Source of the DNA: Escherichia phage SP15 | Length of the DNA stretch: 64,000 nt | Direction: 5' to 3' (one strand) | Sequence record: AP019559 | Shown: positions 1 through 64,000 of the stretch, piece by piece | Position numbering within the stretch: the first letter of the stretch is position 1 | Layout of the letters: each line of letters begins with the position of its first letter | The notes under the pieces: model-generated | What the model saw: the letters and a program-made list of their open reading frames with translations, nothing else | Told to the model about the DNA's origin: nothing | Database searches by the model: none | Position numbers and translations under genes: made by a program

Positions 1-123
1 GGTGCAGTGGGTCGGGCGAAAATACTTAGTCTGCTAACCGCCACCCCCGTTACAATTACCATGCTAATTGTTTCACCCTGCAACCATTTTAATTGCAGGG
101 TGAAACAATTTCAACTTTAATTA

Positions 124-858
124 TTACGCAACTTTTAATTTCTCAATATATTGTTGCGGGCTGCAACTATATTCTGCGCGTTCTTCTTCGGTCATACTTT
201 CCCAACATAATTGCAGGCGGTCGGCTAGGAATTGATAATCATTATCATCGTCGAGCGATTCATCAATAAAGGTTTCACCTATCAATGTAACACCGATTGA
301 TAGAATATCGTTAATAGCTTGCGCGTCCAGCGTTTTAAATCCGTATGATGCCGCCGCTGATAGCACGCCTTTATGATCATCAATCATCGTAAAATCAGCG
401 TTCGGATATAACTGTTTAAATAACTCAAAATAATAAGATTTATAAACTGCGTCTTTGCTGTGGTATATTTCGCTAACTTTATCAGCTTCAAAATATTTGT
501 GCAGCGTGTCACGGGAGAACACGCGGATATTGCTGTTCCCACGCCCTCGCAATCCTTGCTTGCGTAGGAAGTAATAATCTGACTTGCTCATTAGTCGAGC
601 GGTGCAAATAATGTTTAAAGTATTTGCGTCATTCATGCACTGGCGCATATATGTAACAAGGGGCAATAAGGAATCTTGCATTATTAAATCATGTTTGCAG
701 GCTTCATTTTTATACTTATTTAAATCTAAATTGCCCTCGCTATCAAAGCAAGGCGCTACACGATGAAACGAATTAATGATAGTGCCGTCTAAATCCCAAA
801 TCATAACGCGGGAAATATGCGGGAAATTACGGGTAATATTCATTTTAACTTGATTCAT
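124..858 (-). CDS. dmp: 5'-deoxyribonucleotidase (HAD-superfamily dNMP phosphatase), T5 Dmp-like
   Basis: 244-aa ORF; N-terminal HAD motif I 'IWDLDGTI' (DxDGT); size and position match T5 pre-early dmp as I recall it. Confidence 0.8.
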   Translation of the reverse strand: MNQVKMNITRNFPHISRVMIWDLDGTIINSFHRVAPCFDSEGNLDLNKYKNEACKHDLIMQDSLLPLVTYMRQCMNDANTLNIICTARLMSKSDYYFLRKQGLRGRGNSNIRVFSRDTLHKYFEADKVSEIYHSKDAVYKSYYFELFKQLYPNADFTMIDDHKGVLSAAASYGFKTLDAQAINDILSIGVTLIGETFIDESLDDDNDYQFLADRLQLCWESMTEEERAEYSCSPQQYIEKLKVA

Positions 859-945
859 TTTGTTACGTTCTCCATTTAAGGGATTAGATTAATTCAATCT
901 AGCCCACTAATTATATTTTGTTAGTGGGCTATGTTTAATTAACTA

Positions 946-1344
946 TTAGAATGCTAGACCGAAAGCGAGAGCGTCGGCAATAAAGCTAACATCTTCACCT
1001 GATACATAGGAACGAATCCCCGCACAAGTATATACTTTTGCGCTGATCAATTGATCATCGAGGCAAGCGGGGCAAGGCGCGACAACTGCAAAGGCTAGGC
1101 CGGATTTTACAGCGTCGATGATAATCGTTTCTTGTTTCACCGTATCAATATAAACGCCTGCGGCCTTAATGTAACTACTTGCGCAGCCTTGCGTATAGGC
1201 AAAGGTAGTAACCTGCAAGGCGTCGTTAAATTCGATTAAATCATCGACAACGTGCCCCGCCTCGACGTGATAACGCTCACCATTAGAATAAACCAGAACA
1301 ATTGAGGATTGAGCGCGATCGAATGGAATATTTTGCTTTTTCAT
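946..1344 (-). CDS. hypothetical protein
   Basis: 132-aa ORF co-oriented in the compact pre-early array; no motif recognised. Confidence 0.5.
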   Translation of the reverse strand: MKKQNIPFDRAQSSIVLVYSNGERYHVEAGHVVDDLIEFNDALQVTTFAYTQGCASSYIKAAGVYIDTVKQETIIIDAVKSGLAFAVVAPCPACLDDQLISAKVYTCAGIRSYVSGEDVSFIADALAFGLAF

Positions 1345-1382
1345 ATTTATATAACTCCAATTAGTTTAATAAGGGGTTTAAT

Positions 1383-1640
1383 TTATTTGATAATAATCTG
1401 CATTTGATACGGCGTTAATTCACCGTTTACGGGTAAATTATTATCGCTTAGCCACTCATAAAAAGCACCATCATCATCAAAAGGGACAATATCGTTATCA
1501 CGGGAATCGACGGAAATAATACCATCCGTATTAGTTTTGGCGGCTAGGATAGGCCCGAAGCTGTAAACTTTATCAGATTCCATTTCATCCGGTGAAATGA
1601 ATACTTTTTCGTCCAATGTTTTGGGTAATGTAACTTTCAT
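1383..1640 (-). CDS. hypothetical protein
   Basis: 85-aa ORF, co-oriented, acidic. Confidence 0.5.
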   Translation of the reverse strand: MKVTLPKTLDEKVFISPDEMESDKVYSFGPILAAKTNTDGIISVDSRDNDIVPFDDDGAFYEWLSDNNLPVNGELTPYQMQIIIK

Positions 1641-1697
1641 TCTAATTTAGCTCCTGTAATAGCGGCTATATTTCAAGCCGCTAGGGTAATAATTTAA

Positions 1698-3362
1698 TTA
1701 TGCAAAGAATTTACCGTTCTTAAAGTCGATCAAAGTACGCTGACCGTTTGCATAGGTAATTAAATGCGTTTGTGTCCAGCTTGACGCGCCAACGTTGTAA
1801 CCCATATCCAGACTACCAGCTACGCCAGCGGTATATACCCCGCCGTAAATGCTGGCGGTATGAGTGTGCCCCGTGTTCAGTTTACCCAATTTCTTAAACT
1901 GTTTCGGATTGCCACGGCTGCCGTTTATGCCATTGTGACCGTGTACGCCGCATTCAATGCCTGCAATTTTAAATGATTGGTCAGTCGTTAGGAAAATGGC
2001 GTTAAACTCGCAACCTGCAACCTTACGCAGCGCATAATCTAGCACGTTGAAAGTATCGTCTTTTTCTGCAATAGCTCCATAAATCGCGGCATTAAGGCGG
2101 TGATATAGTTCCGCGTTTGCTGGGTCGTCTTTAATGTTAGCATTACGATCATCAAGCCAACGGGATAACGCCAGATCATGGTTAGATTCAACAATGATTG
2201 TTTGCGAGAAATCGCGCTCCATTGATTCCAGTACGCGCCCCGTATCGATGAGATCATCCAGAACTTTATCACGTCCGGAGGCATACTGTTTTGCTAGGAA
2301 TACACCCGAAGCGCGGTTGTGATGGTTGCGTGATGTAAAGTCGTGAACGTCATGGATAAACTGATATTTTGGTTTAAGAATATCAAGCAAGCTATTTTCG
2401 CCAGCCCATGACGCAGCGGCGCATTCTTCATCTAATTTTTCAGCGTGGATGTCGCCATATTGTAAACCTAAAACGTGCCCCGTTGTTTCATAGCATCCGG
2501 CAGGAGTAGCGCAAACATTCAGATCATAAAACACGCCGCTTTCGTCCATTGTTTCAAGCTGGCGAACAAAAAATTCCCCGTCCTCATCGAACTCAACAAT
2601 CAGCGCACCGAAATTATGCAGCGCCTCGGCCTTTTGTCCTGCTTTCTGCTGAATGTAATTTTTGAGCGTTGCCGTTCCGGTTGAATACATGCGGCGCACA
2701 ATTTCACCTTTTAAAGCTGGCACGCTTTCGGCGGTGATTTTAGCCGCTCCAATTGCCAGACCTTCCAGATTAAGCGCGGTTGCAGTTTCAGCGAATCCAG
2801 AAAGCGGATAATCTGCGGTTGGCAAAACATTAATTTCAGCCATGAAAGCAAAACGGCGGTTATTTAAAAACACGTTTTTATTGCAGATATATTTATCAAA
2901 AGCGGAATCATATTTGATTCCGTCTGCGCCCTCGCCATTTTGAAAACCGTTTTTGTTATAGATATATTTTGAAACGAGCAAATCAGCGCCGATATATTTA
3001 GCAAATTGCTCCAGTGAGGCTAAAAAGTTTTTATGCGGGAAAGTATTATTCTGAATCGATGTAATAATAAAGCGTTTGCCTTGTTTTACTTCCCAGCTTT
3101 CCACCGTGCTAGAAACAATCCCCGCCGCTTCTGGGCGCTCATCGTTTTTAATGGCTTTTGCTACTTTCGCCGCTTTCGGTTTAGCTGGTTTATTTGCTTC
3201 CAACCAGTCGCAGATAGCGGTCGAGTGTTTTGTTGTATCGTAGACCGCTTTTGATATATCGTCGCAGACCTCCAGTTTAGTAGCGCGCAGACGTTTACCA
3301 TAGAAATTAAAGTCAGCGGCCATTTTCAGGATAACGGTTTGTTTTTCTGCGGAAATAATCAT
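1698..3362 (-). CDS. A1: A1-like pre-early protein, calcineurin-type metallophosphoesterase (predicted nuclease)
   Basis: Track ORF extends to 3452; I place the start at the ATG at 3362 (MIISAEK..., GGAG about 10 nt upstream), giving ~554 aa; motifs 'GDIHAEKLD' and 'GHTHTASIYGG' typical of metallophosphoesterases. Confidence 0.7.
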   Translation of the reverse strand: MIISAEKQTVILKMAADFNFYGKRLRATKLEVCDDISKAVYDTTKHSTAICDWLEANKPAKPKAAKVAKAIKNDERPEAAGIVSSTVESWEVKQGKRFIITSIQNNTFPHKNFLASLEQFAKYIGADLLVSKYIYNKNGFQNGEGADGIKYDSAFDKYICNKNVFLNNRRFAFMAEINVLPTADYPLSGFAETATALNLEGLAIGAAKITAESVPALKGEIVRRMYSTGTATLKNYIQQKAGQKAEALHNFGALIVEFDEDGEFFVRQLETMDESGVFYDLNVCATPAGCYETTGHVLGLQYGDIHAEKLDEECAAASWAGENSLLDILKPKYQFIHDVHDFTSRNHHNRASGVFLAKQYASGRDKVLDDLIDTGRVLESMERDFSQTIIVESNHDLALSRWLDDRNANIKDDPANAELYHRLNAAIYGAIAEKDDTFNVLDYALRKVAGCEFNAIFLTTDQSFKIAGIECGVHGHNGINGSRGNPKQFKKLGKLNTGHTHTASIYGGVYTAGVAGSLDMGYNVGASSWTQTHLITYANGQRTLIDFKNGKFFA

Positions 3363-3451
3363 AGTATAAAACTCCATTAAAGGGACTAGGTTAATAACGG
3401 CAATATTGCCAAATATAACGCCGCAAATGAGTGGCGTTATAATTTGCAACA

Positions 3452-3649
3452 TTAATTTAAAGGTATAAGGCTAGAACTAACACCACAAGCAACGGCGGCA
3501 ATAAAACAAATCAGACCTAAACGCTTTGCCAATTTAGACTTACGTTTAAAATAATATGAATCTAAATCATTTTGAAAATAAGCGAATAGTAACGAGGCCG
3601 CCATAATAAATAAGCCTAGAATGAGGGATTCAGTAGGGTAAAAGATCAT
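3452..3649 (-). CDS. small two-helix membrane protein
   Basis: Track ORF 3452..3697 begins at a GTG inside an 18-bp palindrome; ATG at 3649 with GGAG upstream is the more likely start; two hydrophobic helices. Confidence 0.4.
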   Translation of the reverse strand: MIFYPTESLILGLFIMAASLLFAYFQNDLDSYYFKRKSKLAKRLGLICFIAAVACGVSSSLIPLN

Positions 3650-3679
3650 TTTAATAACTCCAGTCAAAGGGAAATTATA

Positions 3680-3697
3680 GTGGGGAATATTCCCCAC
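3680..3697. repeat. perfect 18-bp palindrome GTGGGGAATATTCCCCAC between the A2-like and A1-like genes
   Basis: Read directly; sequence is its own reverse complement. Confidence 0.8.
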
Positions 3698-3706
3698 TAA
3701 TTAAAT

Positions 3707-4123
3707 TTATTCGCCTGCGGCTTGTTTCACTTCATCGGCAACGCCTAACAGTTGCGCCACGGCGTCCAGCGTTTCCAGTTTTGCGCTTTCCAGTGATGCC
3801 AGATCGTCGGCGTCTTTGATAATGCCGGAATCGATGGCGTGTTTTGCAATTACGCGCACATAATGCGCTTTGCGGATTGAGCTACCGCCGCCAACTTTGC
3901 GCGGCTTATCGCTTTTCTGATACGCTTTCGCGCTGGTCAATTTTGAGCGAACGGACACGGGAGAAGCCGCGCCCACTGCTTTCGCGATCTCTTTCAGGCC
4001 GTCGCTATTTGCGAAATCTAAACCGTTTTCATTAATTAACTGCTGGTACATGGTAACAGCTTTTTGGGTGTTTTCTTCATTCCATGCAAATTTTGCGGAT
4101 TTTTCGGTTTTAACGTTAGCCAT
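3707..4123 (-). CDS. A2: A2-like pre-early DNA-binding protein (tentative)
   Basis: 138-aa basic/acidic protein immediately upstream (in transcription) of the A1-like gene; assignment rests on gene order and size. Confidence 0.5.
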   Translation of the reverse strand: MANVKTEKSAKFAWNEENTQKAVTMYQQLINENGLDFANSDGLKEIAKAVGAASPVSVRSKLTSAKAYQKSDKPRKVGGGSSIRKAHYVRVIAKHAIDSGIIKDADDLASLESAKLETLDAVAQLLGVADEVKQAAGE

Positions 4124-4221
4124 GATTGTAGCTCCTATTAGTTTAATTTAAGGGATAAGATTAACATAATGTTAATCGTTATATACCCCGAACTACTGGG
4201 GTATATAAAGTTAACACTAAA

Positions 4222-4473
4222 TTATAAAACAGCTTCCCATTTTTCGTTACGCTGGACAACCTTTACAACGTCGCCGGATTTAACGCGAACGCTAAAAACG
4301 GTTTTGCCGTTGTTACTACGTTCCGTTTCAGCGTATACCGCGTCGATTGTATCAAATGGCATAAGCGCCGCGCCTTTAATGCGTTCGGCCTTTCCGGTTA
4401 ATTCATCCGTTTTAGTAACGAAAGGAATAAAAACGGATTGACCAATTTTAGGCGTGGTAATAATGTTTTGCAT
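4222..4473 (-). CDS. hypothetical protein
   Basis: 83-aa ORF co-oriented. Confidence 0.5.
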   Translation of the reverse strand: MQNIITTPKIGQSVFIPFVTKTDELTGKAERIKGAALMPFDTIDAVYAETERSNNGKTVFSVRVKSGDVVKVVQRNEKWEAVL

Positions 4474-4671
4474 AGTATAAACTCCAAGTTATTTAGGGGA
4501 TTGTTCCGCATTACCTGCTAGAAAGTAGCAGGTAATAAGCAACAATCCGCTCGCCAATATAATCAATTTAAAGAACTCCACGCAGGCCGCTATATCCCAG
4601 TTAGGGGGCGGGGCACATTATGGTAAGTGCCGACCGTCAAATTTTATCAAATTATCGCTCTTATCGAACTG

Positions 4672-4960
4672 GGTACATCTTAAAGCCTATCGGCTAGGGT
4701 GTCAAACTATTTTTTGCAGTTTTTTATGGTTTTCCTTCAGGTCGATCATAATATTACGCCAGATCATTTCCAGACCTTGCTGGCGGCCTTTCTTGTACTG
4801 CGTGAATCGGTATTTTACCGATCTTTGCGCTACTGTCAACAAATTTTTTGTTTTGCTATCTAGTGCCTTGCTAGGCTTGCCAGTGATCAATAAAGTTTGT
4901 TTCATATCGTCGATTCCTTATAATGTATAAGTTTACCGCCGATAGGCTTTAAGATGTACC
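4672..4960. repeat. 22-bp perfect inverted repeat (4672-4693 / 4939-4960) flanking a 67-aa ORF
   Basis: GGTACATCTTAAAGCCTATCGG and its exact reverse complement, 245 bp apart. Confidence 0.8.
4702..4905 (-). CDS. hypothetical small basic protein
   Basis: 67-aa ORF lying exactly between the 22-bp inverted repeats. Confidence 0.4.
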   Translation of the reverse strand: MKQTLLITGKPSKALDSKTKNLLTVAQRSVKYRFTQYKKGRQQGLEMIWRNIMIDLKENHKKLQKIV

Positions 4961-4966
4961 CAATTT

Positions 4967-5191
4967 TTAAAGAGCGCGGCGGTAACTTCCCGCCGTGTAG
5001 TTCGTCATTGCCGTCCTACGTGATAAATAATAGGGGATTCCCGAAAATGGCGCAACCTTATTTTTGTAAAGAAACGTAAAGACACGATTCACCGCACGCC
5101 GTCCGGCGGCATGGGCGCGGCGCACTAAAATTAAAAGAAACGGGCGCGCGAGTACCACAAAACAGAGCAAATAGGCAAGTAATTTTTTCAT
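4967..5191 (-). CDS. hypothetical protein with hydrophobic N-terminus (doubtful)
   Basis: 74-aa ORF over a locally GC-rich patch; Arg-rich; coding status uncertain. Confidence 0.3.
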   Translation of the reverse strand: MKKLLAYLLCFVVLARPFLLILVRRAHAAGRRAVNRVFTFLYKNKVAPFSGIPYYLSRRTAMTNYTAGSYRRAL

Positions 5192-5362
5192 TTATATTTG
5201 CTTTGCCCTACTTGACAAAACTTAAAAAGCTCGTGGTAGCGATAAACGAGGGTAGGCAATGCAATGGCACGGCTAAAACTTTCATCGCGTTCTAGGGCGT
5301 TTTAGGCGCATTCTAGCCTTGTTGATAACTTATCCCCAAAAGCAAAAATGAAATTTTCCTAG

Positions 5363-5771
5363 TTATCCACTTGACTTTTATTTTCCAGTGGATAACTACT
5401 TATTTTATGAAATAAATTAATTGACTTTTATTTGTTAGTATGCATCGGAAGAATAGCAGACTAATAATTACTAGAATAATAATCATGCTGGTGGATTGTA
5501 ACGGCCTAAACTATCAGCAGACTATTAATCACGAAAAATCTCGTTAGCTAACTAACTATTTCATGATGTATAATATACATATAAATTAATGAGAAATAAT
5601 AATTATAATAAATAATAACTACAGTAAATAATAACTATAAGAAACTATCGGCCTAAGTGAGAACCACTATCATTTAAGTTATCCACAACGTTATCCACAG
5701 CACAAAATAATTTGACACGATAGGCGGCGATATAAGGGCTTATCCACAGACTTATCCACAGGTTATCCTAC
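5363..5771. promoter_or_regulatory. DnaA-box cluster A (six to seven TTATCCAC[A/T] 9-mers) with adjacent AT-rich low-complexity stretch
   Basis: Boxes at 5363-5371, 5387-5395 (opposite strand), 5679-5687, 5691-5699, 5740-5748, 5752-5760, variant 5763-5771; AT-rich tract about 5540-5640. Confidence 0.7.
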
Positions 5772-5786
5772 TGTATAAATATACAG
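5747..5786. repeat. left arm of a 40-bp inverted repeat (39/40 match with 9138-9177)
   Basis: Reverse complement of CAGACTTATCCACAGGTTATCCTACTGTATAAATATACAG recurs at 9138-9177 with one mismatch. Confidence 0.8.
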
Positions 5787-6053
5787 GGTAGAAAGGTAGT
5801 GTTAACAACTGCAATCAATTTTAAGCGGCCTAAAACGCTTTCTAACGAGCTAAATGCGGTGGGGTAATATTAAAGTAAAGCCTTCACCCGTCGCCCTGGT
5901 GGCTTCGCCGTGTTTTGCTCTTTATTGCACCGCTGCGCGGTTAGCATAAAACTAGGCGCTAGGCAAGGAAAATAAAAAGGTAAAATAATATTTGCCTATG
6001 TTAGAAAATTACCTTTATCATTCACTCACCGATTAACGAGGGAGGCCGAACAA

Positions 6054-7046
6054 ATGAGGCTATATAAACCAGATAACGCAACCGTCTTAAAAGGTGCGCT
6101 GCGTAACCTGCTGGACGGTAGCAGAACAACCAGCATCAAACATTTTGTTTTCAATATTGAAACTATTCATCAAAACTTTTTTGGTGATTATGATGCTTAT
6201 AATATGGATAGTTTTCTACCGTTATATAAACAAGGGGCAACGCTTGTTTTATATAATCAGGAATCTCACTTGCTTACTAGTCGAGGGCCAGATACTGATT
6301 TTATTTTAGTAAAAGGCAACACAGTAAAAGCCTATGATGCGGGGGCGGGCTTAGAAGTTTTCACAATAGAAAACTATGAGGCTAATGATAATGATCTTTA
6401 TGATGTAGAAAATTTTCTCGATTCATTTTGGCGTTATTTATCAGTTGGATGGAATCGATCAGATTATGACGGGTATCGTTTTGCGGCTGTAATGGCTTTT
6501 GATGATAACGGTAATTTTTTATTACCATCGGAATTATACCCGTATGTGCATAATGAGCTAGTACAAGAAGCGGGTTTTATTTTCTGGAAAGATGAAGATC
6601 AGATTATTGACAGCGTAGAAAACCATGCTGTAAATTCTAACACTCAAAGCGTTAAAACTCAAACTACTGAAAACAAAGGAAAAAACACCATGACCAAGAT
6701 CGCTAATATTGTTGCCGCTAATAAATCCGCTGTTGTAAACGCTGCAAAACTGGAAGCGGGTAAAATTGCACTGACTCAAATTACGAAAGTAGCGGCTAAA
6801 AAAGCACCGTTTATGATTAAAGGTTATATTGATACACCTATCGGTCGAGTAGTGATTGCCAACCTGCTGAGCGTAGCGGTTGACCAGTACGCCCCAAGTA
6901 ACCAAAAGGCGAAAGCGGTGGCAGGTGCAGCTATGGAAGCGGCTATGTTAGAAATGGTGCAAAGTTTTAACATCGCTGAGATGATTGATGAAATGGTAAA
7001 AGGTATTGATATTTCTACTTTTACCACTAGCACCGAAAGCGAGTAA
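6054..7046 (+). CDS. hypothetical protein
   Basis: 330-aa ORF; RBS GAGGGAGG upstream; first gene of the plus-strand cassette. Confidence 0.55.
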   Translation: MRLYKPDNATVLKGALRNLLDGSRTTSIKHFVFNIETIHQNFFGDYDAYNMDSFLPLYKQGATLVLYNQESHLLTSRGPDTDFILVKGNTVKAYDAGAGLEVFTIENYEANDNDLYDVENFLDSFWRYLSVGWNRSDYDGYRFAAVMAFDDNGNFLLPSELYPYVHNELVQEAGFIFWKDEDQIIDSVENHAVNSNTQSVKTQTTENKGKNTMTKIANIVAANKSAVVNAAKLEAGKIALTQITKVAAKKAPFMIKGYIDTPIGRVVIANLLSVAVDQYAPSNQKAKAVAGAAMEAAMLEMVQSFNIAEMIDEMVKGIDISTFTTSTESE

Positions 7047-7111
7047 TAATATTAAGCGGGGATTGTTACCCCGCTTTACTATTCCCTTGTTAACTAATAG
7101 GAGGCTAATAA

Positions 7112-7606
7112 ATGGCGGATGAAAAATATGGCTTCTCACTGGGAGAAGTGAGCACGGCAAAACATGATATGATCATTTTGGTCGATTGTCATACTGGCTA
7201 TTGCGGGGAAGGGAACACCGAGGAATATTTTGTTCCTACTGGTACGGATCTGGACGCTTTCGCTCAGGAAATGGCTATTGATAATGCCTCTCGTTTTGGT
7301 AGCGATGGTTACGAAGACGAAGAAACTGGCGAATGGTATGATAATGAAAACGTATATGCAAGCCTTTATCATTATCAATTAAGTAAATCCGGCACATATG
7401 TAAACGGCGGCGATCCTATTAATTCCGTCATGAGATTAATTATTAAATATGGCGGCGTCGAGATAATTGACAACAAAGCGGTAATATATGCAAACCGATT
7501 AAAACAGCTTGTTTATATTCCTGATAGTACCCGATGGGATGAATATGCTGTTTTGCATGACGAATTGAAACGATGTTTCAATATTGAATCCTTACAAGTA
7601 GTCTAA
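7112..7606 (+). CDS. hypothetical protein
   Basis: 164-aa ORF; RBS AGGAGG 7 nt upstream. Confidence 0.55.
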   Translation: MADEKYGFSLGEVSTAKHDMIILVDCHTGYCGEGNTEEYFVPTGTDLDAFAQEMAIDNASRFGSDGYEDEETGEWYDNENVYASLYHYQLSKSGTYVNGGDPINSVMRLIIKYGGVEIIDNKAVIYANRLKQLVYIPDSTRWDEYAVLHDELKRCFNIESLQVV

Positions 7607-7619
7607 TGTAAAGTTTTGT

Positions 7620-7651
7620 AAAGGTCGCCTTTTATGGTGGCCTTTTTTGTT
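7620..7651 (+). terminator. Rho-independent terminator candidate
   Basis: 10-bp stem (two G-U pairs) AAAGGTCGCC/GGTGGCCTTT, loop TTTTAT, then T-run. Confidence 0.5.
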
Positions 7652-7711
7652 ATAATGCCTTTACACCGTTTGAGGACGGTTGAAAATTTTCCCAAAAATT
7701 GGAGGCTTAAA

Positions 7712-7942
7712 ATGGTTGCTTACTCTTCTGCTAGTCATCTGTTCACCGCTCAAGGCTGGGTATCTAACCGCGTTATTATTCACGAAATGGTGCAAGAATA
7801 TGGCATTGCTAAAACTTACACTACCATTCAGGCGCTTTATGATAATGATCAAATCGATCAGCAAACGGCTGGCTTTTTGCTGGATACCCTGAAAGCAGAA
7901 CATTGCACCAAAAAACAAGCGGCTAAAATTGTTTTAATGTAA
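7712..7942 (+). CDS. hypothetical protein
   Basis: Track ORF 7634..7942 trimmed to the ATG at 7712, which has a GGAGG RBS and lies downstream of the terminator hairpin. Confidence 0.5.
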   Translation: MVAYSSASHLFTAQGWVSNRVIIHEMVQEYGIAKTYTTIQALYDNDQIDQQTAGFLLDTLKAEHCTKKQAAKIVLM

Positions 7943-7988
7943 TTAATAACGGGGGATATTATATCCCCCGCTAACTAGGAGGATGAAA

Positions 7989-8138
7989 ATGGTTATTTTT
8001 CGAGCTATTCTGGCGGGTATCTTGGGCGCTATTTTATCTTTATTTGCAATAGCTTTCGACGTTCACGCGGTTATTATCGGCGCGGGTATCGCTGTATTTT
8101 CTTATCTGCTGGGCTGCATGACTAGTAAAGGAGAATAA
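7989..8138 (+). CDS. small hydrophobic membrane protein (49 aa, below ORF-track cutoff)
   Basis: ATG with AGGAGG RBS; single long hydrophobic segment; stop 2 nt before the next ATG. Confidence 0.4.
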   Translation: MVIFRAILAGILGAILSLFAIAFDVHAVIIGAGIAVFSYLLGCMTSKGE

Positions 8139-8140
8139 AA

Positions 8141-8353
8141 ATGATCCGCAACGTTTCCCTTGCACGTTCGAAAGGCTTTAAGCTGGTGGACGTTAACACG
8201 TTCGAGCGTGAAGATTGTAAAATCGAATATGTAGCACGTAATAAGAATGCCTTTCGTGTTACCGAGAAAAAATTCGATAAGCGCGGCAACGTGATCGCTG
8301 AAACGGTTAAACACTTTGCCACCTTTTACGCTGCGTTTCGGGGAGTGTTATAA
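8141..8353 (+). CDS. hypothetical protein
   Basis: 70-aa ORF; RBS AAAGGAGA. Confidence 0.5.
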   Translation: MIRNVSLARSKGFKLVDVNTFEREDCKIEYVARNKNAFRVTEKKFDKRGNVIAETVKHFATFYAAFRGVL

Positions 8354-8354
8354 A

Positions 8355-8699
8355 ATGGTAATTTATGAAGGTAATCGTTTTGTTGCTAATTGCCGTCCGG
8401 CATTATTAGCAAACTATTTAAACCAGCTTTCACCAGCTTATAAGGGCGTTATTAATATTTATGAGGGCACGGCGCATTATAAAATCAATGCGGTCGTTGC
8501 CCGTGAACTAGCGTTTCAATTTTTGACCTTTGCATCTTGTGACGTTCAGGTTATGGGTGAAGCGTTAATTGCAGAAAATGAAGATGATTTTATTAATATT
8601 TTCCGCAAGATATGCACCGAGCGCCTGATAATGAAAGGCGCGTATATTCAATCCACTGCGGATAGTATTGAAACAGCGTTTCGAAAGGTGGCGCAATGA
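8355..8699 (+). CDS. hypothetical protein
   Basis: Track ORF 8316..8699 trimmed to the ATG at 8355 (MVIYEGN...) with GGGAG upstream. Confidence 0.5.
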   Translation: MVIYEGNRFVANCRPALLANYLNQLSPAYKGVINIYEGTAHYKINAVVARELAFQFLTFASCDVQVMGEALIAENEDDFINIFRKICTERLIMKGAYIQSTADSIETAFRKVAQ

Positions 8700-8799
8700 G
8701 ATTATATATTTTCGCGGGTAATGTTGAGGCTGCAAATGATTCCGCTGGTGGCGATAACGTTCGTCACTACTGGCAAAAATATATTTACTAGGGGTTATT

Positions 8800-8994
8800 A
8801 TGAGCAATAAAATTATTGTGACCAAAACTACCACAACGGTTGACGTTTTTTATGTGCCTGATACGCCGGAAAACCGGCAAGCGGTCGAGCGGGGCGAATA
8901 TGATAGCGTTATTTATGATCACGATGGTTACTACCAACATTTGGTGGATTCCTACGGGGAGGAGGAAAAAATCACGCATCAATTACCGGACTGA
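8800..8994 (+). CDS. hypothetical acidic protein
   Basis: 64-aa ORF, last gene of the plus-strand cassette. Confidence 0.5.
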   Translation: MSNKIIVTKTTTTVDVFYVPDTPENRQAVERGEYDSVIYDHDGYYQHLVDSYGEEEKITHQLPD

Positions 8995-9001
8995 CAACAA
9001 G

Positions 9002-9023
9002 CGGGGATCTGCTCCCCGTTTTT
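9002..9023 (+). terminator. Rho-independent terminator
   Basis: CGGGGA-tctgc-TCCCCG stem-loop followed by TTTTT directly after the stop at 8994. Confidence 0.7.
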
Positions 9024-9137
9024 CACGCCTCCAGTTAAATACCTCTTTGTTTTAGTATCCCCACCAAAATTAAACGCGTCAGAATGCGATCTAGGACGTT
9101 TTAGCGGTATATTAGAATTATTCACTACATAGGAATA

Positions 9138-9245
9138 CTGTATATTTATACAGTAGGATAAGCTGTGGATAAGTCTGTTAATAACGCTTCAAAATGGCTA
9201 GGATTCTGTCAAGTCAAATCGTGCTGTTAATAAGTCTGTGGATAA
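9138..9245. promoter_or_regulatory. DnaA-box cluster B (three boxes, opposite orientation to cluster A) including the right arm of the 40-bp inverted repeat (9138-9177)
   Basis: Reverse-complement TTATCCACA boxes at 9164-9172 and 9237-9245, variant at 9153-9161. Confidence 0.7.
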
Positions 9246-9255
9246 CTTAAATAAC

Positions 9256-9440
9256 AGTGTTTCTCACTTCCATTCTTAAATGAGAATCATTATCATTCGC
9301 ATTCCACTGTCTAACCGATAATCATTTCACTTTTTGAATAGTTCTCATTTCACTTCTTAAATGAGAATCATTATCATTCGCATTCCACTTCTTAAATGAT
9401 AATGATTCTCATTCAAAGTCGCAGGGCAATTGCCCTGCGC
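9256..9440. repeat. nested direct and inverted repeats ending in the perfect 18-bp palindrome GCAGGGCAATTGCCCTGC (9421-9438)
   Basis: 34-bp unit CTTAAATGAGAATCATTATCATTCGCATTCCACT at 9275-9308 and 9356-9389; inverted copy AATGATAATGATTCTCATT at 9395-9413. Confidence 0.75.
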
Positions 9441-9444
9441 TTTT

Positions 9445-10045
9445 GTGCAAATCCGACATTTGCCCCCATGGATTACGCGTGGGCATGTATGTGCAAATCC
9501 GACAATTTTTGGTAGTGTGCAAATCCGACCCGAAAAATTTTTATAGTGTGCAAATCCGACAATGAATTTTCCCAAAAACTCCAGCAATCACGAACTGCGT
9601 TCGAATCCTGTGGAATTAGCTAGAATATGTGCAAATCCGACATGTGTTGAGGTGTGCGAATCCGACAAGATTTTTATGACTTCGATGAGAAGGTGTGTGA
9701 TTGTATAGGTTTGAGGAAAAGATGAGAGAGCGAGAGAAATTTTGGGGCTAGAAGGATGTGGGCGCAGGATTGGTGCGGAGCACCTGATTTGCAGGTATTT
9801 TGGGGGAGAGTTGAGATAATTTGGGAAGATTTGAGATAGGTGCAGAAAAAGTAAAATTTTATTAGCTAAATGGGGCAAAATAGCTTGACAAGTGAAAATT
9901 CTTGTGGCTCTAAAAACTCAGGCAATCACGGGCCTTCGGCCCGAAATAATGCTGCTATTTTCAGGAGAGTAAGAGTTCCTAAAAACTTAGGCGTTTGTGC
10001 AAATCCGACCATAAATTTCTAGAAACACAATGTGCAAATCCGACA
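9445..10045. repeat. array of eight GTGCAAATCCGAC(A/C) 14-mers, irregularly spaced
   Basis: Copies at 9445, 9491, 9527, 9548, 9629, 9654 (one mismatch), 10007, 10032; a ninth copy inside a CDS at 11823. Confidence 0.8.
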
Positions 10046-10201
10046 GTAAAATCCAGAAATGTGTTTTCAAAAAATGTCTCCTAGAAATAACCGCCCTCCC
10101 TATAACCGCCCTATATTAACCGCCTATTGCTAGAGTTTCTAGGAACAATGAAAACCGCCTGAGTTGACTAGAGTTTTCCTAGAAACTTAGGAGTCTAGAA
10201 G
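10017..10201. repeat. TCTAGAAA-type palindromic motifs and four AACCGCC(C)T direct repeats
   Basis: TTTCTAGAAAC at 10017, CCTAGAAAT at 10081, AGTTTCTAGG at 10133, TTCCTAGAAAC at 10185; AACCGCC at about 10089, 10104, 10119, 10152. Confidence 0.6.
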
Positions 10202-10510
10202 AAAGTGTTGTGCCATCCTAGTAGATGAGCGGCAACAGGTGTATCATCTTGAACACAGATATTGCCTTTAAAAATATTTAAATAATATAAAGAAAAAGAG
10301 ACCCCCAATTTCATGAGAATCTCTCCTGGGGGCGCGTGATTAATTACGTGAGTACTCATGCCGTCATACCGCTGTTGCTAGGCCGCAAGCTATACGAGAC
10401 ATTCGTGTAATAATCATCGCCCCTAGAGTTAATCAACTAGAGTAGTTGTTAATCTATGAGATTATTATAACATGTTTGGGTATGAGAATGCAAGAACTTT
10501 TTGTTAACTT

Positions 10511-11224
10511 TTATTCCTCCTTCTTGGATTTGAGTTTGATGCCTAAGGATGCGAAGTAGATATAAGTTGCTAAATAGGAAGCAGTGGATCCTGTATCATC
10601 GTAATCCATAGTTCCACGAGCTGCTCTAGTATATTCAGGAGCATAGTTTAATATCGTGTAACTTGGCATTCCTAGCGACTTACATAGTTCTTTAAATGTA
10701 TCTTCGTATTTATGGCACATGAAATGCACAGCATTTTCTAATGGCGTTAACTCTAGATCTTTATGGAGAGCTACAGTCAAACTCGCTAGCATTGTGCCAA
10801 TCCCACGATAAACTTCATCTTTAACTAGAGTTGGTTTCTCTTTTTCTAGTGGAGGAAGGTGGGCATATTTCCCATGTTTGAAAGGGATAAGATCTTCGCT
10901 AGCTAATGCTTCTTTAAATGATGCTTCCTTAAATCTTGGGAGATCTTCATCGATTAGGATATGAATAGCATTAGAGGAGAAACCTTTTGCTTCAGGATCT
11001 AAAGCTTTCAACGCTTTATTCACTTCTACATATGAGCCTGACCAAACTACTTGTTTTGCATCTCGATCATACTTGATCTTACCTTTATCCCACCTAGCAG
11101 GATAATGATCTCCTAAAAACATTACTGCATATTTTTCTTCCTCAGTTAGCTGGGAAAGACTCTTTTGTGTAGCACCACGCGCTAACTGAATGAGACGTTT
11201 TAATTTTTCAGCTTCTTTAATCAT
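10511..11224 (-). CDS. hypothetical protein, possible GNAT-type acetyltransferase
   Basis: 237-aa ORF; 'VYRGIGTML' resembles a GNAT acetyl-CoA binding motif; weak. Confidence 0.45.
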   Translation of the reverse strand: MIKEAEKLKRLIQLARGATQKSLSQLTEEEKYAVMFLGDHYPARWDKGKIKYDRDAKQVVWSGSYVEVNKALKALDPEAKGFSSNAIHILIDEDLPRFKEASFKEALASEDLIPFKHGKYAHLPPLEKEKPTLVKDEVYRGIGTMLASLTVALHKDLELTPLENAVHFMCHKYEDTFKELCKSLGMPSYTILNYAPEYTRAARGTMDYDDTGSTASYLATYIYFASLGIKLKSKKEE

Positions 11225-11568
11225 ATATCAGACGCTTGCTCCCCTGTTTCTTTCTTTTCTGTCTTAGGTTTTCTTGCAACTTCTCCAAAGGTTCCTTTGG
11301 TTCTTTCTTTAGCTGGAAGATCTACTTTATACCATAGGATTCCTAATTGTTGCGCTAAATGGGCTATATTCTTTGGTGTTATACTTGGAACATCTTCCCT
11401 ATCAGAAACTTTAGAAATTATATCAAGTAACTCTCCTATTTTTGGCTTACTAGTAGTTATTAGAATATATTCTAATGTTTCTATTTCTACATTTTCATCT
11501 TTATAGTAAAGACTAAGAGTAATTAAATCGTCACCAGCAGAAGTTATTTTTGTTTTACCAAATATCAT
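11221..11568 (-). CDS. hypothetical protein
   Basis: 115-aa ORF, 4-nt overlap with the downstream gene. Confidence 0.5.
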   Translation of the reverse strand: MIFGKTKITSAGDDLITLSLYYKDENVEIETLEYILITTSKPKIGELLDIISKVSDREDVPSITPKNIAHLAQQLGILWYKVDLPAKERTKGTFGEVARKPKTEKKETGEQASDI

Positions 11569-12173
11569 TAACTACCTCTCTTATCTTCATTAAGAGCAGC
11601 TCCCAACGCTTCAAGGATAGTATCATTTATACTCCCAGGCCTAAGATTATTAAAGTGAGTAACATAGATGGGACTTCTAAAACCCTCAGCATCCGCAGGT
11701 GCTACGCTTCGCATATCAGATTCAAAAGCTTCTTGAGTATGTTGCAACTGTACAGAAGGGCCGTAATCTTCACCAACTCGATATGAGGAATTATTTTCTA
11801 TAACGCCACCACATGGAACATTGTGCAAATCCGACGTTATTTTAGGATTAAATGCGATACCACTTTTGGTCCAGGAACCTCCAACAGTCACAGGAGTACT
11901 AGGGCGGTTCACCTCAGTCTTTACGAGTTTATAACCAGCATCTATTAATGCGTTAATAAGGTTATCAGCTGGAATCCGAGCCTTGCCAAAGATCTTACGA
12001 GCTTCTTTTAATTTATGCTCAAGATCTTTACAGGCTTTAATATCAGTGTGCGCAAAGGTTAATTTCATAGATTTGAACTGTACAGTGGCAGTTAAGTCTT
12101 TAAAATCATAATCCCATGTATTTAATTCATGGTCTGGTACTACTTGAACAGGTTGTTGTGCATATAAAGTCAT
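11568..12173 (-). CDS. hypothetical protein
   Basis: 201-aa ORF; contains one copy of the 14-mer repeat at 11823-11836. Confidence 0.55.
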   Translation of the reverse strand: MTLYAQQPVQVVPDHELNTWDYDFKDLTATVQFKSMKLTFAHTDIKACKDLEHKLKEARKIFGKARIPADNLINALIDAGYKLVKTEVNRPSTPVTVGGSWTKSGIAFNPKITSDLHNVPCGGVIENNSSYRVGEDYGPSVQLQHTQEAFESDMRSVAPADAEGFRSPIYVTHFNNLRPGSINDTILEALGAALNEDKRGS

Positions 12174-12358
12174 TACTTATTCTCCAATTTGTCTAGTAGC
12201 TTGTGCGCTGCTATGTTATATTGTTTAAGTTCACGATTAAGGATTTGGTTTTCACACTTTAGCTCTAGATTCTTATTATTAAGAATATTGCAGATCAGTA
12301 GAAGTGCTAATATAACTAGCAAGGAACCTACGAGCATTAAAAGAAAAAGAGTTTCCAT
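12173..12358 (-). CDS. small membrane protein
   Basis: 61 aa, N-terminal hydrophobic helix then charged tail. Confidence 0.5.
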   Translation of the reverse strand: METLFLLMLVGSLLVILALLLICNILNNKNLELKCENQILNRELKQYNIAAHKLLDKLENK

Positions 12359-12591
12359 TATTTAACTCCCATGTAACGTTTGAGATATATGATGAAGTCT
12401 TCTGCTGTATGCTCTACGCTACCTTGAGCTACAAATAGTTTGAGGGCTTCACGTTGTAGTTTAAGAGCAGCCAACTCACCACGTAATTTTATTAGATCTT
12501 CTGCTAGTTCTTTAGCTCTGCGCATAATAGCAAATGATACAAATGTTACAATAAATAACATAACTGCTAAAATAATTACTATGATCTCCAT
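12358..12591 (-). CDS. small membrane protein
   Basis: 77 aa, N-terminal transmembrane helix and amphipathic helix. Confidence 0.5.
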   Translation of the reverse strand: MEIIVIILAVMLFIVTFVSFAIMRRAKELAEDLIKLRGELAALKLQREALKLFVAQGSVEHTAEDFIIYLKRYMGVK

Positions 12592-12869
12592 ATTAACATC
12601 CAGCTCTTATCATATATTTGGGCATGTTCTACTAATTCATTTATCGATGTAGAATTATCGTAGATACCCTCTAGTAAACGTTTTCTGTCAAATTTATCAA
12701 CCAAATACTCTGTGCCATTTATCACTACCCTATACAGCTCTGGAACTAAGGGGTGTTTGTTTGGTATTGGGCGACTACCTAAGTCTATTTCATTATATCC
12801 CCACGTTGTTTTAAATAGTTTGTTGCTAAGTGCTGCTAGTGGGTTTGACCATACAATATAGCTACTCAC
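12579..12869 (-). CDS. hypothetical protein
   Basis: 96-aa ORF co-oriented. Confidence 0.5.
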   Translation of the reverse strand: MSSYIVWSNPLAALSNKLFKTTWGYNEIDLGSRPIPNKHPLVPELYRVVINGTEYLVDKFDRKRLLEGIYDNSTSINELVEHAQIYDKSWMLIWRS

Positions 12870-13308
12870 TACTTATCTCCATTCTTAGCTTTGAAAACTT
12901 ATTATACCAAATTATATGATTATCGTCAATTACAAATTTATGGTAACATGCTGGTACGGTATAAGTTCCATAATCCGTGACACGCTGCACAACCTTGTGT
13001 GCACACAGTCGACAACCATGCCCTTCTAAATGAGATCTAGCAGTTTGCCAGTAATAACCATCGTGATCTGGACAATAGATCTCGACTTGCTGTTGCATTG
13101 TCTTATAATTTACACGCTCATATCCGAAGAAAGCCCCGTGAGCTGCAACGGCTTTCTTGATAAATATAAGGTTTAGTGCTTCTTGCTGGAAGTCGGGATG
13201 TAGCTGCTTAATCTTAGTTCTATTAATAGATCCATCCGATTTAATGAACCTATTTATTGGAAAGTTGTTAGCTTCCTCGATTAATAATTCATTTACTTTC
13301 TCTCTCAT
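12862..13308 (-). CDS. hypothetical Cys/His-rich protein
   Basis: Track ORF 12862..13410 trimmed to the ATG at 13308 (stop-start TAAtATG coupling with the upstream gene); 'CPDHDG...HGCRLC'. Confidence 0.45.
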   Translation of the reverse strand: MREKVNELLIEEANNFPINRFIKSDGSINRTKIKQLHPDFQQEALNLIFIKKAVAAHGAFFGYERVNYKTMQQQVEIYCPDHDGYYWQTARSHLEGHGCRLCAHKVVQRVTDYGTYTVPACYHKFVIDDNHIIWYNKFSKLRMEISSE

Positions 13309-13309
13309 A

Positions 13310-13588
13310 TTAAATAGTCTCACAGTTAAGGTAGAAACATTCGTAAGCATCTCCAGTAAACTCTTTATCTTGTAGTAAACACTTAGCTTGGTCTTCCGGT
13401 ACTCCAGCATCTAATAATTGTTGTTTACTTGGCTTTTCAGCGAATACTTTTACAAAATACTCACCATCCTGATTATACTCATTTATATCTCTGGTAAGGA
13501 CATATACTTGCATTTGAAGTTCCTTGAAAACATAAAAGGCCAGAACAATTAAGTCCTGGCCTCTAGAATTAATGAAGTTGTTTACCAC
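13310..13588 (-). CDS. hypothetical protein
   Basis: 92-aa ORF. Confidence 0.5.
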   Translation of the reverse strand: MVNNFINSRGQDLIVLAFYVFKELQMQVYVLTRDINEYNQDGEYFVKVFAEKPSKQQLLDAGVPEDQAKCLLQDKEFTGDAYECFYLNCETI

Positions 13589-13940
13589 TTCGTAACATAG
13601 TGGCTGTTTCCATAAGACCTAGCGTAGCATCACGCTTATTGATCTGTTTACCAAGTTCATCGGTACGTTTACCAATGTAAGCGTTAATAGCCATATTCAT
13701 AGCTGTAGCGAGATCTTCTTTGGTTATCTCTTCATCGTCTAAGGCTAATTTAGCCAAAGAATCAAATGTGCTAGAGAGTCCTATAAGATCTGAGGTTTCT
13801 CCAGCCAGAATAGGATTAATATTATCTACTGTTACTTCTAGCATGGAGTTAACAATATCTTCACCATCTATTAGACCAGATTCAATATTACTCTCCCACT
13901 CCTTCATCTGCTCCAATAATGGATTTTTCTTTTCTGTCAT
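13569..13940 (-). CDS. hypothetical protein
   Basis: Track ORF 13569..14006; ATG at 13940 with AGGAAA upstream preferred; start uncertain. Confidence 0.45.
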   Translation of the reverse strand: MTEKKNPLLEQMKEWESNIESGLIDGEDIVNSMLEVTVDNINPILAGETSDLIGLSSTFDSLAKLALDDEEITKEDLATAMNMAINAYIGKRTDELGKQINKRDATLGLMETATMLRSGKQLH

Positions 13941-14349
13941 GGTAGAGGTTTCCTGTGTCAGTCGGTAAGAAGGATGATTGAGCTTTAGGCGGATGTTGTT
14001 TAGCAATCCAGCTAAGAATCAGTACACGACTAGGAACAATATCAGTGTTGTACCAGAAATCATGAACCCATTGACGAGCATTCTCAAACTTACCAAATTT
14101 ATATGCTTTCTTAAACAATTCAAACCCAAAACAATCTGGTGTAAAGTCTACTTCACGATATTGAACTACTTTAGAACCAGTTAGGTCTTGGATCGCTGCA
14201 TTAATTTCTGTATGCGAGAATTTTGTTTCGTGAAACTTATTAAAGAATCGGTAGTTGAAGCGTCCGTTCGTTTCGACAAACAACTGGATGAAAAGATCGT
14301 TAAATTGGTTATCAAACCAGTAATTCTGTAGTTGTTGTAGTGCTGTCAT
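13888..14349 (-). CDS. hypothetical protein
   Basis: 153-aa ORF, aromatic-rich. Confidence 0.5.
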   Translation of the reverse strand: MTALQQLQNYWFDNQFNDLFIQLFVETNGRFNYRFFNKFHETKFSHTEINAAIQDLTGSKVVQYREVDFTPDCFGFELFKKAYKFGKFENARQWVHDFWYNTDIVPSRVLILSWIAKQHPPKAQSSFLPTDTGNLYHDRKEKSIIGADEGVGE

Positions 14350-14546
14350 TTACGAACTCCGTTAATTGCCACGATGATGCCTTCATACATAAAAGGAAGT
14401 AGTTCAGAAGTGTAGAAGATATTTTCCGTTATTCCTAGATGTCGAAAAAGTATATTAAATAATGCTGTTAGAAATACAATCTGGGGCAGTAATACAAAAT
14501 ACTCAGTTACAATCTTTGGTGCCCGATAAACAAGACGTTTTATCAT
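14346..14546 (-). CDS. small membrane protein
   Basis: 66 aa, hydrophobic. Confidence 0.45.
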   Translation of the reverse strand: MIKRLVYRAPKIVTEYFVLLPQIVFLTALFNILFRHLGITENIFYTSELLPFMYEGIIVAINGVRK

Positions 14547-14645
14547 TGTTTTTAAGTCTCCTTATTACTTTGGCCTGCTCCACAATAATGAAAACTGCGA
14601 GCACTAATAGTGCTATTAGCCCCGCAGTAATTGGTACTAAATCAA

Positions 14646-14972
14646 TCATGGGAGACGCCATACGTAATTAGCTGTCTGTAGAACCTTAGGTGTGTCATCA
14701 TGATACATTACTACAGACTTTGGTGAATAGCTATCAGCTAGCTCTTTACGAATCATCTTACATTCTTCACCAGTATCGATATTTTTAACTATCACTTTCA
14801 TATTAAGAGGTGTTAATACAGAAAGCGGTTTCCAGAAGTCCTCAATCTCAATTCCTACCTTTTTCTCGATTACCATGAGGACTTCTAGTGTATCATCTGG
14901 AATACTAATATTATTATTCACAAACTGTAATATCTCATGTAAGGTATTTAATTCATTAAAATTAAGCTTCAT
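14646..14972 (-). CDS. hypothetical protein
   Basis: Track ORF 14646..15023 trimmed to the ATG at 14972 to reduce overlap. Confidence 0.45.
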   Translation of the reverse strand: MKLNFNELNTLHEILQFVNNNISIPDDTLEVLMVIEKKVGIEIEDFWKPLSVLTPLNMKVIVKNIDTGEECKMIRKELADSYSPKSVVMYHDDTPKVLQTANYVWRLP

Positions 14973-15207
14973 CTTTAAGAATATCCTCAACCATATCACA
15001 GGACTGTTGCAATTCGTCAGCAATGCGCTTAATATCGGTCTTCGTCACTCTACCGATTAACATCACCAGTAACATAGAAAGTATAATAAGTGGGACTGGA
15101 ATAACAAATAAAGCTACCTTAACAACATTCTTTGGCGTCCATGTGTGGTACTTGGTAACCAGTACACCAACCACAATTAGATAAAACGCTAGAATAAACA
15201 TCATCAT
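14962..15207 (-). CDS. membrane protein
   Basis: 81 aa with two hydrophobic helices. Confidence 0.5.
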   Translation of the reverse strand: MMMFILAFYLIVVGVLVTKYHTWTPKNVVKVALFVIPVPLIILSMLLVMLIGRVTKTDIKRIADELQQSCDMVEDILKDEA

Positions 15208-15485
15208 TTTTTAATCTCCGTAATTATCTGTGCACGCATTACTTTATTAGGTAATTTTGTATTCCCAGCTATTGCTTCAATATTATTTAGTTTTTCTTTT
15301 AGAATATCTGAGCGTCTCTGTGCTAGTTCAATATCTTGTTCTTGTTCTATTAAGCGGCAGTGAAGTCCACTATTAGTAGTAAGCATACTCTCTATATTTT
15401 TTCGCATGCTTACAATACCAATAATCCCGCCAATCGCTACTAGTGTAGTAAGAACTAGTAACCCAATAAGAATTTCAATCAACAT
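15204..15485 (-). CDS. membrane protein with coiled-coil tail
   Basis: 93 aa, N-terminal transmembrane helix. Confidence 0.5.
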   Translation of the reverse strand: MLIEILIGLLVLTTLVAIGGIIGIVSMRKNIESMLTTNSGLHCRLIEQEQDIELAQRRSDILKEKLNNIEAIAGNTKLPNKVMRAQIITEIKK

Positions 15486-15507
15486 TAATTATATACTCCC
15501 TTAGTCC

Positions 15508-15777
15508 TTATTTCTTACCTTTCAGTTGCTTAACTTCACGCTCAAAAGATGCTGCACGACGTTCGGCAGTCGCTTGATGCTCTTTAGCAAAACGAGCTTC
15601 CTGTTTTGCAAGGTTGAACGCCATAGCATTCTTATTCAGAGAATCATACATCTTTTTCATCGCCGGAATAGACATCTTCATGAGCTGACCCTCAAAACCC
15701 TGCATGTCGAGGAGAATTGCCAGAACGTTAGCCATTTCGTTTTTAGTCATGTTTTCCATTAGAATTTCCTCTCTCAT
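15508..15777 (-). CDS. hypothetical protein
   Basis: 89-aa ORF directly downstream of an early promoter. Confidence 0.55.
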   Translation of the reverse strand: MREEILMENMTKNEMANVLAILLDMQGFEGQLMKMSIPAMKKMYDSLNKNAMAFNLAKQEARFAKEHQATAERRAASFEREVKQLKGKK

Positions 15778-15791
15778 TAACTTATGAACTT

Positions 15792-15820
15792 ATTATACAG
15801 AATTTTAAGGCTTAAAGCAA
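15792..15820 (-). promoter_or_regulatory. T5-type early promoter (sigma70-like)
   Basis: On minus strand TTGCTT, 17-nt spacer, TATAAT, AT-rich upstream. Confidence 0.6.
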
Positions 15821-15837
15821 CTGAATTTTTTAATTAC

Positions 15838-16269
15838 TTACCAATCGTTAACAACGCCGGAGAACTCAGAAGCAAAAACTTTTTCAAATTTCTCTGCAAT
15901 TTCAGGATGATCTTTGCAGATCAGCTCAATACATGCTTCTGGAGTCATTCCTTCATCTTCAGGATCACCATAGTATTTATCCCAAAGATCATCGGGAATG
16001 ATATGCTCCGCCAAATCTTGGAAAGAGACTAACTGATAACGTTCTGCCTCCTCAGCGATAAGAATTTCGCATAGATCTTTATCTATATCGCTACGATAAT
16101 CCGCAATTAATAAGGCATTGCAAGCATGACACTCCCAAACCATCAAGCGTTCAGAAATAGGATTAGACTTATCCTGTACGTAAGACTGAAACAGGGTTCG
16201 GAAAGTTGCCTTAACTTGTTCAAACTTATCTGCTGCTGCGAAAACTAGAGCTTTATCAACTTTGTTCAT
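15838..16269 (-). CDS. hypothetical acidic protein
   Basis: 143-aa ORF. Confidence 0.55.
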   Translation of the reverse strand: MNKVDKALVFAAADKFEQVKATFRTLFQSYVQDKSNPISERLMVWECHACNALLIADYRSDIDKDLCEILIAEEAERYQLVSFQDLAEHIIPDDLWDKYYGDPEDEGMTPEACIELICKDHPEIAEKFEKVFASEFSGVVNDW

Positions 16270-16299
16270 TTTGATTCCTTCTCATCAATTTATACAGTA

Positions 16300-16328
16300 A
16301 TTATACAGAAACTTAAGCATTTTAGCAA
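16300..16328 (-). promoter_or_regulatory. T5-type early promoter
   Basis: Minus strand TTGCTA, 17 nt, TATAAT. Confidence 0.6.
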
Positions 16329-16436
16329 ATAAAACTTTTAATTAAAATGCCTAATCCTGTGCCAATAGCAATACAAATGATTATAAGTATTGCTATCGCC
16401 TGTATGATTCGTTTAATAATAACCTCAGCTATATAC

Positions 16437-17027
16437 TTAGACATTTATATCGCCACGCAATACAGCAGCTACGTCTTCTCCTATTTGTAATACCTCGCCG
16501 GTAGTACAATTAACCACTCTATCGTAACTAGTAAACTTACCAGACACAATATCCTCTAGTGGAATTGGAGTTCTACTCATTTCAAATGAGACATTAATAT
16601 AACGTGGGTCACGTAAAGAAGTAGTATGTACATGTCCGTGAATATTTAGTTTGCCACGAAGTTCATTGGGATGCAAAGGGCAGTGAGATAGCCAAAACTT
16701 TTTGCCACCTCCAGTCTGTTTGCCTAGAGCTTGAATATCGTCATAAACTTCCGCTAAGTCCCTAATACTCAGTCCTTGACGCTCCGCATCATGATTACCC
16801 ATAATGAGTTGATTAGGGACATTGTGGATAACCGACTTTAATTTGGCCAGACCTTCACGACCTACTGCAATATCTCCTAGCAAAATAAGTTTTGTTCGTT
16901 TACCAATATGCTTGGACAAAGTATCTAGAATATACTCGTCGTGCTCTTTCATGTTCTTAAACCACGGACGGAAACGTAACGCTCCAGGGTGGTCTAGATG
17001 CAAGTCTGACCAGAATTTAACTTTCAT
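16437..17027 (-). CDS. calcineurin-like metallophosphoesterase
   Basis: Motifs 'DLHLDHPG', 'GDIAVG', 'GNHD'. Confidence 0.65.
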   Translation of the reverse strand: MKVKFWSDLHLDHPGALRFRPWFKNMKEHDEYILDTLSKHIGKRTKLILLGDIAVGREGLAKLKSVIHNVPNQLIMGNHDAERQGLSIRDLAEVYDDIQALGKQTGGGKKFWLSHCPLHPNELRGKLNIHGHVHTTSLRDPRYINVSFEMSRTPIPLEDIVSGKFTSYDRVVNCTTGEVLQIGEDVAAVLRGDINV

Positions 17028-17316
17028 TACTCTTTTCCTTATTCTGTATTAAACTATCAACCCAAGAGGTTAACACTTTGGTTTTAAACTCCTCGGGAGT
17101 CTCTCCTTCCTTAAGGTCTACCTCATTAAGGTAGGTAGTAAGCCTTGTTTCTATATCTATTTCAGTAGGAGAATTAAAACAAAAATTGACTGCTATTCCA
17201 GAATATATTACTCCGGTATCTCCTTTGACGAAAGCATTAACTAATGCCCTCCAACGAAGGGCATCAATACGCATTGCTCGTAATTCTTCTCGTACTTCTT
17301 TCATTCTATCATTCAT
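17017..17316 (-). CDS. hypothetical protein
   Basis: 99-aa ORF. Confidence 0.5.
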   Translation of the reverse strand: MNDRMKEVREELRAMRIDALRWRALVNAFVKGDTGVIYSGIAVNFCFNSPTEIDIETRLTTYLNEVDLKEGETPEEFKTKVLTSWVDSLIQNKEKSNES

Positions 17317-18191
17317 TAAAGAGTCCTCTGTACACCGCAGCTATTATTTTTGTCTGTGGTAAATGTGGTGATTTTGCCAGTTTCATCATTAACTTGCGCA
17401 ACCGTCAACTGCCCGTTGAAGACACCGCCAGTATCTAGGTAAACACGGTTTTTATAGAGAAGCGGGTAAGGTACTCCAGTATGCCCATGGAACACAAAGT
17501 CTACTCCACTAACTGGAGGTACTTCTACCATGTATTTTTCTTTAAATCCTGCATAACGCTGGAAATACGAGTGTTCCTCGCCATTTTTAGACAAATGGAA
17601 GCCTATTTCTTGGATTACATCTCGATCCCATAAGTATGGTTCAACATGGTATCCAGGATGGTCATGCGGGTCTTCCTTAGCTGCTTCTACTTGTGCAATA
17701 AGGTTATCCCATACTGGGGTTTCTACTTCGTTACCACATTCTTTGTACGTAAAAGGTACACCACCATGAACAACACCATACTTCTTACCACGATGTCTAA
17801 CAGTTAGGAATACTGGCATTTTTTCAGCCATGTCTTCGGCAATATTTTTAATGGTATCTGCATCTAGCTCATTCATAGCCCACATACCACCGTTATACAT
17901 CCAATTAGCCCAATCTCCCACAATCATAAACTGGTCGTGGTTTCCACGAACGCTACAAAAACGTGGATTATATAAGAATTTAGCTAAAACTTGTAGGTTC
18001 TGCGTGCCTCGATCAATTAAATCCCCCACGCATATAACGCAATCTTTCTTGCCGTTATAGCCAGCTAATTGTAGGGCATCTTCTAGCAAATCATTGCATC
18101 CATGAATATCGCCAACAAAGAATAAGTTAACATCATCAGGTACTACTAGTGTTTTATGCACATTAAATTCTTTTTTCATAATTATTCCCAA
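17316..18191 (-). CDS. Ser/Thr protein phosphatase (PPP family, lambda-phosphatase-like)
   Basis: Motifs 'GDIHG', 'GDLIDRG', 'GNHD'. Confidence 0.8.
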   Translation of the reverse strand: MGIIMKKEFNVHKTLVVPDDVNLFFVGDIHGCNDLLEDALQLAGYNGKKDCVICVGDLIDRGTQNLQVLAKFLYNPRFCSVRGNHDQFMIVGDWANWMYNGGMWAMNELDADTIKNIAEDMAEKMPVFLTVRHRGKKYGVVHGGVPFTYKECGNEVETPVWDNLIAQVEAAKEDPHDHPGYHVEPYLWDRDVIQEIGFHLSKNGEEHSYFQRYAGFKEKYMVEVPPVSGVDFVFHGHTGVPYPLLYKNRVYLDTGGVFNGQLTVAQVNDETGKITTFTTDKNNSCGVQRTL

Positions 18192-18427
18192 ATAACATTT
18201 AAAATAGTTGTGCCATATTCATTAGATAGTTGGAGAGTATAACCCTCTTTATTGAGGGCTTTTATAGCTTCATAACTAATTTCGTCACGGTTAAACTGCA
18301 CATAAGAACCTCCAATCTCTACAGAAGATACTATCCTCCGCTTAACCCATCTATATGTTTTCTTTCGGCTCTTAAGGGACGCGGCTCTATTTATCCTAGC
18401 TAAACGTTTTGCTTGCTCTGCTAACAT
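18182..18427 (-). CDS. hypothetical protein
   Basis: 81-aa ORF. Confidence 0.5.
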   Translation of the reverse strand: MLAEQAKRLARINRAASLKSRKKTYRWVKRRIVSSVEIGGSYVQFNRDEISYEAIKALNKEGYTLQLSNEYGTTILNVIWE

Positions 18428-18454
18428 TTAATCCTCCTATCAATCTATACAAAT

Positions 18455-18483
18455 ATTATACCAAAATTTTTAGCAAAAAGCAA
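18455..18483 (-). promoter_or_regulatory. T5-type early promoter
   Basis: Minus strand TTGCTT, 17 nt, TATAAT. Confidence 0.6.
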
Positions 18484-18524
18484 GTAAAATAAAAGCCTGA
18501 TCCGCTAAGATCAGGCTTGGTTTA

Positions 18525-18815
18525 TTAATCCTCTGGATTATCATCCAGGAAATTTTTAATAGCTTCGTGCATAGTTTCTTTACGAAGCTGACGTCCAATC
18601 AAAATATGATTAGCTTCTATTCGACCATTAGGTAAGCGATCTGCCAGAACTACTACAGGTACTTGACGTACACCAAATTTCTGCATTAATTCTGTATTAT
18701 CAGTCTCTTTATGGATTTCCAAATTATAGTCATTGACTACTTTATCAAATACTGGTTCGAAAAGTTTACATGGGTTACAGGTGGAACCTTTTAATAGATA
18801 GACTAATTTAGACAT
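18525..18815 (-). CDS. thioredoxin-fold redoxin (CxxC)
   Basis: Track ORF 18525..18842 trimmed to the ATG at 18815 (AAGGAAA RBS); 'CNPC' active-site-like motif. Confidence 0.5.
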   Translation of the reverse strand: MSKLVYLLKGSTCNPCKLFEPVFDKVVNDYNLEIHKETDNTELMQKFGVRQVPVVVLADRLPNGRIEANHILIGRQLRKETMHEAIKNFLDDNPED

Positions 18816-19314
18816 TTTTATTTCCTTTGCTGGCAAACTCACCGTGGAGTTCTTCTAGTTTTTCATCTCTCCATGCAATTGCTTCTTCCAAAGAACTGCA
18901 CGTTTTCATATAATTGATTCCTGCTCTAGAGATTTTTACTCTAAAAGACTTCCCTCTTTGAGATATATTTTTTAATCCCAATAGGTTATTTTTATTAGCC
19001 GATTTCCTATTAAAAGCATTTTGAGCTTTTGTAGCTTCTCTTAAGTTACCAATACGATTGTTTAGCGTATTGGTATCATCATGATCTACTATATCAGGTA
19101 AATAGCCTTTGTGCATAAAGAAGATTGCTCTATGCGCAAGTATTCGTTCTCCATCAATAGAGAGCATTAGATAGCCATCAGCATTAATAGACCCAGCAGG
19201 CATATTGTTAAGGCTAGTATTCCAACCTCTTGTACCTTCCGGTCTAGGTTTCCAGGTTAGAGTACCATCTTCGTGGTACTCTAATACCTCTAATAATCTC
19301 TCCCTAGTAATCAC
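18808..19314 (-). CDS. HNH homing endonuclease
   Basis: 'VDHDDTNTLNNRIGNLREATKAQN' HNH core; C-terminal tail shared with the ORF at 23623. Confidence 0.7.
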   Translation of the reverse strand: MITRERLLEVLEYHEDGTLTWKPRPEGTRGWNTSLNNMPAGSINADGYLMLSIDGERILAHRAIFFMHKGYLPDIVDHDDTNTLNNRIGNLREATKAQNAFNRKSANKNNLLGLKNISQRGKSFRVKISRAGINYMKTCSSLEEAIAWRDEKLEELHGEFASKGNKNV

Positions 19315-19739
19315 AATTTATTAATGGCCTCTAAGAAGTTTTTCATAGTTTTTACGGTTGCGGTGCTCAGATCAAGATTTACACCCAAACACTCGGTTAA
19401 TGCTTCCTGATAAGGAGCCTTTAATCTGCCTTCTGGGACTTCTACCTTCTTATACTCTTTATTTTTGACCTTTTTAATCATAGTCTCTAGTACAAGAAGC
19501 GGTAATTTAGCACCTTCAATATCAGTACCCAAAAGTTCAGTTAAAATTTTATTAAGATCAAGACGAGTTAACTTTTTGCCCTTAGACATAGATGCACCTA
19601 CCTTTGTATCAATAGATTTTTCCGCTTTCTTTTCGAGCTTTTTGTACTCAGGAGAGTCATGATCACGGAGTGCAATGTTTAGCTCGTAATGTGGTATACG
19701 AAAATGTTCCGCCATTTGAGTGTAGAAACGATCAGACAT
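19311..19739 (-). CDS. hypothetical protein
   Basis: 142-aa ORF. Confidence 0.5.
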   Translation of the reverse strand: MSDRFYTQMAEHFRIPHYELNIALRDHDSPEYKKLEKKAEKSIDTKVGASMSKGKKLTRLDLNKILTELLGTDIEGAKLPLLVLETMIKKVKNKEYKKVEVPEGRLKAPYQEALTECLGVNLDLSTATVKTMKNFLEAINKL

Positions 19740-19814
19740 AATATATACCTCTCTTAACTAATTTATGTATATATTATATAATAACTAGGGCTAAAAGTCA
19801 ACTACTTTTTTATC

Positions 19815-20231
19815 TTAATCTACTGCATGTATAAATCTTTTCCTAACTAGATACATAGTTATTGGGTAAATTGAGTACATAAGTATCGGGGAGAAAAGGG
19901 TGAAATACGCTGTAACTCCCCCAGCTAACATCAAAGGTATTAATGCTAGAGTAAGGGCCATAAGAATCATACCGAATGAAACAGCCAGAGCTATGGATAT
20001 AGGATTCTCTAGTTCCATCCATAACCAACAATATTTCGTATCTCTATGGCAATTGCATTTACAAACGCCGAATGAACCCATAATTATATACTCTAGTCCG
20101 TGAATAACCTTTATTAATAAGCTATTTCGGGTAGTTAATGCAATGATAGTAAAGACTATCATTAAAACGAATACTACTAGACTTATTTTCCAGATACCTA
20201 GCAGCATCATAGTGAATAGTTCTGCAAACAT
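19815..20231 (-). CDS. multi-pass membrane protein
   Basis: 138 aa with several hydrophobic segments. Confidence 0.45.
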   Translation of the reverse strand: MFAELFTMMLLGIWKISLVVFVLMIVFTIIALTTRNSLLIKVIHGLEYIIMGSFGVCKCNCHRDTKYCWLWMELENPISIALAVSFGMILMALTLALIPLMLAGGVTAYFTLFSPILMYSIYPITMYLVRKRFIHAVD

Positions 20232-20308
20232 GGCTTTCTCCTATCTTCAAAAATTATTAAAGCCCCCTTTGCCTAAAAAGGCGGGAATATTCCCGCCTAA
20301 GTTATTAA

Positions 20309-20722
20309 TTAAACTAGTTCGACATGACCGCCATCATAGGTACCACGTTTTATTTCATCGTGATAGTCTCCCGAAGCATTCCAATCAGCACCAAAACGAA
20401 GTTTAATGCCTAGCTCTTTACCAGCTTGTTCAAAAGCCTTTTTAACTGCCCAAAATGCTTCTAAGTCATTCCAATCAATTTTGCCATTAATATATGGAGC
20501 AAAATCAATAGCATCCCCAGTAATATGTTTGCTTTTACTAGGATCTTTTAGAAATGAAGTACCATTAGCAATGTTCTGGGCACTTTGTGCTACTGTACGA
20601 ATACCTTGCACGATTGTGAAATCATACGGAGATAGTTCTAAAGCCCTACGAGCTACTTTTTGTAGCTCGGGCTTAACGGTAGCTAATTGTTTTTCACTAT
20701 TTTTACCAAATTTAAAACTCAT
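20309..20722 (-). CDS. lys: endolysin, L-alanyl-D-glutamate peptidase (M15-type, EndoT5-like)
   Basis: 137-aa protein; length and sequence match what I recall of the T5 endolysin. Confidence 0.85.
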   Translation of the reverse strand: MSFKFGKNSEKQLATVKPELQKVARRALELSPYDFTIVQGIRTVAQSAQNIANGTSFLKDPSKSKHITGDAIDFAPYINGKIDWNDLEAFWAVKKAFEQAGKELGIKLRFGADWNASGDYHDEIKRGTYDGGHVELV

Positions 20723-21375
20723 ATTGATCTACCTAAAGATCTCTGTTGTGGGGAACAGAGCTTTGCTAAATATTCCTTGAACTGTTCAGAATCAGCTGTA
20801 TCTACCGGATTATCTTTCCAAGCAATACCAATGTACCCAGCATAGATATTTTTTAGATTGAAGTATGGACAAGTGTATATGTAATTAAAAGTAACGTTTT
20901 TAAACGCAGGTATATTTAACCCCATATATTTATTTACTCTTACACTTAAATCCGATGCGTAGTTAAAGCCCTCTAAATGACGTCTGTATAATTCAGACGT
21001 TTTATTTACCGCTTTATCGGCCAAGTCAGCCCTATCTAATTGCGCATTACTTTCCCATGCAATAATATTGGAATAATCATTGATAGCATCTGGTTTATAC
21101 TTGACTACAAAAACAGCATCTGCACCCGTTTGAGAGAAGAGAACCATGCTCTTTTCCCTCGCCACATTAGGGAAGTTATCTATCCTCTGGGTTTGTAAAT
21201 CTTGTAAAACTGCAGACGTGGAAAAAGTCTTTAAGAATGACATCACTTCACTAGTATTACTAACAAATAAGAAAATAATGACAGCAACTAAGATAGTTAG
21301 CAGACGTTTAAGAAGCGATGCTGGATCTTTCGCTTCTTGGAGCAGTACCGTTAATAATTGTAAGAACTTTTCCAA
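20719..21375 (-). CDS. holin-like membrane protein
   Basis: 218 aa with N-terminal transmembrane segment, directly upstream of and 4-nt overlapping the endolysin. Confidence 0.6.
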   Translation of the reverse strand: MEKFLQLLTVLLQEAKDPASLLKRLLTILVAVIIFLFVSNTSEVMSFLKTFSTSAVLQDLQTQRIDNFPNVAREKSMVLFSQTGADAVFVVKYKPDAINDYSNIIAWESNAQLDRADLADKAVNKTSELYRRHLEGFNYASDLSVRVNKYMGLNIPAFKNVTFNYIYTCPYFNLKNIYAGYIGIAWKDNPVDTADSEQFKEYLAKLCSPQQRSLGRSI

Positions 21376-21531
21376 TTGTAACCTCCTCTAACCAGTACCA
21401 TTATACTAATTTTGGAGGAAAATTACAATGTGTTTTTAAAGATCACTTCTGGAGCATAAAATTTTGTCGTTGTCAAGAAGAATTTTAGATAAAAGAAAAG
21501 CCAGGGTCGTTAAACCCTGGCTTAAAATTAC

Positions 21532-22131
21532 TTACTCTTCGTTATGCTCCTCGGATTGAGGTAACTGGGCTTTATTATATTGCTCAGATCGATATTTTGC
21601 CAAGATTTCAATACGCTTATGGATTTCTTTGCTATCTAGATAGATATTTTTGTTGTCTTTTACCATCTCGTCGATTTCGTCTATAGAGAAGAACGGATAG
21701 TAGACATCTAGCATCATATCTTCTACGAACTTGTTGTAAGATTCATAGGCTTTCTTGATTTCTTGACCCTTCTCACAGAATCCGCCAGAGAACGTGTGTC
21801 CCATTAGCGTAGCATGTGGATGTACTACCCATCCATGACAGGATAGGAAAATTGTGCAGTAAGCAGAAGCACTAGGACCAATCAGGTGTCCTATAACTGT
21901 TCCACGGCAATTAGCAATTAAGTTAGATAACTGTGCAGCAGTATCAACATAACCACCAGGGCCATTAATCATCAGATTAATTTCGTCGTCCTCATTTGCT
22001 TGCATAAGTACCATTGATAAATCACGGTATTCATCCGGCGGGCCTAATTCTTCATCAAAGAAAAAGGTATACTCATTAGACTGGCGAATGGAGTGAAACA
22101 GGTTAGTCTTTTCTTCTTTTTTATTAGTCAT
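21532..22131 (-). CDS. ClpP-like serine peptidase family protein
   Basis: 'INGPGGYV' and 'GPSASAY' resemble ClpP motifs. Confidence 0.5.
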   Translation of the reverse strand: MTNKKEEKTNLFHSIRQSNEYTFFFDEELGPPDEYRDLSMVLMQANEDDEINLMINGPGGYVDTAAQLSNLIANCRGTVIGHLIGPSASAYCTIFLSCHGWVVHPHATLMGHTFSGGFCEKGQEIKKAYESYNKFVEDMMLDVYYPFFSIDEIDEMVKDNKNIYLDSKEIHKRIEILAKYRSEQYNKAQLPQSEEHNEE

Positions 22132-22143
22132 AGCGATCCTTGA

Positions 22144-22896
22144 TTATCCAACTAGTGGTTCTAGCTCTAAGTCACAGAAGTTATAAACTTCTAGTTTAAG
22201 GTTATTGATACCATCGAATTTATTAACTAATTCGTGAGTAATATATTTTGCAGGAATACCACTTTCAGATGGATGATCTGATTTAATAGTGAACTTCTGC
22301 TCAGCGGGTACTACATTTACTATCAAAGAATCCATATCTAAATGGTTTGTTTCTCTGAGTAACTCTCCTTCATTGGGGAATCTAACATCTGTTATTACGG
22401 CGACATCTGGGTCGTCTTTAGCGATGGATTGCTCCAGAATTATGAGCCAAATGCGTTCATGTACCAGCTGCCTTCCTAGCTCTGTTCCTACGAGCTGTAA
22501 CATTTTTCTCGGAGAAATAAATAAACTATAAAGTCCGTCTTCTTTATTCTCTGAGATAAGTTGTTGAGGATTAAGATATTTTTCCTCAAAAATCGGCCAA
22601 ACGTACGAGAAGTCTTCAAACTTATTGATACCGTATTTAAACCATACGTCTCTAGCTCGCTCCAATTGAGATTGTGTGACCGTAAACCATTGGTCAATCT
22701 CTTTCCCCCTGCGCTCTCCTAGAAACTCTGGAGTTACACCGAGGATTACGGATGCAAGTTCATAAACGGGCTTAGCAAAACTATAACGACGGGGTAAACA
22801 CGTTGGATACGTGTCATTACACCAATCGATAATTAATTTTGCAACGGTATCTTTTCCCGAACCAGCTTCACCATGTAAACCGACTAATACTGACAT
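22144..22896 (-). CDS. dnk: deoxynucleoside monophosphate kinase
   Basis: P-loop 'GEAGSGKDT' near the N-terminus; 250 aa. Confidence 0.7.
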   Translation of the reverse strand: MSVLVGLHGEAGSGKDTVAKLIIDWCNDTYPTCLPRRYSFAKPVYELASVILGVTPEFLGERRGKEIDQWFTVTQSQLERARDVWFKYGINKFEDFSYVWPIFEEKYLNPQQLISENKEDGLYSLFISPRKMLQLVGTELGRQLVHERIWLIILEQSIAKDDPDVAVITDVRFPNEGELLRETNHLDMDSLIVNVVPAEQKFTIKSDHPSESGIPAKYITHELVNKFDGINNLKLEVYNFCDLELEPLVG

Positions 22897-23249
22897 TAAT
22901 CTTTCCTATTGTTAATTGGTGGATAATATACTAAACAACGTTTTTCTTGCAAATCTTGGCGGTAGAAGCAAACCATACTAGTCAGTCGTGAGATATATGA
23001 ATATTCTGCCTCACGGCATTTTGCCAACATATTCCAATCTTTGTATGGTACAACAACTACTACGCCATCTTCCCCATTTGTAGCTAATTTCTTTTCAAAC
23101 TTAAAGTCAAAGCTACAAGGCTGAAGTCCTTTAGGCCAATCCACATGGGCTTGCTTTAACTCATGTGACGGCTCTGGTACTACCGTTTCTGCACAGCCTG
23201 TGATTGTGATTGCGGCTGCGAGCAGTATTCCAAGTTTCCAGTTAAACAT
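22896..23249 (-). CDS. outer-membrane lipoprotein, o-spanin candidate
   Basis: Signal peptide with lipobox 'ITGC'; start lies inside the upstream gene. Confidence 0.5.
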   Translation of the reverse strand: MFNWKLGILLAAAITITGCAETVVPEPSHELKQAHVDWPKGLQPCSFDFKFEKKLATNGEDGVVVVVPYKDWNMLAKCREAEYSYISRLTSMVCFYRQDLQEKRCLVYYPPINNRKD

Positions 23250-23623
23250 GCTAATCTTTCCTCGAACTCCTTACTCTGCTTTTTAGCAATTAATGTAACC
23301 AATCCAGGCTTTGCAGCTATAATATCTTGGCGACTAAGAGCTTTGTCTAACTGCTTAATCTTTTTGTCTAGATCTGCTTGCGAAATATTATTCATTGTGA
23401 AATACTGATTCATTCTAGTCTCACGAAGTTCGCTTTCAGCTTTCACCTTATTGAGGGAAGTCTCTAGAGAAGAAATCTTTTTAGTAGCCACCGCAAGATC
23501 TCCTGCTAAAGTCTCCACTTTATCTACTAAGTGATAAGCACCGAACCCGATGCCTATCGCTAGACCTGCTCCCAGGATATACATCTTGTTATTCCAAACT
23601 AAGTCTACAAACCATTTCCGCAT
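23180..23623 (-). CDS. i-spanin candidate (type II membrane protein with coiled coil)
   Basis: N-terminal transmembrane helix then long coiled-coil; 3' end overlaps the lipoprotein ORF. Confidence 0.5.
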   Translation of the reverse strand: MRKWFVDLVWNNKMYILGAGLAIGIGFGAYHLVDKVETLAGDLAVATKKISSLETSLNKVKAESELRETRMNQYFTMNNISQADLDKKIKQLDKALSRQDIIAAKPGLVTLIAKKQSKEFEERLACLTGNLEYCSQPQSQSQAVQKR

Positions 23624-24120
23624 TAGCCTGTACTCGCAAACTCACCGTGGAGTTCTTTGAGTTTGGTATCCCGCCATTTTATAGCCTCTTCCAAACTCTT
23701 AAGTGTTTTCGAAACTTGCTTACCATGTTTGGTAATTCTTACTTGGTAAGTCCCATTTGTTTTTCTATGGATATTTTTAACGCCTAAATGGTTATCGCTT
23801 CTTACTTTTTGGTTACAAGCATTATCAGATCTTGTAGCAGGCCTTAGATTCTCAAATCTATCATTAGTTGAGTCTTTGTCCTTGTGATCAACTATTTCAG
23901 GCCATTCTCCAGTATGCCATGCATAGATTAATCTATGTGCCCCTATAGCTATGGAACCATTATATAGTTCAACTACTCTATGCCCTGTACTTTGTCTAGA
24001 TCCTGCTACTGTTCCGGCGAATATCTTATTAAAATGTTCGTCCCCTTCCCTGGGTTTCCAGATAAGATTACCATCTTCTTGGTAATCGAACATTCTTCTT
24101 AGCTCTTCCTTACTGATCAT
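23623..24120 (-). CDS. HNH homing endonuclease
   Basis: 'VDHKDKDSTNDRFENLRPATRSDN'; paralog of the ORF at 18808. Confidence 0.7.
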   Translation of the reverse strand: MISKEELRRMFDYQEDGNLIWKPREGDEHFNKIFAGTVAGSRQSTGHRVVELYNGSIAIGAHRLIYAWHTGEWPEIVDHKDKDSTNDRFENLRPATRSDNACNQKVRSDNHLGVKNIHRKTNGTYQVRITKHGKQVSKTLKSLEEAIKWRDTKLKELHGEFASTG

Positions 24121-24815
24121 CTTTTCATATTCCTAAAAGAAGTAACAGTATCAAATCCATGTGCAGCTAAGCGATCCTTATCGGAAATCGTAATAGTATT
24201 TGGTTCGCCGGTTCCTAACACGCCCCAGATATATTGCTCGATCATCTGGTGCAAACGGTATAAGTTACTTTCAATTTCCTGCCACGGAATACCTGACTGA
24301 TGGAAACGAATGTTAGTCTGAATCACGAAGTTACGAACATCATCGTTATCGTTCTTCTTGATACCTTTCACATATGCAATCGGTACACGCAGTTCGGACA
24401 AGATACGTTCTGCTTTAGGTTTTGCTTCAACGAGCAAATCACGCATTGTTTCACGAACATCTCCGCGACTCTTATCCATTAAGTAAGAGCGAGCATGCAA
24501 TCCCATCTCTTCCATTTTATCGAACATAGTGTCGAGGTTGAACGTTTTGAAGCTAAATGCTGGATGCCAGCAGTACAGCTCGTGTAACCAGTAAACTTCA
24601 CCTGCAACAAATAGTGGGTTTACAAAATATTCGAAATCACCACGGAAAGATAGCGAACCATCACGAAATACCTGACGACTATGCACGATGTTCTTTTCTG
24701 CATCATCAGTTACTTTAACCAGTAGCTCTTCAGTTTTACGCTCCCAAACACGATCTGCATCAAATAAACTGTTCTGCAAATCATATACATCGGCGAATTT
24801 AGAAATGATCCTCAT
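24117..24815 (-). CDS. hypothetical protein
   Basis: 232-aa ORF downstream of an early promoter. Confidence 0.55.
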   Translation of the reverse strand: MRIISKFADVYDLQNSLFDADRVWERKTEELLVKVTDDAEKNIVHSRQVFRDGSLSFRGDFEYFVNPLFVAGEVYWLHELYCWHPAFSFKTFNLDTMFDKMEEMGLHARSYLMDKSRGDVRETMRDLLVEAKPKAERILSELRVPIAYVKGIKKNDNDDVRNFVIQTNIRFHQSGIPWQEIESNLYRLHQMIEQYIWGVLGTGEPNTITISDKDRLAAHGFDTVTSFRNMKR

Positions 24816-24846
24816 ATTTAATCCTCTTGCCTCAATCTATAAACAT

Positions 24847-24874
24847 ATTATACAAAAGTTGGGCATCTAAGCAA
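24847..24874 (-). promoter_or_regulatory. T5-type early promoter
   Basis: Minus strand TTGCTT, 16-nt spacer, TATAAT. Confidence 0.55.
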
Positions 24875-24968
24875 CTAAAATTTTATTATAAAAATAGCCC
24901 AGTCGCAAAAGTGCAGGCTGGGCTTTGTCATTATTTGCTTTTGCTAGTAAGCTGACTTAGTGTCAATC

Positions 24969-25349
24969 TTATGTAATATTAGTTTCTCTAGCTTTGCGTA
25001 GTACCCCTGCATTTCTCCACAATTTGATGTCAGCAACTGTTTCTTTATAAGGAGCTATGGTAAAACCTAGTGGGCCAGCACTAAATAATCCTAAGAACCC
25101 TACAATACGCATGTAGAACAAGCATTCTTTGGCTGTCATATTATTTACTGCTTTTTTCTGCTTTTCATCTTTAAACTTCTGTTCTTGATCACCAATACGT
25201 AGATATTTAACAAACCATTCAGCAGAATGTTCGTCCAAATGTCTAATAATAGCTATCGCATATCCAGCACCGATTAAAAACCAAGTTGCAACAAGAATTA
25301 GTAATATAGTCATATTATCTCCAGTTAGGGCTAGCAGCCACCTCACCAC
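24969..25349 (-). CDS. membrane protein
   Basis: 126 aa, two or three hydrophobic helices. Confidence 0.5.
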   Translation of the reverse strand: MVRWLLALTGDNMTILLILVATWFLIGAGYAIAIIRHLDEHSAEWFVKYLRIGDQEQKFKDEKQKKAVNNMTAKECLFYMRIVGFLGLFSAGPLGFTIAPYKETVADIKLWRNAGVLRKARETNIT

Positions 25350-25423
25350 TTACCGCACTAAGGGGCACGACTCCCTTATCCGTAACAGTTGCAGGTGACG
25401 CAACTCGGTCCTACGCGAGTTCT

Positions 25424-25708
25424 TTAAGTATTCTGCATTTCAGCTTTAAATTTTTTCATATTACGAGTTTTTCTATAAAAGAAAAACACAGATGTTGGGC
25501 CTAGAAGAATATCCACAATAAATATCACAGATCTAGCACATCTGAGTAATGTTTTATCATCAAGAGGTGGCAGATCTAACGGTCGAGTTTTATGTATAAC
25601 GTATAATATTACATCTTTATTCTTAGAAATATAAAGATCATCAACCAAGCTGTAAATAGCAACCACAGATCCAATGACAAACCAAAGAGCAAATGGAGAG
25701 ATAATCAT
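25424..25708 (-). CDS. membrane protein
   Basis: 94 aa. Confidence 0.5.
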   Translation of the reverse strand: MIISPFALWFVIGSVVAIYSLVDDLYISKNKDVILYVIHKTRPLDLPPLDDKTLLRCARSVIFIVDILLGPTSVFFFYRKTRNMKKFKAEMQNT

Positions 25709-26001
25709 TTCAGATCCTTTTCATTAATTAGAATATTAGTAAACAGTGGAGTAACTCCTAGACTCATAGTAGGTCCAAACGTATTCATGGCTACCCATAG
25801 CTGCATAGTGATCATCCCATCTTTAATCTCTGGATCTTTATATTCTTCGATACGTTTCTTGGTAAAAGCAACTATATCTGGATTATTTTTATTTTCCTGA
25901 ATATAGTCATGCCAAAACTGAGTATTCTCACTACGTAGGAATGTTAAAACATCCTTAGTTGCTGGAATCTGCACTGTGCTGTTGATGTTTAGTCTTTTCA
26001 C
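25705..26001 (-). CDS. hypothetical protein
   Basis: 98 aa. Confidence 0.5.
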   Translation of the reverse strand: MKRLNINSTVQIPATKDVLTFLRSENTQFWHDYIQENKNNPDIVAFTKKRIEEYKDPEIKDGMITMQLWVAMNTFGPTMSLGVTPLFTNILINEKDLK

Positions 26002-26374
26002 GTTCTTCTCTCCGACGTTTGCGTTCTTTTATCATATGAGCTGCTACAACTTCATGGTAGTAGTCATTAATGTTATCTTCTGGCAAGAAATGCTTAATAG
26101 TCTCTAGCTGACAAATAACTCGATGAAGATGGTTATTTGGTAGACACAATTTTATACCTGCAACAAATCCAGAGAAGCCTGGAACACTGAACATGGGTTG
26201 GGCTTCTACTCTACCTTCAGAGTTGATATTAAGCTCAATTGAGATACCCATTTTCACGCTATAAAGCTGGCAATATTCTCCGTTACCAGACCTTGACCAA
26301 ACAGTGAAGTCCTCATCAATTTGATCTTGAATTTCTGTAATAGCAAATTTAATTCTAGGATCTAAATTATTCAT
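25955..26374 (-). CDS. hypothetical protein
   Basis: Track ORF 25955..26398; internal ATG at 26374 reduces overlap; start uncertain. Confidence 0.45.
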   Translation of the reverse strand: MNNLDPRIKFAITEIQDQIDEDFTVWSRSGNGEYCQLYSVKMGISIELNINSEGRVEAQPMFSVPGFSGFVAGIKLCLPNNHLHRVICQLETIKHFLPEDNINDYYHEVVAAHMIKERKRRREEREKTKHQQHSADSSN

Positions 26375-26666
26375 CTTCACCTTCAAAGTCGCAATCATAA
26401 CGACAAGTAAAAGAATCAGAACTATTAGTACGTTGAGTGGTTATTTCACCGCGTTTGCTAATAGTAACGGCTGGAGTAGAGAAGTTTTTATTAGTATATA
26501 TTTCTACTTTACCATTACGTTCCTTAACATCACGCACTTTACCATACTCGGTAATAATGCCGTTCTGTTGGACTTTAACATTACCATTTTTCATAGAAAC
26601 TTTGGTAGATGCCAGAGAACCGAAACTAACTGTGGAGATCATCAGTGCAATAATAAACTTATTCAT
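26367..26666 (-). CDS. secreted protein with signal peptide
   Basis: Track ORF 26367..26732 trimmed to MNKFIIAL... (GGAGG upstream); cleavable signal-like N-terminus. Confidence 0.45.
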   Translation of the reverse strand: MNKFIIALMISTVSFGSLASTKVSMKNGNVKVQQNGIITEYGKVRDVKERNGKVEIYTNKNFSTPAVTISKRGEITTQRTNSSDSFTCRYDCDFEGEDE

Positions 26667-26940
26667 CTTCATCCTCCCCACTACAATCACGACATACATC
26701 ATAATCGTTGAAAGAACGTTCGTGAGCTTCACACCACCAAGAACAAGAATCGCAGAGAAACATTTCGGTTTTCTCTAGTGCTTGACCTAAAAGATCATCA
26801 GCTTCCTCAGCAGTAATCTTCAATCCGCACACATCTGCCACACGTTCTTTAATTAAACGACCTGCTTCGTGATAAGACATACAGGTTCCCACAACATCAT
26901 GTTCAAGAACATGAACAGCACAGTCTAGACGAGTTTTCAT
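26659..26940 (-). CDS. Cys-rich acidic protein
   Basis: 93 aa with CxxC-like pairs and acidic tail. Confidence 0.5.
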   Translation of the reverse strand: MKTRLDCAVHVLEHDVVGTCMSYHEAGRLIKERVADVCGLKITAEEADDLLGQALEKTEMFLCDSCSWWCEAHERSFNDYDVCRDCSGEDEDE

Positions 26941-26970
26941 TTCAAACCTCTCTCATCAATTTATAAATAT

Positions 26971-26999
26971 ATTATAGCAAGAAAAGAGAGGTTTAGCAA
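26971..26999 (-). promoter_or_regulatory. T5-type early promoter
   Basis: Minus strand TTGCTA, 17 nt, TATAAT. Confidence 0.6.
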
Positions 27000-27016
27000 A
27001 TGAATTATTTCAGAAT

Positions 27017-27364
27017 TTAGTCATAGCACCACCATAATCCACGCTTACGCATGTCATGATCGCGATTATAATCATAATTTTCTGGATCTTTCATCACGCG
27101 GTGGAGTTCTTGACGATTCCCTTGACGAACCATTTTATTAGAATGCCACTTAACATTCTTACTAATAGAATTCCAGTTATAACCATCCTTTTTCTCATTA
27201 CGAATGGTTGCTTCCTTCATTTCCTGTTCTACATCATCCCAGGATTTAGCATAAATAACACGAATCCAGTAGCCATTTTCTTTGATGAAAGAATATTCTT
27301 GAGAGAATTGTTCTTTAGACTTCCACCACTGATCACCAGATTGTTTACGATAAGTACGGCTCAT
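27017..27364 (-). CDS. hypothetical basic Trp-rich protein
   Basis: 115 aa. Confidence 0.5.
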   Translation of the reverse strand: MSRTYRKQSGDQWWKSKEQFSQEYSFIKENGYWIRVIYAKSWDDVEQEMKEATIRNEKKDGYNWNSISKNVKWHSNKMVRQGNRQELHRVMKDPENYDYNRDHDMRKRGLWWCYD

Positions 27365-27485
27365 ATTACCTCCATTAAGTCTTTTAAATTAACCTAATGT
27401 GGATGAATTTTGTTATACATATATTATGTACCTTTATACAGAAAAACCCCAGACTACTTATTCAATAGCTGGGGTTTGTTATTAA

Positions 27486-27800
27486 TTACAGATCGGGGCG
27501 TTCATCTTCGAAACAGCCTGAGCTAATTCCTTCTCCGAATCCTACAAAGCCATCAAATTCATCATTTGAGATGCCCATAATCATTGCTTCCATTTTCCTA
27601 ATCTCCGAAATTTTCATGCCTGCTTTACTATTCTTATAATATTTGCGAGGGTTCCCGCACATCCAACAAGAACAGATGCAAGGAGTAGTAGTGATAATAC
27701 CTAACCGCTTAGGGCTTTCTTCATGTGGGAAGACTGTCCAATACTTCTTGCGGTTGTTCTTCACACGTTGCCGGTGATGGCGTCTTAATGCTCGATCCAC
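27486..27800 (-). CDS. zinc-ribbon-like Cys-rich protein
   Basis: 'CICSCWMCGNPRK' cluster. Confidence 0.5.
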   Translation of the reverse strand: MDRALRRHHRQRVKNNRKKYWTVFPHEESPKRLGIITTTPCICSCWMCGNPRKYYKNSKAGMKISEIRKMEAMIMGISNDEFDGFVGFGEGISSGCFEDERPDL

Positions 27801-27881
27801 ACATTTCTCCTAAAACTTGGGAGATAAACGGAGTTTGCTCGACTACCTTGCGTAGCTGGGAGAAATCATATCCAAACCCCA

Positions 27882-28250
27882 TTACATCGCCTGAGTAAAT
27901 GTACGACTAATAACGTCGTTCTGTTGTTCACGAGTCAGTGCATTAAATCGAACAGCGTAGCCAGAGACACGGATGGTCAACTGAGGATATTTTTCAGGAT
28001 GTTTCTGCGCATCCAAAAGCTGATCACGGCTTAACACATTGACATTTAGGTGCTGACCACCTTCGATTTGAGGGGCGACTTCCACCTTAACTTCACGGAA
28101 GGCTTCGGGATCGAATTGTGGTGTGATACCTTCTAGATCTTCAACTAGAACTTTCTGTTTAAGTTCACCATTGTCGGAGTATAGCTGAATAATCTGATTT
28201 TCATGAACAAGGTTAATTACGCCAGACTTAAGATTTTGATATGCTTTCAT
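27882..28250 (-). CDS. grcA: autonomous glycyl radical cofactor, GrcA/YfiD-like
   Basis: C-terminal '[10 protein letters not shown]...[17 protein letters not shown]' matches the glycyl-radical domain of E. coli GrcA as I recall it. Confidence 0.75.
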
Positions 28251-28292
28251 TAGATCTCCCTGATGTTAGAATTTGGCTCAGCTCTTTATTGT

Positions 28293-28487
28293 CTATAGTT
28301 TACCACGATATACAGAAACTGTCTTACCAGTTTGGTTCATAACGTATGCTACTTCATCTTCTTTTAAGAAGATTGCTTGATCTATTCCAGAAATAGCTAT
28401 GCTTTTATTTCTGGGATTAAACCCTACGCTTTTACCAACATGAATCTGCTCACCACCATCAGTGGACATTATTTTAACTGTTAACAT
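28293..28487 (-). CDS. hypothetical protein
   Basis: 64 aa. Confidence 0.5.
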   Translation of the reverse strand: MLTVKIMSTDGGEQIHVGKSVGFNPRNKSIAISGIDQAIFLKEDEVAYVMNQTGKTVSVYRGKL

Positions 28488-28524
28488 AATTGCTCCTATA
28501 TTTAGCTATCTCTAGCTCTTTTAA

Positions 28525-28600
28525 TGGTAGTTAGTAGTGGATTTGAACCACTGTAGTCGCTCCGTATGAAGGAGGTGCATAACCACTCTGCCAACTAACT
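28525..28600 (-). tRNA. tRNA, anticodon CAT (Met, or Ile if lysidine-modified)
   Basis: Hand fold: 7-bp acceptor, T-arm GGTTCAAATCC, anticodon loop TTCATAC, encoded CCA. Confidence 0.6.
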
Positions 28601-28696
28601 GTTATGTTTTACTAGACTAAGTAAGTATTCTTTATACTCTTTAGACCAATTAGCTTTTTTAAACTTTCCTGGACGCATAGTCTTAATTCCTAGATT

Positions 28697-28773
28697 TGGT
28701 ACTCCGGGAGGGATTTAAACCCCCGATCTCTCGGTTATCAGCCGAGTGCTTTAGATCGCTAAGCTACCGAAGT
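28697..28773 (-). tRNA. tRNA-Ile (GAT)
   Basis: Hand fold: perfect anticodon stem CTCGG/CCGAG, loop CTGATAA. Confidence 0.75.
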
Positions 28774-28788
28774 ATTAGAATATTTACA

Positions 28789-29079
28789 TCATACACTGTC
28801 TAAGTAAGAAGTATAATGGAATTTAGCTTCTCCAGTCTTATCTACTTCTACCTCAGTTCGTGGTACTTGACGAACCACACCATGAATCATCTTATAGCGA
28901 ATGCCTTTAGCTGGTTCATGATCTTTTGGGAATACTTGTTTAACCGTTACTACTTTATATCCTTCACGCGGTGTTAACACTACTACTTGATCACCTTCTT
29001 TGATTTTCCAAGAAGATGGAAATTCATAGGTATATCTTTGACCACCAGTTTGGAATACTACAGAAAGATAACGTTTCAT
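28789..29079 (-). CDS. hypothetical protein
   Basis: 96-aa ORF between tRNA genes with its own promoter. Confidence 0.55.
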   Translation of the reverse strand: MKRYLSVVFQTGGQRYTYEFPSSWKIKEGDQVVVLTPREGYKVVTVKQVFPKDHEPAKGIRYKMIHGVVRQVPRTEVEVDKTGEAKFHYTSYLDSV

Positions 29080-29109
29080 TTGGTTTCCCTCTCATTAATT
29101 TATATAGAT

Positions 29110-29138
29110 ATTATAACAAGAAATAAGAGAGAAGGCAA
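29110..29138 (-). promoter_or_regulatory. T5-type early promoter
   Basis: Minus strand TTGCCT, 17 nt, TATAAT. Confidence 0.55.
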
Positions 29139-29153
29139 ATGAATTTTTAAATT

Positions 29154-29228
29154 TGGTGCTCCCACCAGGAATCGAACCCGGTTCAGATGCTTACAAGGCA
29201 ACTGCATCGCCAGCAATGCTTTAGGAGC
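29154..29228 (-). tRNA. tRNA-Thr (TGT)
   Basis: Hand fold: loop CTTGTAA, acceptor GCTCCTA/TGGGAGC. Confidence 0.7.
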
Positions 29229-29395
29229 GATGATCCCGTTATTTCAACGGGATTTCTTTTTCAATAACAGGAGACTTATCAGTCATAACTGTCATTGCCA
29301 TTTGTTGTAGAAATTCAAAGGTGAAGGCTACACGTTCTTCACCAATCTCTACTTCTACACGTTTCTTTTGTTTATCAATCTTTACTTTTAGGTTG

Positions 29396-29617
29396 TCAGC
29401 CATCTTCGGGTTCTCGTTGCTGTACTACTTCTAGCCAGTCTGGTAGAAGAAACTTTGTACGAAATTCTTCGTAAGTTTCTTTGGGATAAAAGCTAAAACC
29501 TCCTTTCTCATCATTCAGGATAACAGAACCGTCAGTTTGTTCATATGCTCGATATGTTTCTCCAATAATGATAACTCGCTTATCAGTACTTTTATTATGA
29601 AACTCAAAAACGTGCAT
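29396..29617 (-). CDS. hypothetical protein
   Basis: 73 aa. Confidence 0.5.
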   Translation of the reverse strand: MHVFEFHNKSTDKRVIIIGETYRAYEQTDGSVILNDEKGGFSFYPKETYEEFRTKFLLPDWLEVVQQREPEDG

Positions 29618-29633
29618 AATGTTTCCTTAAAGT

Positions 29634-29709
29634 TGGAGCGGCTAGAGGGAATCGAACCCTACTCAGCGAGGCTTGGAAGGCCTGCGACACAACCCGTGTG
29701 CTTAACCGC
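29634..29709 (-). tRNA. tRNA-Gly (TCC)
   Basis: Hand fold: loop CTTCCAA; short D-arm. Confidence 0.65.
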
Positions 29710-29717
29710 TTATTATT

Positions 29718-29793
29718 TGGCTGGAGAAGGAGGAATCGAACCTACCATTAACGGAGTCAAAGGCCGTTGTGCTAACCGTTACACTACTCTCCA
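29718..29793 (-). tRNA. tRNA-Gln (TTG)
   Basis: Hand fold: loop CTTTGAC, U1-A72. Confidence 0.65.
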
Positions 29794-29799
29794 AGTATT

Positions 29800-29875
29800 T
29801 GGCTGGGATGCCACGGATTGAACGTGGAACCTTCGGAGTCAGAGGCCGACGATCTGCCAATTGATCTACATCCCA
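29800..29875 (-). tRNA. tRNA-Gln (CTG)
   Basis: Hand fold: perfect acceptor and T-stems, loop CTCTGAC. Confidence 0.7.
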
Positions 29876-29888
29876 ATAATTCTTTACT

Positions 29889-30083
29889 TTATGTAAATAG
29901 GGTAACTGGCTCAGGTTCTTCAAGGCGCTTACCTTCATGATCTACTCGAATGACTCCGCATCCTTCGCAAACCACAACTGCACCATAACCTTCTTTGACT
30001 TCGGCTTCTGTAATCAGACCAGATAAGTCACCAGTATCTCTGCCCCACATATTAATGGAGCATTGTTTGCAGAAATCAGCCAT
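29889..30083 (-). CDS. small zinc-ribbon protein
   Basis: 64 aa with CxxC...CxxC. Confidence 0.5.
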   Translation of the reverse strand: MADFCKQCSINMWGRDTGDLSGLITEAEVKEGYGAVVVCEGCGVIRVDHEGKRLEEPEPVTLFT

Positions 30084-30108
30084 ATTTTATTTCCTATTTA
30101 AGTTAATT

Positions 30109-30185
30109 TGGGGTGGCTAGTGGAATTCGAATCCACATAGGCCTGATTCACAATCAGGATCATTAACCAATTATGATATAGCCAC
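30109..30185 (-). tRNA. tRNA-His (GTG)
   Basis: Hand fold: loop TTGTGAA, discriminator C, all stems perfect. Confidence 0.8.
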
Positions 30186-30414
30186 AATTGAAAACTCGCA
30201 GGGTTAGCGAAACCTTCCTCAATTAGCATGTTCTAGAATACTAATCAAGTTATCTCCTATTGCACGCAGCTCAAGACGAGTACGAATTTTCAATTGTGGC
30301 AGCTCTCAGAAACTCTTCTATTCTAGCCCCAGAAGCTTACCCCCGAACGCATGTCGGGAAAGTCTTTCCAAGCGCATCAAATAGCACCGTTACACTTTGA
30401 GCCATTGATGTATC

Positions 30415-30499
30415 AAGGAACAGAAGGATTTGAACCTTCACGAGATAGACCATTTATCTCAACCGCTTTTAAGGTATATTTCTAGGAGTGGATGTTCCT
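30415..30499 (-). other. degenerate tRNA-like element
   Basis: Perfect 7-bp acceptor AGGAACA/TGTTCCT, T-arm GAAGG-TTCAAAT-CCTTC, variable-arm-like hairpin; no canonical D or anticodon arm; no CCA. Confidence 0.4.
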
Positions 30500-30552
30500 A
30501 GTAAACCTATTCGGCAGTCCCGTCTACCAATTCCGGCATATTCCAAGAATTT

Positions 30553-30726
30553 TTATAAACCAGCAGAAGCCTCATTTAAAGCATCAACAATAGCTTCACG
30601 TTGGGTCATTCCATACCCAGTGGAATCTAGGTGTGGCAAATAAGCCATCCATCCCTTATCTGTTTCATGAAGGCATGCTTTAAATTTTTTACCGTCCTTC
30701 ATTGTTACAGTAACTGTTTTGCTCAT
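30553..30726 (-). CDS. hypothetical small protein (57 aa, below ORF-track cutoff)
   Basis: ATG with AAGGAA RBS, fills the gap between tRNA genes. Confidence 0.4.
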   Translation of the reverse strand: MSKTVTVTMKDGKKFKACLHETDKGWMAYLPHLDSTGYGMTQREAIVDALNEASAGL

Positions 30727-30746
30727 AATGATTCCTTATAGTTAAT

Positions 30747-30836
30747 TGGAGGAAGGTAATGGAGTCGAACCATCACCGTATCACTACAGCGGGCTAGTTT
30801 TCAAGACTAGTTGCGTACCACTACGCCCTACCTTCC
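30747..30836 (-). tRNA. tRNA-Ser (TGA), class II
   Basis: Hand fold: loop CTTGAAA, long variable arm. Confidence 0.8.
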
Positions 30837-30843
30837 ATTTGTT

Positions 30844-30934
30844 TGGCGGAAGAGGAGAGATTTGAACTCTCAAGCCGTTTTACCAGTCAGCCACTTTCCA
30901 AGCGGTTTTCGTCGCCAATTCGATTTGCTCTTCC
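30844..30934 (-). tRNA. class II tRNA, anticodon unresolved (possibly Ser GGA)
   Basis: Acceptor GGAAGAG/CTCTTCC and T-arm resemble tRNA-Ser; D/anticodon region does not fold canonically by hand. Confidence 0.4.
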
Positions 30935-31046
30935 AAAAATAAGATGATGCCTCTATCACACCAGGCAGTTACGCCCCGCTGGGATTCGAACCCATTAAAA
31001 CAGCTCAACCGAGATAGTAGGTTTAATTTACTCTGACCATCAAATT

Positions 31047-31123
31047 TGGTGCGTGACAAGGGATTCGAACCCTCAAAACCCGACTTCTAAGGACGGTATG
31101 TATGCCAATTCCATCAATCACGC
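31047..31123 (-). tRNA. tRNA with anticodon TAG (Leu by anticodon) but class I architecture
   Basis: Hand fold: loop CTTAGAA, 5-nt variable loop, discriminator A. Confidence 0.55.
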
Positions 31124-31128
31124 GTATT

Positions 31129-31207
31129 TGGTGGAGGATAACGAATTCGAATCGTTCTGATGTCCTCGGTGCAAGCGAGGTGTCCACTCCCAGCAGACCC
31201 ATCCCCC
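31129..31207 (-). tRNA. tRNA-Ala (TGC)
   Basis: Hand fold: G3-U70 wobble in acceptor, loop CTTGCAC. Confidence 0.7.
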
Positions 31208-31492
31208 AAAATCTTTAGTTTACTAAGGCTATTAGCTCGGCGTAACTACAGCACCTTCGCTTCGAGCGGAAGGAACTACGTCATCTCGCAAACCCGATAC
31301 ACTATTCAGTTGCCGCTGAATCTAGTGGACTAATCTAGAACCTCTCCCGAGTCATAGGGATCGTGCTTTTTGGCAGCCAGTCCTAGGTCGAGCTAATACC
31401 TTAGTGAACTATGATGAGGATTTCTCCTCATCAATTTATATAAACATTATATCAAGAAATTAAGCATTAAGCAACTGAATTTCTTATTTAAT

Positions 31493-31566
31493 TGGTACTC
31501 AGTAGTGGAATCGAACCACTGCAACCACCGTGTAAAGATGGAGTTCTACCATTAAACTAACCGAGC
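31493..31566 (-). tRNA. tRNA-Val (TAC)
   Basis: Hand fold: loop TTTACAC. Confidence 0.7.
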
Positions 31567-31719
31567 AAAAGACGTTCTATAATATAGGCTTCAGTTATAA
31601 GCTCATAAAACCCTGCGAATATCATTGCAATAGTAAAATTATCTATGATTACTATTGGCTCTTTAATTTTTTGAATGATTAAATAAAACCAGATAGTCAT
31701 ATCTGACTTCCTCGTAATT

Positions 31720-31798
31720 TGGTAGATCGCCTGGGACTCGAACCCAGAACCTTCCGATTAAAAGTCGGATGCTACTAAACCTATTGAGCTAGCGACCT
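31720..31798 (-). tRNA. tRNA-Lys (TTT)
   Basis: Hand fold: perfect anticodon stem, loop CTTTTAA. Confidence 0.7.
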
Positions 31799-31987
31799 AT
31801 TAGTAGCCATTATATACTTCTTTAATAGAATGGACTTTTAAGTAAGGATGATTAATCCCAAACTCCGCCATTACTTCTTTTTCATCTTTTCCATAATGTG
31901 CAAGTAAGGATCTTGAGGTATTATTACCTAAACGTTTGTCATTTACTACTAATCGAAATACTTTCATTTCGAAATCCTCTATTAAAA

Positions 31988-32064
31988 TGGAAGCGGGTGC
32001 AGGAATCGAACCTACCTCTTTCTAGCTTATGAGACTAGCGATCTCTACCAGAGATCTAACCCGC
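31988..32064 (-). tRNA. tRNA, anticodon CAT (Met/fMet/Ile2 not resolved)
   Basis: Hand fold: loop CTCATAA; acceptor pairing ambiguous at the 1-72 position. Confidence 0.6.
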
Positions 32065-32071
32065 AATTGTT

Positions 32072-32147
32072 TGGTCAGTGCGGCAGGACTCGAACCTGCG
32101 ACCCGAAGCATCCAAGGCTCCCACGCTACCAACTGCGCTACGCACTG
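32072..32147 (-). tRNA. tRNA-Pro (TGG)
   Basis: Hand fold: perfect acceptor CAGTGCG/CGCACTG, loop CTTGGAT. Confidence 0.8.
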
Positions 32148-32156
32148 TTAATTCTT

Positions 32157-32354
32157 TTATTGTGGGGGGATATTAATAATTCGTCCATCTACACAATAAA
32201 CGGTACTAGGGATTGTACTGTATATGTAGAAATTCTTTATATTACTCTCTCCGCCACAGAAATTTTTAGCAAATTCATACTCTTTATTAATGGTTGAGTC
32301 AAGTTTAAAACAACCAGTAAGTAGGAATACAGATAGCAATAAAACTTTCTTCAT
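32157..32354 (-). CDS. small lipoprotein
   Basis: 65 aa, signal peptide with lipobox 'LLTGC'; early-type promoter upstream. Confidence 0.5.
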   Translation of the reverse strand: MKKVLLLSVFLLTGCFKLDSTINKEYEFAKNFCGGESNIKNFYIYSTIPSTVYCVDGRIINIPPQ

Positions 32355-32564
32355 TTTGCTTTCCTTCTCTTCACTTTATAAAATATATTATACAGAGAAT
32401 TAAGTAAAATAGCAAATGAATTTTTAATAAATTTACTTATTGTGTAGGCCACCTGGAGGCTATGAACCCCACGGCTGACAAAGAAGTTTGCGAGACTTCT
32501 CTTAAAAGCCAGAATAGACCCGCCGATCTATCGGAACCTACATAATAAGTAAACTTTATAGTGT

Positions 32565-32640
32565 CATTCTAGACAGGACTCGAACCTGTTATCACTTGTG
32601 CGGACTTACGAGAACCATTCTTTCACTCGAATCGAACGAG
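32565..32640 (-). other. degenerate tRNA-like element with two T-arm-like hairpins
   Basis: ACAGG-TTCGAGT-CCTGT and CTCG-TTCGATT-CGAG hairpins; no canonical anticodon arm. Confidence 0.35.
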
Positions 32641-32807
32641 CTTCTGCCCTAGCCAAGCTGGTTTCCCCATCAACCACGCTAGAATGTTTGATTGTTTTCA
32701 GTGCAAGAGTCCGAGTCTTGGACACGACCGCTTCGCAAGTACATAGGCAGCTTATCATGAGTCAGCACTTCCGAATTGCTAGCCCCGTGTTCTGCACTGA
32801 AATTTTA

Positions 32808-33155
32808 TTAGTTTAACCGTAAAGTATTATCTACTTCACCATTAATTGTTCGGCATTCCTCTGGGATTGCTGGTGTAGCCTTGTATTCCCACCACTCAGC
32901 ACCATCATATTCCCCACGTTCTAGCCAAGTTCCATCGGCAAACCATACATTACCATAAAGTAATTGTCCACCGTATCCAGAATCATATTCAAAGTCTAGG
33001 TTATTAAGAAACCCCTCAATGTCTTCTTCTGTATAACCTAAAGGTAATACCCAGACTTTTTTGTCCCCATAATACCCAAATTCTATTTTAATACACTTAA
33101 CTTTAGAATTGGTATTTTTTAAGGCGAGTAACAGCTCTTCTTTAGCATTACGCAT
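32808..33155 (-). CDS. hypothetical protein
   Basis: 115 aa, Trp/Tyr/Gly-rich. Confidence 0.5.
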   Translation of the reverse strand: MRNAKEELLLALKNTNSKVKCIKIEFGYYGDKKVWVLPLGYTEEDIEGFLNNLDFEYDSGYGGQLLYGNVWFADGTWLERGEYDGAEWWEYKATPAIPEECRTINGEVDNTLRLN

Positions 33156-33180
33156 AGTATATTCTCATACTGAATTAAGT

Positions 33181-33257
33181 TGGCGCGACCGATGGGATTT
33201 GAACCCACATTCTCTCCCGTGACAGGGGAGTACCATTACCAAGCCAGCCCCGGTCGC
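33181..33257 (-). tRNA. tRNA-Asp (GTC)
   Basis: Hand fold: perfect acceptor GCGACCG/CGGTCGC, loop CTGTCAC. Confidence 0.8.
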
Positions 33258-33266
33258 ATAATTCAT

Positions 33267-33452
33267 TTACTCAGCTTTGAGTTTTTCAATAGCTGCATTA
33301 AGTTCTTTAAGAAACTCTTTTCGTACATTAAGACGATTGAGACTTACTAGTATATCGTGTTTAAGTTCTTCGATGTATTTCTTTTCAACTTCAATATTGT
33401 TGATAGTGCTATCACGATGAACTTCTAGCTGCGCAATTACATTCTTGGACAT
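33267..33452 (-). CDS. small coiled-coil protein
   Basis: 61 aa. Confidence 0.5.
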   Translation of the reverse strand: MSKNVIAQLEVHRDSTINNIEVEKKYIEELKHDILVSLNRLNVRKEFLKELNAAIEKLKAE

Positions 33453-33554
33453 GCTTGTTTCCTCAGTTATTAATGAAAATGGTATCTGTGGCTGAATTCG
33501 ATGTCAGCAATGATAGCTGGTTGGCTACCGGTTTACTTAACTCTACACAGAATT

Positions 33555-33637
33555 TGGCGGGCCGTGTAGGATTCGAACCTACGTTGTCTTTCGACATGGA
33601 TTAACAGTCCACCGCCAAACCGCTTGGCTAACGACCC
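33555..33637 (-). tRNA. class II (long variable arm) tRNA with anticodon GTT (Asn by anticodon), discriminator G
   Basis: Hand fold is clean: D-stem GCCA/TGGC, anticodon stem GTGGA/TCCAT, loop CTGTTAA, variable hairpin GTC-GAAA-GAC, T-arm GTAGG-TTCGAAT-CCTAC. Confidence 0.6.
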
Positions 33638-33789
33638 TAAATTTATATTGCTGACTAGGATTTTCACCTAGACGGAGTTAGCACCGTAGCGTGTAGCGGC
33701 ATACCTCTCCAAACCGTGCCTCATCTTTCAATTACGGAGACAGTGTTCCTACGCGTGCCTGAATTGATTCAACAATTCTTCCAGCAAAT

Positions 33790-33865
33790 TGGACGACCGC
33801 ATGAGATTTGAACTCACATAAAAAGGATTTGCAATCCTTCGCCTAAGCCCTTCAGCCAACGGTCG
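33790..33865 (-). tRNA. tRNA-Cys (GCA)
   Basis: Hand fold: perfect anticodon stem AAGGA/TCCTT, loop TTGCAAA. Confidence 0.75.
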
Positions 33866-33934
33866 GTTTATCTTGTTCTGTCATGTTGCTTCTCCAGTTC
33901 AATTTATGTAATTATTATACAGAACTTTTGGAAA

Positions 33935-34207
33935 CTAAGCAACTACATTTTTTAAGAATTTGATGCCTTTCTTTTTCTTCTTATATTTCCACGTTAATGG
34001 ATTCTGTCGATTATGAACGCTTGAGATCTTTGTCTCGTCAAAGTTCTTCAATATCATGTAATCACAGGATAATTGTTCTAGTAGAATGTGATCACCGTCA
34101 AAAGCGTATACATAAGGCTGTTGACTAACACGATAATGATAGACTTTGTTAATTCTACGTTTCAGCGACTTATCAGCGCAGTAAATAAAGAAGTTTTCAG
34201 GATGCAT
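33935..34207 (-). CDS. hypothetical basic protein
   Basis: Track ORF 33935..34222 (TTG start) trimmed to the ATG at 34207 with AAGGAG RBS. Confidence 0.5.
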   Translation of the reverse strand: MHPENFFIYCADKSLKRRINKVYHYRVSQQPYVYAFDGDHILLEQLSCDYMILKNFDETKISSVHNRQNPLTWKYKKKKKGIKFLKNVVA

Positions 34208-34224
34208 CAGCAGCTCCTTCAATT

Positions 34225-34299
34225 TGGTGCACCCTGTTCGTATCGAACGAACCTCTCAAGCTCTTCAGGCAAGCGCTAATCCATCTCAGCTAAAGGTGC
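34225..34299 (-). tRNA. tRNA-Phe (GAA)
   Basis: Hand fold: U8-A9, D-stem GCTG/TAGC, loop CTGAAGA; two U-U mismatches in anticodon stem. Confidence 0.55.
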
Positions 34300-34305
34300 A
34301 AATTT

Positions 34306-34382
34306 TGGCAAACCTACTAGGACTCGAACCTAGACCGTACGGTTTTGGAGACCGACATGCTGTCCAGTAACACTCTAGGAAT
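34306..34382 (-). tRNA. tRNA-Trp (CCA)
   Basis: Hand fold: loop CTCCAAA, perfect T-stem; acceptor has two U-U mismatches. Confidence 0.55.
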
Positions 34383-34390
34383 GCAGAAAT

Positions 34391-34467
34391 TGGCGTCCTG
34401 TGCGGGGATCGAACCCGCAAATCCTACCTTGAAAGGGTAGTGACTTTACCAGTTTGTCTAACAGGAC
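34391..34467 (-). tRNA. tRNA-Glu (TTC)
   Basis: Hand fold: all four stems perfect, loop CTTTCAA. Confidence 0.85.
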
Positions 34468-34474
34468 TTAAATT

Positions 34475-34565
34475 TGGTGTTGGATGATGGAGTCGAACCA
34501 CCCGAGACCCTTCCGAGTCGGCAGATTTACAGTCTGCTTCGCTACCTCTACGATACTAATCCAAC
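34475..34565 (-). tRNA. tRNA-Tyr (GTA), class II
   Basis: Hand fold: perfect acceptor GTTGGAT/ATCCAAC, anticodon arm GCAGA-CTGTAAA-TCTGC, long variable arm. Confidence 0.75.
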
Positions 34566-34630
34566 ATATTTAGAAGTATTCAAAAATTCTCATTTAAACA
34601 CTTTTAAATATGTTTTCAAATTAGGTAACT

Positions 34631-34687
34631 ATTATACCAAGTTTTAAGGCACTGAGCAAGTCAAATTTTAAAGAACTTGCTCAGTGC
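34631..34687 (-). promoter_or_regulatory. early promoter for the tRNA cluster overlapping a 13-bp perfect inverted repeat
   Basis: Minus strand TTGCTC, 17 nt, TATAAT (34631-34659); inverted repeat GCACTGAGCAAGT 34649-34661 / 34675-34687. Confidence 0.55.
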
Positions 34688-34695
34688 TATATTAG

Positions 34696-34971
34696 TTAGT
34701 CGAACTTAGGAGTGACAGTTAAGGAGAACGGAAGTTCGAAAACTTCTTCACCCTCATTACTAACGGTAACTACACGACCTTTAAGTTCAGACATTAAAAT
34801 ATCAATATCAGCTTTTGCATCTGGAGCCATACCAGCTTCAACACATTTAGCTTTAACTTCCGGCAGAAGTTCGACATCGTAGAAATAAAGCCATTCAATC
34901 TCACCTTCCCAGCCTTCCCAGGATTTACAGATTGCACTTTCAATACCAGTTGCTACAACACGATTTTGCAT
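34696..34971 (-). CDS. hypothetical acidic protein
   Basis: 91 aa. Confidence 0.5.
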   Translation of the reverse strand: MQNRVVATGIESAICKSWEGWEGEIEWLYFYDVELLPEVKAKCVEAGMAPDAKADIDILMSELKGRVVTVSNEGEEVFELPFSLTVTPKFD

Positions 34972-35061
34972 TCGTTAACTCCTTCATCAATTTATACAAC
35001 TATTATATCAGAAATTTAAAGCAAAAGGCAAGTACATTTTTAAAAATTCTGTTTGGAGGAG

Positions 35062-35268
35062 CTAAACTCCAGATTCTTCAGCTAAGTCTAGGCTAATAAG
35101 AGTTATAGCCATAATTGCTGCACCGTGTTCTTTTTCTCCGGTGTTTTTAGCAGAGTCTATAATAGTCTTAATCTGTTCGTAATAGCCTTTTACTTCTTGT
35201 TCAATACCTGCCTCGGCTATCATGCCTTTAGTCATGATTCGTTGCATAGTAATTTCACGGTTAGCCAT
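35062..35268 (-). CDS. hypothetical protein
   Basis: 68 aa. Confidence 0.5.
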   Translation of the reverse strand: MANREITMQRIMTKGMIAEAGIEQEVKGYYEQIKTIIDSAKNTGEKEHGAAIMAITLISLDLAEESGV

Positions 35269-35428
35269 GATGTTTCTCCAGCTTCATTTTTAATAGTTTA
35301 CAAATGAAATCAACGTCTTCATCTGTACCTAGATCTCTATCTTCAAGAGTTGCCTTGAAGTTTTTAGTCAATTCCATGAGGATAACTTCTCTAGAACGAC
35401 GTGTTGGCGGAGGTGGATGTCTATACAT
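35261..35428 (-). CDS. hypothetical small protein (55 aa, below ORF-track cutoff)
   Basis: ATG with AAGGAAATAAG RBS; 8-nt overlap with the downstream gene. Confidence 0.35.
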   Translation of the reverse strand: MYRHPPPPTRRSREVILMELTKNFKATLEDRDLGTDEDVDFICKLLKMKLEKHHG

Positions 35429-35443
35429 CTTATTTCCTTAGTT

Positions 35444-35520
35444 TGGTAGGGGTGGTGGGATTCGAACCCACAAAACCTGAATTTTAAGTCCAGTACCTAT
35501 GCCAATTCGATTACACCCCC
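35444..35520 (-). tRNA. tRNA with anticodon TAA (Leu by anticodon) but class I architecture
   Basis: Hand fold: good acceptor and T-stem, loop CTTAAAA, 5-nt variable loop, discriminator A. Confidence 0.55.
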
Positions 35521-35527
35521 GTGTAGT

Positions 35528-35716
35528 TTAGTCAATTACTTTTGAGGCTTCAAGGTAGTCGATATAGTGTATGTTTTCTACCGTAATCATATAATCTGTC
35601 ACTTTATCCATAGCTTGGGCTTCAGAGGTAGCTCTGGCTAACCTATATCCTTTTTTATATTCATCCGGGTATTCTCTATCTTGGATAAACACAACATAAA
35701 CTATATATAGATCCAT
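35528..35716 (-). CDS. hypothetical protein
   Basis: 62 aa. Confidence 0.5.
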   Translation of the reverse strand: MDLYIVYVVFIQDREYPDEYKKGYRLARATSEAQAMDKVTDYMITVENIHYIDYLEASKVID

Positions 35717-35735
35717 TTGTGACCTCTATTTAATT

Positions 35736-35813
35736 TGGTGGCTCCCCGAGGATTCGAACCTACGTACCTTCCGGTTATGAGCCGGGTGCTCATACCATAT
35801 GAGCTTGAGAACC
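35736..35813 (-). tRNA. tRNA, anticodon CAT (third copy)
   Basis: Hand fold: perfect D-stem GCTC/GAGC, loop CTCATAA; weak T-stem. Confidence 0.5.
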
Positions 35814-35819
35814 AGAATT

Positions 35820-35908
35820 TGGCGGAAGAAGCGGGAATCGAACCCACAAGGCTATATTTCAAACCGACAGATTAGCAATCTGCTGCAATACCGTTATGCT
35901 ATTCTTCC
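35820..35908 (-). tRNA. tRNA-Ser (GCT), class II
   Basis: Hand fold: perfect acceptor GGAAGAA/TTCTTCC, loop TTGCTAA, long variable arm. Confidence 0.75.
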
Positions 35909-35929
35909 GAATTTATAAGATATATTATA

Positions 35930-36448
35930 TTAGAAATTTAGCTTCATAGCAAGAAAATTTTTCAAGTTTTCGGTAGACATCTCATCCACATCTACGGGAG
36001 AAACAAAGCCGTTTAATTTTCTAGCAAATTTTTCACCCGCAGGATCATTATCTCCGACAGCTACCAATTTAAAAGGTAGTAATTTCAGTTGCTTTAATAA
36101 CGCTTTTCCTGGAGAAGAACCCAACATTGCTAGGGCTGGATAACCAGCATTATGTAACGCAACTGCCTTAAATACAGATTCAGCAATCAATACTACTTTT
36201 TCATCTCCATTGAGAGTTTCTAGTCCCCATACACACTGGGTAGTAGAATAAGTAAAGTATTTAGCTTCAAAGGGGCACTTACCATGACCTTTTGGAGCAG
36301 AAGGATTATAAGTTTGATAGCCCCTCAACATCCCAGAGAAGTCATACAACGGGACTGTTAGCCATCCTTCCGGACTTAACCAGCAATGATATTTATCTGT
36401 ATCAAATCCTCTAGATAAGAGGTGCTGTGTTAGCTCATCAACATTCAT
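35930..36448 (-). CDS. TOPRIM-domain protein (small primase or nuclease-like)
   Basis: Track ORF 35930..36499 trimmed to the ATG at 36448 (AAGAGGAA RBS); conserved Glu in 'LIAESVF' and 'VGDNDPAGE' DxD motif. Confidence 0.5.
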   Translation of the reverse strand: MNVDELTQHLLSRGFDTDKYHCWLSPEGWLTVPLYDFSGMLRGYQTYNPSAPKGHGKCPFEAKYFTYSTTQCVWGLETLNGDEKVVLIAESVFKAVALHNAGYPALAMLGSSPGKALLKQLKLLPFKLVAVGDNDPAGEKFARKLNGFVSPVDVDEMSTENLKNFLAMKLNF

Positions 36449-36623
36449 ATTTGGTTCCTCTTTCAAATTTATAGATATATTATACAGAGAATTTAGCATT
36501 CAAGCAATCAAATTTTTTAACTTTTTAGAGGAAAATCATAGGGCACTTAAGGATAGCAGATAAGTGGTGAGGACCAAAATTTGTGACCCCACTAAAAATT
36601 CAGGGGCAATTTTTAAAGACCCC

Positions 36624-36652
36624 TTGACATTTTCGCTGGGGTAGTGTAAAGT
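36624..36652 (+). promoter_or_regulatory. sigma70-type promoter for the plus-strand three-gene module
   Basis: Consensus TTGACA, 17-nt spacer, TAAAGT. Confidence 0.55.
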
Positions 36653-36713
36653 ATATGTTATGGATGAGTGATCAAAGAGACACACATTTTCTATATACTA
36701 GGAGGTGTCAAAA

Positions 36714-37697
36714 ATGACAGAAGAAGTAGCTAAGAGTCCTGAGACCGTCGCTAGCGTTGCAGCAGAACTGCACCGTCACGAGGAATCAGATAAGAAAAAG
36801 TGGGAGAAGGTCAGAGCCTACGAAGAAAAACATCGTGAACACGATGATGAAGAAGATGACGATGAACATTGTCATAAATATGGAAAACATAAAATGCAAG
36901 AACCAGTAAACGTATTTACTAGTGGCTTCCCTGGCCTACTGGGTGGTTACCCAGCAAACGCAGGTGCTTTCGGTGGTGAAGGTATGGGACTATTCGGAGC
37001 TATCCTAATCGGTGCTCTATTAACAGGCGGATTCGGTGGTTTCGGTGGATTCGGTGGACGTGGTGTAGTTGGTGATGGTACCGCAGTTGATGCAGTACTT
37101 CAGAACCAAGATACCGCTAGTATTCTAGCAGCTATTAACACTACTCGTACAGAAGCTAACCAGGGTACTGGAGCTGTTTTAAGCGCAGTTAACAATGGGT
37201 TTAGCCAGACATCCCAAAACCAGAGCCGTGATACTCAGTCTGTACTAACTACGATCTATGGTACAGGTGCTAATCTGTCTAATCAGATCTGTCAGGAAAC
37301 TCGCAACGTTATTCAGGGTCAGTTCGATCTTTCTCGCCAGATTGATCAATCTTTCGCAGCTAATCAGATAGCTCGTGCACAAGATAAGTTTGATTCTGCA
37401 CAGATCGCTTTCCAGCAGACTTTACAAACTAATAACCAGTTTGCCGCTGTTCAGGCTCAGATGTGTGCTAACCAGAACTCTCTGGAACGTCAGATCGCTG
37501 AATGTTGCTGTGAACTTCAGACTGCTATCGCTGGTGTAACTACTGCTCGTATTCAGGATGAGTTAGATGCATGTCGCCTACGTGAAGCAATCGCTGCGGG
37601 TAACGGTGCTAACGGTCAGGTAATTAATCAAATCGCTGTAAGTCTTGGTGCTATCACTCAGACTCTGGCTGGTCTGCAGGCTAAACTGCCGGCTTAA
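36714..37697 (+). CDS. glycine-zipper membrane protein with long Q/N/A/T-rich helical domain
   Basis: Track ORF starts at a GTG at 36705; ATG at 36714 has AGGAGG 8 nt upstream; 'GGFGGFGGFGG' hydrophobic Gly-rich segment; 'CCC' near the C-terminus; host-like codon usage. Confidence 0.6.
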   Translation: MTEEVAKSPETVASVAAELHRHEESDKKKWEKVRAYEEKHREHDDEEDDDEHCHKYGKHKMQEPVNVFTSGFPGLLGGYPANAGAFGGEGMGLFGAILIGALLTGGFGGFGGFGGRGVVGDGTAVDAVLQNQDTASILAAINTTRTEANQGTGAVLSAVNNGFSQTSQNQSRDTQSVLTTIYGTGANLSNQICQETRNVIQGQFDLSRQIDQSFAANQIARAQDKFDSAQIAFQQTLQTNNQFAAVQAQMCANQNSLERQIAECCCELQTAIAGVTTARIQDELDACRLREAIAAGNGANGQVINQIAVSLGAITQTLAGLQAKLPA

Positions 37698-37718
37698 TAT
37701 TAAGGGGAGGAGCCCATT

Positions 37719-38135
37719 ATGAGTAAATATGGTTTTGTAAATAACGGACTTAATCAAAGTATGGGCTCCCAGCAGCCCATTCCGGGTCTGGATAACCCCT
37801 ACTTACAACAATTGCAACAGCGTTTAGCAGAAGCGCAACAGATGCAACAACAACTCCAGCAAAACCCTGGAAGTGTGAGTCCTATGCAAATGATGCAGCA
37901 AATGAGCGGGCAGTCGCAAATGCCTCAACAAATGCAGCAACAGATGCCGCAGCAGCAAGTTCAGCAGCAAACCCAACAACCGCAGGTTTCTGCGGAAGGA
38001 CAGGCAGTACTAGCCCTTTTCGAAGACTTCACAAAGACAGAGGATGGGAAGCAGCTTGTATCACTTATGGGTAAGTTTAATAGCTTCTGCCAAAGCCAAG
38101 TTGCAAAAGCTCAAAATGGTGGTAATAACTCCTAA
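37719..38135 (+). CDS. Gln-rich low-complexity protein
   Basis: 138 aa with poly-Q/M stretch; RBS GGGGAGGAG. Confidence 0.55.
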   Translation: MSKYGFVNNGLNQSMGSQQPIPGLDNPYLQQLQQRLAEAQQMQQQLQQNPGSVSPMQMMQQMSGQSQMPQQMQQQMPQQQVQQQTQQPQVSAEGQAVLALFEDFTKTEDGKQLVSLMGKFNSFCQSQVAKAQNGGNNS

Positions 38136-38144
38136 GGAGAAATT

Positions 38145-38339
38145 ATGTGTTGCAGAAAACCTGTTTCGTGCTGCCCAATGCCTGTAGCACGTTGTTGCTC
38201 TCCAGCAATGTTTACACAAATACCGGCGTTCAATCCCTTTGCCTTTAAGCCTACTCTTATCCTGCCCCCTAGAGTAGATTTTCAGTCAAGATTGGCCTCC
38301 CGTATGGGTGGTTGCTGTACACCGAGAGTGTGGTTCTGA
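38145..38339 (+). CDS. Cys-doublet-rich small protein
   Basis: 64 aa with four CC doublets; RBS AAGGAGA. Confidence 0.5.
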   Translation: MCCRKPVSCCPMPVARCCSPAMFTQIPAFNPFAFKPTLILPPRVDFQSRLASRMGGCCTPRVWF

Positions 38340-38354
38340 AGAACCAAACAATAA

Positions 38355-38390
38355 AGCCCCTAGTCGAAAGACTTAGGGGCTTTTCTGTAT
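38355..38390 (+). terminator. Rho-independent terminator
   Basis: 11-bp stem with one bulge around a GAAA loop, followed by TTTTCTGTATTT. Confidence 0.65.
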
Positions 38391-38394
38391 TTAA

Positions 38395-38436
38395 GATAAA
38401 AGAAAAGCCCTGCGCTCTCCAGGGAACGCAGGGCTT
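38395..38436 (-). terminator. Rho-independent terminator for the SPFH gene
   Basis: 10-bp stem AAGCCCTGCG/CGCAGGGCTT; on the minus strand followed by TTTTCTTTT. Confidence 0.65.
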
Positions 38437-38459
38437 ACTTCAGATGTTACATGCGGATA

Positions 38460-39407
38460 TTATTTATTACGCATATCCATGATCATTTGACCATCGTAGC
38501 CAGTACCTACCACAGTCTGTGGTACACCACCTTGATATTTCTGAGCACGAATCATTTCGACTTCCAGTTGTTTCCAACGAATCATCTCAGGAGTAATGGT
38601 ACGTTGCAGTGCGGCGTTAGCTTCAGCTTCTTTCTTAGCTGCGTACAGTTTAGCATCTGCGTCACGTTCATTAGCGATAGCTTGGTTGTTGCGAGCTTCA
38701 CGATCTGCTTCTGCTTGTTTAACTTTTTGCTGTGCTTCCTGTTCAACACGAGCTAATTCAGCTTTAGCAGCATTAACCTGTTCTTCACGAACTTTGGTAT
38801 TCTGTACCTGTTCCATGATTACCGGTGGCAAAGTAATATCCTGAAGGAATACCTGCTTAACTGTGTAACCATATGGGCGTGCATACTCTTCAACTTCCTG
38901 TTGAATTGCAGTTTGCAATTGAGCCTGAATTTTAGCATCAAACAAATCTTGTGCTTTAGGTACAGACTTACCAAACTCACGAATAGTAGACAGTAATTTT
39001 TCAGTTACATATTTGTCTAACGCTTGATCCTGAGTACCTGCGTTAATACGGTTAATTGGTGCCTTAGAACCATCAAACTGCAACATAACAGTCAGGTCAA
39101 CAGTGGATTTAAACTTATCCTGGCTAGGAACCTGAAGTTTATCTAATTTTACAGCAATATCTTTTGTACTAAAAGTGTCGAAAGATGCAAATGGGTTTAC
39201 AAGATGGAAACCTGGTAATACTGGGTTAGGATCTACTTTACCCAGAAATGTTTGGGTTTTAACCGTACCATCAGAAACAATAGTATATGAATTAAAGGCT
39301 AGAATCAAGCCTGCTAAACCAACTACAGCACCAATACCCCAACGTTTAATAGTACGAATTACTTTCTGCTCAGAAGTCAGTTCTTTCATATTTTTAGTAT
39401 TAAACAT
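38460..39407 (-). CDS. SPFH/band-7 (stomatin/prohibitin/HflK-C-like) membrane protein
   Basis: N-terminal transmembrane helix, central SPFH-like region, C-terminal A/E/Q-rich coiled-coil; host-like codon usage. Confidence 0.7.
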   Translation of the reverse strand: MFNTKNMKELTSEQKVIRTIKRWGIGAVVGLAGLILAFNSYTIVSDGTVKTQTFLGKVDPNPVLPGFHLVNPFASFDTFSTKDIAVKLDKLQVPSQDKFKSTVDLTVMLQFDGSKAPINRINAGTQDQALDKYVTEKLLSTIREFGKSVPKAQDLFDAKIQAQLQTAIQQEVEEYARPYGYTVKQVFLQDITLPPVIMEQVQNTKVREEQVNAAKAELARVEQEAQQKVKQAEADREARNNQAIANERDADAKLYAAKKEAEANAALQRTITPEMIRWKQLEVEMIRAQKYQGGVPQTVVGTGYDGQMIMDMRNK

Positions 39408-39441
39408 ATATTTCCTTTGTTTTAGTTACAGTTAATAAAAT

Positions 39442-39516
39442 TGGCCGAGGTGACAGGATTCGAACCTGCATAAAGGAATTTAGAAGACTCCTGCCTCTCC
39501 CTTAGACTACACCCCG
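39442..39516 (-). tRNA. tRNA-Arg (TCT)
   Basis: Hand fold: acceptor CGGGGTG/CACCTCG, loop CTTCTAA, discriminator G; isolated from the main cluster. Confidence 0.7.
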
Positions 39517-40018
39517 TTTAAATATTTTTAAGAACTCTCGTAAAAACTCTTAAAAATACAGACGATACCGGGAGAGTCATAAGTCTCACTCATTAAGTAT
39601 TTCAAGACAAAATACAGTAACGTCTATTATTTTCCAGTTTAAGTCAGGGTGACTTAGTGGTTAGGTCCTGCGGTATATTGAGGACTCGGTTAGGCTTGGG
39701 GTCATGACTTCCCGCCTTTTGCTGCTACTCAACAGGAGTTATCGCGAATTACCTGTGCTATTGTGCACCATTAGTGACATCTCTCATGTCAGCATTTCCC
39801 ACTTTGTGGATAGCTTGAAAAACTACTCCGATATGGAGAAAAAACTTCACTATCCTAGAATACCTTCTAAAGTTCTTCTTTAGCCTGGACATAGTTAAAT
39901 CGTAATAAAACTATTCAGCAGACTGGTTGGTTAGCCTGGAACCAACTACCGCGTGGTTTAGGCAGTGCGCAACTAACCTCGGAAGCTTTTACGTTAAAAG
40001 CATCAGTTATCCAGTTCT

Positions 40019-40090
40019 TACCGACCGTAGGATTCGAACCTATATCTTCCACCAGTTACGGCTTGATAATACCAATTATACTAGGACGGC
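40019..40090 (-). other. degenerate tRNA-like element inside an ~800-bp non-coding region
   Basis: Acceptor-like pairing GCCGTCC/GGTCGGT and T-arm TAGG-TTCGAAT-CCTA; no canonical anticodon arm. Confidence 0.35.
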
Positions 40091-40328
40091 AGTGTTACTA
40101 CATAAGTGATTTCCACACCCCACTATTTATAAATTAGAGAAGAGTTTAGGGGAGAGGTTTCAGACGCCTCATTTTACACGTTCTAGCCACTAACCGGGAT
40201 TGCCGCCCCCTGTGTACTAGTTTTACAACTAACCTACCGACTCTATTCAACGAATCTTAGTGCTCGACGCATCTTACATTAAGACAAGTTCAGCGTAATC
40301 GGCTCGCTGTTCTCTAATTTATGAATAT

Positions 40329-40357
40329 ATTATACAGAATTTATAAGCATTTAGCAA
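40329..40357 (-). promoter_or_regulatory. T5-type early promoter reading into the non-coding leader, tRNA-Arg and the SPFH gene
   Basis: Minus strand TTGCTA, 17 nt, TATAAT. Confidence 0.55.
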
Positions 40358-40365
40358 ATAAATTT

Positions 40366-40809
40366 TTAATTAAATTCACCAGCAATCTGAGCAGCAGTAC
40401 CACCATCATAACGCCCAGGAAATTCTTCCTTAATCGCTTTCATCAGCATACCTTTTGTAATTCCAGGGTTTAGCTTAACTAATTCTGCAAAGTATTTACG
40501 AATCTCAGTATCAGATAACTGAGGGGGCAGATACTCCTGCAACCACTTATTTAGAATGTACTCATACTGAGCGGACTGCAAGCTATAACTATCAAGATCT
40601 TGACCATGAAGTTTAGCTTTCATCTGGTTAATGCTTTTTAGTTGAGCTTTGAGATAAGACACAAATTGTTCAGAAGTGATGAAATCTTTATTAATACGCT
40701 GAAGATCCCCGATTATGGTCTGATAGCTTTTAGCGACTTCTTTATCAGAACCATTAAACTTAGAATCCTGCAAAGCTCTACGCAAAACATCTAAAATATT
40801 CTCTTCCAT
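40366..40809 (-). CDS. hypothetical protein (possible GatB/YqeY-like domain)
   Basis: 147-aa ORF; weak similarity impression at the C-terminus. Confidence 0.45.
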   Translation of the reverse strand: MEENILDVLRRALQDSKFNGSDKEVAKSYQTIIGDLQRINKDFITSEQFVSYLKAQLKSINQMKAKLHGQDLDSYSLQSAQYEYILNKWLQEYLPPQLSDTEIRKYFAELVKLNPGITKGMLMKAIKEEFPGRYDGGTAAQIAGEFN

Positions 40810-40979
40810 TATTTCATTCCTAACGCTTGGTTAAAAGATTGTTCTGTCATAACTGCTGAGACTTTGGCGAAATCAAACTTTTTAGGGTTCGTAGTGATCT
40901 CAGCAACGTTAGAAGTTTTAACAATTTTCGTAGTACGAATACCGCGAGTGTTAACACCAATAATTACAACTGATTTCAT
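40809..40979 (-). CDS. hypothetical small protein (56 aa, below ORF-track cutoff)
   Basis: ATG with GAGGAAG RBS; TAATG stop-start overlap with the downstream gene. Confidence 0.4.
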   Translation of the reverse strand: MKSVVIIGVNTRGIRTTKIVKTSNVAEITTNPKKFDFAKVSAVMTEQSFNQALGMK

Positions 40980-41047
40980 ATTTCGCTTCCTCTCATTAAT
41001 TTATGGAAGTATTATACGGAAATTTAAGTATTTAAGCAAGTAAATTT

Positions 41048-41515
41048 TTAAGTTTTAGTGACAACAGGTTTATAAAACGTATGTCCCTTAATCTTAGTTG
41101 TTTTCTTAAACTTCTTTGTCCAGTAAGGTTTATCTTTACCACTATGGAAGTATAGTGCTCCATGTGTAGGATCTTGTGGTAAATCAACGTAGTATATCAC
41201 TCTAGCTAAATTCTTAGCGGTTTGCCAAGCCTCATCAGTTTTATCAACTTTTGGTCTCTTAGATACCCAAGAGAACTGGTTAGACTGATATACTACTTTA
41301 CAGTAGGAATCTGGGAATTTACCGGAGTTTACACGGTTTTTAGTAACGTGTGCAATCGCCGTCATTCCCTTTATGCCCTCACCACGACTTTCGAAATAGA
41401 TATTTTTAGCAATGCAATCTATTTCTTTTGCATCGTGCGATGCCTGACTACTAAAGCTGAAGGTAAGGGCAGCTACTAAAAGCAAAGCTGCCTTCATTCT
41501 TTTTACTCCTGCCAA
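41048..41515 (-). CDS. secreted cell-wall hydrolase, SleB/CwlJ-like
   Basis: Signal peptide; 'FESRGEG...AIAHVTKNRV...VVYQSNQFSW' resembles the cell-wall hydrolase family. Confidence 0.6.
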   Translation of the reverse strand: MAGVKRMKAALLLVAALTFSFSSQASHDAKEIDCIAKNIYFESRGEGIKGMTAIAHVTKNRVNSGKFPDSYCKVVYQSNQFSWVSKRPKVDKTDEAWQTAKNLARVIYYVDLPQDPTHGALYFHSGKDKPYWTKKFKKTTKIKGHTFYKPVVTKT

Positions 41516-41820
41516 TCATATTCAACACGATTGGGGTTTTCTTTGTACCCTAAGTCAAGCAAATCATTACGCATATGTTGCTTAGCTACTGGGTTCGAGG
41601 TTACTAGTACCACTTTCTTTGGTCTCTGCCCAAATTCTAAGAGTAAACGAAGAATTTGATAACCTTCCATACCATCTACAGCCAAGTCATTATCCATATA
41701 AACGAAGTGGCCTGTGGTATCAGTTTTATTCAGAAACTCGACAGCGGCTTCTGGGGTTCGAATGATAATGTCCATTCCGTGAAGATTACGCACATCATCA
41801 ATCAAAATATGAAAAGTCAT
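41503..41820 (-). CDS. hypothetical protein (possible receiver-like fold)
   Basis: 105-aa ORF; assignment weak. Confidence 0.45.
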   Translation of the reverse strand: MTFHILIDDVRNLHGMDIIIRTPEAAVEFLNKTDTTGHFVYMDNDLAVDGMEGYQILRLLLEFGQRPKKVVLVTSNPVAKQHMRNDLLDLGYKENPNRVEYDWQE

Positions 41821-42262
41821 AATAGCCTCGTTTCATCAATTTAAAAATATATTATACAGATAACTTAGTAAATTAGCAAATACATTTTTAAATTGTGAAA
41901 CTAGTAAACCGATAAACAGCCTAGAGGCGCCACAGGCCATATCTTATGAGCCATGTACCTTTGATCTAGGGTTTGAATCATCAACGAATACTTTGCATCT
42001 TTTAGCTTTAGAAGTTTAGAAGTTTGAGTTCTTTAAACTTTTCAGCTTTCATACTTAAATGTTGATCTTTGAAGTTGTGTCGGTAATATCAACGACGCTT
42101 TGTTCTTACGTGTCAGCTTAAAAGGCTGGTGTAATAAACATAATCTCCAATAGATTATACTTTATAGTATGGTCAGCGGTCTTATTTAACCTCGTATTTC
42201 AACCGCTGCTGCGAGGTAAGATGCTTGGGCTTTCGTCTACCGATTTACTAGCTTTTAAATTA

Positions 42263-42901
42263 TTACTCTACTTCAATGAAGGTAGAGGCGTTAGACTCGG
42301 ACAGAACAAAGTCAACATTTGTTGCAAAGTCCTGGTATTCCTCGTCATGCTGCTTAATCAGCTTTTCCAGTTCCAGCGGATCAATCAAGAATGGAGTATT
42401 CTTGAGTTCCAGCAGGTTGAGCTGCATTTTAACTTCATCTTCGGAAGTTTTCTTATCGCGGGTAGCCATGCTATCCTGCAAACGCTCATATTTAGCATCA
42501 AACTGTGCTTTCTGCGTATTAAACTTAACCGTAGCGGCATGGAACTGCTTACGCATGTTAGCCAGCAGTTGAGCTTTAAGTTCCATAGAACGCTTAGCTT
42601 CAATTGCTTCCGCAACAGTCATCTTACGAGAACCGATCTCAACGATTGTTTCTGCATTGCTCTTAATCAGAGCAGATTTAATACGATCACGCCGAGACAT
42701 CATATCCAGCAGAGATTGGAAATCAGTCTTAATACGAGTAGACAGATCAGCTACTTCGATTGCAGCGCCAACTACAACCTGGTTTTTATCCTTACCTTCA
42801 CCAACAGCAATCAGAAGATGTTGTTCAGTAGCTTTACGGATTTTAGCTTCCAGAGATTTGATAGTTGCCAGAGCGCGAGTTTTAGAAATACGAGTAGTCA
42901 T
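42263..42901 (-). CDS. hypothetical coiled-coil protein
   Basis: 212-aa ORF with good codon usage; the overlapping plus-strand 237-aa ORF is rejected. Confidence 0.55.
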   Translation of the reverse strand: MTTRISKTRALATIKSLEAKIRKATEQHLLIAVGEGKDKNQVVVGAAIEVADLSTRIKTDFQSLLDMMSRRDRIKSALIKSNAETIVEIGSRKMTVAEAIEAKRSMELKAQLLANMRKQFHAATVKFNTQKAQFDAKYERLQDSMATRDKKTSEDEVKMQLNLLELKNTPFLIDPLELEKLIKQHDEEYQDFATNVDFVLSESNASTFIEVE

Positions 42902-42954
42902 TATTTGCTTCCTTATATGAAGTTTGAGATTTGAATTTGTTTAAAGTTGGCCTA

Positions 42955-43137
42955 TTACAGACCAATTGCCAGCAGAGTGCGCAGAACAGTATCATTACTG
43001 TTATCAATTTTAGGATTAGCACGATTTAGCAGATCAAAGATTTTCTGGATACCTGATTGACGTTCAGCCATACGACGGATACCAAGATTACGAGTAGCTT
43101 TCTTACCATTTTTACGAACATTTTTAGATACTGGCAT
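42955..43137 (-). CDS. small basic protein
   Basis: 60 aa. Confidence 0.45.
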   Translation of the reverse strand: MPVSKNVRKNGKKATRNLGIRRMAERQSGIQKIFDLLNRANPKIDNSNDTVLRTLLAIGL

Positions 43138-43207
43138 ATTTGTTTTCCTTTTATTGTTTTCTCAAATTTATGAATATATTATACAGAATTTTGGAGCCGG
43201 AAGCAAA

Positions 43208-43909
43208 TCAAATTTTCATTTTTTCGATCATAGCTGCAACACAATAGCTTTCAACTAAGGCATCAAATGCAGGATCATGCTTAACAGGATAGATCCCATA
43301 ACGAATAGTGTCCATCTTCTCCATTTTAGCTATTGCCCAGCTAATACCTTCGGTCTCTAGAGCCTTATAACTGTATCCAGCTTGCATCCAGAGATTACGG
43401 AGAGATCTAACATTACCCAAGTTCCAGAATTTCCACGGAACTATTTCTTCATTGGTTCCAGCATGGAAAGTGTTTGCAGAGTAGATAGTCATATCAAACT
43501 CTGGGCCATTGCCATAATACAAAGCATTTTCGCCTAGAGCCAACTCCATAATATTTTGAGCCATAGAGAAGGCAGCATGGTTAGAGCCAAGTTTATTAGT
43601 GCAATGATGTTTACCATTTTGGAAGGCAATCAGTTTTGGATTACGCTCATTCATAGCTTCCATAATGTGGATAGCAGACGGGCTATGTTTAGCCTGATCC
43701 ATCCAGAATGCTAGAGTAGGTGCTGTAACTTTGGCACCAGAATTAAGTTGATCTTGTACATCTAAAGTAACAAATACTAGATCAGGGTCTTTATCAATTC
43801 CATGCATAGCCACAAAAGCGAATGAAGGCATTACGATATGAGTAGTACCACAATCTCCTGGAGTTCCTAGAGATTCAATATCTAGCATACCAAATGGTTT
43901 TACTTTCAT
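43208..43909 (-). CDS. DEDD-family 3'-5' exonuclease (DnaQ-like)
   Basis: N-terminal 'FGMLDIESLGT' Exo I motif. Confidence 0.55.
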   Translation of the reverse strand: MKVKPFGMLDIESLGTPGDCGTTHIVMPSFAFVAMHGIDKDPDLVFVTLDVQDQLNSGAKVTAPTLAFWMDQAKHSPSAIHIMEAMNERNPKLIAFQNGKHHCTNKLGSNHAAFSMAQNIMELALGENALYYGNGPEFDMTIYSANTFHAGTNEEIVPWKFWNLGNVRSLRNLWMQAGYSYKALETEGISWAIAKMEKMDTIRYGIYPVKHDPAFDALVESYCVAAMIEKMKI

Positions 43910-43937
43910 AACTTATCCTTTATTGTGTAGAAAACTA

Positions 43938-44174
43938 TTAAAGAGCTGTCTCTTTAATAGACTCCCACTTCTTGGGGTCTTTAAAACCAGGGAGCATATC
44001 CTCACTGACATCCCAGTTCTCTTCCATAGAGAAGTCGGGCCATTCATTCCAGCTACCTTCCAGCTCTTCATAAGAGGTATCCATTACCTCATGACTAGAA
44101 AGTCGTGTATAATCCCTAGCTGACTTATGTGTGCTAGCACGGTTAAAATCATTCTTTGCTACAAAATTACGCAT
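43938..44174 (-). CDS. hypothetical acidic protein
   Basis: 78 aa. Confidence 0.5.
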   Translation of the reverse strand: MRNFVAKNDFNRASTHKSARDYTRLSSHEVMDTSYEELEGSWNEWPDFSMEENWDVSEDMLPGFKDPKKWESIKETAL

Positions 44175-44215
44175 AGTTTCTCCAAATAAGAGGGGCTTTC
44201 GCCCCCTGATTTAAA

Positions 44216-44431
44216 TTACTTGCCCAGCAGTTTAAGGATATTTTCCATAATAGTTTGGGCAGATTTTTCACTCTTGTTGGTTTCAGCCAACTTTAAAGCG
44301 AGTTCTTCCTGCTGTTTCTGAATATCCGCAGCAATTTTTTGATCAGCCTCAATACGAGCTTGAAGCTCATCAGTGATAGTGGTAAAGGAAGCAACGATTT
44401 CAGTAACGGAACGTGGTTTCTTAGAGAACAT
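44216..44431 (-). CDS. hypothetical coiled-coil protein
   Basis: 71 aa. Confidence 0.5.
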   Translation of the reverse strand: MFSKKPRSVTEIVASFTTITDELQARIEADQKIAADIQKQQEELALKLAETNKSEKSAQTIMENILKLLGK

Positions 44432-44496
44432 AAAAAAATATCCTTGATTAGTTAGAGAATCAGTAGATTGTAGGGGCTCTCGCCCCTATTTATCTG

Positions 44497-45012
44497 TTAC
44501 TTCGCTTTACGCTTGCGCGCTGGTTTAGCAGATTTACGAGCAGAATCACCCGTGAACTTAATGCCTACACCGTAACACAGAGCACGAACATTATCTTTAC
44601 TATACTCTACGCCAAAGATATTTGGCTTAACAGAGCCAAACTGTCCACGAGTATCACGCAATACATCTGCTGTTGGTTTACGCTTCTGGTTAACTGCCTT
44701 CTCATAGTCTTTCATAGACATACCATTACGAGAGAACAATTCAGCCCCAGCGTTGAAGCTCAGGGAAACTGGGACAGATTTGTGGCCGTAATTTTCTACA
44801 TACATAACCATTTTGTAGGATTTACGGGTAGCATTTTTAGCTTTAGGCTTCTGACGAATCGGAGCCGGATTATTCAGTGCTTGCGCAGCCTGAGCATCGG
44901 TAGGATGCTTACGCAGGTGACGTTCCAGGCGAGCTTTGCGATTAGCCTCAGTCTTCTGGAAAGTTTTAACTGCCGGAGCTGCTTGAGTTTTTGCGTTTTT
45001 CTGCTTAGCCAT
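44497..45012 (-). CDS. basic protein, possibly nucleic-acid binding
   Basis: 171 aa, Lys/Arg-rich termini. Confidence 0.5.
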   Translation of the reverse strand: MAKQKNAKTQAAPAVKTFQKTEANRKARLERHLRKHPTDAQAAQALNNPAPIRQKPKAKNATRKSYKMVMYVENYGHKSVPVSLSFNAGAELFSRNGMSMKDYEKAVNQKRKPTADVLRDTRGQFGSVKPNIFGVEYSKDNVRALCYGVGIKFTGDSARKSAKPARKRKAK

Positions 45013-45095
45013 TATTTGTTTTCCTTTTTGTTTATCAATTTATGAAGTATATTATACGAGAATTTGAAGCGTTTAGCAAATGAATTTTTTAAAAA

Positions 45096-45374
45096 TTATC
45101 TACCAACCATCTTAGCTTGTTCGGCATCTGAGACATATTGATACGCTCCTTTATTATATGCTGGAGCAGTACACATTTTCTTACGCTCAATCTCTTCTTG
45201 AGCTTTTCTTTCGCGTTCAGCTAATTCTTCGTCCAGATAAACTAAACGTTGTTCTGGAGGAGGTGGAAGACGTGTTTCTGGCTCACCAATATTAGCCTTT
45301 CTTATTTGACGAGGTGATTGTGCACGTTTTCTCAATGGTTTAAATCCTAATGAATTTGAGTTATAAATTCGCAT
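45096..45374 (-). CDS. hypothetical protein
   Basis: 92 aa. Confidence 0.5.
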   Translation of the reverse strand: MRIYNSNSLGFKPLRKRAQSPRQIRKANIGEPETRLPPPPEQRLVYLDEELAERERKAQEEIERKKMCTAPAYNKGAYQYVSDAEQAKMVGR

Positions 45375-45449
45375 AAAGCCCCCTCACTTTCAATACGAAT
45401 ATTATACTAAATTAGGGGGCTTTAAGCAAGTGAATTTTTAATTTATTTA

Positions 45450-45926
45450 TTACATCTCGGCCATTTCAGCTTCAGTAATAACTGTGTTACACAGTGCATC
45501 TACAGCTTCATTACCACTAATACCAGAATGCCCTTTAACCTTAATAAAGGTAGGATTAGTATTATGAAAGTTGATATACTGCTGTGTTAATTTAAATGCT
45601 TCCTGCCAAAGTTCTAGATTAAGAGGAACTTCACCATCTGCTTTCTTCCAGCCTTTCCTTTGCCAAGAAAACATCCAACTTTCCATACCATTTTTGCAAT
45701 AAGCAGAATCAGTATAGATAGCAATTGGTCTATTATCTTTTTTAACAGACCAACGTAGAGCTTCTATAATAGCTGTGAGTTCCATCTCATTATTTGTAGT
45801 TTTAGGATTATAACCAGATTTAGAACCTAAACGATCGTCGTTATCATCATAGACAATAAAACCCCAAGCACCTGGACCTGGATTAGACTTACAAGCACCA
45901 TCTGTGTAAATGTGGAAAACCGACAT
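45450..45926 (-). CDS. rnh: ribonuclease H
   Basis: 'IYTDGACKSNPGPGAWG' RNase H motif and 'KVKGHSG...NEAVD' C-terminal block. Confidence 0.8.
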   Translation of the reverse strand: MSVFHIYTDGACKSNPGPGAWGFIVYDDNDDRLGSKSGYNPKTTNNEMELTAIIEALRWSVKKDNRPIAIYTDSAYCKNGMESWMFSWQRKGWKKADGEVPLNLELWQEAFKLTQQYINFHNTNPTFIKVKGHSGISGNEAVDALCNTVITEAEMAEM

Positions 45927-46189
45927 TATTTTTCACCTTCTGTTACAACTCTAGTTTTTGGCGGAGTAGGAGGCATTGGTGGAACTCTTGGGTACTCTCT
46001 TTGTGGACCATTTGATGCTAAAGACGGCTCAGGAGGCTTAGGTTTTATAACCTCTAATTCCCTATCCAAGAATTCCTCTATTGCTCTATCTACAAAGTAG
46101 TCATAAGGTAAATGATAGTATTCTGATAGAGTAAGAAGTTTGTGTTCTTGCCTTTCTGTTAAATAAATTTTCTTTCTAAAGAGTCCCAT
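45926..46189 (-). CDS. hypothetical protein with Pro-rich C-terminus
   Basis: 87 aa. Confidence 0.5.
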   Translation of the reverse strand: MGLFRKKIYLTERQEHKLLTLSEYYHLPYDYFVDRAIEEFLDRELEVIKPKPPEPSLASNGPQREYPRVPPMPPTPPKTRVVTEGEK

Positions 46190-46283
46190 ATGTGTACCTC
46201 CAATTTATAAAATATATTATATTTAAATTTCACTAAATAAGCAAATGAAATTTAAATATAATAGCCCCGAAGGGCTATTTAAA

Positions 46284-47123
46284 TTAAGAAGACATTTTAG
46301 CTTTAAGAGCTGGATGCGGATCATATCCTTCAAGCTGGAAGGACCAAGCCGCAGTATTATTCTCTAATAAATCATAAAGGTCTACAAATTCTGGCATTAC
46401 TAGAGTTGGCAGATGACGTGGTTTACGTTTCAGTTGCTCCTCTACTTGCTCTATATGATCACTGTAAATGTGTGTATCTCCACCACTAAAGATGAGATAA
46501 CGAGGTTTTAGCCCAGTCAGTTTTGCCAGGATATGTGTTAATAAAGCATAACTAGCAATATTGAAAGGTAGGCCTAGAAAACAGTCTACAGAACGTTGTG
46601 TCCATTTAAGATCTAAGTATCCATCATTACTTACGTAGCACTGAAAACCATAATGACATGGTGGTAGTGCCATCTTATCCAGTTCAGCAACGTTCCATGC
46701 AGATACTAGGTGTCTACGACCATGTGGATTATTCTTGAGTCCCTCAATGAGTTCTAAAATCTGATCTCGTCCACCAAAGTTGCGCCATTGTTTACCATAT
46801 ACTGGTCCCAGATTACCCCTGTCATAACCCATGCTTATGGCTTGGTCTTCATAATTTGGAGTCCAGATAGTCCACTGTCCTTCGTCACGCCCAAATGTGA
46901 ATACTCGCAGATCATGGAGATTTGTAGATCCAGATAAAAACCATAAGAGTTCTCCAACTACCGATTTCCAAGCTAGACGTTTAGTGGTTACGGCAGGGAA
47001 CCCCTCACGTAGATCGAACTTAGCATAGGAATCAAAAATTGAAACTGTGCCTGTTCCTGTACGATCATTACGTGGTTCGCCTAGTAGAATTACATCTGTT
47101 AGAATTTTTAAATATTGTTGCAT
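46284..47123 (-). CDS. thyA: thymidylate synthase
   Basis: Blocks '...RLAWKSVVGELLWFLSG...', 'PCH' active-site Cys and 'GDTHIY'. Confidence 0.9.
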   Translation of the reverse strand: MQQYLKILTDVILLGEPRNDRTGTGTVSIFDSYAKFDLREGFPAVTTKRLAWKSVVGELLWFLSGSTNLHDLRVFTFGRDEGQWTIWTPNYEDQAISMGYDRGNLGPVYGKQWRNFGGRDQILELIEGLKNNPHGRRHLVSAWNVAELDKMALPPCHYGFQCYVSNDGYLDLKWTQRSVDCFLGLPFNIASYALLTHILAKLTGLKPRYLIFSGGDTHIYSDHIEQVEEQLKRKPRHLPTLVMPEFVDLYDLLENNTAAWSFQLEGYDPHPALKAKMSS

Positions 47124-47656
47124 TAATAAGTAACCAATTCCTGTACAAATCGCAGGCTGTTATCACTGTTTGCGCCAGTTGCGTAAACTAAACGAGTAGA
47201 TTCATAGTTGTAATCTAGAATCGTATTATCCAGATGTACATCTGCCTCTAGTTTTTGATTACTAAAGATTGTGGATACAAAAGCACTTTCGATATGTCCA
47301 TGAATGTACATTTCGTACAGTAATGTTGCGCCACCTAAAACCACTGTCTGTTGATCTTTTAAGAATGTAGGTAATGTATCCCCAATCTTAGAAATTGGAG
47401 TGTAAATATCATGTGTAATATCGTCTGGCAGTGGACGATCAGCACGAATAAATAGGTCAGAAGCTCCAATCATACGTTCTCTAACGGCGTATGGAAGAGC
47501 TAAATAAGTACCCGCACCAATGATGATGTTATCTGGATTCAACACGTCCAGTTGAGAATAGAAAGCATCTAGTTCTTCTTTGAAGGAACCCCATGGAAGT
47601 TTACCACGGAGGCCGAACTCTCCATTCGGCCCAACTGCGTACATTGCTGTAATCAT
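47123..47656 (-). CDS. frd: dihydrofolate reductase
   Basis: N-terminal 'MYAVGPNGEFGLRGKLPW' DHFR motif; overlaps thyA start by 1 nt. Confidence 0.75.
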   Translation of the reverse strand: MITAMYAVGPNGEFGLRGKLPWGSFKEELDAFYSQLDVLNPDNIIIGAGTYLALPYAVRERMIGASDLFIRADRPLPDDITHDIYTPISKIGDTLPTFLKDQQTVVLGGATLLYEMYIHGHIESAFVSTIFSNQKLEADVHLDNTILDYNYESTRLVYATGANSDNSLRFVQELVTY

Positions 47657-48798
47657 AAGAAATCTCCAAATTCATTACCCAGATCTTTCAGAGTATCAGT
47701 AGAGGTCTCAGTTACCTGACCTACACGGTAAGCTGCACCAATCTGGATTTCTTGTGGAGCAGGCTGTAAAGAAGTGGTATCCAACCAGTTCATGATCCAC
47801 GGAATAGGGTTTTTGGTGATTACTGGTAAATGACTAGGCCATTCTACACCAATGTGCATAAATGCATTACGCCCCACAAAGTACAGATATTCTTCTAGAA
47901 GTTCTGCATTCAAGCCAATCAGACTACGACCTTTGAAAATGAAATGACCCCATTCAATTTCAGTTTTCAGAGTTTTCAGGAGCTGTGCTGGTGCTTTAGC
48001 CACTGCTTCATCTACCAGATCTTTGTCAAACTGCTGGAACATAATCTGGATGATTGTTTTAGACATCTGAGTATGTAGGGCTTCATCTTTAGCAATCAAT
48101 TGCAGATTTTTAGCAATACCTTGCAGAATATCGTTCTCTGCTAACGCAAAGGTACATGCAAAGGATGCGTAAAACTGCATTGCTTCCAGACCATAGATAG
48201 CAAAGTAAGCGTCTAATAGTTTAGCCTGAGTTTCACGTTTAACTTCAGGGAACTCCGTTTCTGGGTATGTATTGTCGCCACGATGATCGCGTACTGCGAT
48301 GAAATACTGACCTAACTGGTATAGTTCATCGAATAGTTCAACAGAATCAGCGATGCGTGCGAATGCTTCTTGGTTTTTGGTTACAGAATCAATAAATTCT
48401 GCTGGATCAGTCAGAACATTACGAATAATATTGCTATAAGCACGACTATGCAGGTCTTCAAAATAGCTCCACTGTTTGAGCATACCTTCCAATTCTGGAC
48501 GACTTACAAGCGGCATAATAGCTGCTTCAGGGGCACGACTGATAAAGGAATCAGTTTGAGTCTGCCATGCTAAGTTCAGGAGTGTAATTTCCTGAATTTC
48601 ACGCGGGAGATTAGGCCATTGTTTCTTATCTGCTTCCAGACTGATTTCAGTTTCAGTCCAAAATTGAGAACGTTGCAGAAGTGCCAGACGTTCTAGTTCT
48701 GGATGTGCTACACGTACATAATCTGCGATACCGAGAGAATCTCCCAGGAAAAGGTCAGCGTTAGTATGATCCCAATTCAGGTTTAGTAAAGTAGTCAT
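47653..48798 (-). CDS. nrdB: ribonucleoside-diphosphate reductase beta subunit
   Basis: Di-iron ligand blocks 'EALHTQ', 'EGMLKQWSYFEDLH'; adjacent to nrdA. Confidence 0.85.
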   Translation of the reverse strand: MTTLLNLNWDHTNADLFLGDSLGIADYVRVAHPELERLALLQRSQFWTETEISLEADKKQWPNLPREIQEITLLNLAWQTQTDSFISRAPEAAIMPLVSRPELEGMLKQWSYFEDLHSRAYSNIIRNVLTDPAEFIDSVTKNQEAFARIADSVELFDELYQLGQYFIAVRDHRGDNTYPETEFPEVKRETQAKLLDAYFAIYGLEAMQFYASFACTFALAENDILQGIAKNLQLIAKDEALHTQMSKTIIQIMFQQFDKDLVDEAVAKAPAQLLKTLKTEIEWGHFIFKGRSLIGLNAELLEEYLYFVGRNAFMHIGVEWPSHLPVITKNPIPWIMNWLDTTSLQPAPQEIQIGAAYRVGQVTETSTDTLKDLGNEFGDFL

Positions 48799-48904
48799 TG
48801 ATTTTCCTCTTTCTCACTATTTCAGGAATATTATAGCAAATCTGATAGCGATTAGCAAGTAAAATTTCAAAGAAAAAGGAGACCCGAAGATCTCCTTGTT
48901 TTTA

Positions 48905-51235
48905 TTAAATAGTACAACCACCTGATGCACAACCGGCTGCTTCTTCTCCAGCACCACCACCATTTGCGGTGTTGAAGTTAGCATAATACCAAGTTTTCCA
49001 CCCGTATTTAACAGCAGTCATGAAATCACGAACTACTACTGGGCCAGGAATAATTTCATTCTCAAACTTGGTGTAGTCGTAGTACATATTCGTACTGATA
49101 GACTGACTGAAGAATTTCTGCATAGTTGCTACCCATTTGATCCACTCGATACGATCTACATCATAAGCCAGTTTATAGCTCATTAAAGTTTCCCAATCGG
49201 TTGCACCTGGAGCAATTGCAATTACTTTATTCACTGCACTACCCTTGATAGACACAATCTTACGAGGTGGTTCAATAGAGTTAGTAACCCCTAACAGAAC
49301 GGAAGAACTTTCTCCCGGCATCTGCGCAGTCAGAACAGAGTTACGCATACCATATTTCAGAATATCTGCACGTAGAGACTCCCAATCCATTTCTAGACCT
49401 ACGGATACCAGTTCATCAACAGTTTTCTTGTATGTGTCGATTACCAGAATTCCTTTAGATGGTTTAGTACGATCAAACCACTCACATGCACCCTGTTCTT
49501 TAGCTAGGCGTACAGAGGCTTTATGCAGGAAGTAAGACAGTTTTTCAGCCTCACGGTGAATCCAGTTACGGGCTTCAATACCTTCATAAGCCAGACCTTC
49601 TGCTGCCATTGCACCTGCTGCGTTCATCAGGCCAATACCAACATTACGACGTTTCTTAGCCGTATATTCCATAGTTGGGAACGGATAATCCTGAATTTCA
49701 ATAATTGTATCAACGAATTTCAGGAGGATGTAGCAAGTTTTTTCCCACTCAGCCAGAGATTCCATGCGTCCAAGTACAACACCACCTAAGTTACATAGAG
49801 ATACTTCACCAATATCCTCCGGCTTCATTTGATCAAGTTGTTCTTTTGTTTTATACAGTTCCGTGATATGGTGGAACGGGCGTGTAGGCTGAGTAATCTC
49901 AACACAAAGGTTTGTCATACGGATCGGATCAAGGAAATTACCGTGACGATTAGATTCCCCGATGTGATGCGCATACATACGTCCTGTTTCCATTCGGATA
50001 CGTAGCCAAGTATCTAGGATTTCTTTTGCAGAGACTTTAGGAGCTGCTGGAACTGTTTTTCCTTCGTGGTCGATCTTTGTAAGAGATGCCACACGTTTCT
50101 CCGCTGCCACGTAGATTTCTTCAAATTTAGCCTCGTCATCACTATAAAACGCTTCATGAACTTCTGGAGCATAGAAGTATGACATTAGCGTAATATCTTC
50201 GTTTTTAAGATAACGTTTTAACAAAAGATTGTTGAAGCTCAGAGAATAATCCATCTTATCGATTTTATTCTCATCTGTAGCACGTTGTTGCTTAACCTGC
50301 ATCAATTGAATGATTTCAGGGTCGAAGTATGGATAAGATACTGTAGCAGAACCACCACGAGTTTGCTGAGTATTGGCCTTTACTGAGCGGTCAATGTGTC
50401 GATAATATGGCAGTTTTCCGGAATGCGGGAATGCCCCATTTCGCACCGGATCAGCAATTGATCGGCTTTCAAGATGATACCCGATTCCCGCTCTGGCTGC
50501 GACCATTTTGAAGACGATGTGCTCGGCGGTGTCGATTGAATCCAACGTGTCAGTGGAATCCACGAGACAGCAACTAGCAAATCCACGGTCACTAGAGCGC
50601 AGACCAACCAGTGGCGGCGTAGGAACGTTGATTTTGTGGAGTGACATTGCGTTGTAGAGGTCGATTGCATCTAGAATTGTCCAGTTAGGTTGAGAAAGCA
50701 TCGCCATTGCCATACCCATGTAGGCAAACTGCGGGGTTTCATAAATTTCACCAGTGGCTATATTACGACGGGAATACTTATCAAAGAACTGCTTCAGCCC
50801 ACCACTAGTAAAAAGACGGTCACGATCATGGTCGATAACCTGATTCAGAGCCTCAAATTGCTCATCGGTAATCCATGCACTCATGTCTTCCCATGCACCT
50901 ACGCTAACCATGTGGTCATGGAAGAAGCGTAGAGAAGGCGGTTCGAAAGAGTCATAAAGGCGTTTACGCATTTGCGCAAGACGTAATTCCTTTGCTGGCA
51001 CATCGTATGCTGGGTTATCTTTGATAAGACTTTCAGCAGCTTTAATTAATGCGTCCATCAGAGTGTCGGAATCTACAACCCCTTTAGGTAGAGTTTTTTG
51101 AGCAGCCATAGTAATGGCGGACCAACTTACATCAACTGTTTTGCAACCATACTCTGCCCAACCATTGAGTTTTTCAGGAGCAAAGTCTTCTACAGTACCG
51201 TCACGTTTAATTACTTTTTCAATGCGATGGCTCAT
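48905..51235 (-). CDS. nrdA: ribonucleoside-diphosphate reductase alpha subunit
   Basis: Track ORF 48905..51340 trimmed to the ATG at 51235 (AAGGAAAG RBS, MSHRIEKVIKRDG ATP-cone start); class I RNR catalytic blocks. Confidence 0.85.
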   Translation of the reverse strand: MSHRIEKVIKRDGTVEDFAPEKLNGWAEYGCKTVDVSWSAITMAAQKTLPKGVVDSDTLMDALIKAAESLIKDNPAYDVPAKELRLAQMRKRLYDSFEPPSLRFFHDHMVSVGAWEDMSAWITDEQFEALNQVIDHDRDRLFTSGGLKQFFDKYSRRNIATGEIYETPQFAYMGMAMAMLSQPNWTILDAIDLYNAMSLHKINVPTPPLVGLRSSDRGFASCCLVDSTDTLDSIDTAEHIVFKMVAARAGIGYHLESRSIADPVRNGAFPHSGKLPYYRHIDRSVKANTQQTRGGSATVSYPYFDPEIIQLMQVKQQRATDENKIDKMDYSLSFNNLLLKRYLKNEDITLMSYFYAPEVHEAFYSDDEAKFEEIYVAAEKRVASLTKIDHEGKTVPAAPKVSAKEILDTWLRIRMETGRMYAHHIGESNRHGNFLDPIRMTNLCVEITQPTRPFHHITELYKTKEQLDQMKPEDIGEVSLCNLGGVVLGRMESLAEWEKTCYILLKFVDTIIEIQDYPFPTMEYTAKKRRNVGIGLMNAAGAMAAEGLAYEGIEARNWIHREAEKLSYFLHKASVRLAKEQGACEWFDRTKPSKGILVIDTYKKTVDELVSVGLEMDWESLRADILKYGMRNSVLTAQMPGESSSVLLGVTNSIEPPRKIVSIKGSAVNKVIAIAPGATDWETLMSYKLAYDVDRIEWIKWVATMQKFFSQSISTNMYYDYTKFENEIIPGPVVVRDFMTAVKYGWKTWYYANFNTANGGGAGEEAAGCASGGCTI

Positions 51236-51377
51236 TTGGCTTTCCTTTTTATAGTTATCAGGATTTAAGGAATATTTTACTTTATTATCGGTCATTAGGC
51301 AAATAAAATTTTCTGATAGAAAAGGCCCGAGTATTTTCATACCCAGGCCCTGTATATTACCAGTCTAGCTTTTTAGC

Positions 51378-51599
51378 TTATTCAATTACTTTAGCTCTAG
51401 CTACTTCTTTTAATAGAATATCTATGGAGGTGCTCAGCTCGTTATAATTGAATGGTTTATTTGGATTTGAGGTTACAATTTTCCACGCTAGGGTTGTCTT
51501 AGGACTTTCTTCCCCTTCCTTACGTGTAATCATATTAGCAGCACTCAGTGAAGTACGATGTATTTTAGTTTTACGGCTCAGATGAACGACGTTTCCCAT
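51378..51599 (-). CDS. hypothetical small protein
   Basis: Track ORF 51378..51650 trimmed to the ATG at 51599, directly after the phoH stop. Confidence 0.4.
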   Translation of the reverse strand: MGNVVHLSRKTKIHRTSLSAANMITRKEGEESPKTTLAWKIVTSNPNKPFNYNELSTSIDILLKEVARAKVIE

Positions 51600-51600
51600 A

Positions 51601-52362
51601 TTACACCTTCCCCATGTCTTTAAAGATGTCATAGAATGCTTTAGACTCAACAGAACGAACGTTATCCATCAATTCGATCATTGAGAATGGGGCATTTTCG
51701 TATTTCTCATAGACTTCCATAAGGAGTGCTAGACCTGAGTCACCTTTAATGTCTTTCTGAGCTATATCTCCGCAGATAATTAAACGGCAGTCTTGTCCTA
51801 CACGAGTTAGGAGACAAATCATTGCCTCAACGGAAATATTCTGAGCTTCATCGACAATTACATAGGAGTTGTTGAAAGTTCTGCCACGAGCATGTTCGAT
51901 AGCCAAAAATTTAATTTTCTGACGTTCGACATATCCCTTATAGGCATGTTCGCCGATGGCCCATTTCATACCATCAGCTATTGGCTCCAACCAAGGCTCT
52001 AGCTTTTCTGCTAGATCACCAGGAAGCATACCAAGAGACTTACCTAGAGGTTCATTAGGACGTACGAGGATCACTTGCTCAATATCTGAGTGAATGTCTA
52101 CGAGTTCCTGAGCTGCAAGAACGGACGGAATAAAGGTTTTACCAGTACCTGGCTCACCGATACCCACAGTCACTGTGTTGTTCTTGATCATATTGATATA
52201 TGATTTTTGCTCGCGGTTTTTACCTACTAGGGATTTAGCAACTGGGTTAGCGTAATCATTAGAAAAATCAGCCTGAATTACGTTATTCTCATACTTGTTG
52301 CCACGCTTTCTTGAACCATTGCGGTTCTCTCTTTTTTGACGTGCTTTTCCCATAAATAACAC
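51601..52362 (-). CDS. phoH: PhoH-like ATPase
   Basis: Walker A 'GEPGTGKT' and PhoH-like length. Confidence 0.8.
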   Translation of the reverse strand: MLFMGKARQKRENRNGSRKRGNKYENNVIQADFSNDYANPVAKSLVGKNREQKSYINMIKNNTVTVGIGEPGTGKTFIPSVLAAQELVDIHSDIEQVILVRPNEPLGKSLGMLPGDLAEKLEPWLEPIADGMKWAIGEHAYKGYVERQKIKFLAIEHARGRTFNNSYVIVDEAQNISVEAMICLLTRVGQDCRLIICGDIAQKDIKGDSGLALLMEVYEKYENAPFSMIELMDNVRSVESKAFYDIFKDMGKV

Positions 52363-52647
52363 TCCTATAGTGTACTTCGCTAACAGAGGATCAACAAAAA
52401 GATCTTGTTTATCAACTTACAAATATATTATACCAATATATACAGTAAAAAGCAACTACAATTTTAAATAAGCCTATGATATTGCATTTAAATAAAAAAT
52501 TTGCTTGCTTTTAACGTGAGATGTGTGATACTAGATAATCATTTTATATCGCGTGCACGAGTGCGTGATTATACAATTTTTAATAGAGATTGGCAAATAA
52601 AATTTTTTGACTCAGATCATGTTACAGAACTTTATAGTAAAATATTG

Positions 52648-52676
52648 TTGACATCCGCCCTCGAATGAGTTATAAT
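52648..52676 (+). promoter_or_regulatory. consensus sigma70-type promoter driving nrdD
   Basis: TTGACA, 17-nt spacer, TATAAT; AAGGAG RBS before the ATG at 52706. Confidence 0.75.
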
Positions 52677-52705
52677 AGTAGTCTTAGTTAGAGAAGGAGA
52701 GTATA

Positions 52706-54580
52706 ATGAATCGCAATGAAGAACTGAAGTATAAAGAAATGCAGGCGTTAATTAGAAACTGCAAAGAGATTATCGAAGGGTCAGCAGATGAAGAGCTGCT
52801 GTTTAATAATGCCAATAAACCCTCAGAACGTTTCCCTACACAAAGGGATATGCTTGCAGGTGAGTTGAGTAAGTATCTAATTCTAGAAGAAATGCCAATT
52901 CAGATTCGAAATGCTCATATGATTGGGGATATTCATTTCCATGATGCTGATTATGCTGCATTAGGCATGACTAACTGTTGCCTGGTAGCTCTGGAAGATA
53001 TGTTGAAGAATGGTATGAAGGTTGGTAATGCTGAAATTAGCACTCCAAACTCTATCACTACTGCGGCGGCTATCACTGCTCAGATTATCACTCAAGTTAG
53101 CTCCCATCAGTATGGCGGTACTTCTGTAGATCGCCTTGATGAAGTATTAGCCCCTTATGTTCGTAAATCCTATGACAAAAATCATGCGTTTGCAAAACGT
53201 TGGACTAAGGATGAAGCCAAAGCATCCGTAATGGCTACGGAGATGACTGAAAAAGAAGTCTATGATGCTTGTCAGGGTCTAGAGTATGAAATCAATACGA
53301 TGTTCAACTCTAATGGTCAGAGTCCGTTTATTACCTTTGGCTTTGGTCTGGGAACTTCTTGGGAGGCACGTCTAGTACAGAAAGCAATACTGAAAGTACG
53401 TATGGATGGTTTAGGTATCAATAAACGTACAGCTATCTTCCCGAAACTGGTATTTGTGCTTCGTGATGGCGTAAATATGAAACCAGGAGATGTTAATTAT
53501 GACATCAAGAAGTTAGCTATGAAATGTACTGCTGAACGTATGTATCCAGATTATATCAGCTATGACAAAGTTGTAGAAGTTACTGGAGACTACAAAGTTT
53601 CTATGGGCTGCCGTTCATTCCTAGCTGCTACAGAAGATGGTGAAACTGCCGGTCGTAATAACTTAGGTGTTGTTTCTGTAAACTTGCCTAGAATTGCTAT
53701 CGAAGCTGAAGGAAATATTGACCTATTCTTTGATTTGCTTGAGCTACGTGTGGATACAGCGTTAAAAGCATTGGAGTGGAGAGTTGATCGCTTAAAATAC
53801 ATTCAAGCTAAAGCTGCGCCCATCCTCTATATGTCAGGAGCCTTTGGACTGCGCTTGGAGCCTGATGAATATGTATTCGATCATTTCTATAACCGTGCTT
53901 CTGTATCTCTAGGGTATATTGGTTGCCATGAAATGCTACAGTTCATGTTTGGCAAAGATGTAGACACAATGTCCGAGACCTGCATCAAGTTTGTTCAGCG
54001 TGTATTGCAGTACATGCGGGATAGAGTAGATCAGAAGAAGGAAGAAACTAAGTTAGGTTATAGCCTGTATGCTACACCATCAGAGTCCCTGTGTGACCGT
54101 TTTTGTCGTCTAGACCGTGAATATTTCCCGGAGCATGAAGATATTCTGTCCAAAGGATACTACACTAACTCTCACCACCTTGATGTGGAACGTAAAGTTG
54201 CTCCTAACGTCAAATTTGATTATGAGTCTAACTTTACTCCTATTGCTTCTGGTGGGTGCATCTCCTATGTAGAATTACCGGATATGAAACGATTCCCAGA
54301 TGCACTGGAATGGGTTATTAATTATGCTGCTAGTAAGGTTCATTACTTCGGTATTAATACTCCAGTGGATTCTTGTGGTAAATGTGGATTCTTAGGTGAA
54401 ACAATAGCATCCGAAGATGGATTTAAGTGCCCTATCTGTGGTAATCATGACCCCGAAACTCTTGAAGTAACTCGCCGAGTTTGTGGGTATCTTGGAAATC
54501 CAGGTGCTCGTCCATTTAACCCCGGCAAACAGCACGAGGTGATGGGTAGAGTTAAGCATCAGGATATTCGAGCTAAGTAA
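52706..54580 (+). CDS. nrdD: anaerobic ribonucleoside-triphosphate reductase
   Basis: C-terminal 'CxxC...C' zinc ribbon and glycyl-radical motif 'RVCGYLGNPGARPFN'. Confidence 0.85.
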   Translation: MNRNEELKYKEMQALIRNCKEIIEGSADEELLFNNANKPSERFPTQRDMLAGELSKYLILEEMPIQIRNAHMIGDIHFHDADYAALGMTNCCLVALEDMLKNGMKVGNAEISTPNSITTAAAITAQIITQVSSHQYGGTSVDRLDEVLAPYVRKSYDKNHAFAKRWTKDEAKASVMATEMTEKEVYDACQGLEYEINTMFNSNGQSPFITFGFGLGTSWEARLVQKAILKVRMDGLGINKRTAIFPKLVFVLRDGVNMKPGDVNYDIKKLAMKCTAERMYPDYISYDKVVEVTGDYKVSMGCRSFLAATEDGETAGRNNLGVVSVNLPRIAIEAEGNIDLFFDLLELRVDTALKALEWRVDRLKYIQAKAAPILYMSGAFGLRLEPDEYVFDHFYNRASVSLGYIGCHEMLQFMFGKDVDTMSETCIKFVQRVLQYMRDRVDQKKEETKLGYSLYATPSESLCDRFCRLDREYFPEHEDILSKGYYTNSHHLDVERKVAPNVKFDYESNFTPIASGGCISYVELPDMKRFPDALEWVINYAASKVHYFGINTPVDSCGKCGFLGETIASEDGFKCPICGNHDPETLEVTRRVCGYLGNPGARPFNPGKQHEVMGRVKHQDIRAK

Positions 54581-54587
54581 GATAATC

Positions 54588-54625
54588 AGCCGGGTTGCTA
54601 GTCGACCTGGCTTTTATTTTATTTG
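54588..54625 (+). terminator. Rho-independent terminator after nrdD
   Basis: 8-bp stem AGCCGGGT/ACCTGGCT then TTTTATTTTATTT; abuts the next promoter. Confidence 0.55.
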
Positions 54626-54651
54626 CTTTCAGCCAAAAATTTATATATAAT
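54623..54651 (+). promoter_or_regulatory. T5 early promoter, P_N26-like
   Basis: TTGCTT, 17 nt, TATAAT, then ATAAATTTGAGAGGAG; near-duplicate of the 62066 promoter. Confidence 0.7.
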
Positions 54652-54679
54652 AGATTTATAAATTTGAGAGGAGAAAGAT

Positions 54680-55060
54680 ATGGAATTAAAGCCCTATATA
54701 GTTGAGTCTACGTGTGGTAGTTTCCATCTGGGCGTGGATGATATTGCTGAAGCTGTCTTTGCTGCCACAGGTGATTACTCGCATATAGAGGGTGTTGCAT
54801 ACCCTACCATTATTGGCGATTGGGTGGGAACAAATCTAGATGTATCGCCTTATAACCCATATTGCTTGTTTGATGAAGACAGAGATGAAGTAAAATGTAA
54901 TCTTGAATTTGTGTATAATAGAGTGTTAAAAGTATACCAACGTAGCCCCAATGGATACGAAGATATTACTTGGAGTATTAAACAGTATCTTAAAGATGTA
55001 TACTCTAGTTTTTCTGACGAAGACCTAGAAACAGTTGCAGTGGAGTTTAATAATGACTAA
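54680..55060 (+). CDS. hypothetical acidic protein
   Basis: 126 aa, first gene after the promoter. Confidence 0.5.
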   Translation: MELKPYIVESTCGSFHLGVDDIAEAVFAATGDYSHIEGVAYPTIIGDWVGTNLDVSPYNPYCLFDEDRDEVKCNLEFVYNRVLKVYQRSPNGYEDITWSIKQYLKDVYSSFSDEDLETVAVEFNND

Positions 55061-55259
55061 GAATGTAAAACATCTTAAATATCGCTTAATTTATAACGGA
55101 CGTATGGAAACAGAAGATCTGGCCCAGTTAGCTATTAATTCTAATGAGGTTACAGTGCGTGCGCTGGCAATTGAAAAGTTGCGTGCCTCTTATGAAAATC
55201 GTGTTATGGAACTAGAGGAGAAACTTTATGGCATTCTCGAAGCCGATGCTACCAGATAA
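55053..55259 (+). CDS. hypothetical protein
   Basis: Track ORF 55035..55259 trimmed to the ATG at 55053. Confidence 0.45.
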   Translation: MTKNVKHLKYRLIYNGRMETEDLAQLAINSNEVTVRALAIEKLRASYENRVMELEEKLYGILEADATR

Positions 55260-55449
55260 GGGTTTAAACGCCGCTTTGGAAAACGCATTAATGCAGCACT
55301 GGGAAACTGGCTATAAGGATGGTGTTGAATCCTGCGCTACTATGCTAGAAGTTATTGCTAATACCTTAATGGAGAAAGGCAATAAAGAATTAGCTGAGCT
55401 ATTAGACAGTATTGGGCAAAACTTCAGAGAACAGGTGAAAAATGCGTAG
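55228..55449 (+). CDS. hypothetical protein
   Basis: 73 aa; start may be the internal ATG at 55246. Confidence 0.45.
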   Translation: MAFSKPMLPDKGLNAALENALMQHWETGYKDGVESCATMLEVIANTLMEKGNKELAELLDSIGQNFREQVKNA

Positions 55450-56260
55450 ATTAATTATTATTAGCGGTGCAGGTTTGAGTGTTGAAAGTGGTGTACGAGC
55501 TTTTCGTACTGATACTGCTAGTGGTAAAGCATTGTGGGATGATTATGATCTAGAAGAAGTATGTAATATTCATGCCTTTCGTGGTAATTTTTATCATAAA
55601 ACCCATATGTTTTACAACAAGCGTCGTGAAGAGCTAAAAACTGTTGAACCTAATCTTGCTCATTTGCGTATTGGTGAGTGGTATAAACAATATCCAGGTC
55701 AAGTAGTAAACTTGACTACCAACGTTGATGACCTTATTGAGCGTGCTGGCGTTCCACATAGTGACATTCTGCACATTCATGGGTACTTAAAAGAGGTTGT
55801 TGTGGCTGATAGTCACAATAGTAGTAATAAACGAGTTATTGATGTAGGATACAATTCTATTGATCCAGATGACTATAAATGGGTTAAACCTAATGTAATC
55901 TTCTTTGGGGAGCATGCTCCAGCATATGCAGAAATGTACAATATTTTTGATGGTATTACCAATCAAGATATGATCATTGTGGTTGGTTGCTCTAACCAAG
56001 TAATTAACTTCTACTGGGAATTATTTCCTATTCTTAACCGTACTGCTGCCAAGCTAATGGTAGTTAACTACTATGATAGTGCCCTAGCGGCAGAACCAGG
56101 CTATCAAGGTATGACTCGTAGTGAGATGTACCAGCTGGAAGAACGCGGTATCCCTTACTGGAGTAAAGGGGCTGTAGATGCCTTCAGTGATCCTGATTTT
56201 ATTGCTCGTGTAGAAGCTCATCTAGAGGGTAGACCTTATGTGTCAGGAAGTAAGAAATAA
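55442..56260 (+). CDS. Sir2-family NAD-dependent deacetylase / ADP-ribosyltransferase-like protein
   Basis: 'ISGAGLSVESGVRAFR' (GAGxSxxxG...FR), 'TTNVDDLIERAG', 'HIHG' Sir2 blocks. Confidence 0.7.
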   Translation: MRRLIIISGAGLSVESGVRAFRTDTASGKALWDDYDLEEVCNIHAFRGNFYHKTHMFYNKRREELKTVEPNLAHLRIGEWYKQYPGQVVNLTTNVDDLIERAGVPHSDILHIHGYLKEVVVADSHNSSNKRVIDVGYNSIDPDDYKWVKPNVIFFGEHAPAYAEMYNIFDGITNQDMIIVVGCSNQVINFYWELFPILNRTAAKLMVVNYYDSALAAEPGYQGMTRSEMYQLEERGIPYWSKGAVDAFSDPDFIARVEAHLEGRPYVSGSKK

Positions 56261-56423
56261 TGAATGGGATATTTTCATAACTGAGTCTGGTACTTGGTGC
56301 TATAGATTTGCCTATAGGTTTCCTAGTGTAAGAAAACGGCTGGGGTACACATATAAAATTATCTACACTACAGATAATATATGGTTGTCCTCTGGAGATG
56401 AGGGGAAACAGATATGTCCATAG
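56238..56423 (+). CDS. hypothetical small protein, paralog pair member
   Basis: 61 aa; shares 'DIF..G.WCYR' with the next ORF. Confidence 0.4.
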   Translation: MCQEVRNNEWDIFITESGTWCYRFAYRFPSVRKRLGYTYKIIYTTDNIWLSSGDEGKQICP

Positions 56424-56596
56424 TTAAATCTGTGTATACACATCCCGATGATATATTTGTATGGGCGGATGGTAGTTGGTGCTATCGATGTGAGCTATGG
56501 GAAATGGACTATAAATCTGATGACTATGGTGTCATATATGTTGATACGGTTGAGTATGATACGTTCTTAGAAAGGGACAAAAATGGAAATAAGTAA
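56414..56596 (+). CDS. hypothetical small protein, paralog pair member
   Basis: 60 aa; 'DDIFVWADGSWCYRCELW'. Confidence 0.4.
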   Translation: MSIVKSVYTHPDDIFVWADGSWCYRCELWEMDYKSDDYGVIYVDTVEYDTFLERDKNGNK

Positions 56597-57089
56597 TACT
56601 CCAATTATTTTTCTAGACATTGATGGGGTGCTTAATTCGAGCATCTCCCACCATCATGCACCTGATGATGAAAAGATTTTCTTTGGAAGTGACTGGGTTT
56701 TTAAGCCACTTCTCAAGGCTTTTCAGGACTTTATTCGTCCTTCTCCAATAATGATTGTTGGGGTATCTTCATGGTTCTCTGTCAGGAATGAGATGGAGAA
56801 CGTTCAGATTATGACCGGATTAGATCTTATCGATCGTTTTCTTGGTACAACGGATTTTACTGGTGGTGGGCTATCTAGGGGTAATTCTGTTCTTCGCTTC
56901 GTTGAAAAGCATAAGCTCAAACATTGGTGTGTGCTGGATGACGCTGGTGCTATGATGTATCAGTATCCAACTGTTATAGTCAATGGTAGAATTGGAATAA
57001 ATCTTCAAGATTTAAGAGCTGTTAGCTATATGTTAGAATTTAGTCCAGATCTTGAAATGTGTAAAGCCCTACAACAATTTAAGGTGTAA
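56583..57089 (+). CDS. HAD-superfamily hydrolase
   Basis: Motif I 'IIFLDIDGVLN'. Confidence 0.55.
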   Translation: MEISNTPIIFLDIDGVLNSSISHHHAPDDEKIFFGSDWVFKPLLKAFQDFIRPSPIMIVGVSSWFSVRNEMENVQIMTGLDLIDRFLGTTDFTGGGLSRGNSVLRFVEKHKLKHWCVLDDAGAMMYQYPTVIVNGRIGINLQDLRAVSYMLEFSPDLEMCKALQQFKV

Positions 57090-57091
57090 AT

Positions 57092-57520
57092 ATGTTCAAT
57101 AATGTGTTCTCTAAAGAAGCTAACCCAATATTAGTTAATTTTTGGCGTACTCTTCCAGCCAACCTGTACAATGAGGCTATTAATGCTCTGAAAATATGGT
57201 GTGAGAATAATGAAATCTCCTTTGCTTTTAAAGGCGAGGTTGAAGAGGCTCCCTGTATTGGTTTAATTGTGCAGGTGGAGGATGGTCTTGAAGAGATTGT
57301 CGGCTGGAAAGAGTTGGATGAAATGGGCTTGGTTTTTGCGTTAAACTATAAGCTGTTTATGCCCAATAAACACCGTATTGTTGTTAACTATAAAACCAAT
57401 GAATCTCCTGGTTTTCAAGTTAATGAACGGTATGGTTGGTCTTACTCACCGGAAGAGGTAAATGATGGTATCCAGAAACTTCGTCGTTTTGGTTATCAAA
57501 TTCCGGGTTTAACTGCCTAA
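57092..57520 (+). CDS. hypothetical protein, tandem paralog A
   Basis: 142 aa; shares 'PCIG', 'MGL.ALN..LF.P', 'IPGL' with the next ORF. Confidence 0.5.
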   Translation: MFNNVFSKEANPILVNFWRTLPANLYNEAINALKIWCENNEISFAFKGEVEEAPCIGLIVQVEDGLEEIVGWKELDEMGLVFALNYKLFMPNKHRIVVNYKTNESPGFQVNERYGWSYSPEEVNDGIQKLRRFGYQIPGLTA

Positions 57521-57529
57521 GGAGGCACA

Positions 57530-57922
57530 ATGGAACAAGTATATTGGCGTCAGATCGACCCTAGTTTGGTGAAGCGTGCAGAGAAGCTGCTACAACGTTG
57601 GTTGGGGGTAAGACAAGCCTCCTTCACTTTTCCGGAGCAGCAAATAGACGATCCCTGTATTGGTGTTTTCCTATCAGGCTACGCTAGGGAATGGGAATTG
57701 GATTGGAATGAATTGTCTGCTATGGGTTTAATTGTTGCACTAAATTTCTCTTTGTTCCATCCACGTGGTTTGGCCATATGTCGTGTGCCTGAGGACGGTT
57801 GTTCGCCCCATCTTTTACAGGTGGAAGATGATATTTGGGAGTACACTCCAGATATTCTCAAAGAAGCCAAAGAACAATTAAACCGTGTTGGAATTTATAT
57901 TCCAGGCCTGAATGATGAATGA
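57530..57922 (+). CDS. hypothetical protein, tandem paralog B
   Basis: 130 aa; same motif set. Confidence 0.5.
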   Translation: MEQVYWRQIDPSLVKRAEKLLQRWLGVRQASFTFPEQQIDDPCIGVFLSGYAREWELDWNELSAMGLIVALNFSLFHPRGLAICRVPEDGCSPHLLQVEDDIWEYTPDILKEAKEQLNRVGIYIPGLNDE

Positions 57923-58061
57923 TTTTTATTGGTTGACCTCTATAATCCGGGCTATTAGTGCTCGGATTATTGCCTAATCTTTCCAGCTAATTGACAGCAT
58001 GAATAAATTGTCATTGACAAATTGAATAGATTATGTAATAATATGTGTATTGGAGGTAAAG

Positions 58062-58514
58062 ATGTCGCTCACACAACAAGAACTTTTAGATAATTTCCGA
58101 TATGAAGATGGAAAATTATTTAGAACCACAGGAAGAAATGCAGGCAAGGAATGTTGTGTTTCAACGGGAAATGGGTATTATCGTATTTCTCTAGGTAGTA
58201 AAACTATGCTCCGACACAGAGCCATCTTCTTAATGCATCATGGTTATCTCCCTGATTTAGTAGATCATGAGAATACTATAAAAGGTGATGATCGTATTGA
58301 AAATCTTAGAGAGCAGACAGTATCCGGTAATCTAAGAAATATCAAATATAAGAAAGGAATGCATGTTTACCCTTCTGGTAGTAAGAACTGGCAAGTAGTA
58401 TTTACTATTAACCGTAAACGTATAGTTAAAGGAACATATGACAACTATGAGGTTGCATGTTCTATGGCCAAGATGTTTAGAGGTCAATTATACGGTAGGG
58501 AATCAATCCAGTAA
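58062..58514 (+). CDS. HNH homing endonuclease
   Basis: Track ORF starts at a TTG at 58050; ATG at 58062 has GGAGGT upstream; 'VDHENTIKGDDRIENLRE'. Confidence 0.65.
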   Translation: MSLTQQELLDNFRYEDGKLFRTTGRNAGKECCVSTGNGYYRISLGSKTMLRHRAIFLMHHGYLPDLVDHENTIKGDDRIENLREQTVSGNLRNIKYKKGMHVYPSGSKNWQVVFTINRKRIVKGTYDNYEVACSMAKMFRGQLYGRESIQ

Positions 58515-58522
58515 AATTTCAT

Positions 58523-58552
58523 TTGCAAGGGAGTATTATTTTATAGTATAAT
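58523..58552 (+). promoter_or_regulatory. candidate sigma70-type promoter preceding a ~480-nt leader
   Basis: TTGCAA, 18-nt spacer, TATAAT. Confidence 0.4.
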
Positions 58553-59049
58553 ATTCCCATAAATGAGAGATATTAGTAAAAATTGATTTTGCTAATTTTT
58601 CTTGTTTACAATCCGCGATACGGAACAGTTAGGCTGCCCCATTAAGGGTTGTTTTAACTGTTACGTGTTAGTTTTTAAGCAAATAATTAATAGAATACTT
58701 AGCGATCTGCGTCCCGTAGGAACCCTGGTAAGGCCTCGAAGCAACCTAGATAGAGGTGGTTGTGAAGTGAGACGGGAGGAGTGAAAAACTCCGAGACGTG
58801 ATTCTGTAAGTTATATTGCATCTAGTATGAGCTAGTATATGAAGCATTAGGTGAGCAAATCTGGCTTAGCGGCCATCCTCAAGGATTTGTGCGGTATAGC
58901 AAAGCAGCAGCGCAGCGTGAAAGTGGAAGTTGCCACCCCACTTCAGTATTTGCGATTAATTTGTTGAGAAATTGACAGTAACAGTTGTTCTATTCTTTCT
59001 GAATAGTCCTAAAGAAAACTTATTTCATTTCCAACACAGGAGTATTGTT

Positions 59050-61839
59050 GTGTTTTCAATCCTACAAGGTCATGCAGGATTTCATCGCGATTTAGCCACA
59101 GGCAATTGGCGAGAAGTTAAGGCAGAAGATTATCTTTTTGCTAAAAGATTTTCCTCAAAGCATCCCGAAGGTAAACCAGCTTCAATGCCCTTCAAGTTTG
59201 ATGTAATTGATGAAGTTGATCCTCAAACCCTAGTAGAAATGCTTCCTCTTATGAGACGTTTAACGTCTGACCCTCATATCGTTGCGGTACGAGGTCGATG
59301 TCTTGCACCTAAAAATAATGTGCGACGTAAGAAGGGCAACTTTAATGTATCTAATCCAAGTCATATAATCGCAATGGATGTGGATGGTATTGTAGATACA
59401 GGAGGTTGTAACAAGTTTGATCTTGTTGGCATGGCGCGTCATATTATTAGGATGTTGAATAGTATTAGTGAGGATATGTTTCCTCTTGATGCAGGGTTTA
59501 TTGCTCATGCATCATCTTCGGCTGGCCTAAAACCAGGTATCCGAATGCACTTAATACTAGAATCTAATGTTAAAGTTACACAGGGTCAGATCAAGTTCTT
59601 ATTTACATCTATCAACGAAAGTAGTAGACAAAAGTATGGCTTTGATATTGCCGACTTAGCTTATTACTCTTCCGTACAGCTCCACTATTTTGCAGATCCT
59701 TTATTTACTGATGGTATAGTTGATCCGTTTAAAGCGGAGGGTGCTTCACGTCTGGTATTTGTTAAAGGCTCAAAAGTAAATTTACCTAATAATCTAGTTG
59801 ACTATGAAACAACTAGAGGAGAGTTTAAAGAGGAATTCTACTCTTTACTCGATCAAATTAAAGGTAAAAAAGCCGCCTCCGATAAAGTAGAGGAAACTAT
59901 CAGCGAACTAGAAGAAGCTGAGGATGGAGTGTATCTACGTATTATTCCTAAACTCTATCACAGGGCTTTAGAGGATGGTGTTGATTTTGCATGGCTAGAA
60001 AAAGAAATCCGCCCAGCCTTATCAGAGTATATTGCAACTAAAGATAATAGTCGTAATATTCAAGATTATTTTAACAACGGTAGAAAACAGGCTCTGAAAG
60101 CGTTTGTTAATAATTCTAAACGTGATATACCGGATGTTTTAAAAGGTATTCCACTTAAAAAGCTAGAAACTAACTCTCTAGAGACTGATAACTTCTTGAA
60201 ATTAAATACTGTACCACCAGAAGGTTATATGACTTTTGTAAAAGCAAGTCTAGGTACAGGTAAAACTACGGCGGTTGTGCGTTGGTTAGATTCAGGAGTT
60301 ATTAAGGGTAATTTCTTAGCAATTACCAATACTCGAGCACTGGTATCTTCAAATGCTAAGAAATTTAGTGCAGGACAATATGATAAGTCTGTAGATATGC
60401 TTAATTTTAAGCGTGGCGCTATTGACCGTATGTCCACAACTATACATTCTTTGCATAAGTTCAAGAGTTTTATTGGTCAAATCGATGCAATCTTTATCGA
60501 TGAATGTGACGCTGTAATGAATGACCTATTATTCGCCCCGGTTGTTAAACAACGTCGTGAATGTATTCAGGTTCTTCGGGATATTCTTGCAACTGCAAAA
60601 ATCATTATATTATCTGATGGTGATATTAGTGCTGAAACAATTGAAGCATATGGTTCTTTGATTGAGTTTGATAAACCGGTTGCATTTTATAATCATCACC
60701 GTAAGATGCTGTCAAAAGCTCATGCTTATGAGTTCCCTGATGAATCTAGTATTTGGGTTGCACTTCAGACCTCTCTAGAGATGGGTGAGAAATCTATTCT
60801 GGTATCTGATTGTGGGCCGGATGAGCTGAATGAGAAAGGTATGGCACTGCGTCGTAATACGGGTGCGTTAGTTAAGGAAATCCATTCAAACTCTACCTCA
60901 GATGTGGATATTAGACGTATTCTGGATTACACAACTAATGAACTAATTGATCAACAAATTGATTGTTTATTATGTAGTCCATCCGTAACGAGTGGTGTTG
61001 ACTTTAACTATTTTGATAACGTATTTGTTATTACTAGAACTAGTAATCAAGCGCCAAACATGCGTTTCCAAGCAATCAGGCGCGACCGTGGTGCTCAGAA
61101 TATCTATTATTTTATTGATAAATCCACTAGTGGATTCTCCGCAGGTTCTGAACAATATAATATTGATGAGGGTTGGCTGGAGTTAGCACAGCAATTATAC
61201 GCACGTCGCAGGGAGCTGGAATCTAGGAACTATACTAGTACTTTACGTTATTACTTACTTGATCAGGGTGCAACTATTGATATTTTCAGTGAAAGCTGGG
61301 GAACTATTGAAGGTGCTGGTAAAGAGTATACAGAAGAGCGAATCAAAGCTATTCTGCACTCAACTCCTGATTATTGTGCTCCACGTCATGCGGATGCGTA
61401 TGAAGCTAAACTACTTCTTGTTCGCTATTATCATCTGGAGTCTATTAAAGATGTAACCGTTGAGCATGTTGAACAATATATCAAAGATAAGCCGAATGAT
61501 CGAGCTGCATTCTTCCATAAGATGCATGAGATGTTCTGGGAAGATATTAAGAAGTGTTCAAATGTCACTATCAAACCTTTCATAGAAGCTCTGAAAGGTA
61601 AGAAGAAAGATTTCTTCCTTAAAACAGGTCAGAGTGCTAACCCAAAATATGCTAGAATGTATCTTGGTATGATGGGTATTGGTAAAGATATGAACACGGA
61701 GAATATCGTAGACTGGTACAGAACCTATTGTAAAATCGAGTGTATGCCAATTCCTTTCAAATTCATGACAGAGGAAGAACGTCAGATGCACGAGGAAGCA
61801 ATGTCAGAGCTAGGTGCTAGAAATGACAGTGAAGAATAA
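59050..61839 (+). CDS. primase-helicase-like protein (AEP-type primase/polymerase-like N-terminus fused to P-loop NTPase)
   Basis: Track ORF starts at 58972; GTG at 59050 has AGGAG 7 nt upstream; 'IIAMDVDG' DxD motif, Walker A 'GTGKTT', Walker B 'IFIDECD'. Confidence 0.55.
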   Translation: MFSILQGHAGFHRDLATGNWREVKAEDYLFAKRFSSKHPEGKPASMPFKFDVIDEVDPQTLVEMLPLMRRLTSDPHIVAVRGRCLAPKNNVRRKKGNFNVSNPSHIIAMDVDGIVDTGGCNKFDLVGMARHIIRMLNSISEDMFPLDAGFIAHASSSAGLKPGIRMHLILESNVKVTQGQIKFLFTSINESSRQKYGFDIADLAYYSSVQLHYFADPLFTDGIVDPFKAEGASRLVFVKGSKVNLPNNLVDYETTRGEFKEEFYSLLDQIKGKKAASDKVEETISELEEAEDGVYLRIIPKLYHRALEDGVDFAWLEKEIRPALSEYIATKDNSRNIQDYFNNGRKQALKAFVNNSKRDIPDVLKGIPLKKLETNSLETDNFLKLNTVPPEGYMTFVKASLGTGKTTAVVRWLDSGVIKGNFLAITNTRALVSSNAKKFSAGQYDKSVDMLNFKRGAIDRMSTTIHSLHKFKSFIGQIDAIFIDECDAVMNDLLFAPVVKQRRECIQVLRDILATAKIIILSDGDISAETIEAYGSLIEFDKPVAFYNHHRKMLSKAHAYEFPDESSIWVALQTSLEMGEKSILVSDCGPDELNEKGMALRRNTGALVKEIHSNSTSDVDIRRILDYTTNELIDQQIDCLLCSPSVTSGVDFNYFDNVFVITRTSNQAPNMRFQAIRRDRGAQNIYYFIDKSTSGFSAGSEQYNIDEGWLELAQQLYARRRELESRNYTSTLRYYLLDQGATIDIFSESWGTIEGAGKEYTEERIKAILHSTPDYCAPRHADAYEAKLLLVRYYHLESIKDVTVEHVEQYIKDKPNDRAAFFHKMHEMFWEDIKKCSNVTIKPFIEALKGKKKDFFLKTGQSANPKYARMYLGMMGIGKDMNTENIVDWYRTYCKIECMPIPFKFMTEEERQMHEEAMSELGARNDSEE

Positions 61840-62056
61840 AAAATGGGAAACAAGGAAGTTTCCAGTAAAAGAACGCAAAGTTCCTGTTTATGATACTTCG
61901 GAGAAGCTATGTAGGGTGGTACCGCATAGATTAGCTGGTATCCCTAACATATCCGAGTGGTTACTTAAACAACGGAGGACTAACGTATCTCTTCGCGTAG
62001 GGTTTGAGTTAGATAAAGTATATGCTGAACTTTCTTCTTTGCTCAAAGAATCATAA
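61823..62056 (+). CDS. hypothetical basic protein
   Basis: Track ORF 61814..62056 trimmed to the ATG at 61823. Confidence 0.45.
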   Translation: MTVKNKKWETRKFPVKERKVPVYDTSEKLCRVVPHRLAGIPNISEWLLKQRRTNVSLRVGFELDKVYAELSSLLKES

Positions 62057-62065
62057 AAAATTTAT

Positions 62066-62094
62066 TTGCTTTCAGGAAAAATTTTCTGTATAAT
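62066..62094 (+). promoter_or_regulatory. T5 early promoter, P_N25-like
   Basis: TCATAAAAAATTTATTTGCTTTCAGGAAAAATTTTCTGTATAATAGATTCATAAATTTGAGAGAGGAG matches my recollection of the classic T5 P_N25 promoter; TTGCTT, 17 nt, TATAAT. Confidence 0.8.
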
Positions 62095-62125
62095 AGATTC
62101 ATAAATTTGAGAGAGGAGTTTAAAT

Positions 62126-62830
62126 ATGGCTGGTTCTCGCAGAAAGAAACATATCCATGAAATCCCGGATGAAGTCTTTAAAAAAGTTATAGAGCACCTG
62201 GAGAACGGTGGTACTAAGAAAGCAGCATGTGAAATGCTCGGCGTATCATCCAATCCAACTATGGAAAGGATGATAGAAGAGTGGCAAGACCGGCAGATCC
62301 AAGTTGCCGAGATGAAGAAAAAGAAACGCGGTACACTCATTGAAGGCATTGAGTTGGCCAACGTTATTGAACAGTATCTATCTGGTGATTCCTTTGAGGA
62401 GATTGCCGATCGTAATTATCGTTCTGTAGCAATGGTTAAATCTGTTCTGGAACGCTATGGTGCTCTGCTTCGTTTGAACGATATTGTAGATCCATTGAAC
62501 CCACCAATTATTCCTGATGATGCTGTAGCAGAAGAATTTGAGGTAGGTGAGCTTGTTTGGGTTCCTGGATACCAGTGTATCGGTGAAATCAAAAAAGCAA
62601 TGGATAACCCTGTCGGTTGTTACCGTGTATGGCTTCTATCAGAAGGCAAACAACAGAACGTTCATTATATGAATTACGAGCTGGCTTCTGTTAAACATCT
62701 GGAAAAGTTAGGGGTTGATGTAAAGTCTCTGGGGTACAAATGGTCCCGGGAAGAAGTTATCACACTGATTAACGAAGCTGTTAAGGCTGCCCTGAAACTT
62801 GATAAAGAAAAAGGTAAACGTCGTGAGTAG
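62126..62830 (+). CDS. helix-turn-helix DNA-binding protein
   Basis: N-terminal 'GGTKKAACEMLGVSSNPTMERMIEEW' HTH-like segment. Confidence 0.55.
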   Translation: MAGSRRKKHIHEIPDEVFKKVIEHLENGGTKKAACEMLGVSSNPTMERMIEEWQDRQIQVAEMKKKKRGTLIEGIELANVIEQYLSGDSFEEIADRNYRSVAMVKSVLERYGALLRLNDIVDPLNPPIIPDDAVAEEFEVGELVWVPGYQCIGEIKKAMDNPVGCYRVWLLSEGKQQNVHYMNYELASVKHLEKLGVDVKSLGYKWSREEVITLINEAVKAALKLDKEKGKRRE

Positions 62831-63074
62831 ACTAACTGATTTACTTAAAGATGGGGAAGTAAAAACGCTATATCGTAGAAGCTGGGATAACGATAATAAC
62901 GGCTTAGTGTTACTAACTTTAGATGCTGACTCGGATGTAGCTACTCAGCATACCTGGGTAGCCGGTAACTATCCATATAGCGAGGTTGTTTCATTAACAG
63001 TATGCGAAGCTATTGCGGACGATTGGGAGGTTGCCAGCATTGATGATATGCTCGCTGTTGGCCTGGTGGAGTAA
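62823..63074 (+). CDS. hypothetical protein
   Basis: Track ORF 62799..63074; in-frame GTG at 62823 overlapping the upstream stop preferred; start uncertain. Confidence 0.4.
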   Translation: MSRLTDLLKDGEVKTLYRRSWDNDNNGLVLLTLDADSDVATQHTWVAGNYPYSEVVSLTVCEAIADDWEVASIDDMLAVGLVE

Positions 63075-63177
63075 CTACTTAAAAATTTCAGTTGCTTAAT
63101 CCTATAATTCTTGATATAATATTCTCATAGTTTGAAAGAACTATTCTGTTTAATTCTTAATTAAGGAAATATAAAAT

Positions 63178-63588
63178 ATGACTACTCCAACTCAGTGGAC
63201 TGATGAACTGTTTGAAAAAATGTCTTCCGAATATGTTGCTCGTATGGAGCAATTCCCAGAGGATGAACGTCCGGGTGTTAGCATGGAAATTGTTAGCGAA
63301 ATTGCCCAGGAAAATGGTGTAACTCCGAACGGTTTTCGTATGAAGCTGACTAAAGCAGGTTTGTATATCAAGAAAGCTGCTGGTTCTACTTCGAAATCTA
63401 GCGCATCTACTGGAGAAAAAGCTTCCGGTGGTTCTCGTACCTCCAAAGCTCAAGCCCATGCCGACCTTCGTTCAGCTTTCTCTGATGCTGGCTTAGCACC
63501 AGATTTTCTGGATGATGCAATTATCGACAAACTGACCGGTAAAGCGGCTGCTCATCTGGCAGAAGCAATCCGAGCTATCACTAAGTAA
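63178..63588 (+). CDS. hypothetical protein
   Basis: 136 aa; RBS AAGGAAA. Confidence 0.55.
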   Translation: MTTPTQWTDELFEKMSSEYVARMEQFPEDERPGVSMEIVSEIAQENGVTPNGFRMKLTKAGLYIKKAAGSTSKSSASTGEKASGGSRTSKAQAHADLRSAFSDAGLAPDFLDDAIIDKLTGKAAAHLAEAIRAITK

Positions 63589-63625
63589 TATTTAGATAAA
63601 TCCACCAACAAAAGGAACTATAGCT

Positions 63626-63922
63626 ATGACTAAAGCTGAAATTATTGCACAGTGCGAAAAATTTGGTGAGTTTTATCTTCATTACGAGAAACTTCGTCAG
63701 AAAGGAACCACGTACCTTCAGGGTACAATGGAATTTGATCCAGCCCAAGATAAATATCTGGCTGAGCGTATTAAACGTGAACGTATTCGTAAAGCGAAAG
63801 ATGATGAAATCCTTGTCTTCTCTCGTACTAATGATAGCTTCCGTTTTATTCCTGTCGAGAAAGTTCGTCGTGTGACTAGCCTCCAATCAGAGTTAGATCG
63901 TGCTTCTCCAGTAGGCCGATAA
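63626..63922 (+). CDS. hypothetical protein
   Basis: 98 aa; RBS AAAGGAA. Confidence 0.55.
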   Translation: MTKAEIIAQCEKFGEFYLHYEKLRQKGTTYLQGTMEFDPAQDKYLAERIKRERIRKAKDDEILVFSRTNDSFRFIPVEKVRRVTSLQSELDRASPVGR

Positions 63923-64000
63923 GAAAACAATTAGCCCCTATATGGGGCTTTTTGTGTATTTGGGATATGTAAATGAGCGAACAGGTAAATCAAAACTATG

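What the first reader, a model, noticed from the sequence alone, without database searches (positions are those of the whole stretch)
41048..41515. Second lytic-type enzyme: secreted SleB-like cell-wall hydrolase
Besides the cytoplasmic endolysin, the window encodes a signal-peptide-bearing hydrolase with SleB/CwlJ-like motifs, expressed from the early strand. It could act during DNA entry, in periplasmic remodelling, or as an exclusion factor.
Basis: partly seen in the sequence, partly recalled or inferred. Interest (0 to 1): 0.45.

Follow-up and report, generated by a model that had tools for sequence, protein, structure and literature searches.

The report
Exported SleB-fold wall hydrolase of T5-like phage
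The gene is real and encodes a small exported cell-wall-cutting enzyme with the SleB fold, but it is the already annotated T5.083 gene found in nearly all T5-like phages, so the finding is correct but ordinary; only its biological role is still untested.

Summary
Window 41048..41515 (-) is a genuine gene. Its likely start is the ATG at 41497 (149 aa), not the TTG at 41515.

What it encodes:
- A Sec-type signal peptide (MK-AALLLVAALTFSF-SSQA|S).
- One full Hydrolase_2 domain (Pfam E 2.4e-25).
- The catalytic Glu (E36, YFESRGE), which is invariant in relatives.

Context:
- The window is a T5-like phage, 99% identical to phiLLS.
- The gene is the ortholog of T5.083, already labelled "cell wall hydrolase SleB", "spore cortex-lytic enzyme" or "endolysin" in hundreds of genomes. 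Published genome papers already note it as a second lysin far from the holin.
- The canonical holin and EndoT5 peptidase cassette lies 20 kb away.
- It is not an SleB ortholog: it scores 50 bits against an equivalog cutoff of 236, and it has no peptidoglycan-binding domain.
- It is under purifying selection (dN/dS about 0.1) and is near-core in enterobacterial T5-like phages.
- It was "Not Fit" in a published T5 knock-down screen.

Most likely role (inferred): a holin-independent periplasmic lytic transglycosylase that assists lysis or loosens the wall. A role in DNA entry is unlikely. Novelty: already known. Interest: low.

The parts
41048..41497 (-). Coding sequence of the exported Hydrolase_2 (SleB-fold) enzyme. 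It is 149 aa, and the stop codon is 41048-41050. It is the ortholog of T5.083.
   Evidence: ORF list. Pfam PF07486 E 2.4e-25. Identical to the phiLLS protein and 4 aa different from T5.083. dN/dS 0.08-0.19.
41498..41515 (-). The 18 nt included in the finding's ORF (TTG start) that are most likely 5' UTR. They contain the Shine-Dalgarno GGAG (41506-41509) and the stop codon TAA (41503-41505) of the upstream gene.
   Evidence: The sequence reads TTGGCAGGAGTAAAAAGA-ATG. Orthologs are annotated from the ATG.
41441..41497 (-). Predicted Sec signal peptide, residues 1-19 (MKAALLLVAALTFSFSSQA). Signal peptidase I cleavage is predicted after Ala19.
   Evidence: Hydrophobicity and the -3/-1 small-residue rule. 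An equivalent hydrophobic N-terminus is present in 139 of 150 sequences scanned (149 nearest cluster representatives plus a Bacillus SleB control), and in the orthologs it ends in A/S-x-A just before the domain.
41072..41383 (-). Hydrolase_2 catalytic domain as matched by Pfam (residues 39-142 of the 149-aa protein). The structural domain starts at about residue 20.
41390..41392 (-). Codon of Glu36 in the motif Y-F-E-S-R-G-E, the predicted catalytic general acid.
   Evidence: It aligns with the Glu of YGESRGE in SleB chain 4F55_A. It is invariant in 34 of 34 homologs and in all 149 aligned sequences of the 150-sequence alignment, the remaining one having a gap at that column.
41414..41416 (-). 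Codon of Cys28, one of the only two cysteines. It is a putative disulfide partner of Cys66.
   Evidence: Both Cys are present in 147 of the 149 nearest representatives. Both are absent in Bacillus SleB and in the rV5-like and Pakpunavirus homologs. The disulfide itself is inferred, not shown.
41300..41302 (-). Codon of Cys66 (motif Y-C-K-V-V-Y-Q), putative disulfide partner of Cys28.
   Evidence: Invariant column in alignment A1.
41851..41879 (-). Sigma70-type promoter-like site TTGCTA-17-TATAAT with an A/T-rich upstream stretch. It probably drives the two-gene unit of the cREC gene plus the hydrolase.
   Evidence: Consensus scan gives 10 of 12 matches. Sequence. A promoter is annotated at the corresponding place in T5 (43067-43141). 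Function was not tested here.
41503..41820 (-). Upstream co-oriented gene (105 aa, T5.084 ortholog) with a cREC_REC domain. It is translationally coupled to the hydrolase gene but is probably functionally unrelated.
   Evidence: Pfam PF20274 E 1.5e-14. The adjacency is lost or interrupted in NR01, DU_PP_V and the Klebsiella T5-like phage.
41011..41039 (-). Promoter-like site TTGCTT-17-TATAAT that begins 9 nt downstream of the hydrolase stop codon (41048-41050). It corresponds by position to T5 promoter P-D/E 33 and starts the next unit. No terminator separates the two.
   Evidence: Sequence. T5 annotation. No terminator-like site was found in 40300-42400.
20309..21375 (-). Context: the canonical lysis cassette, 20 kb away. 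It comprises the EndoT5-type L-alanyl-D-glutamate peptidase (20309..20722, no signal peptide) and a T-type holin (20719..21375).
   Evidence: ORFs. Pfam Peptidase_M15_4 and Phage_holin_T (E 2e-112). T5 lys and C1 annotation.

Best explanation
The gene is the T5.083 ortholog of a T5-like phage. It encodes a 149-aa precursor. The Sec system exports it, and signal peptidase I most likely cleaves it after Ala19.

Cleavage would release a basic 130-aa periplasmic enzyme (about 15 kDa, pI about 9.7) that consists only of an SleB-type (Pfam Hydrolase_2) catalytic domain. By analogy with SleB, it cuts the MurNAc-GlcNAc bond of peptidoglycan as a lytic transglycosylase. Glu36, at the end of the first helix, would act as the single catalytic acid. 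A Cys28-Cys66 disulfide formed in the periplasm probably stabilises the fold.

The gene is transcribed with the early genes from a sigma70-type promoter, independently of the holin. The enzyme therefore reaches the wall before lysis. Its most likely role is an accessory one: it pre-loosens or co-degrades the glycan strands, so that the holin-released EndoT5 peptidase (which cuts the peptide stems) and the spanins finish lysis quickly and completely.

What is shown: the gene, the signal-peptide features, the domain, the fold, catalytic-residue conservation, separation from the lysis cassette, purifying selection and near-universal presence in T5-like phages.

What is inferred: cleavage site, disulfide, transglycosylase chemistry on E. 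coli murein, early timing and the accessory-lysis role.

My estimates: identity about 0.95, export about 0.85, transglycosylase chemistry about 0.6, accessory-lysis role about 0.4-0.45. The overall confidence given (0.45) is that of the weakest link, the role.
For: Identity and fold:
- Pfam Hydrolase_2 E 2.4e-25 over the full profile, and PHROG 938.
- SleB catalytic domains 4F55/4FET are the only significant PDB sequence hits.
- Catalytic Glu36 and His139 are invariant.

Export:
- The signal peptide has classic n, h and c regions.
- Export signals are conserved in feature, not sequence, across orthologs and 139 of 150 sequences scanned.
- A conserved Cys pair is found only in the exported subfamily.

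Separation from the lysis cassette, and likely early expression:
- The gene is 20 kb from holin and EndoT5.
- It is syntenic with T5.083 in the T5 early region, with annotated promoters.
- Promoter-like sites were found here.

Functional constraint:
- dN/dS is 0.08-0.19.
- 518 records carry the hydrolase and 525 carry the T5-type endolysin, both at >=60% identity.

Link to lysis:
- In Chaseviridae, an exported Hydrolase_2 protein sits directly after the holin and is annotated as the endolysin.
- Hydrolase_2 is a recognised lysin domain of Gram-negative phages (PMC8223927).

Dispensability:
- T5.083 is "Not Fit" in CRISPRi-ART, as is lys, while the holin is "Fit" (PMC11879866 supplement). This fits an accessory or redundant role, but knock-down may simply have been incomplete.
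Against: - No biochemical or genetic data exist for this protein or any phage Hydrolase_2 enzyme. I found no phage member in the PDB and no functional paper.
- Bacillus SleB needs muramic-delta-lactam, which E. coli murein lacks (established knowledge), so activity on the host wall is assumed, not shown.
- An active wall-cutting enzyme exported early should risk premature lysis, and no restraint mechanism is identified.
- Placement among early and nucleotide-metabolism genes in several unrelated phages could point to a non-lysis function instead.
- The knock-down screen saw no fitness effect.
Confidence: 0.45

Rival explanations
1. Non-lytic periplasmic remodelling. The enzyme is made early to open or thin the sacculus for a purpose other than final lysis. 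Examples are allowing trans-envelope phage complexes such as spanins to assemble, changing cell growth or division, or altering envelope permeability during infection.
For: - The gene sits in the early region behind a sigma70-type promoter and is not linked to the holin.
- The same exported Hydrolase_2 architecture lies among early or nucleotide-metabolism genes in other phages: rV5-like next to rIIA/rIIB, Pakpunavirus, and metagenomic phage contigs.
- Bacterial lytic transglycosylases commonly serve such space-making roles (established knowledge).
Against: - No partner gene is conserved next to it; contexts differ between lineages.
- In Chaseviridae the homolog is in the lysis cassette.
- Lambda-type spanins need no dedicated transglycosylase (established knowledge).
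- There was no fitness effect on knock-down.
Confidence: 0.2
2. Functional back-up endolysin. The exported hydrolase and EndoT5 are redundant, and either one suffices for lysis after holin triggering. This would explain why knock-down of lys alone has no fitness cost in T5.
For: - In CRISPRi-ART the holin C1 is Fit, while lys and T5.083 are both Not Fit.
- The two genes co-occur in essentially all enterobacterial T5-like records, 525 versus 518.
- Guzel et al. 2024 raise the question of which of the two lysins these phages use.
Against: - Incomplete knock-down of an enzyme needed in small amounts explains the lys result equally well.
- The spanins were also Not Fit, so the screen seems insensitive to most lysis genes.
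- EndoT5 is the biochemically characterised T5 endolysin (my own knowledge: Mikoulinskaia et al. 2009).
Confidence: 0.15
3. Superinfection-exclusion or competition factor. The periplasmic enzyme alters the wall so that later-arriving phages fail to inject, or it acts on neighbouring cells after release.
For: Only circumstantial: early expression and a periplasmic location, as for known exclusion proteins such as T5 Llp or T4 Sp/Imm (established knowledge).
Against: - No match to any defence or exclusion model (PADLOC).
- Known exclusion factors block receptors or inhibit incoming lysozymes rather than degrade murein.
- The catalytic machinery is strictly conserved, as in lysins.
Confidence: 0.06
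4. Entry enzyme. The hydrolase helps the phage genome cross the wall at infection.
For: Many phages carry a wall-degrading activity for entry.
Against: - The gene lies far outside the first-step-transfer DNA, so it is expressed only after the genome has entered.
- A Sec signal peptide directs the protein away from cytoplasmic virion assembly.
- The gene is in the early region, not the structural region.
- T5 already has a muralytic activity in tail protein Pb2 (cited in PMC3326045).
Confidence: 0.03
5. Inactive relic or mere peptidoglycan-binding protein. The domain is retained but no longer catalyses anything relevant in Enterobacteria, because the SleB substrate (cortex muramic-delta-lactam) is absent.
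For: - SleB substrate specificity (established knowledge).
- No fitness effect on knock-down.
Against: - Strong purifying selection, dN/dS about 0.1.
- The catalytic Glu and other hallmark residues are invariant in all 149 aligned sequences of the 150-sequence alignment.
- The gene is near-universally retained in T5-like phages.
Confidence: 0.05

Closest known systems
T5.083 of Escherichia phage T5 (NC_005859 42290..42739) and its orthologs in Tequintavirus, Epseptimavirus and other Demerecviridae. They are annotated as "cell wall hydrolase SleB", "spore cortex-lytic enzyme precursor" or "endolysin".
   Same: - Same gene, length (149 aa), position and neighbours (T5.084 cREC upstream, T5.082/T5.081 downstream).
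- 4 aa different from T5.083 and identical to the phiLLS protein.
   Different: Nothing of substance. The finding's start codon is 18 nt upstream of the annotated one.
Bacillus SleB and CwlJ germination-specific cortex-lytic enzymes (catalytic-domain structures 4F55, 4FET).
   Same: - Same catalytic-domain family and fold.
- Same catalytic Glu motif Y-x-E-S-R-G-E.
- Like CwlJ, it is a single-domain protein.
   Different: - About 30% identity.
- No N-terminal PG_binding_1 domain.
- Fails the SleB equivalog model, 50 bits versus a cutoff of 236.
- Has a Cys28/Cys66 pair that is absent in SleB.
- The host has no spore cortex, so the substrate must be ordinary murein.
Exported Hydrolase_2 endolysin of Chaseviridae (for example Yersinia phage PYps23T ORF079).
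   Same: N-terminal export signal plus a Hydrolase_2 domain with the same Cys pair.
   Different: There the gene directly follows the holin and is the annotated endolysin. Here it is 20 kb from the lysis cassette and a separate peptidase endolysin exists.
Second, non-cassette Hydrolase_2 genes of rV5-like (Vequintavirus), Phapecoctavirus and Pakpunavirus phages.
   Same: - Exported or anchored Hydrolase_2 protein encoded among early genes, in addition to another lysin.
   Different: - 35-41% identity.
- These proteins are longer (166-186 aa) and lack the Cys28/Cys66 pair.
- The Pakpunavirus N-terminus looks more like a membrane anchor.
Sec-exported and SAR endolysins (Lys44 of Oenococcus phage fOg44; P1 Lyz and phage 21 R21). 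This comparison rests on my own knowledge.
   Same: Holin-independent export of a wall-degrading enzyme that must be kept harmless until lysis.
   Different: - Different catalytic folds.
- Those enzymes are the phage's only endolysin.
- SAR domains are uncleaved, roughly 20-residue, Gly/Ala-rich anchors. Here the h-region is 13 residues and is followed by an S-Q-A cleavage motif.

Membership tests
Pfam Hydrolase_2 (PF07486), SleB-type catalytic domain | Score above the curated gathering threshold over the whole profile. | tested here: met
   89.5 bits versus a cutoff of 27, covering profile positions 1-100 of 100.
Pfam Hydrolase_2 (PF07486), SleB-type catalytic domain | Catalytic glutamate in the Y-x-E-[SA]-R-G-E motif, aligned with the SleB catalytic Glu. 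| tested here: met
   Glu36 aligns with the Glu of YGESRGE in 4F55_A. It is invariant in 34 of 34 homologs and in all 149 aligned sequences of the 150-sequence alignment, the remaining one having a gap.
Pfam Hydrolase_2 (PF07486), SleB-type catalytic domain | Three-dimensional fold of the SleB catalytic domain. | tested here: met
Pfam Hydrolase_2 (PF07486), SleB-type catalytic domain | Lytic transglycosylase activity (1,6-anhydroMurNAc products). | not testable with these tools
   Needs purified protein and muropeptide analysis.
SleB proper (NCBIfam TIGR02869 spore_SleB equivalog) | Equivalog score cutoff. | tested here: not met
   50.3 bits versus a cutoff of 236.5. Only model positions 79-201 (the catalytic part) match.
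SleB proper (NCBIfam TIGR02869 spore_SleB equivalog) | N-terminal peptidoglycan-binding domain preceding the catalytic domain. | tested here: not met
   Pfam finds only Hydrolase_2. Just 19 signal-peptide residues plus a few more precede the domain.
SleB proper (NCBIfam TIGR02869 spore_SleB equivalog) | Spore-former context and a muramic-delta-lactam cortex substrate. | tested here: not met
   The genome is a T5-like phage of Enterobacteria. These hosts make no spore cortex (established knowledge).
Canonical holin-dependent phage endolysin | Encoded in the lysis cassette next to the holin or spanins. | tested here: not met
   Holin and EndoT5-type peptidase lie at 20309..21375, about 20 kb away. 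The T5 map is the same.
Canonical holin-dependent phage endolysin | Soluble cytoplasmic protein without an export signal. | tested here: not met
   The N-terminal hydrophobic segment scores 2.61, against 0.70 for the EndoT5-type protein.
Canonical holin-dependent phage endolysin | Required for host lysis. | tested here: inconclusive
   Published knock-down: T5.083 is Not Fit, but lys and the spanins are also Not Fit. No deletion data were found.
SAR (signal-anchor-release) endolysin | Uncleaved, weakly hydrophobic N-terminal transmembrane domain of about 20 residues, rich in Gly/Ala/Ser. | tested here: not met
   The h-region is only 13 residues and Leu-rich, and it is followed by polar S-S-Q-A|S with small residues at -3 and -1. 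This rests on sequence features only. No dedicated predictor was available.
Sec-signal-peptide (secreted) lysin | Cleavable type I signal peptide directly preceding the catalytic domain. | tested here: met
   n, h and c regions and the A/S-x-A motif are conserved in position across orthologs despite sequence divergence. Cleavage itself was not shown.
Virion-associated peptidoglycan hydrolase (entry enzyme) | Encoded in, or fused to, structural (tail or head) genes and packaged in the virion. | tested here: not met
   It is a stand-alone 149-aa protein in the early tRNA-rich region with a signal peptide. Virion proteomics could not be consulted because the paper was not held.

The most novel reading that the evidence does not exclude
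Exported Hydrolase_2 enzymes form a widespread, unstudied class of early-made, holin-independent periplasmic lytic transglycosylases. They occur in unrelated virulent phages of Gram-negative bacteria (T5-like, rV5-like, Phapecoctavirus, Pakpunavirus and others). They would precondition the sacculus, or act as a built-in back-up for the cassette endolysin. In T5 this redundancy would be the reason why knocking down lys has no fitness cost.
Probability: 0.2. Interest if true: 0.5.

Novelty: already known. Interest (0 to 1): 0.2.

Why it matters
As a sequence feature it adds nothing new. The gene is T5.083, it is annotated in hundreds of T5-like genomes, and genome papers already remark on it.

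The open point is biological. Many large virulent phages of Gram-negative bacteria keep a second, exported wall-cutting enzyme under purifying selection, outside the lysis cassette, and nobody has shown what it does.

An answer would refine the holin-endolysin-spanin model of lysis. It could also explain inconsistent essentiality data for endolysins, and it would show whether this small, basic, naturally exported enzyme is useful as an antibacterial.

Tried and rejected
- Literature searches for a functional study of T5.083 or any phage Hydrolase_2 enzyme found only genome descriptions and surveys, nothing experimental.
- The SleB structure paper and the T5 virion proteomics paper were not held. 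The numbering of the catalytic residue and the absence of T5.083 from virions therefore rest on my memory.
- T5 transcriptome searches gave no timing data for this gene.
- I looked for a conserved partner gene. The upstream cREC gene is translationally coupled here, but it is absent or separated in NR01, DU_PP_V and a Klebsiella T5-like phage, so I rejected a functional pair.
- A plasmid search, asking whether the family is a conjugation-type space-making transglycosylase, gave only weak hits, mostly on alphaproteobacterial megaplasmids. It was uninformative.
- PADLOC gave no hit for the exclusion idea.
- T5_ev219 was examined as a possible deletion variant. It is simply another T5-like phage that keeps the gene.
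- The Cys28-Cys66 distance could not be measured, because model coordinates are not returned.
- Rfam found nothing but the tRNA in the surrounding 8 kb.
- ORFs on the opposite strand or nested within the gene (41222..41479 +, 41032..41187 -) have no support and were treated as spurious.
Full report
**1. The observation**

The minus strand carries an ORF at 41048..41515, 155 aa from a TTG. The true start is almost certainly the ATG at 41497. The sequence upstream reads TTGGCAGGAGTAAAAAGA-ATG. This places GGAG 8 nt before the ATG, and the TAA within it is the stop codon of the upstream gene 41503..41820. Every ortholog, including T5.083, is annotated from this Met. The product is therefore 149 aa, and the finding's 5' end is 18 nt too long.

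The protein begins MK-AALLLVAALTFSF-SSQA|SHDAKE. This is a short basic n-region, a 13-residue Leu-rich h-region and a polar c-region with small residues at -3 and -1, which is a textbook signal peptidase I substrate. The h-region's maximum 11-mer Kyte-Doolittle score is 2.61, against 0.70 for the window's EndoT5-type endolysin. There is no lipobox and no twin arginine.

**2. What the protein is**

- Pfam gives a single full-length Hydrolase_2 match: PF07486, E 2.4e-25, 89.5 bits against a cutoff of 27, profile positions 1-100 of 100. PHROGs gives family 938, "endolysin".
- The only significant solved relatives by sequence are the catalytic domains of Bacillus cereus and B. anthracis SleB (4F55, 4FET; E about 1e-8). 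The Glu of the phage motif YFESRGE aligns with the Glu of SleB YGESRGE.
- An AlphaFold2 model built on 34 homologs is confident (mean pLDDT 90.9, pTM 0.82).
- The protein is not an SleB ortholog. Against the NCBIfam equivalog spore_SleB it scores 50 bits where 236.5 are required, and it matches only the catalytic half. It also lacks the N-terminal peptidoglycan-binding domain.

**3. Where it sits**

The window is a T5-like phage. The 3.5 kb around the gene is 99.0% identical to Escherichia phage phiLLS (Tequintavirus), and 449 phage records match it. The gene is the ortholog of T5.083 (NC_005859 42290..42739). It has the same neighbours (T5.084 upstream, T5.082 and T5.081 downstream) and lies just past the large tRNA cluster. 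The protein is identical to that of phiLLS and differs from T5.083 at 4 residues.

GenBank records already call it "cell wall hydrolase SleB", "spore cortex-lytic enzyme precursor", "cell wall hydrolase" or "endolysin". The "endolysin" label is a PHROG carry-over, as the re-annotation table of the CRISPRi-ART paper shows.

The canonical lysis cassette is also in the window, 20 kb away:
- an EndoT5-type peptidase (20309..20722, Peptidase_M15_4, no hydrophobic N-terminus);
- a T-type holin (20719..21375, Phage_holin_T, E 2e-112).

In T5 the spanins follow the cassette at T5.044 and T5.045. So [quoted passage not shown] is correct.

**4. Transcription**

A sigma70-type site, TTGCTA-17-TATAAT (41879->41851), lies upstream of the cREC gene, where T5 has an annotated promoter. 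A second site, TTGCTT-17-TATAAT (41039->41011), begins 9 nt downstream of the hydrolase stop codon, where T5 has P-D/E 33. No terminator-like hairpin lies between them. The hydrolase gene therefore looks like the second gene of a short early-type unit.

Early timing is inferred from the T5 map and the promoter type. I found no time-resolved data for this gene.

**5. Is it a working gene?**

- Pairwise dN/dS between the window gene and orthologs from T5, TrudiRoth, NR01 and a Klebsiella T5-like phage is 0.08-0.19.
- The signal peptide diverges in sequence but keeps its features: S-Q-A, S-H-A, S-Y-A and A-Q-A before the domain.
- About 518 phage records carry an ortholog at >=60% identity, against 525 carrying an EndoT5-type endolysin at >=60%. 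It is therefore a near-core gene of enterobacterial T5-like phages. The two record sets were counted, not intersected.
- Family-wide, a scan of 1.84 billion cluster representatives found 14,485 relatives at E<=1e-3.
- The alignment held the 149 nearest representatives plus a Bacillus SleB catalytic-domain control, 150 sequences in all. Glu36 is E in 149 of them, with one gap. His139 is H in 149, with one Asn. 139 of the 150 carry an N-terminal hydrophobic segment.
- Among the 149 representatives, 147 have both Cys28 and Cys66.
- Those are the only two cysteines in the protein. Both are missing in Bacillus SleB and in the rV5-like and Pakpunavirus homologs.
- A conserved Cys pair restricted to the exported subfamily suggests a periplasmic disulfide. 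That is an inference, because I could not obtain model coordinates to measure the distance.

**6. Comparative context**

Metagenomic relatives sit on phage-like contigs among nucleotide-metabolism and other early-type genes such as Thy1, RNase H, Metallophos, ribonucleotide reductase and UvdE. In rV5-like phages the homolog lies next to rIIA/rIIB. In Pakpunavirus it lies between a DNA ligase and phosphohydrolases. All of these carry N-terminal export or anchor segments.

In Chaseviridae, by contrast, an exported Hydrolase_2 protein follows the holin and is the annotated endolysin. So the family can do the endolysin's job, while in several large virulent phages it has become a second, non-cassette enzyme. 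The upstream cREC_REC gene is translationally coupled here. It is separated by an HNH endonuclease in NR01 and absent from that position in DU_PP_V and a Klebsiella phage, so I do not treat the two as a functional pair.

**7. Published knowledge**

- The AKFV33 genome paper (2012) lists "cell wall hydrolase SleB" among three early-region lysis-type products (PMC3326045).
- Guzel et al. 2024 point out that T5-like Salmonella phages have an M15 endolysin next to the holin and a SleB-domain "endolysin" far from it. They ask which one is used (PMC11180984).
- Vazquez et al. 2021 list Hydrolase_2 among the lysin domains that dominate in Gram-negative phages, with high positive charge (PMC8223927). 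This fits the basic C-terminal tail here: 10 K/R against 1 D/E in the last 30 residues, and a mature pI of about 9.7.
- A Phapecoctavirus announcement also notes two lytic proteins, GH24 plus Hydrolase_2.
- The CRISPRi-ART screen scored T5.083 as "Not Fit", that is, no fitness loss on knock-down. In the same screen lys and both spanins were also "Not Fit", and only the holin C1 was "Fit" (PMC11879866 supplement). The screen therefore says little more than that the gene is not strictly required in laboratory conditions.
- I found no biochemical, structural or genetic study of any phage Hydrolase_2 enzyme.

**8. Mechanism**

Best-supported reading:
1. The precursor is exported by Sec and cleaved after Ala19.
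2. The 130-aa basic domain folds in the periplasm, probably with a Cys28-Cys66 disulfide.
3. It cleaves glycan strands as a lytic transglycosylase, using Glu36.

Because export does not depend on the holin, the enzyme is at its substrate before lysis. It can then pre-loosen or co-degrade the glycan strands of the sacculus. This would complement the peptide-cutting EndoT5 that the holin releases.

The first-reader options:
- DNA entry is unlikely. The gene is far outside the first-step-transfer DNA (T5 terminal repeat 1-10219), so it is expressed only after the genome is inside. The signal peptide also takes the protein away from virion assembly, and T5 already has a muralytic tail protein, Pb2.
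- Exclusion has no support.
- Remodelling for a non-lysis purpose, and true redundancy with EndoT5, remain live rivals.

The main weakness of any "active early in the periplasm" model is the unexplained absence of premature lysis. A second weakness is that SleB itself needs a cortex-specific substrate, so activity on E. coli murein is assumed.

**9. Verdict**

The enzyme assignment is supported, and the speculative roles are only partly supported. The feature is already known as T5.083 and is annotated throughout the family. What remains open is its role, which needs experiments rather than more sequence analysis. Interest is low (0.2). The most novel reading not excluded is a general class of early-exported phage transglycosylases that precondition or back up lysis. 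It has perhaps a 0.2 probability and would merit moderate interest.

Noticed in passing
window 41503..41820 (-): The gene upstream of the hydrolase (T5.084 ortholog, 105 aa) carries a cREC_REC "cyclic-phosphate processing receiver" domain (PF20274, E 1.5e-14). Its stop codon lies inside the hydrolase's Shine-Dalgarno region. The CRISPRi-ART supplementary text lists T5.084 among "Fit" genes of unknown function, but the data table shows "Not Fit".
   Followed up: partly
window about 39517..40365: About 850 nt without a convincing ORF lie next to tRNA-Arg(tct) at 39442..39516. This corresponds to T5 "RNAX, stable RNA with unknown functions". Rfam at gathering threshold finds only the tRNA.
   Followed up: partly
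window 42263..42901 (-) and 40366..40809 (-): RefSeq names for these early-region neighbours look like unreliable label transfers. The "tail fiber protein" (212 aa) has no Pfam hit. The "tRNA amidotransferase" has only a sub-threshold YqeY match (25.4 bits against a cutoff of 27) and is called "recombination-related exonuclease" in other records.
   Followed up: partly
L012 (Salmonella phage NR01) 1548..2453: In NR01 an HNH endonuclease gene is inserted between the cREC gene and the hydrolase gene. The hydrolase is about 70% identical overall, but its last 37 residues are identical to the window protein. This suggests a recombination junction inside the gene.
   Followed up: no
window 20719..21375 (-): The holin of this T5-like phage is a full-length T4 T-type holin (Phage_holin_T, E 2e-112), the holin class that mediates lysis inhibition in T4.
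   Followed up: no
window 38460..39407 (-): The T5.080 ortholog, labelled "lipoprotein" in RefSeq, is an SPFH/Band 7 family protein (PF01145, E 2e-17) with an N-terminal membrane segment.
   Followed up: no
window 28525..39516 (-): There are 23 tRNA genes, all on the minus strand, as in the T5 tRNA region. Unlike T5, ARAGORN finds no tRNA-Gly and no second tRNA-Ser(GGA) here.
   Followed up: no

What the first reader, a model, noticed from the sequence alone, without database searches (positions are those of the whole stretch)
55053..57922. Sir2-like NAD-dependent enzyme in a block of tandem paralogs and a HAD hydrolase
A plus-strand run from the P_N26-like promoter contains a Sir2-family protein (55442-56260), a HAD hydrolase (56583-57089) and two tandem paralog pairs (56238/56414 and 57092/57530). 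Sir2 domains in phage-host conflict can act as NAD-consuming or protein-modifying effectors, and tandem duplication suggests diversification under selection.
Basis: partly seen in the sequence, partly recalled or inferred. Interest (0 to 1): 0.6.

Follow-up and report, generated by a model that had tools for sequence, protein, structure and literature searches.

The report
T5-type sirtuin–HAD early operon
This is the conserved early operon of T5-like phages, encoding an apparently active sirtuin, a small HAD phosphatase and several proteins of unknown function; it is already annotated, and an NAD-dependent RNA-repair role has been predicted in print but never tested.

Summary
The window is the left 64 kb of a Tequintavirus (T5-like phage). 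They are orthologs of T5 genes T5.101–T5.107. The transcription unit really starts about 430 nt earlier, at a P_N25-like promoter (54623–54651) and a further gene (54680–55060).

The Sir2 protein is a CobB-like sirtuin. All NAD-binding and catalytic residues are invariant, as is the class III Tyr-x-x-Arg pair, but the zinc-binding cysteines are missing. It matches no defence-type SIR2 model. The HAD protein belongs to HAD_SAK_2 and has an intact catalytic motif set. Both paralog pairs are real. The DUF7415 duplication is ancient, and every gene is under purifying selection (dN/dS ≤ 0.23), so "diversification under selection" is not supported.

The block is core content of Markadamsvirinae (about 436 of 439 records). 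The sirtuin gene itself is a mosaic, deeply diverged allele.

Iyer et al. 2022 already described this sirtuin–HAD neighbourhood and predicted Tpt1/KptA-like removal of RNA 2'-phosphates. I confirmed that 56–66 % identical sirtuins sit inside RNA ligase/cREC/kinase cassettes in other phages. However, T5-likes lack a ligase, and lysine deacylation remains a strong rival.

Verdict: real, known, function untested; moderate interest.

The parts
54588..54612 (+). Intrinsic terminator of the upstream nrdD gene; marks the 5' boundary of the unit
   Evidence: 10-bp GC-rich stem followed by a T run. T5 annotates a terminator at the same place.
54623..54651 (+). Sigma-70 early promoter, P_N25-like (-35 TTGCTT, 17-nt spacer, -10 TATAAT)
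   Evidence: Sequence read directly. Nearly identical to the annotated T5 promoter upstream of T5.100 and very similar to T5 P_N25, not to P_N26. The generic scan missed it because TTGCTT matches only 3 of 6 consensus bases.
54680..55060 (+). First gene of the operon, ortholog of T5.100 (126 aa, pI 4.1, function unknown, hypervariable)
   Evidence: phrog_11748 at E 9e-73. Only 64-94 % identical among otherwise near-identical phages, with dS up to 2.1.
55053..55259 (+). Ortholog of T5.101 (68 aa, unknown function)
   Evidence: phrog_5236 at E 7.5e-46. 86-100 % identical in relatives.
55228..55449 (+). Small ORF (73 aa, unknown function), annotated in BB1 and 8sent1748 but not in T5
   Evidence: phrog_5827 at E 7e-31.
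55442..56260 (+). Sirtuin (Sir2 family, CobB-like, lacks zinc cysteines), ortholog of T5.102
   Evidence: Pfam SIR2 at E 1e-25. AF2 pLDDT 91. Foldseek best hit is E. coli CobB 1s5p, E 1.8e-17, TM 0.85. Invariant G9 A10 G11 S13 F21 R22 Y58 R61 N94 D96 H113 G114 F155 E157 G182 S184 N209. 96 % identical to T5.
56238..56423 (+). Small paralog 1 (61 aa), ortholog of T5.103; a lineage-restricted duplicate
   Evidence: phrog_5116 at E 7e-24. Absent from phage 8sent1748 and from Epseptimavirus.
56414..56596 (+). Small paralog 2 (60 aa), ortholog of T5.104; the conserved member of the pair
   Evidence: phrog_5116 at E 2e-29. Orthologs follow Sir2 in Epseptimavirus and in Klebsiella T5-like phages.
56583..57089 (+). 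HAD-superfamily phosphatase, HAD_SAK_2 family, apparently capless; ortholog of T5.105
   Evidence: Pfam PF18143 at E 5e-20. Invariant D12-x-D14-G-V-L-N, S62 S63, T93-G-G-G-x-S-R99, D119 D120. 86-99 % identical across Markadamsvirinae.
57092..57520 (+). DUF7415 protein a (142 aa), ortholog of T5.106
   Evidence: Pfam PF24187 at E 3e-32; phrog_2502.
57530..57922 (+). DUF7415 protein b (130 aa), ortholog of T5.107
57942..57970 (+). Hairpin (11-bp stem) ending the operon; probable terminator
   Evidence: Fold of -19.6 kcal/mol, z -2.4. T5 annotates a putative rho-independent terminator at the equivalent position. The next promoter-like site, at 58014-58042, serves the HNH gene.

Best explanation
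Shown. The region is the early operon T5.100-T5.107 of a T5-like phage. It is transcribed by host sigma-70 RNA polymerase from a P_N25-like promoter, as nine tightly packed, mostly overlapping genes. Its sirtuin belongs to a phage-specific clade. The clade is structurally CobB-like, keeps every NAD-binding and catalytic residue, and has lost the zinc-binding cysteines. The HAD protein is a small HAD_SAK_2 phosphatase with an intact catalytic motif set.

Inferred. The operon most likely heals damaged RNA ends, above all the ends of tRNAs cut by host anticodon or other metal-independent nucleases. The sirtuin would use NAD+ as Tpt1/KptA does. A 2'-phosphate oxygen attacks C1'' of NAD+, releasing nicotinamide. 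The catalytic His then activates the ribose 2''-OH, which expels the phosphate as ADP-ribose 1''-2'' cyclic phosphate. This mirrors the two chemical steps of sirtuin deacylation. The HAD phosphatase would either remove terminal 2'/3'-phosphates or dephosphorylate the ADP-ribose-phosphate by-product. Because T5-likes encode no RNA ligase, sealing would have to rely on host enzymes. The DUF7415 and small proteins have no assignable role.
For: Identity and orthology.

Promoter, terminators and gene packing.

Active sirtuin.

Not defence-type.

HAD motifs and family.

Relatives of the HAD are occasionally fused to a calcineurin-like phosphoesterase or a Pol-beta nucleotidyltransferase, both polynucleotide-end enzymes.

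Context of sirtuins 56-66 % identical to this one:
- In Vequintavirinae-type myoviruses the order is metallophosphoesterase - T4-type RNA ligase - cREC - P-loop kinase - Sir2 (JES2013; NDO71; metagenomic contigs).
- In jumbo phage fHe-Yen9-04 the order is 2H - Sir2 - Nudix+cREC.
- NAD salvage genes (NadR/PnuC or NadV/Prs) and NADAR lie nearby. This fits an NAD-consuming reaction that yields ADP-ribose derivatives.

The phage carries 23 tRNA genes.

Published prediction of exactly this neighbourhood, typified by the T5-like phage SP15: PMC9503650, section 3.7.3.
Against: - No RNA ligase, cREC, polynucleotide kinase or 2H homolog is detectable in the window or in the T5 sequence fetched (record coordinates 1-50000 and 52000-113000).
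- Related myoviruses keep the sirtuin without the RNA-repair genes.
- The sirtuin keeps features typical of lysine deacylases: the class III Tyr58/Arg61 pair, the FGE loop, and CobB as best fold match.
- The whole clade is acidic, pI 4.6-6.1, as are the HAD and DUF7415 proteins. That is unusual for RNA-binding enzymes.
- The 2H neighbour in the jumbo phage matches the anti-CBASS protein Acb1 best, so some of these neighbourhoods may be counter-defence islands.
- HAD homologs in T4-like phages sit in varied, non-RNA-repair contexts.
- No experimental study was found.
Confidence: 0.4

Rival explanations
1. The sirtuin is a genuine CobB/SIRT5-like protein lysine deacylase (deacetylase or desuccinylase). 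It would be made early to reset acylation of host or phage proteins, for example RNA polymerase, metabolic enzymes or replication proteins. The HAD phosphatase and the other genes would be functionally unrelated neighbours.
For: - Best sequence and fold matches are E. coli CobB and SIRT5.
- The Tyr-x-x-Arg pair, which in CobB (Y92/R95) and SIRT5 recognises acidic acyl groups (established knowledge), is invariant.
- The FGE loop and the Val/Phe tunnel residues are conserved.
- NCBIfam's nearest models are all protein deacylases.
- The sirtuin persists in phages that lack RNA-repair genes.
Against: - Only about 25 % identical to CobB, and far below every NCBIfam deacylase cut-off (93 bits against 320).
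- The zinc-binding cysteines, which shape the peptide-binding small domain in canonical sirtuins, are missing in the whole clade.
- Repeated adjacency to RNA ligase, cREC, kinase or 2H genes in unrelated phage lineages is not explained.
- The host already has CobB.
Confidence: 0.3
2. The operon is a counter-defence or host-takeover module centred on NAD+/ADP-ribose chemistry. The sirtuin would ADP-ribosylate a host target, or otherwise consume or convert NAD-derived molecules. The HAD would process a phosphorylated nucleotide signal or product. The fast-changing small proteins would be inhibitors of host immunity.
For: - Early expression from a strong promoter.
- Homologous sirtuins lie among NAD reconstitution genes, NADAR, an Acb1-like 2H and Nudix-cREC.
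- Mosaic, deeply diverged alleles of Sir2, of the first gene and of the small ORFs sit between highly conserved flanks.
- T5 lacks the ART-type ADP-ribosyltransferases that T4 uses (established knowledge).
Against: - No match to any PADLOC model, and no known anti-defence family hit for any gene in Pfam or PHROGs.
- dN/dS is well below 1.
- The sirtuin is not linked to a macro domain, as protein-ADP-ribosylating SirTM sirtuins are (PMC9503650).
- The block is invariant core content rather than a variable accessory island.
Confidence: 0.15
3. The rear half of the block belongs to the neighbouring nucleotide-metabolism module. The HAD would be a (deoxy)nucleotide phosphatase. The DUF7415 proteins would be accessories of the anaerobic ribonucleotide reductase NrdD, which is encoded immediately upstream.
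For: - The operon follows nrdD and lies beside phoH, nrdA/B, thy and frd.
- Stand-alone DUF7415 proteins lie between nrdD and nrdG in T4-like phages.
- A HAD homolog lies next to td/nrdA.1 in Aeromonas phage PX29.
- T5-likes have NrdD but no NrdG homolog.
Against: - A terminator and a separate promoter divide nrdD from the operon.
- The T4-like cases share synteny and so count as one event.
- In PX29 the DUF7415 gene follows RNA ligase 1, not nrdD.
- The HAD belongs to a family of about 150-200 aa proteins, and capless HADs usually act on macromolecular ends (the cap-type inference is established HAD classification).
Confidence: 0.1

Closest known systems
Phage T5 genes T5.100-T5.107 (Sir2-like protein YP_006930 and neighbours)
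   Same: Same gene order, promoter and terminator positions. Proteins are 94-100 % identical, except orfB at 89 %.
   Different: This phage has an extra small ORF (55228-55449) that T5 does not annotate. It also has an HNH homing endonuclease inserted downstream of the operon.
'Type 3' phage sirtuin neighbourhood of Iyer, Burroughs, Anantharaman and Aravind 2022 (Viruses 14:1977; typified by Escherichia phage SP15)
   Same: [quoted passage not shown] SP15 is a T5-like phage that carries the same DUF7415 gene.
   Different: Nothing structural; this is the same system. Their functional assignment (KptA-like RNA 2'-phosphate removal) is a prediction from context only.
E. coli CobB and human SIRT5 (class III sirtuin deacylases)
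   Same: Same fold (TM 0.85 to CobB 1s5p), the GAGxS, TxNxD, HG and FGE motifs, and the Tyr-x-x-Arg pair.
   Different: About 25 % identity. The zinc cysteines (CobB C155/C174/C176/C177) are absent. Below NCBIfam family cut-offs. About 60 extra C-terminal residues.
Tpt1/KptA RNA 2'-phosphotransferase
   Same: Proposed functional analogue: NAD+-dependent, two-step chemistry ending in an ADP-ribose derivative. The genomic company (RNA ligase, kinase, cyclic phosphodiesterase-like cREC/2H) parallels the fungal Trl1 + Tpt1 pathway (PMC9503650).
   Different: Unrelated fold (Rossmann sirtuin against ADP-ribosyltransferase). No biochemical evidence.
Vequintavirinae (rV5-like) RNA-repair cassette containing a sirtuin
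   Same: The sirtuin is 56-66 % identical to the one here.
   Different: There it is flanked by metallophosphoesterase, T4-type RNA ligase, cREC, kinase and ATP-dependent DNA ligase. None of these has a homolog in the window or in the fetched T5 sequence, and that cassette has no HAD_SAK_2 or DUF7415.
Defence-associated SIR2 NADases (ThsA, DSR1/2, SIR2-HerA, SIR2-pAgo)
   Same: Same superfamily; both consume NAD+.
   Different: No PADLOC model matches, there is no sensor or partner domain, and it is encoded by the phage rather than the host.

Membership tests
Sirtuin / SIR2 superfamily (Pfam PF02146) | Profile match above the curated cut-off | tested here: met
   91.1 bits against a cut-off of 24, E 1.1e-25, residues 9-187.
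Sirtuin / SIR2 superfamily (Pfam PF02146) | NAD-binding Rossmann motifs (GAGxS...SG...FR; GxS; distal Asn) | tested here: met
   G9 A10 G11 S13 S16 G17 F21 R22 G182 S184 N209 are invariant in 63 clade members. They align to the CobB equivalents.
Sirtuin / SIR2 superfamily (Pfam PF02146) | Catalytic His (HG motif) and the TxNxD Asn/Asp | tested here: met
   H113 G114, T93 N94 D96 are invariant. H113 aligns with CobB H147.
Sirtuin / SIR2 superfamily (Pfam PF02146) | Cys4 zinc-ribbon in the small domain | tested here: not met
   The positions of CobB C155/C174/C176/C177 are Val or deleted. No conserved Cys lies between residues 115 and 148 in the clade. The model still shows a three-stranded sheet there.
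Sirtuin / SIR2 superfamily (Pfam PF02146) | Sirtuin fold | tested here: met
   AF2 pLDDT 91. Foldseek top 50 hits are all sirtuins; best is CobB, E 1.8e-17, TM 0.85.
Sirtuin / SIR2 superfamily (Pfam PF02146) | NAD-dependent deacylase or ADP-ribosyltransferase activity | not testable with these tools
   Needs biochemistry.
Class III sirtuins (CobB/SIRT5 deacylases) | Tyr-x-x-Arg acyl-carboxylate recognition pair | tested here: met
   Y58 and R61 are invariant and align to CobB Y92/R95.
Class III sirtuins (CobB/SIRT5 deacylases) | Score above the NCBIfam CobB / deacylase family cut-offs | tested here: not met
   Best hits are 103 bits against 243 (NF001753) and 93 against 320 (NF040867).
Defence-associated SIR2 NADases | Match to a PADLOC SIR2 model | tested here: not met
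   No family at E <= 0.01 for any of the nine proteins.
Defence-associated SIR2 NADases | Fused or adjacent sensor/partner (SLOG, HerA, pAgo, TIR, DSR extensions) | tested here: not met
   Single-domain 272-aa protein. The neighbours are HAD_SAK_2, DUF7415 and small unknown proteins.
Phage sirtuin RNA-repair neighbourhoods (Iyer et al. 2022, type 3) | Sirtuin of the proteobacterial-phage clade | tested here: met
   50-68 % identical to sirtuins of rV5-like, Mydovirus, phi92-like and T5-like phages.
Phage sirtuin RNA-repair neighbourhoods (Iyer et al. 2022, type 3) | SAK-like HAD phosphatase in the conserved neighbourhood | tested here: met
   HAD_SAK_2 lies two small genes downstream in the same operon. 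It is conserved in about 436 Markadamsvirinae records.
Phage sirtuin RNA-repair neighbourhoods (Iyer et al. 2022, type 3) | An RNA-sealing or 5'-kinase partner in the same genome (needed for a self-contained repair pathway) | tested here: not met
   tblastn with the rV5-type RNA ligase, cREC, kinase and phosphoesterase finds nothing at E <= 1 in the window or in the T5 sequence fetched (record coordinates 1-50000 and 52000-113000). The T5 annotation lists only an NAD-dependent DNA ligase.
Phage sirtuin RNA-repair neighbourhoods (Iyer et al. 2022, type 3) | RNA 2'-phosphate removal with NAD+ | not testable with these tools
   A prediction only; no experimental paper was found.
Tpt1/KptA RNA 2'-phosphotransferases | ADP-ribosyltransferase-type fold and family profile | tested here: not met
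   The protein is a Rossmann-fold sirtuin. No Pfam hit other than SIR2. It can only be a functional analogue, not a member.
HAD superfamily, HAD_SAK_2 (PF18143) | Profile match above the cut-off | tested here: met
   72.7 bits against 27.5, covering model positions 1-138 of 139.
HAD superfamily, HAD_SAK_2 (PF18143) | Catalytic motifs I-IV (DxD nucleophile/acid, Ser/Thr, Lys/Arg, DD) | tested here: met
   D12/D14, S62/S63, R99 and D119/D120 are invariant from T5-like to T4-like homologs at about 30 % identity.
HAD superfamily, HAD_SAK_2 (PF18143) | Action on polynucleotide terminal phosphates | not testable with these tools
   Indirect only. There is no cap-sized insert in 168 aa. Relatives are fused to a metallophosphoesterase or a Pol-beta nucleotidyltransferase. 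No solved relative is detectable by sequence.
DUF7415 (PF24187) | Profile match above the cut-off in both tandem genes | tested here: met
   110.9 and 108.7 bits against 27. W59, N72 and Y105 are invariant across both paralogs and the short stand-alone relatives.

The most novel reading that the evidence does not exclude
The phage sirtuin is a nucleic-acid-directed sirtuin: a non-homologous replacement of Tpt1/KptA that strips 2'-phosphates from cleaved tRNA/RNA using NAD+. It would work with the HAD phosphatase, and possibly with the uncharacterised DUF7415 and small proteins. That would give T5-like phages a ligase-independent or host-ligase-dependent tRNA-healing route against anticodon-nuclease immunity.
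Probability: 0.3. Interest if true: 0.75.

Novelty: already known. Interest (0 to 1): 0.35.

Why it matters
T5 is a model phage whose tRNA genes are already known to counter tRNA-cleaving defences. A conserved, early, NAD-dependent enzyme pair with no tested function is therefore a concrete experimental target.

If the sirtuin removes RNA 2'-phosphates, it would be a sirtuin acting on nucleic acid and an analogue of Tpt1, and it would add an RNA-healing layer to phage counter-defence. If it is a deacylase, it would be a rare case of a virus rewriting the host acylome.

Either way the genes and the hypothesis are already in the literature. The value lies in testing, not in discovery.

Tried and rejected
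1. Defence-type SIR2 NADase: rejected, no PADLOC hit.
2. Positive or diversifying selection on the paralogs or on Sir2: rejected. Nei-Gojobori dN/dS is 0.00-0.23 for all genes against five relatives. The strong divergence of Sir2 comes with near-saturated dS, which indicates old mosaic alleles.
3. Internal duplication within DUF7415 proteins, suggested by two Pfam stretches: not supported by hhalign of the two halves, probability 18 %.
5. Sequence relatives of the HAD or DUF7415 among solved structures: none.
6. RNA ligase, cREC, kinase, NAD salvage (NadR, PnuC, NadV, Prs) and NrdG homologs in the window or in the fetched T5 sequence: none.
7. Structured RNA in 54400-59200: no Rfam match at E <= 1.
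8. Experimental literature on the T5 sirtuin or on T5.100-T5.106: nothing found. The Burroughs and Aravind 2016 paper that defines the SAK HAD is not held in the library.
9. A structure prediction for the HAD protein could not be run.

Full report
**What the window is.** The 4-kb stretch around the finding matches 447 phage records, best to Escherichia phage BB1 (93 % over its full length). All close matches are Tequintavirus or other Markadamsvirinae. The window starts at the left end of a T5-type genome: the dmp gene lies at 124-858, exactly as in T5. It contains 23 tRNA genes at 28.5-39.5 kb. The finding lies between the anaerobic ribonucleotide reductase gene nrdD (52706-54580) and an HNH homing endonuclease plus the 'replication origin binding protein' gene.

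**Observation check.**
- Pfam assigns 55442-56260 to SIR2 (E 1.1e-25), 56583-57089 to HAD_SAK_2 (E 5.1e-20), and both 57092-57520 and 57530-57922 to DUF7415 (E about 1e-32).
- The DUF7415 pair is 32 % identical over 124 residues (E 7e-20).
- By BLAST the 61- and 60-residue proteins share only a 13-residue motif. Both match phrog_5116 strongly (E 7e-24 and 2e-29), so they are paralogs.
- The genes overlap by 8-32 nt or are 2-9 nt apart, and each has a Shine-Dalgarno-like sequence.

The unit is larger than stated. After the nrdD terminator (54588-54612) there is a promoter, TTGCTT-17 nt-TATAAT, at 54623-54651. It is nearly identical to the annotated T5 promoter upstream of T5.100 and very like P_N25, not P_N26. 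It drives 54680-55060 (T5.100 ortholog), then 55053-55259 (T5.101), then 55228-55449, and only then the sirtuin. The operon ends at an 11-bp hairpin at 57942-57970, where T5 annotates a terminator. Gene by gene the proteins are 89-100 % identical to T5.100-T5.107.

**The sirtuin.**
- The closest solved protein by sequence is E. coli CobB (E 1.6e-17).
- An AlphaFold model built on 63 clade members is confident (pLDDT 91, pTM 0.89).
- Its best structural matches are CobB (E 1.8e-17, TM 0.85 on the target), archaeal Sir2-Af and SIRT5.
- Invariant residues in the clade cover the NAD-binding motifs (G9 A10 G11 S13 S16 G17 F21 R22, G182 S184, N209). They also cover T93 N94 D96, the catalytic H113-G114, the FGE loop (F154 F155 E157), and Y58/R61.
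- Y58/R61 align with CobB Y92/R95, and H113 aligns with CobB H147. From established knowledge, Y92/R95 are the residues class III sirtuins use to bind acidic acyl groups.
- The four CobB zinc cysteines have no counterpart (Val or deletions), and the clade has no conserved Cys in that segment.
- No PADLOC defence model matches, and NCBIfam deacylase models are hit far below their cut-offs.
- The whole clade is acidic, pI 4.6-6.1.

In summary it is an active-looking, CobB-like sirtuin that lacks the zinc cysteines and is specific to phages.

**The HAD protein.** It covers the whole HAD_SAK_2 model. An alignment with about 30 % identical homologs from T4-like Aeromonas and Proteus phages keeps D12-x-D14-G-V-L-N, S62-S63, T93-G-G-G-x-S-R99 and D119-D120 invariant, so the catalytic set is intact. 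At 168 residues there is no room for a cap domain. By established HAD classification this is typical of enzymes acting on macromolecular ends (inference). No solved structure is detectable by sequence. An exhaustive HMMER search finds 137 cluster representatives, almost all stand-alone proteins of 150-200 residues. The few longer ones carry a calcineurin-like phosphoesterase or a Pol-beta nucleotidyltransferase.

**Distribution and evolution.**
- A 400-residue segment of the replication protein is at least 80 % identical in 439 records.
- The HAD is at least 80 % identical in 436 records, and DUF7415b at least 60 % in 436.
- The block is therefore core content of Markadamsvirinae.
- Klebsiella T5-like phages keep nrdD - Sir2 - small protein - DUF7415a - DUF7415b but lack the HAD.
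- Between this phage and two Epseptimaviruses, NrdD is 97-98 % identical, the HAD 86-90 %, the replication protein 91 %, and the DUF7415 proteins 72-73 %.
- The sirtuin, however, is only 60-65 % identical. That is as distant as it is from sirtuins of unrelated myoviruses, 57-68 %.
- dN/dS is 0.00-0.23 for every gene. The sirtuin's high dN comes with near-saturated dS.

This pattern is mosaic exchange of old alleles under purifying selection, not diversifying selection. The DUF7415 duplication predates the split from the Klebsiella phages.

**Context of the sirtuin elsewhere.** The protein has relatives in 1009 phage records.
- In Vequintavirinae-type myoviruses, sirtuins 56-66 % identical to this one sit in the order metallophosphoesterase, T4-type RNA ligase, cREC, P-loop kinase, Sir2, ATP-dependent DNA ligase.
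- Related contigs keep Sir2, DNA ligase and MazG but lack the RNA-repair genes.
- In the jumbo phage fHe-Yen9-04 the order is a 2H protein, Sir2, then a Nudix-cREC fusion. The 2H protein scores best as the anti-CBASS protein Acb1.
- NAD salvage genes (NadR/PnuC, NadV/Prs, NMNAT) and NADAR are frequent neighbours.
- The window and the T5 sequence fetched (record coordinates 1-50000 and 52000-113000) contain none of these partners. T5 does have an NAD-dependent DNA ligase.

**Literature.** Iyer, Burroughs, Anantharaman and Aravind (Viruses 2022, PMC9503650, section 3.7.3) describe a distinct phage sirtuin clade in three neighbourhood types. [quoted passage not shown] They propose that the sirtuin acts like KptA to remove 2'-phosphates from RNA ends. 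SP15 carries the same DUF7415 gene on a 111-kb contig, so it is the same operon. I found no experimental work on the T5 sirtuin or its neighbours.

**Mechanism.**
- *Shown:* an early sigma-70 operon, an active-type sirtuin, an intact HAD phosphatase, and core conservation.
- *Inferred, and my preferred reading at about 0.4:* NAD-dependent healing of nuclease-damaged RNA ends. The chemistry maps well. In Tpt1 a phosphate oxygen attacks NAD+ C1'' and the ribose 2''-OH then displaces the phosphate. In sirtuins an acyl oxygen does the first step, and the His-activated 2'-OH does the second.
- *Main weaknesses:* T5-likes lack any ligase, kinase or cyclic phosphodiesterase. The proteins are acidic. 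Deacylase hallmarks are retained. The sirtuin persists in phages without RNA-repair genes.
- *Rivals:* lysine deacylation (about 0.3) is the main rival. An NAD/ADP-ribose-centred counter-defence role (about 0.15) and a nucleotide-metabolism role for the rear genes (about 0.1) are not excluded.

**Verdict.** The selection-driven reading of the paralogs is not supported. The system is already annotated in T5 and already discussed in the literature. It remains biochemically untested, which gives it moderate interest (0.35). Novelty: already known.

Noticed in passing
window 55442-56260 compared with loci L007 and L018: The sirtuin gene is a mosaic island. It is 60-65 % identical to its positional orthologs in Epseptimavirus, while the flanking nrdD (97-98 %), HAD (86-90 %) and replication gene (91 %) are conserved. 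It is as close to myovirus sirtuins (57-68 %) as to those orthologs. dS is near saturation and dN/dS is about 0.17-0.18.
   Followed up: partly
window 54680-55060: The first gene of the operon (T5.100 ortholog, acidic, pI 4.1, no family annotation) is hypervariable. It is 64-94 % identical among phages whose neighbouring genes are 97-100 % identical, with dS up to 2.1.
   Followed up: partly
window 56583-57089; T5 record T5.105 (L004 5589-6095): The HAD phosphatase is widely mislabelled 'Sir2 (NAD-dependent deacetylase)' in RefSeq and PHROG-based annotations. The cause is that phrog_18062, which carries that name, matches the C-terminal half of the HAD (E 1.7e-57). Many records therefore list two 'Sir2' genes.
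   Followed up: yes
L009 3980-4213; L020 5001-5252; L021 929-1195; L008 8296-8535: Stand-alone DUF7415 proteins of about 80 residues lie between nrdD and nrdG in T4-like phages. In Aeromonas phage PX29 the homolog lies directly after RNA ligase 1. In T5-likes the DUF7415 genes are 2.5 kb downstream of nrdD. This may be a conserved linkage to nrdD.
   Followed up: partly
window 52706-54580 and the fetched T5 sequence (L003, L004, L011): T5-like phages encode the anaerobic reductase NrdD, but no NrdG activase homolog is detectable by tblastn, so they presumably depend on the host activase.
   Followed up: partly
window 58050-58514: An HNH homing endonuclease (HNH_3, phrog_99) with its own promoter-like site (58014-58042) is inserted between the operon and the replication gene. 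It is present in BB1, AKFV33 and 8sent1748 but absent at this position in T5.
   Followed up: partly
window 58515-59050: A non-coding leader of roughly 450-530 nt lies upstream of the replication-origin-binding-protein gene. It has two promoter-like sites (58523-58552 and 58583-58612) and no Rfam match. T5 has a comparable untranslated gap.
   Followed up: no
L022 3842-4288 (Yersinia phage fHe-Yen9-04 g102): The gene annotated 'RNA ligase', which lies two genes upstream of the jumbo-phage sirtuin, is a 2H protein. Its best Pfam match is the anti-CBASS protein Acb1 (E 2.6e-17). Some sirtuin neighbourhoods may therefore be counter-defence islands rather than RNA-repair cassettes.
   Followed up: no
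L014 496-2441; L017 738-3498; L019 1-1203; L022 1-2417: NAD reconstitution genes (NadR+PnuC = NARP3-type; NadV/NAPRTase + Prs; NMNAT) lie within about 5 kb of the sirtuin in several myovirus and jumbo-phage lineages. The window and the fetched T5 sequence have none.
   Followed up: partly
window 28525-39516: There is a cluster of 23 tRNA genes on the minus strand, as in T5. This is relevant background for any RNA-repair hypothesis.
   Followed up: no

What the first reader, a model, noticed from the sequence alone, without database searches (positions are those of the whole stretch)
58515..59049. Long structured leader between an HNH endonuclease gene and the primase-helicase-like gene
About 480 nt separate a candidate promoter (58523-58552) from the GTG start at 59050. 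The region has hairpins (ACAGTTA/TAACTGT, GGAGT/ACTCC) and no convincing ORF; the only track ORF here (58602..58784) looks spurious. It may be a regulatory leader or an intron/homing-site remnant linked to the adjacent HNH gene.
Basis: seen in the sequence. Interest (0 to 1): 0.45.

Follow-up and report, generated by a model that had tools for sequence, protein, structure and literature searches.

The report
Large conserved structured leader RNA, T5-like phages
The ~490-base untranslated stretch in front of the phage's essential replication helicase gene (T5 D2) folds into a large, evolutionarily conserved RNA structure found in T5-like phages, matching no catalogued RNA family and not found in the papers searched; its function is unknown.

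Summary
The window is a T5-like phage. A sigma-70 early promoter (58523-58552) is followed by ~490 nt with no conserved ORF, up to the GTG start (59050) of the origin-binding/D2 helicase gene. That start is fixed by 50 related loci and by the published D2 construct.

The leader is more than a few hairpins. It holds a 5' hairpin, an almost invariant small hairpin (P0), and a ~330-nt domain. That domain has a ~250-nt multi-branched head (P2-P6) on a stalk of about 36 predicted pairs formed by its two ends.

Covariation is strong: 69 of 91 pairs show changes on both sides, and 91.6% of cells pair against 72% in shuffles. A model built from one sequence type finds the very divergent T5/Eps7 type full-length (E~1e-24). 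G.U pairs (210 against 36 A.C) point to the + strand RNA.

Every relative has an ORF-free gap here, with or without the HNH gene. The full RNA was found in most lineages, once per genome, and in no bacterial genome by motif scan. There is no Rfam match.

It is therefore not an intron or homing remnant. The HNH gene is a separate mobile cassette inserted upstream.

Function is inferred only. Most likely the leader controls D2 expression in cis, possibly through RNase III cutting of the stalk.

The parts
58062..58514 (+). Free-standing HNH endonuclease gene. It is not part of the RNA. It belongs to a facultative cassette of about 57923-58565 inserted between the upstream gene and the leader.
   Evidence: Pfam HNH_3, E = 1e-10. 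The gene is absent at this site in chee24, Gostya9, Eps7 and T5, and present in S132, AKFV33 and Shivani.
58523..58552 (+). Sigma-70 (T5 early-type) promoter of the leader and D2 transcription unit. The inferred transcription start is near 58559.
   Evidence: Scan match TTGCAA-18-TATAAT, 10/12. Promoter annotations exist at the same place in AKFV33 and T5. A TTGC..TATAAT promoter is conserved in the Klebsiella, Pectobacterium, Serratia and Providencia relatives. The transcription start site itself is an inference.
58560..58608 (+). SL1: a long hairpin near the 5' end of the transcript.
   Evidence: Predicted in the MFE. It is predicted independently in window, Eps7, L045, My1, FZ41 and AAS21 with different stem sequences, for example GAGAGA/UUUUCU against GAGAG/CUCUC.
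58619..58641 (+). P0: a small hairpin (GG-AA-CAGU-UAG-GCUG-CC-CC). It is the most conserved stretch of the whole leader and lies outside the stalk.
   Evidence: About two-thirds of the 33 columns invariant across 18 distinct sequences lie here. One A-U to G-C compensatory change occurs in AAS21. A motif scan finds it once per T5-like genome.
58655..58697 (+). 5' strand of the P1/P1b/P1c stalk.
   Evidence: It pairs with 58947-58987. A naive complementarity search found the stalk separately in each lineage, with unrelated sequences. There are 28-36 inter-arm pairs in nearly every lineage and 21 in Klebsiella FZ41. Helices 2-4 are 90-94% paired, and 17 of 25 pairs show double changes.
58702..58918 (+). 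Head of the domain. It is closed by P2 (58702-12 with 58910-18; conserved GAUCUGCGU pairs with AGCGCAGC). Inside lie: P3, a three-way junction (58713-58776; P3a 58724-33, P3b 58741-63); P4, a hairpin (58778-92); and P5, a three-way junction (58810-58900; P5a 58819-53, P5b 58855-90).
   Evidence: RNAalifold on a MAFFT-only alignment gave 91 pairs, 50 with compensatory change. P2, P3 and P3b are 98-100% paired, and P5, P5b and P6 are 91-98% paired, with changes on both sides at most pairs.
58863..58874 (+). Tip of P5b: GGCU-UAGC-GGCC, containing the near-universal octamer CUUAGCGG.
   Evidence: In every locus that has it, the octamer occurs once and only on the + strand, at -170 to -185 from the D2 start. 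It also occurs in Providencia PR1 (-285) and Proteus Stubb (-410). It is always capped by stems of different sequence.
58922..58942 (+). P6 hairpin, between the 3' strand of P2 and the stalk.
   Evidence: Helix 15 is 97.8% paired, and all 5 pairs show changes on both sides. The T5/Eps7 type differs from the window type at 4 of the 5 pairs.
58947..58987 (+). 3' strand of the P1c/P1b/P1 stalk.
58990..59006 (+). Small hairpin CUAUUC-UUUCU-GAAUAG between the stalk and the ribosome-binding site. It has no U-tract, so it is not an intrinsic terminator.
   Evidence: Read directly from the sequence. Equivalent hairpins with different sequences occur in L045 (CUUUCC/GGAAAG), AAS21 (ACUAU/AUAGU) and FZ41 (CUAUC/GAUAG). 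No + strand terminator-like site lies in 58515-59049.
59032..59050 (+). Ribosome-binding region. CAACA/UGUUG forms a stem with the Shine-Dalgarno AGGAG (59038-42) in the loop. The stem ends on the G of the GTG start.
   Evidence: Read from the sequences. The FZ41 equivalent, AACAU/AUGUU, accompanies an ATG start. This is my own reading; RNAalifold did not call it in the consensus.
59050..61839 (+). Replication origin-binding protein / D2 bipolar SF2 helicase gene, the gene served by the leader.
   Evidence: Pfam Herpes_ori_bp above its cut-off. PHROG 3712 'replication origin binding', E = 1e-203. PDB herpesvirus origin-binding proteins, E ~ 2e-5. The T5 D2 ORF uses the same start codon, and D2 amber mutants show no net DNA synthesis (PMC3632103).

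Best explanation
SHOWN. The region is the 5' untranslated leader of the D2 (origin-binding helicase) transcription unit of a T5-like phage. It encodes a large structured RNA that is conserved in secondary structure, read from the + strand.

Anatomy, from 5' to 3':
- promoter;
- SL1, a hairpin near the 5' end;
- P0, an almost invariant small hairpin;
- a ~330-nt domain whose two ends pair into a stalk of about 36 predicted pairs (28-36 across nearly all lineages, 21 in FZ41), carrying a ~250-nt multi-branched head (P2 closing P3, P4 and P5; P6 beside it);
- a small hairpin;
- a hairpin that presents the Shine-Dalgarno sequence and ends on the GTG start codon.

No intrinsic terminator separates the RNA from D2, so both should be made as one transcript.

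INFERRED (not shown). The RNA acts in cis on D2 expression.
- SL1 and the compact fold would protect a long untranslated RNA from 5'-end-dependent decay and from Rho.
- The stalk has the length and form of an RNase III substrate. Cutting it would detach the head and leave a D2 mRNA with a new 5' end about 60-100 nt before the start codon, depending on where the stalk is cut. That would set the stability or translation of the mRNA for the essential replication helicase.
- The invariant P0 and the UAGC-capped P5b tip are the best candidates for contacts with a protein (possibly D2 itself) or for tertiary contacts.
For: Context:
- The window is a T5-like phage.
- The downstream gene is D2/origin-binding protein.
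- An ORF-free gap of 433-886 nt lies upstream of this gene in all 50 related loci, with no conserved ORF.
- A terminator and a promoter are annotated just upstream in T5, and nothing is annotated in the 472 nt before the gene.

Structure:
- RNAalifold on a MAFFT-only alignment gave 91 pairs, 50 compensatory. Against controls, 0/500 shuffles reached the observed values, and slid versions paired 36-47% against 92%.
- Model R1, built only from the window-type sequences, finds T5, Eps7, Yersinia R201 (E ~ 1e-24 to 1e-28) and Klebsiella FZ41 (2e-16) full-length.
- On that 20-sequence alignment, 91.6% of cells pair and 69 of 91 pairs show double changes.
- The stalk was found independently in each lineage, with unrelated sequences.

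Strand and transcript:
- 210 G.U cells against 36 A.C cells.
- No + strand terminator in the leader.
- Element length (355-379 nt) and its distance to the start codon (~56-63 nt) are conserved.

Specificity:
- One copy per genome, confined to T5-like contigs.
Against: - No expression, processing or mutational data were available, so every functional step is inference.
- A 370-nt ornate fold with invariant loops is far more than known cis stabilisers or RNase III sites need. That favours a more specific, still unknown activity.
- No alternative (switch) pairing is conserved. The ACAGUUA/UAACUGU alternative exists only in the E. coli/Salmonella phages and is weakened in Eps7. There is no terminator-based expression platform. 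Classic riboswitch or attenuator logic is therefore not visible.
- The covariation counts come from an alignment fitted to the model. This is mitigated.
- The model did not detect the Serratia, Proteus, Providencia or Vibrio relatives.
Confidence: 0.5

Rival explanations
1. The head-plus-stalk is a gene for a stable non-coding RNA in its own right. It would be made as part of the D2 leader, excised through the stalk (as rRNAs are cut out of their precursors), and would then act in trans. Possible roles are a protein scaffold, a decoy against host defence, or a ribozyme-like RNA.
For: - Its size and ornateness (15 helices, two three-way junctions) and its invariant loop and junction nucleotides.
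- A long stalk made from the two flanks (28-36 predicted pairs in nearly all lineages), the classic architecture of precursors of stable RNAs.
- The head is only 28-56% identical between this phage and T5, while the flanks are 75-98% identical. Length and pairing are nevertheless kept. The fold rather than the sequence appears to be selected.
Against: - It is always located directly upstream of D2, at a fixed distance from the start codon. It has no promoter or terminator of its own that would make it an independent gene.
- It resembles no known stable RNA class.
- There is no evidence of accumulation.
Confidence: 0.25
2. The region is, or overlaps, a replication origin used by D2. The promoter would make a structured pre-primer RNA, as in ColE1 RNA II or T4 oriF/oriG R-loops, or D2 would bind the conserved DNA here.
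For: - It lies directly upstream of the gene for a UL9-like origin-binding helicase, and origins often sit next to their initiator genes (general knowledge).
- A strong conserved promoter is followed by ~490 nt of structured RNA, the same scale as ColE1 RNA II (general knowledge).
- In T5 the locus lies at 58.9-59.5 kb of 121.75 kb. From memory, Bourguignon et al. 1976 described internal origins; that paper could not be read.
Against: - What is conserved is base pairing through compensatory change and G.U pairs on one strand, not DNA boxes. The AACAGTT repeats are not conserved as sequence.
- No iterons or repeat families are present, and the GC-skew profile across the region shows no sign change.
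- Recombitron editing of T5 showed a uniform strand preference, which its authors interpreted as dominant unidirectional replication from one genome end (PMC10055335).
- No conserved antisense regulator is evident.
Confidence: 0.12
3. It is a passive structured spacer. A long untranslated region is kept compact only to avoid Rho termination and RNase E attack, with no specific regulatory or biochemical role.
For: - A 5' terminal hairpin is typical of stabilised mRNAs.
- The fold is very stable (z = -3.75).
- No switch or terminator is present.
Against: - A passive spacer would not be expected to keep the same 15-helix architecture, the same length (355-379 nt), and the invariant P0 and CUUAGCGG tip across phage genera whose D2 N-terminal region is only 52-74% identical in protein.
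- Simply deleting the region would serve the same purpose, yet no relative has done so.
Confidence: 0.1
4. It is a remnant of a group I or group II intron, or the homing site of the adjacent HNH endonuclease. A further minor possibility is that it encodes a small protein (58602-58784).
For: An HNH gene lies immediately upstream. A 60-codon ORF exists in this window.
Against: - No intron model matches at E<=10.
- The RNA is present with or without the HNH gene.
- It interrupts no gene.
- The ORF is not conserved, and all frames are full of stops in relatives.
Confidence: 0.02

Closest known systems
RNase III processing stalks (E. coli rRNA operon stalks around 16S/23S; lambda N-leader site; T7 early-mRNA R sites)
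   Same: A duplex formed by sequences that flank a structured RNA (28-36 predicted pairs in nearly all lineages), placed in a leader transcribed by host RNA polymerase. Cutting it would yield a separate structured RNA and a downstream mRNA with a new 5' end.
   Different: Cleavage has not been shown. T7 and lambda sites are simple ~60-nt hairpins without a 250-nt conserved head. rRNA stalks enclose rRNA, not a leader element.
ColE1 RNA II pre-primer and T4 oriF/oriG R-loop origins
   Same: A promoter followed by several hundred nucleotides of structured RNA, next to replication functions. The fold of the RNA could decide its fate.
   Different: There is no evidence of an origin, of a persistent RNA-DNA hybrid, or of an antisense RNA I. 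Conservation here spans a phage family and lies in pairing rather than sequence. Published T5 editing data argue against a dominant central origin.
Large ornate bacterial and phage ncRNAs (GOLLD, ROOL, OLE, HEARO, raiA)
   Same: Size class (>300 nt), many covarying helices, occurrence in phages (GOLLD, ROOL) and unknown biochemistry.
   Different: None of their Rfam models matches. This RNA is a co-transcribed leader of one specific gene, confined to T5-like phages, and is not associated with the tRNA cluster.
Riboswitch and T-box leaders, and protein-binding translational operators (T4 gene 32 and gene 43 leaders)
   Same: A cis-located, conserved, structured 5' leader in front of a replication gene, with a Shine-Dalgarno sequence held in a hairpin.
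   Different: It is two to ten times larger. It has no terminator/antiterminator and no conserved alternative pairing. No known aptamer model matches, and no ligand or protein partner is known.
Leader-derived regulatory RNAs of phages P4 (CI RNA) and P1/P7 (c4 RNA)
   Same: An RNA processed from the leader of an operon that encodes replication or antirepressor functions, and which controls that same operon (general knowledge).
   Different: Those are RNAs of ~80 nt with a tRNA-like fold, processed by RNase P, that act by pairing with repeated target sequences. No such repeats or tRNA-like fold are present here.

Membership tests
Group I intron | Match to the conserved catalytic core (Rfam RF00028 covariance model) | tested here: not met
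   No hit at the gathering score in the 64-kb window. No hit at E<=10 in 57900-59300, in the T5 leader or in the My1 leader.
Group I intron | Interrupts a host gene, with exons on both sides | tested here: not met
   The element is intergenic. The upstream gene ends with a terminator, and the D2 start is intact and conserved.
Group II intron | Match to the domain V/VI or full intron covariance models | tested here: not met
   No hit.
Known riboswitch / T-box / ribosomal-leader classes (Rfam 15) | Match to an aptamer or leader covariance model | tested here: not met
   No cis-regulatory family matched at E<=10, apart from chance fragments of 13 bits or less.
Known riboswitch / T-box / ribosomal-leader classes (Rfam 15) | Expression platform: an intrinsic terminator or a conserved alternative pairing | tested here: not met
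   No + strand terminator-like site lies in 58515-59049. The only alternative pairing (58620-31 with 58655-66) is not conserved outside close relatives.
Large ornate ncRNAs (GOLLD, ROOL, OLE, HEARO, raiA) | Match to the family covariance model | tested here: not met
   No hit.
RNase III processing stalk | About 20 bp or more of near-continuous dsRNA formed by the flanks of the processed RNA | tested here: met
   28-36 inter-arm base pairs in nearly every lineage and 21 in Klebsiella FZ41, with unrelated sequences.
RNase III processing stalk | Cleavage by RNase III in vivo or in vitro | not testable with these tools
   Needs Northern blots or 5'-end mapping in rnc+ and rnc- hosts, or an in vitro cleavage assay.
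ColE1 RNA II-type pre-primer / R-loop origin | The replication origin lies at the end of the transcript, with a persistent RNA-DNA hybrid | not testable with these tools
   The T5 origin is unmapped at sequence level. Published strand-bias data argue against a dominant central origin.
ColE1 RNA II-type pre-primer / R-loop origin | Antisense regulator RNA with its own promoter inside the leader | tested here: inconclusive
   No promoter-like site on the - strand lies inside the leader itself; the nearest are at its upstream edge, facing away, and in the D2 coding region. Total promoter-like sites are at the number expected by chance (6 found, 5.6 expected).
T5 early (sigma-70) promoter | TTGCTT-N17-18-TATAATA-like hexamers, conserved in relatives | tested here: met
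   TTGCAA-18-TATAAT. The equivalent site is annotated in AKFV33 and T5 and conserved across genera.
Free-standing HNH homing endonuclease cassette (the neighbour, not the RNA) | HNH domain, plus presence/absence polymorphism at one site among close relatives | tested here: met
   HNH_3, E = 1e-10. The cassette is present in the window, S132, AKFV33 and Shivani, and absent in chee24, Gostya9, Eps7 and T5.

The most novel reading that the evidence does not exclude
This is a previously unrecognised class of large (~370 nt) ornate phage RNA with a specific biochemical activity of its own, such as a ribozyme, a ligand or protein sensor, or an RNA component of replication initiation working with the D2 helicase. 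It would be conserved across Demerecviridae that infect Enterobacterales, in the classic model phage T5.
Probability: 0.3. Interest if true: 0.85.

Novelty: new variant of a known kind. Interest (0 to 1): 0.66.

Why it matters
Well-supported structured RNA classes longer than 300 nt are few, and most of those with known functions are ribozymes or core machinery. This one sits in T5, a textbook phage, directly in front of the essential helicase that is thought to start its DNA replication. That process is still poorly understood.

The RNA gives a concrete handle that can be mutated. It could be used to ask how D2 synthesis, and possibly replication initiation, is controlled. It could also be used to ask why the fold is kept while the sequence of its head has diverged to 28-56% identity between otherwise close phages.

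It also corrects annotations. Several deposited genomes call small ORFs, or extend the D2 gene, across this RNA.

Tried and rejected
- Rfam at the gathering score on the whole window, and at E<=10 on three versions of the leader: only chance fragments.
- tRNA/tmRNA search: nothing in the leader.
- Repeat and iteron search: only the stalk arms and one weak 25-nt direct repeat.
- The TTG 58972 start and the small ORFs: rejected by comparison with relatives.
- A possible second promoter, TTGATT-18-TACAAT at 58583-58612: not conserved outside the E. coli/Salmonella phages by eye, so left open.
- A switch between 58620-31:58655-66 and the stalk: not conserved.
- A tertiary pairing GGCUGC (58634-39) with GCGGCC (58869-74): dropped, because the GGCU-UAGC-GGCC tip hairpin has the better covariation.
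- Scan for extra covarying helices or pseudoknots: nothing convincing with 18 sequences.
- Model R1 with filters off on the Serratia, Proteus, Providencia and Vibrio loci: no significant hit. The Vibrio D252 gap shows no excess folding (z = -0.5).
- MAFFT Q-INS-i was not installed.
- Literature searches: nothing on an RNA here. Bourguignon 1976 is not held. The Rad/anti-retron paper is unrelated.
- AlphaFold of the D2 N-terminal 390 aa without an alignment: unusable, pLDDT 35.

Full report
**What the window is**

The region matches several hundred T5-like phages (Demerecviridae) at 80-99% identity. The window also holds the typical cluster of 23 tRNA genes.

The large gene at 59050-61839 is the 'replication origin binding protein':
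- Pfam Herpes_ori_bp above its cut-off.
- PHROG 3712, E = 1e-203.
- Herpesvirus origin-binding protein structures in the PDB, E ~ 2e-5.

It is the protein characterised as the T5 D2 bipolar helicase. Amber mutants of D2 make no DNA. The published expression construct begins at the same codon, with primer GTGTTTTCTATCCTCCAAGG (PMC3632103).

The gene at 58062-58514 carries an HNH_3 domain.

**Checking the observation**

- The promoter TTGCAA-18-TATAAT at 58523-58552 is found by the scan. The equivalent site is annotated as a promoter in AKFV33 and in T5 itself.
- The GTG at 59050 is the true start. In 50 related loci the protein begins MFSILQG behind an AGGAG ribosome-binding site. The start codon varies among GTG, ATG and TTG, and nothing upstream is conserved in frame.
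- All six frames of the gap are full of stops in 15 diverse relatives. The region is non-coding.
- Its predicted folding energy is 3.75 standard deviations below that of dinucleotide shuffles.

**The gap is a family-wide feature and is independent of the HNH gene**

Every related locus examined has an ORF-free gap of 433-886 nt in front of this gene. These loci are:
- E. coli and Salmonella Tequintavirus and Epseptimavirus;
- Yersinia phiR201, Pantoea AAS21 and Klebsiella FZ41 (Sugarlandvirus);
- Pectobacterium My1 (Myunavirus), Serratia Kamaji, Proteus Stubb and Providencia PR1;
- several IMG/VR contigs.

Relatives without the HNH gene keep the gap (chee24, Gostya9, Eps7, T5).

In T5 a terminator and a promoter are annotated just after the upstream gene. 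The following 472 nt are blank.

The HNH gene belongs to a cassette of about 57923-58565. The cassette replaces the terminator-promoter segment and carries its own version of the leader promoter. It occurs in phages with either sequence type of the leader.

**Structure**

Alignment of the gaps showed conserved blocks separated by segments that differ almost completely between two sequence types:
- A-type: this window, chee24, Gostya9, AAS21, L045 and My1.
- B-type: T5, Eps7, AKFV33, Shivani and R201. FZ41 is closer to B.

The element nevertheless has nearly the same length everywhere, 355-379 nt.

A plain search for complementarity, run on each lineage separately, found that the segment after the conserved 5' block pairs with the segment about 60 nt before the start codon. 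The sequences differ between lineages:

| Lineage | 5' strand | 3' strand |
|---|---|---|
| window | UAACUGUUAC | GUAACAGUUG |
| Eps7 | UAACUAUUACUA | UAGUAAUAGUUG |
| AAS21 | GCUACUACUUGUUAU | GUAAUAAGUAGUGGC |
| L045 | GAUUAUUAUACAG | CUGUAUAAUAAUU |
| My1 | GGUUAUUAUAUAACUU | AGGUUAUAUAAUAACC |

When the two arms are folded against each other, they form 28-36 base pairs in nearly every lineage, and 21 in Klebsiella FZ41.

RNAalifold on a MAFFT-only alignment of seven A-type sequences predicted 91 pairs, and 50 of them carry compensatory changes. The conserved blocks GAUCUGCGU and AGCGCAGC turn out to pair with each other (P2). Against controls, no shuffle in 500 reached the observed values, and sliding the partners dropped pairing from 92% to 36-47%.

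**Out-of-sample test**

A covariance model built from those seven sequences (R1) found the following, all full-length:
- all B-type leaders, including T5, at 77-92 bits (E ~ 1e-24 to 1e-28);
- Klebsiella FZ41 at 55 bits (E = 2e-16).

None of these was in the seed.

On the resulting 20-sequence alignment:
- 91.6% of cells pair, against 72% in shuffles and 33-48% when the partners are slid;
- 69 of 91 pairs show changes on both sides;
- helices P1, P1b, P1c, P2, P3, P5, P5b and P6 are kept by B-type sequences using different nucleotides.

The inner helices of the P3 three-way junction and P4 did not align for B-type sequences; P5a aligned only in part (76% paired). By eye, B-type has helices at the same places. 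This alignment is fitted to the model, which favours pairing.

**Strand and molecule**

Paired cells include 210 G.U against 36 A.C. The complementary strand would therefore carry about 14% mismatches. What is conserved is pairing, not DNA sequence boxes. The AACAGTT copies in this window are not conserved as sequence in relatives.

This points to an RNA read from the + strand, the strand of the genes and the promoter. No intrinsic terminator lies between the promoter and D2.

**Anatomy in window coordinates**

| Part | Coordinates |
|---|---|
| SL1 | 58560-58608 |
| P0 | 58619-58641 |
| Stalk | 58655-58697 with 58947-58987 |
| P2 | 58702-12 with 58910-18 |
| P3 junction | 58713-58776 |
| P4 | 58778-92 |
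| P5 junction | 58810-58900 |
| P5b tip GGCU-UAGC-GGCC | 58863-74 |
| P6 | 58922-42 |
| Small hairpin | 58990-59006 |
| SD hairpin | 59032-59050 |

P0 holds about two-thirds of the 33 columns that are invariant across 18 distinct sequences.

The octamer CUUAGCGG occurs once in each locus that has it, only on the + strand, at -170 to -185 from the start. It also occurs in Providencia PR1 (-285) and Proteus Stubb (-410). It is always capped by stems of different sequence. It is absent from Serratia Kamaji and the Vibrio phages.

**Distribution**

- The 23-nt P0 motif occurs once per genome in 32 IMG/VR contigs, all T5-like genomes of roughly 96-123 kb.
- Eight metagenome contigs carry the full RNA.
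- The six motif matches in 185,579 bacterial and archaeal genomes are chance matches without the RNA.
- R1 finds one copy in the 64-kb window.
- R1 did not detect the Serratia, Proteus, Providencia or Vibrio loci.

**Comparison with what is known**

No Rfam 15 family matches any of three versions of the leader, even at E<=10. This excludes, as far as covariance models can:
- group I and group II introns;
- RNase P and tmRNA;
- known riboswitches and T-boxes;
- GOLLD, ROOL, OLE, HEARO and raiA.

Full-text searches found no description of an RNA here.

**How it probably works (inference)**

The element is co-transcribed with D2 and sits at a fixed distance from its ribosome-binding site. No relative has lost the long untranslated gap. 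I therefore think the most likely role is cis control of D2 mRNA stability or translation.

The long, near-continuous stalk made from the two flanks is what RNase III substrates look like. Cutting it would separate the head from the D2 mRNA.

The ornate head, the invariant P0 and the UAGC tip suggest a specific partner. That is why a stable trans-acting or catalytic RNA remains a serious rival.

An origin or pre-primer role is attractive because of the neighbouring origin-binding helicase. It is weakened by three points:
- conservation lies in pairing, not in DNA sequence;
- no iterons are present;
- T5 recombitron data were interpreted as unidirectional replication from one genome end (PMC10055335).

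**An additional observation**

Between this phage and T5, the head (58673-58968) is only 28-56% identical. P0 is 93% identical and the D2 gene 75-98%. Even so, length and pairing are kept.

Either two old alleles of the head circulate by recombination, or its sequence is under pressure to change while the fold is held.

**Verdict**

- The 'regulatory leader' reading is supported and enlarged.
- The 'intron/homing remnant' reading is rejected.
- The element is a new RNA family of unknown function in a classic phage. Its kind (a large structured leader or non-coding RNA) is known.

Noticed in passing
window 58673-58968, compared with T5 (L129): The head of the RNA is only 28-56% identical to T5, while P0 is 93% and the D2 gene 75-98% identical. 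Length and base pairing are still preserved. Two sequence types of the head (A and B) are distributed across phages. The A-type head of this E. coli/Salmonella phage is closer to those of the distant Pantoea and Pectobacterium phages than to T5.
   Followed up: partly
window 57923-58565; L001 (Shivani), L002 (AKFV33), L008 (S132): The HNH gene sits in a cassette that replaces the usual terminator-promoter segment and brings its own promoter for the leader (TTGCAAGGGAGTATTATTTTATAGTATAAT). The same cassette occurs in front of both A-type and B-type leaders. In Shivani, the cassette copy of the first ~50 nt of the leader and the original promoter are both present.
   Followed up: partly
L004 (Gostya9) about 1694-1790; also L009, L016, L025, L038: A ~96-nt insertion lies in the leader between SL1 and P0. 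It is flanked by the direct repeat TTTTTCTT and contains the inverted repeat ATTTACGG/CCGTAAAT. It occurs in a minority of phages with either head type (columns 207-302). It could be a small mobile element or an extra RNA module.
   Followed up: partly
window 58516-58540 and 59022-59046: A 25-nt direct repeat, 76% identical: ATTTCATTTGCAAGGGAGTATTATT against ATTTCATTTCCAACACAGGAGTATT. The first copy lies just after the HNH stop codon and the second just before the D2 start. It may be chance, or a trace of how the cassette was assembled.
   Followed up: no
window 59050-60219 (D2 residues 1-390): The N-terminal 390 residues match no Pfam family. The motifs IIAMDVDG and SSSAGLKPGIRMH resemble the DxD and sxH motifs of archaeo-eukaryotic primase-polymerases; this is from memory and untested. 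A single-sequence AlphaFold model was unusable (pLDDT 35).
   Followed up: partly
L129 (T5 RefSeq NC_005859) 59545-62331 and 63122-63826: RefSeq labels T5.111, of which only the first 705 nt were seen and whose product is given as 'helicase', as gene D2. The biochemical D2 paper cloned the origin-binding-protein ORF, T5.108. This is an inconsistency in annotation naming.
   Followed up: yes
L003 (chee24), L007 (AAS21), L015 (Vibrio D252) and several hits: Deposited annotations disagree over the leader. Some call the D2 gene from an internal start, some extend 'DNA primase C' or 'origin binding protein' across the RNA, and some place 30-56-codon 'hypothetical proteins' on it.
   Followed up: no
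L047 (Proteus phage Stubb) about 1436-1465: A perfect TTGACA-18-TATAAT promoter lies about 35 nt upstream of the D2 start, inside the 3' end of that phage's 820-nt gap. The homologous TTGACA in this window (58972-77) has no -10 element.
   Followed up: no
window 28525-39516, - strand: A cluster of 23 tRNA genes, typical of T5-like phages.
   Followed up: no
window 57092-57520 and 57530-57922; 55442-56260: Two adjacent paralogous DUF7415 genes and a Sir2-family gene lie upstream of the leader. The same order is kept in relatives.
   Followed up: no
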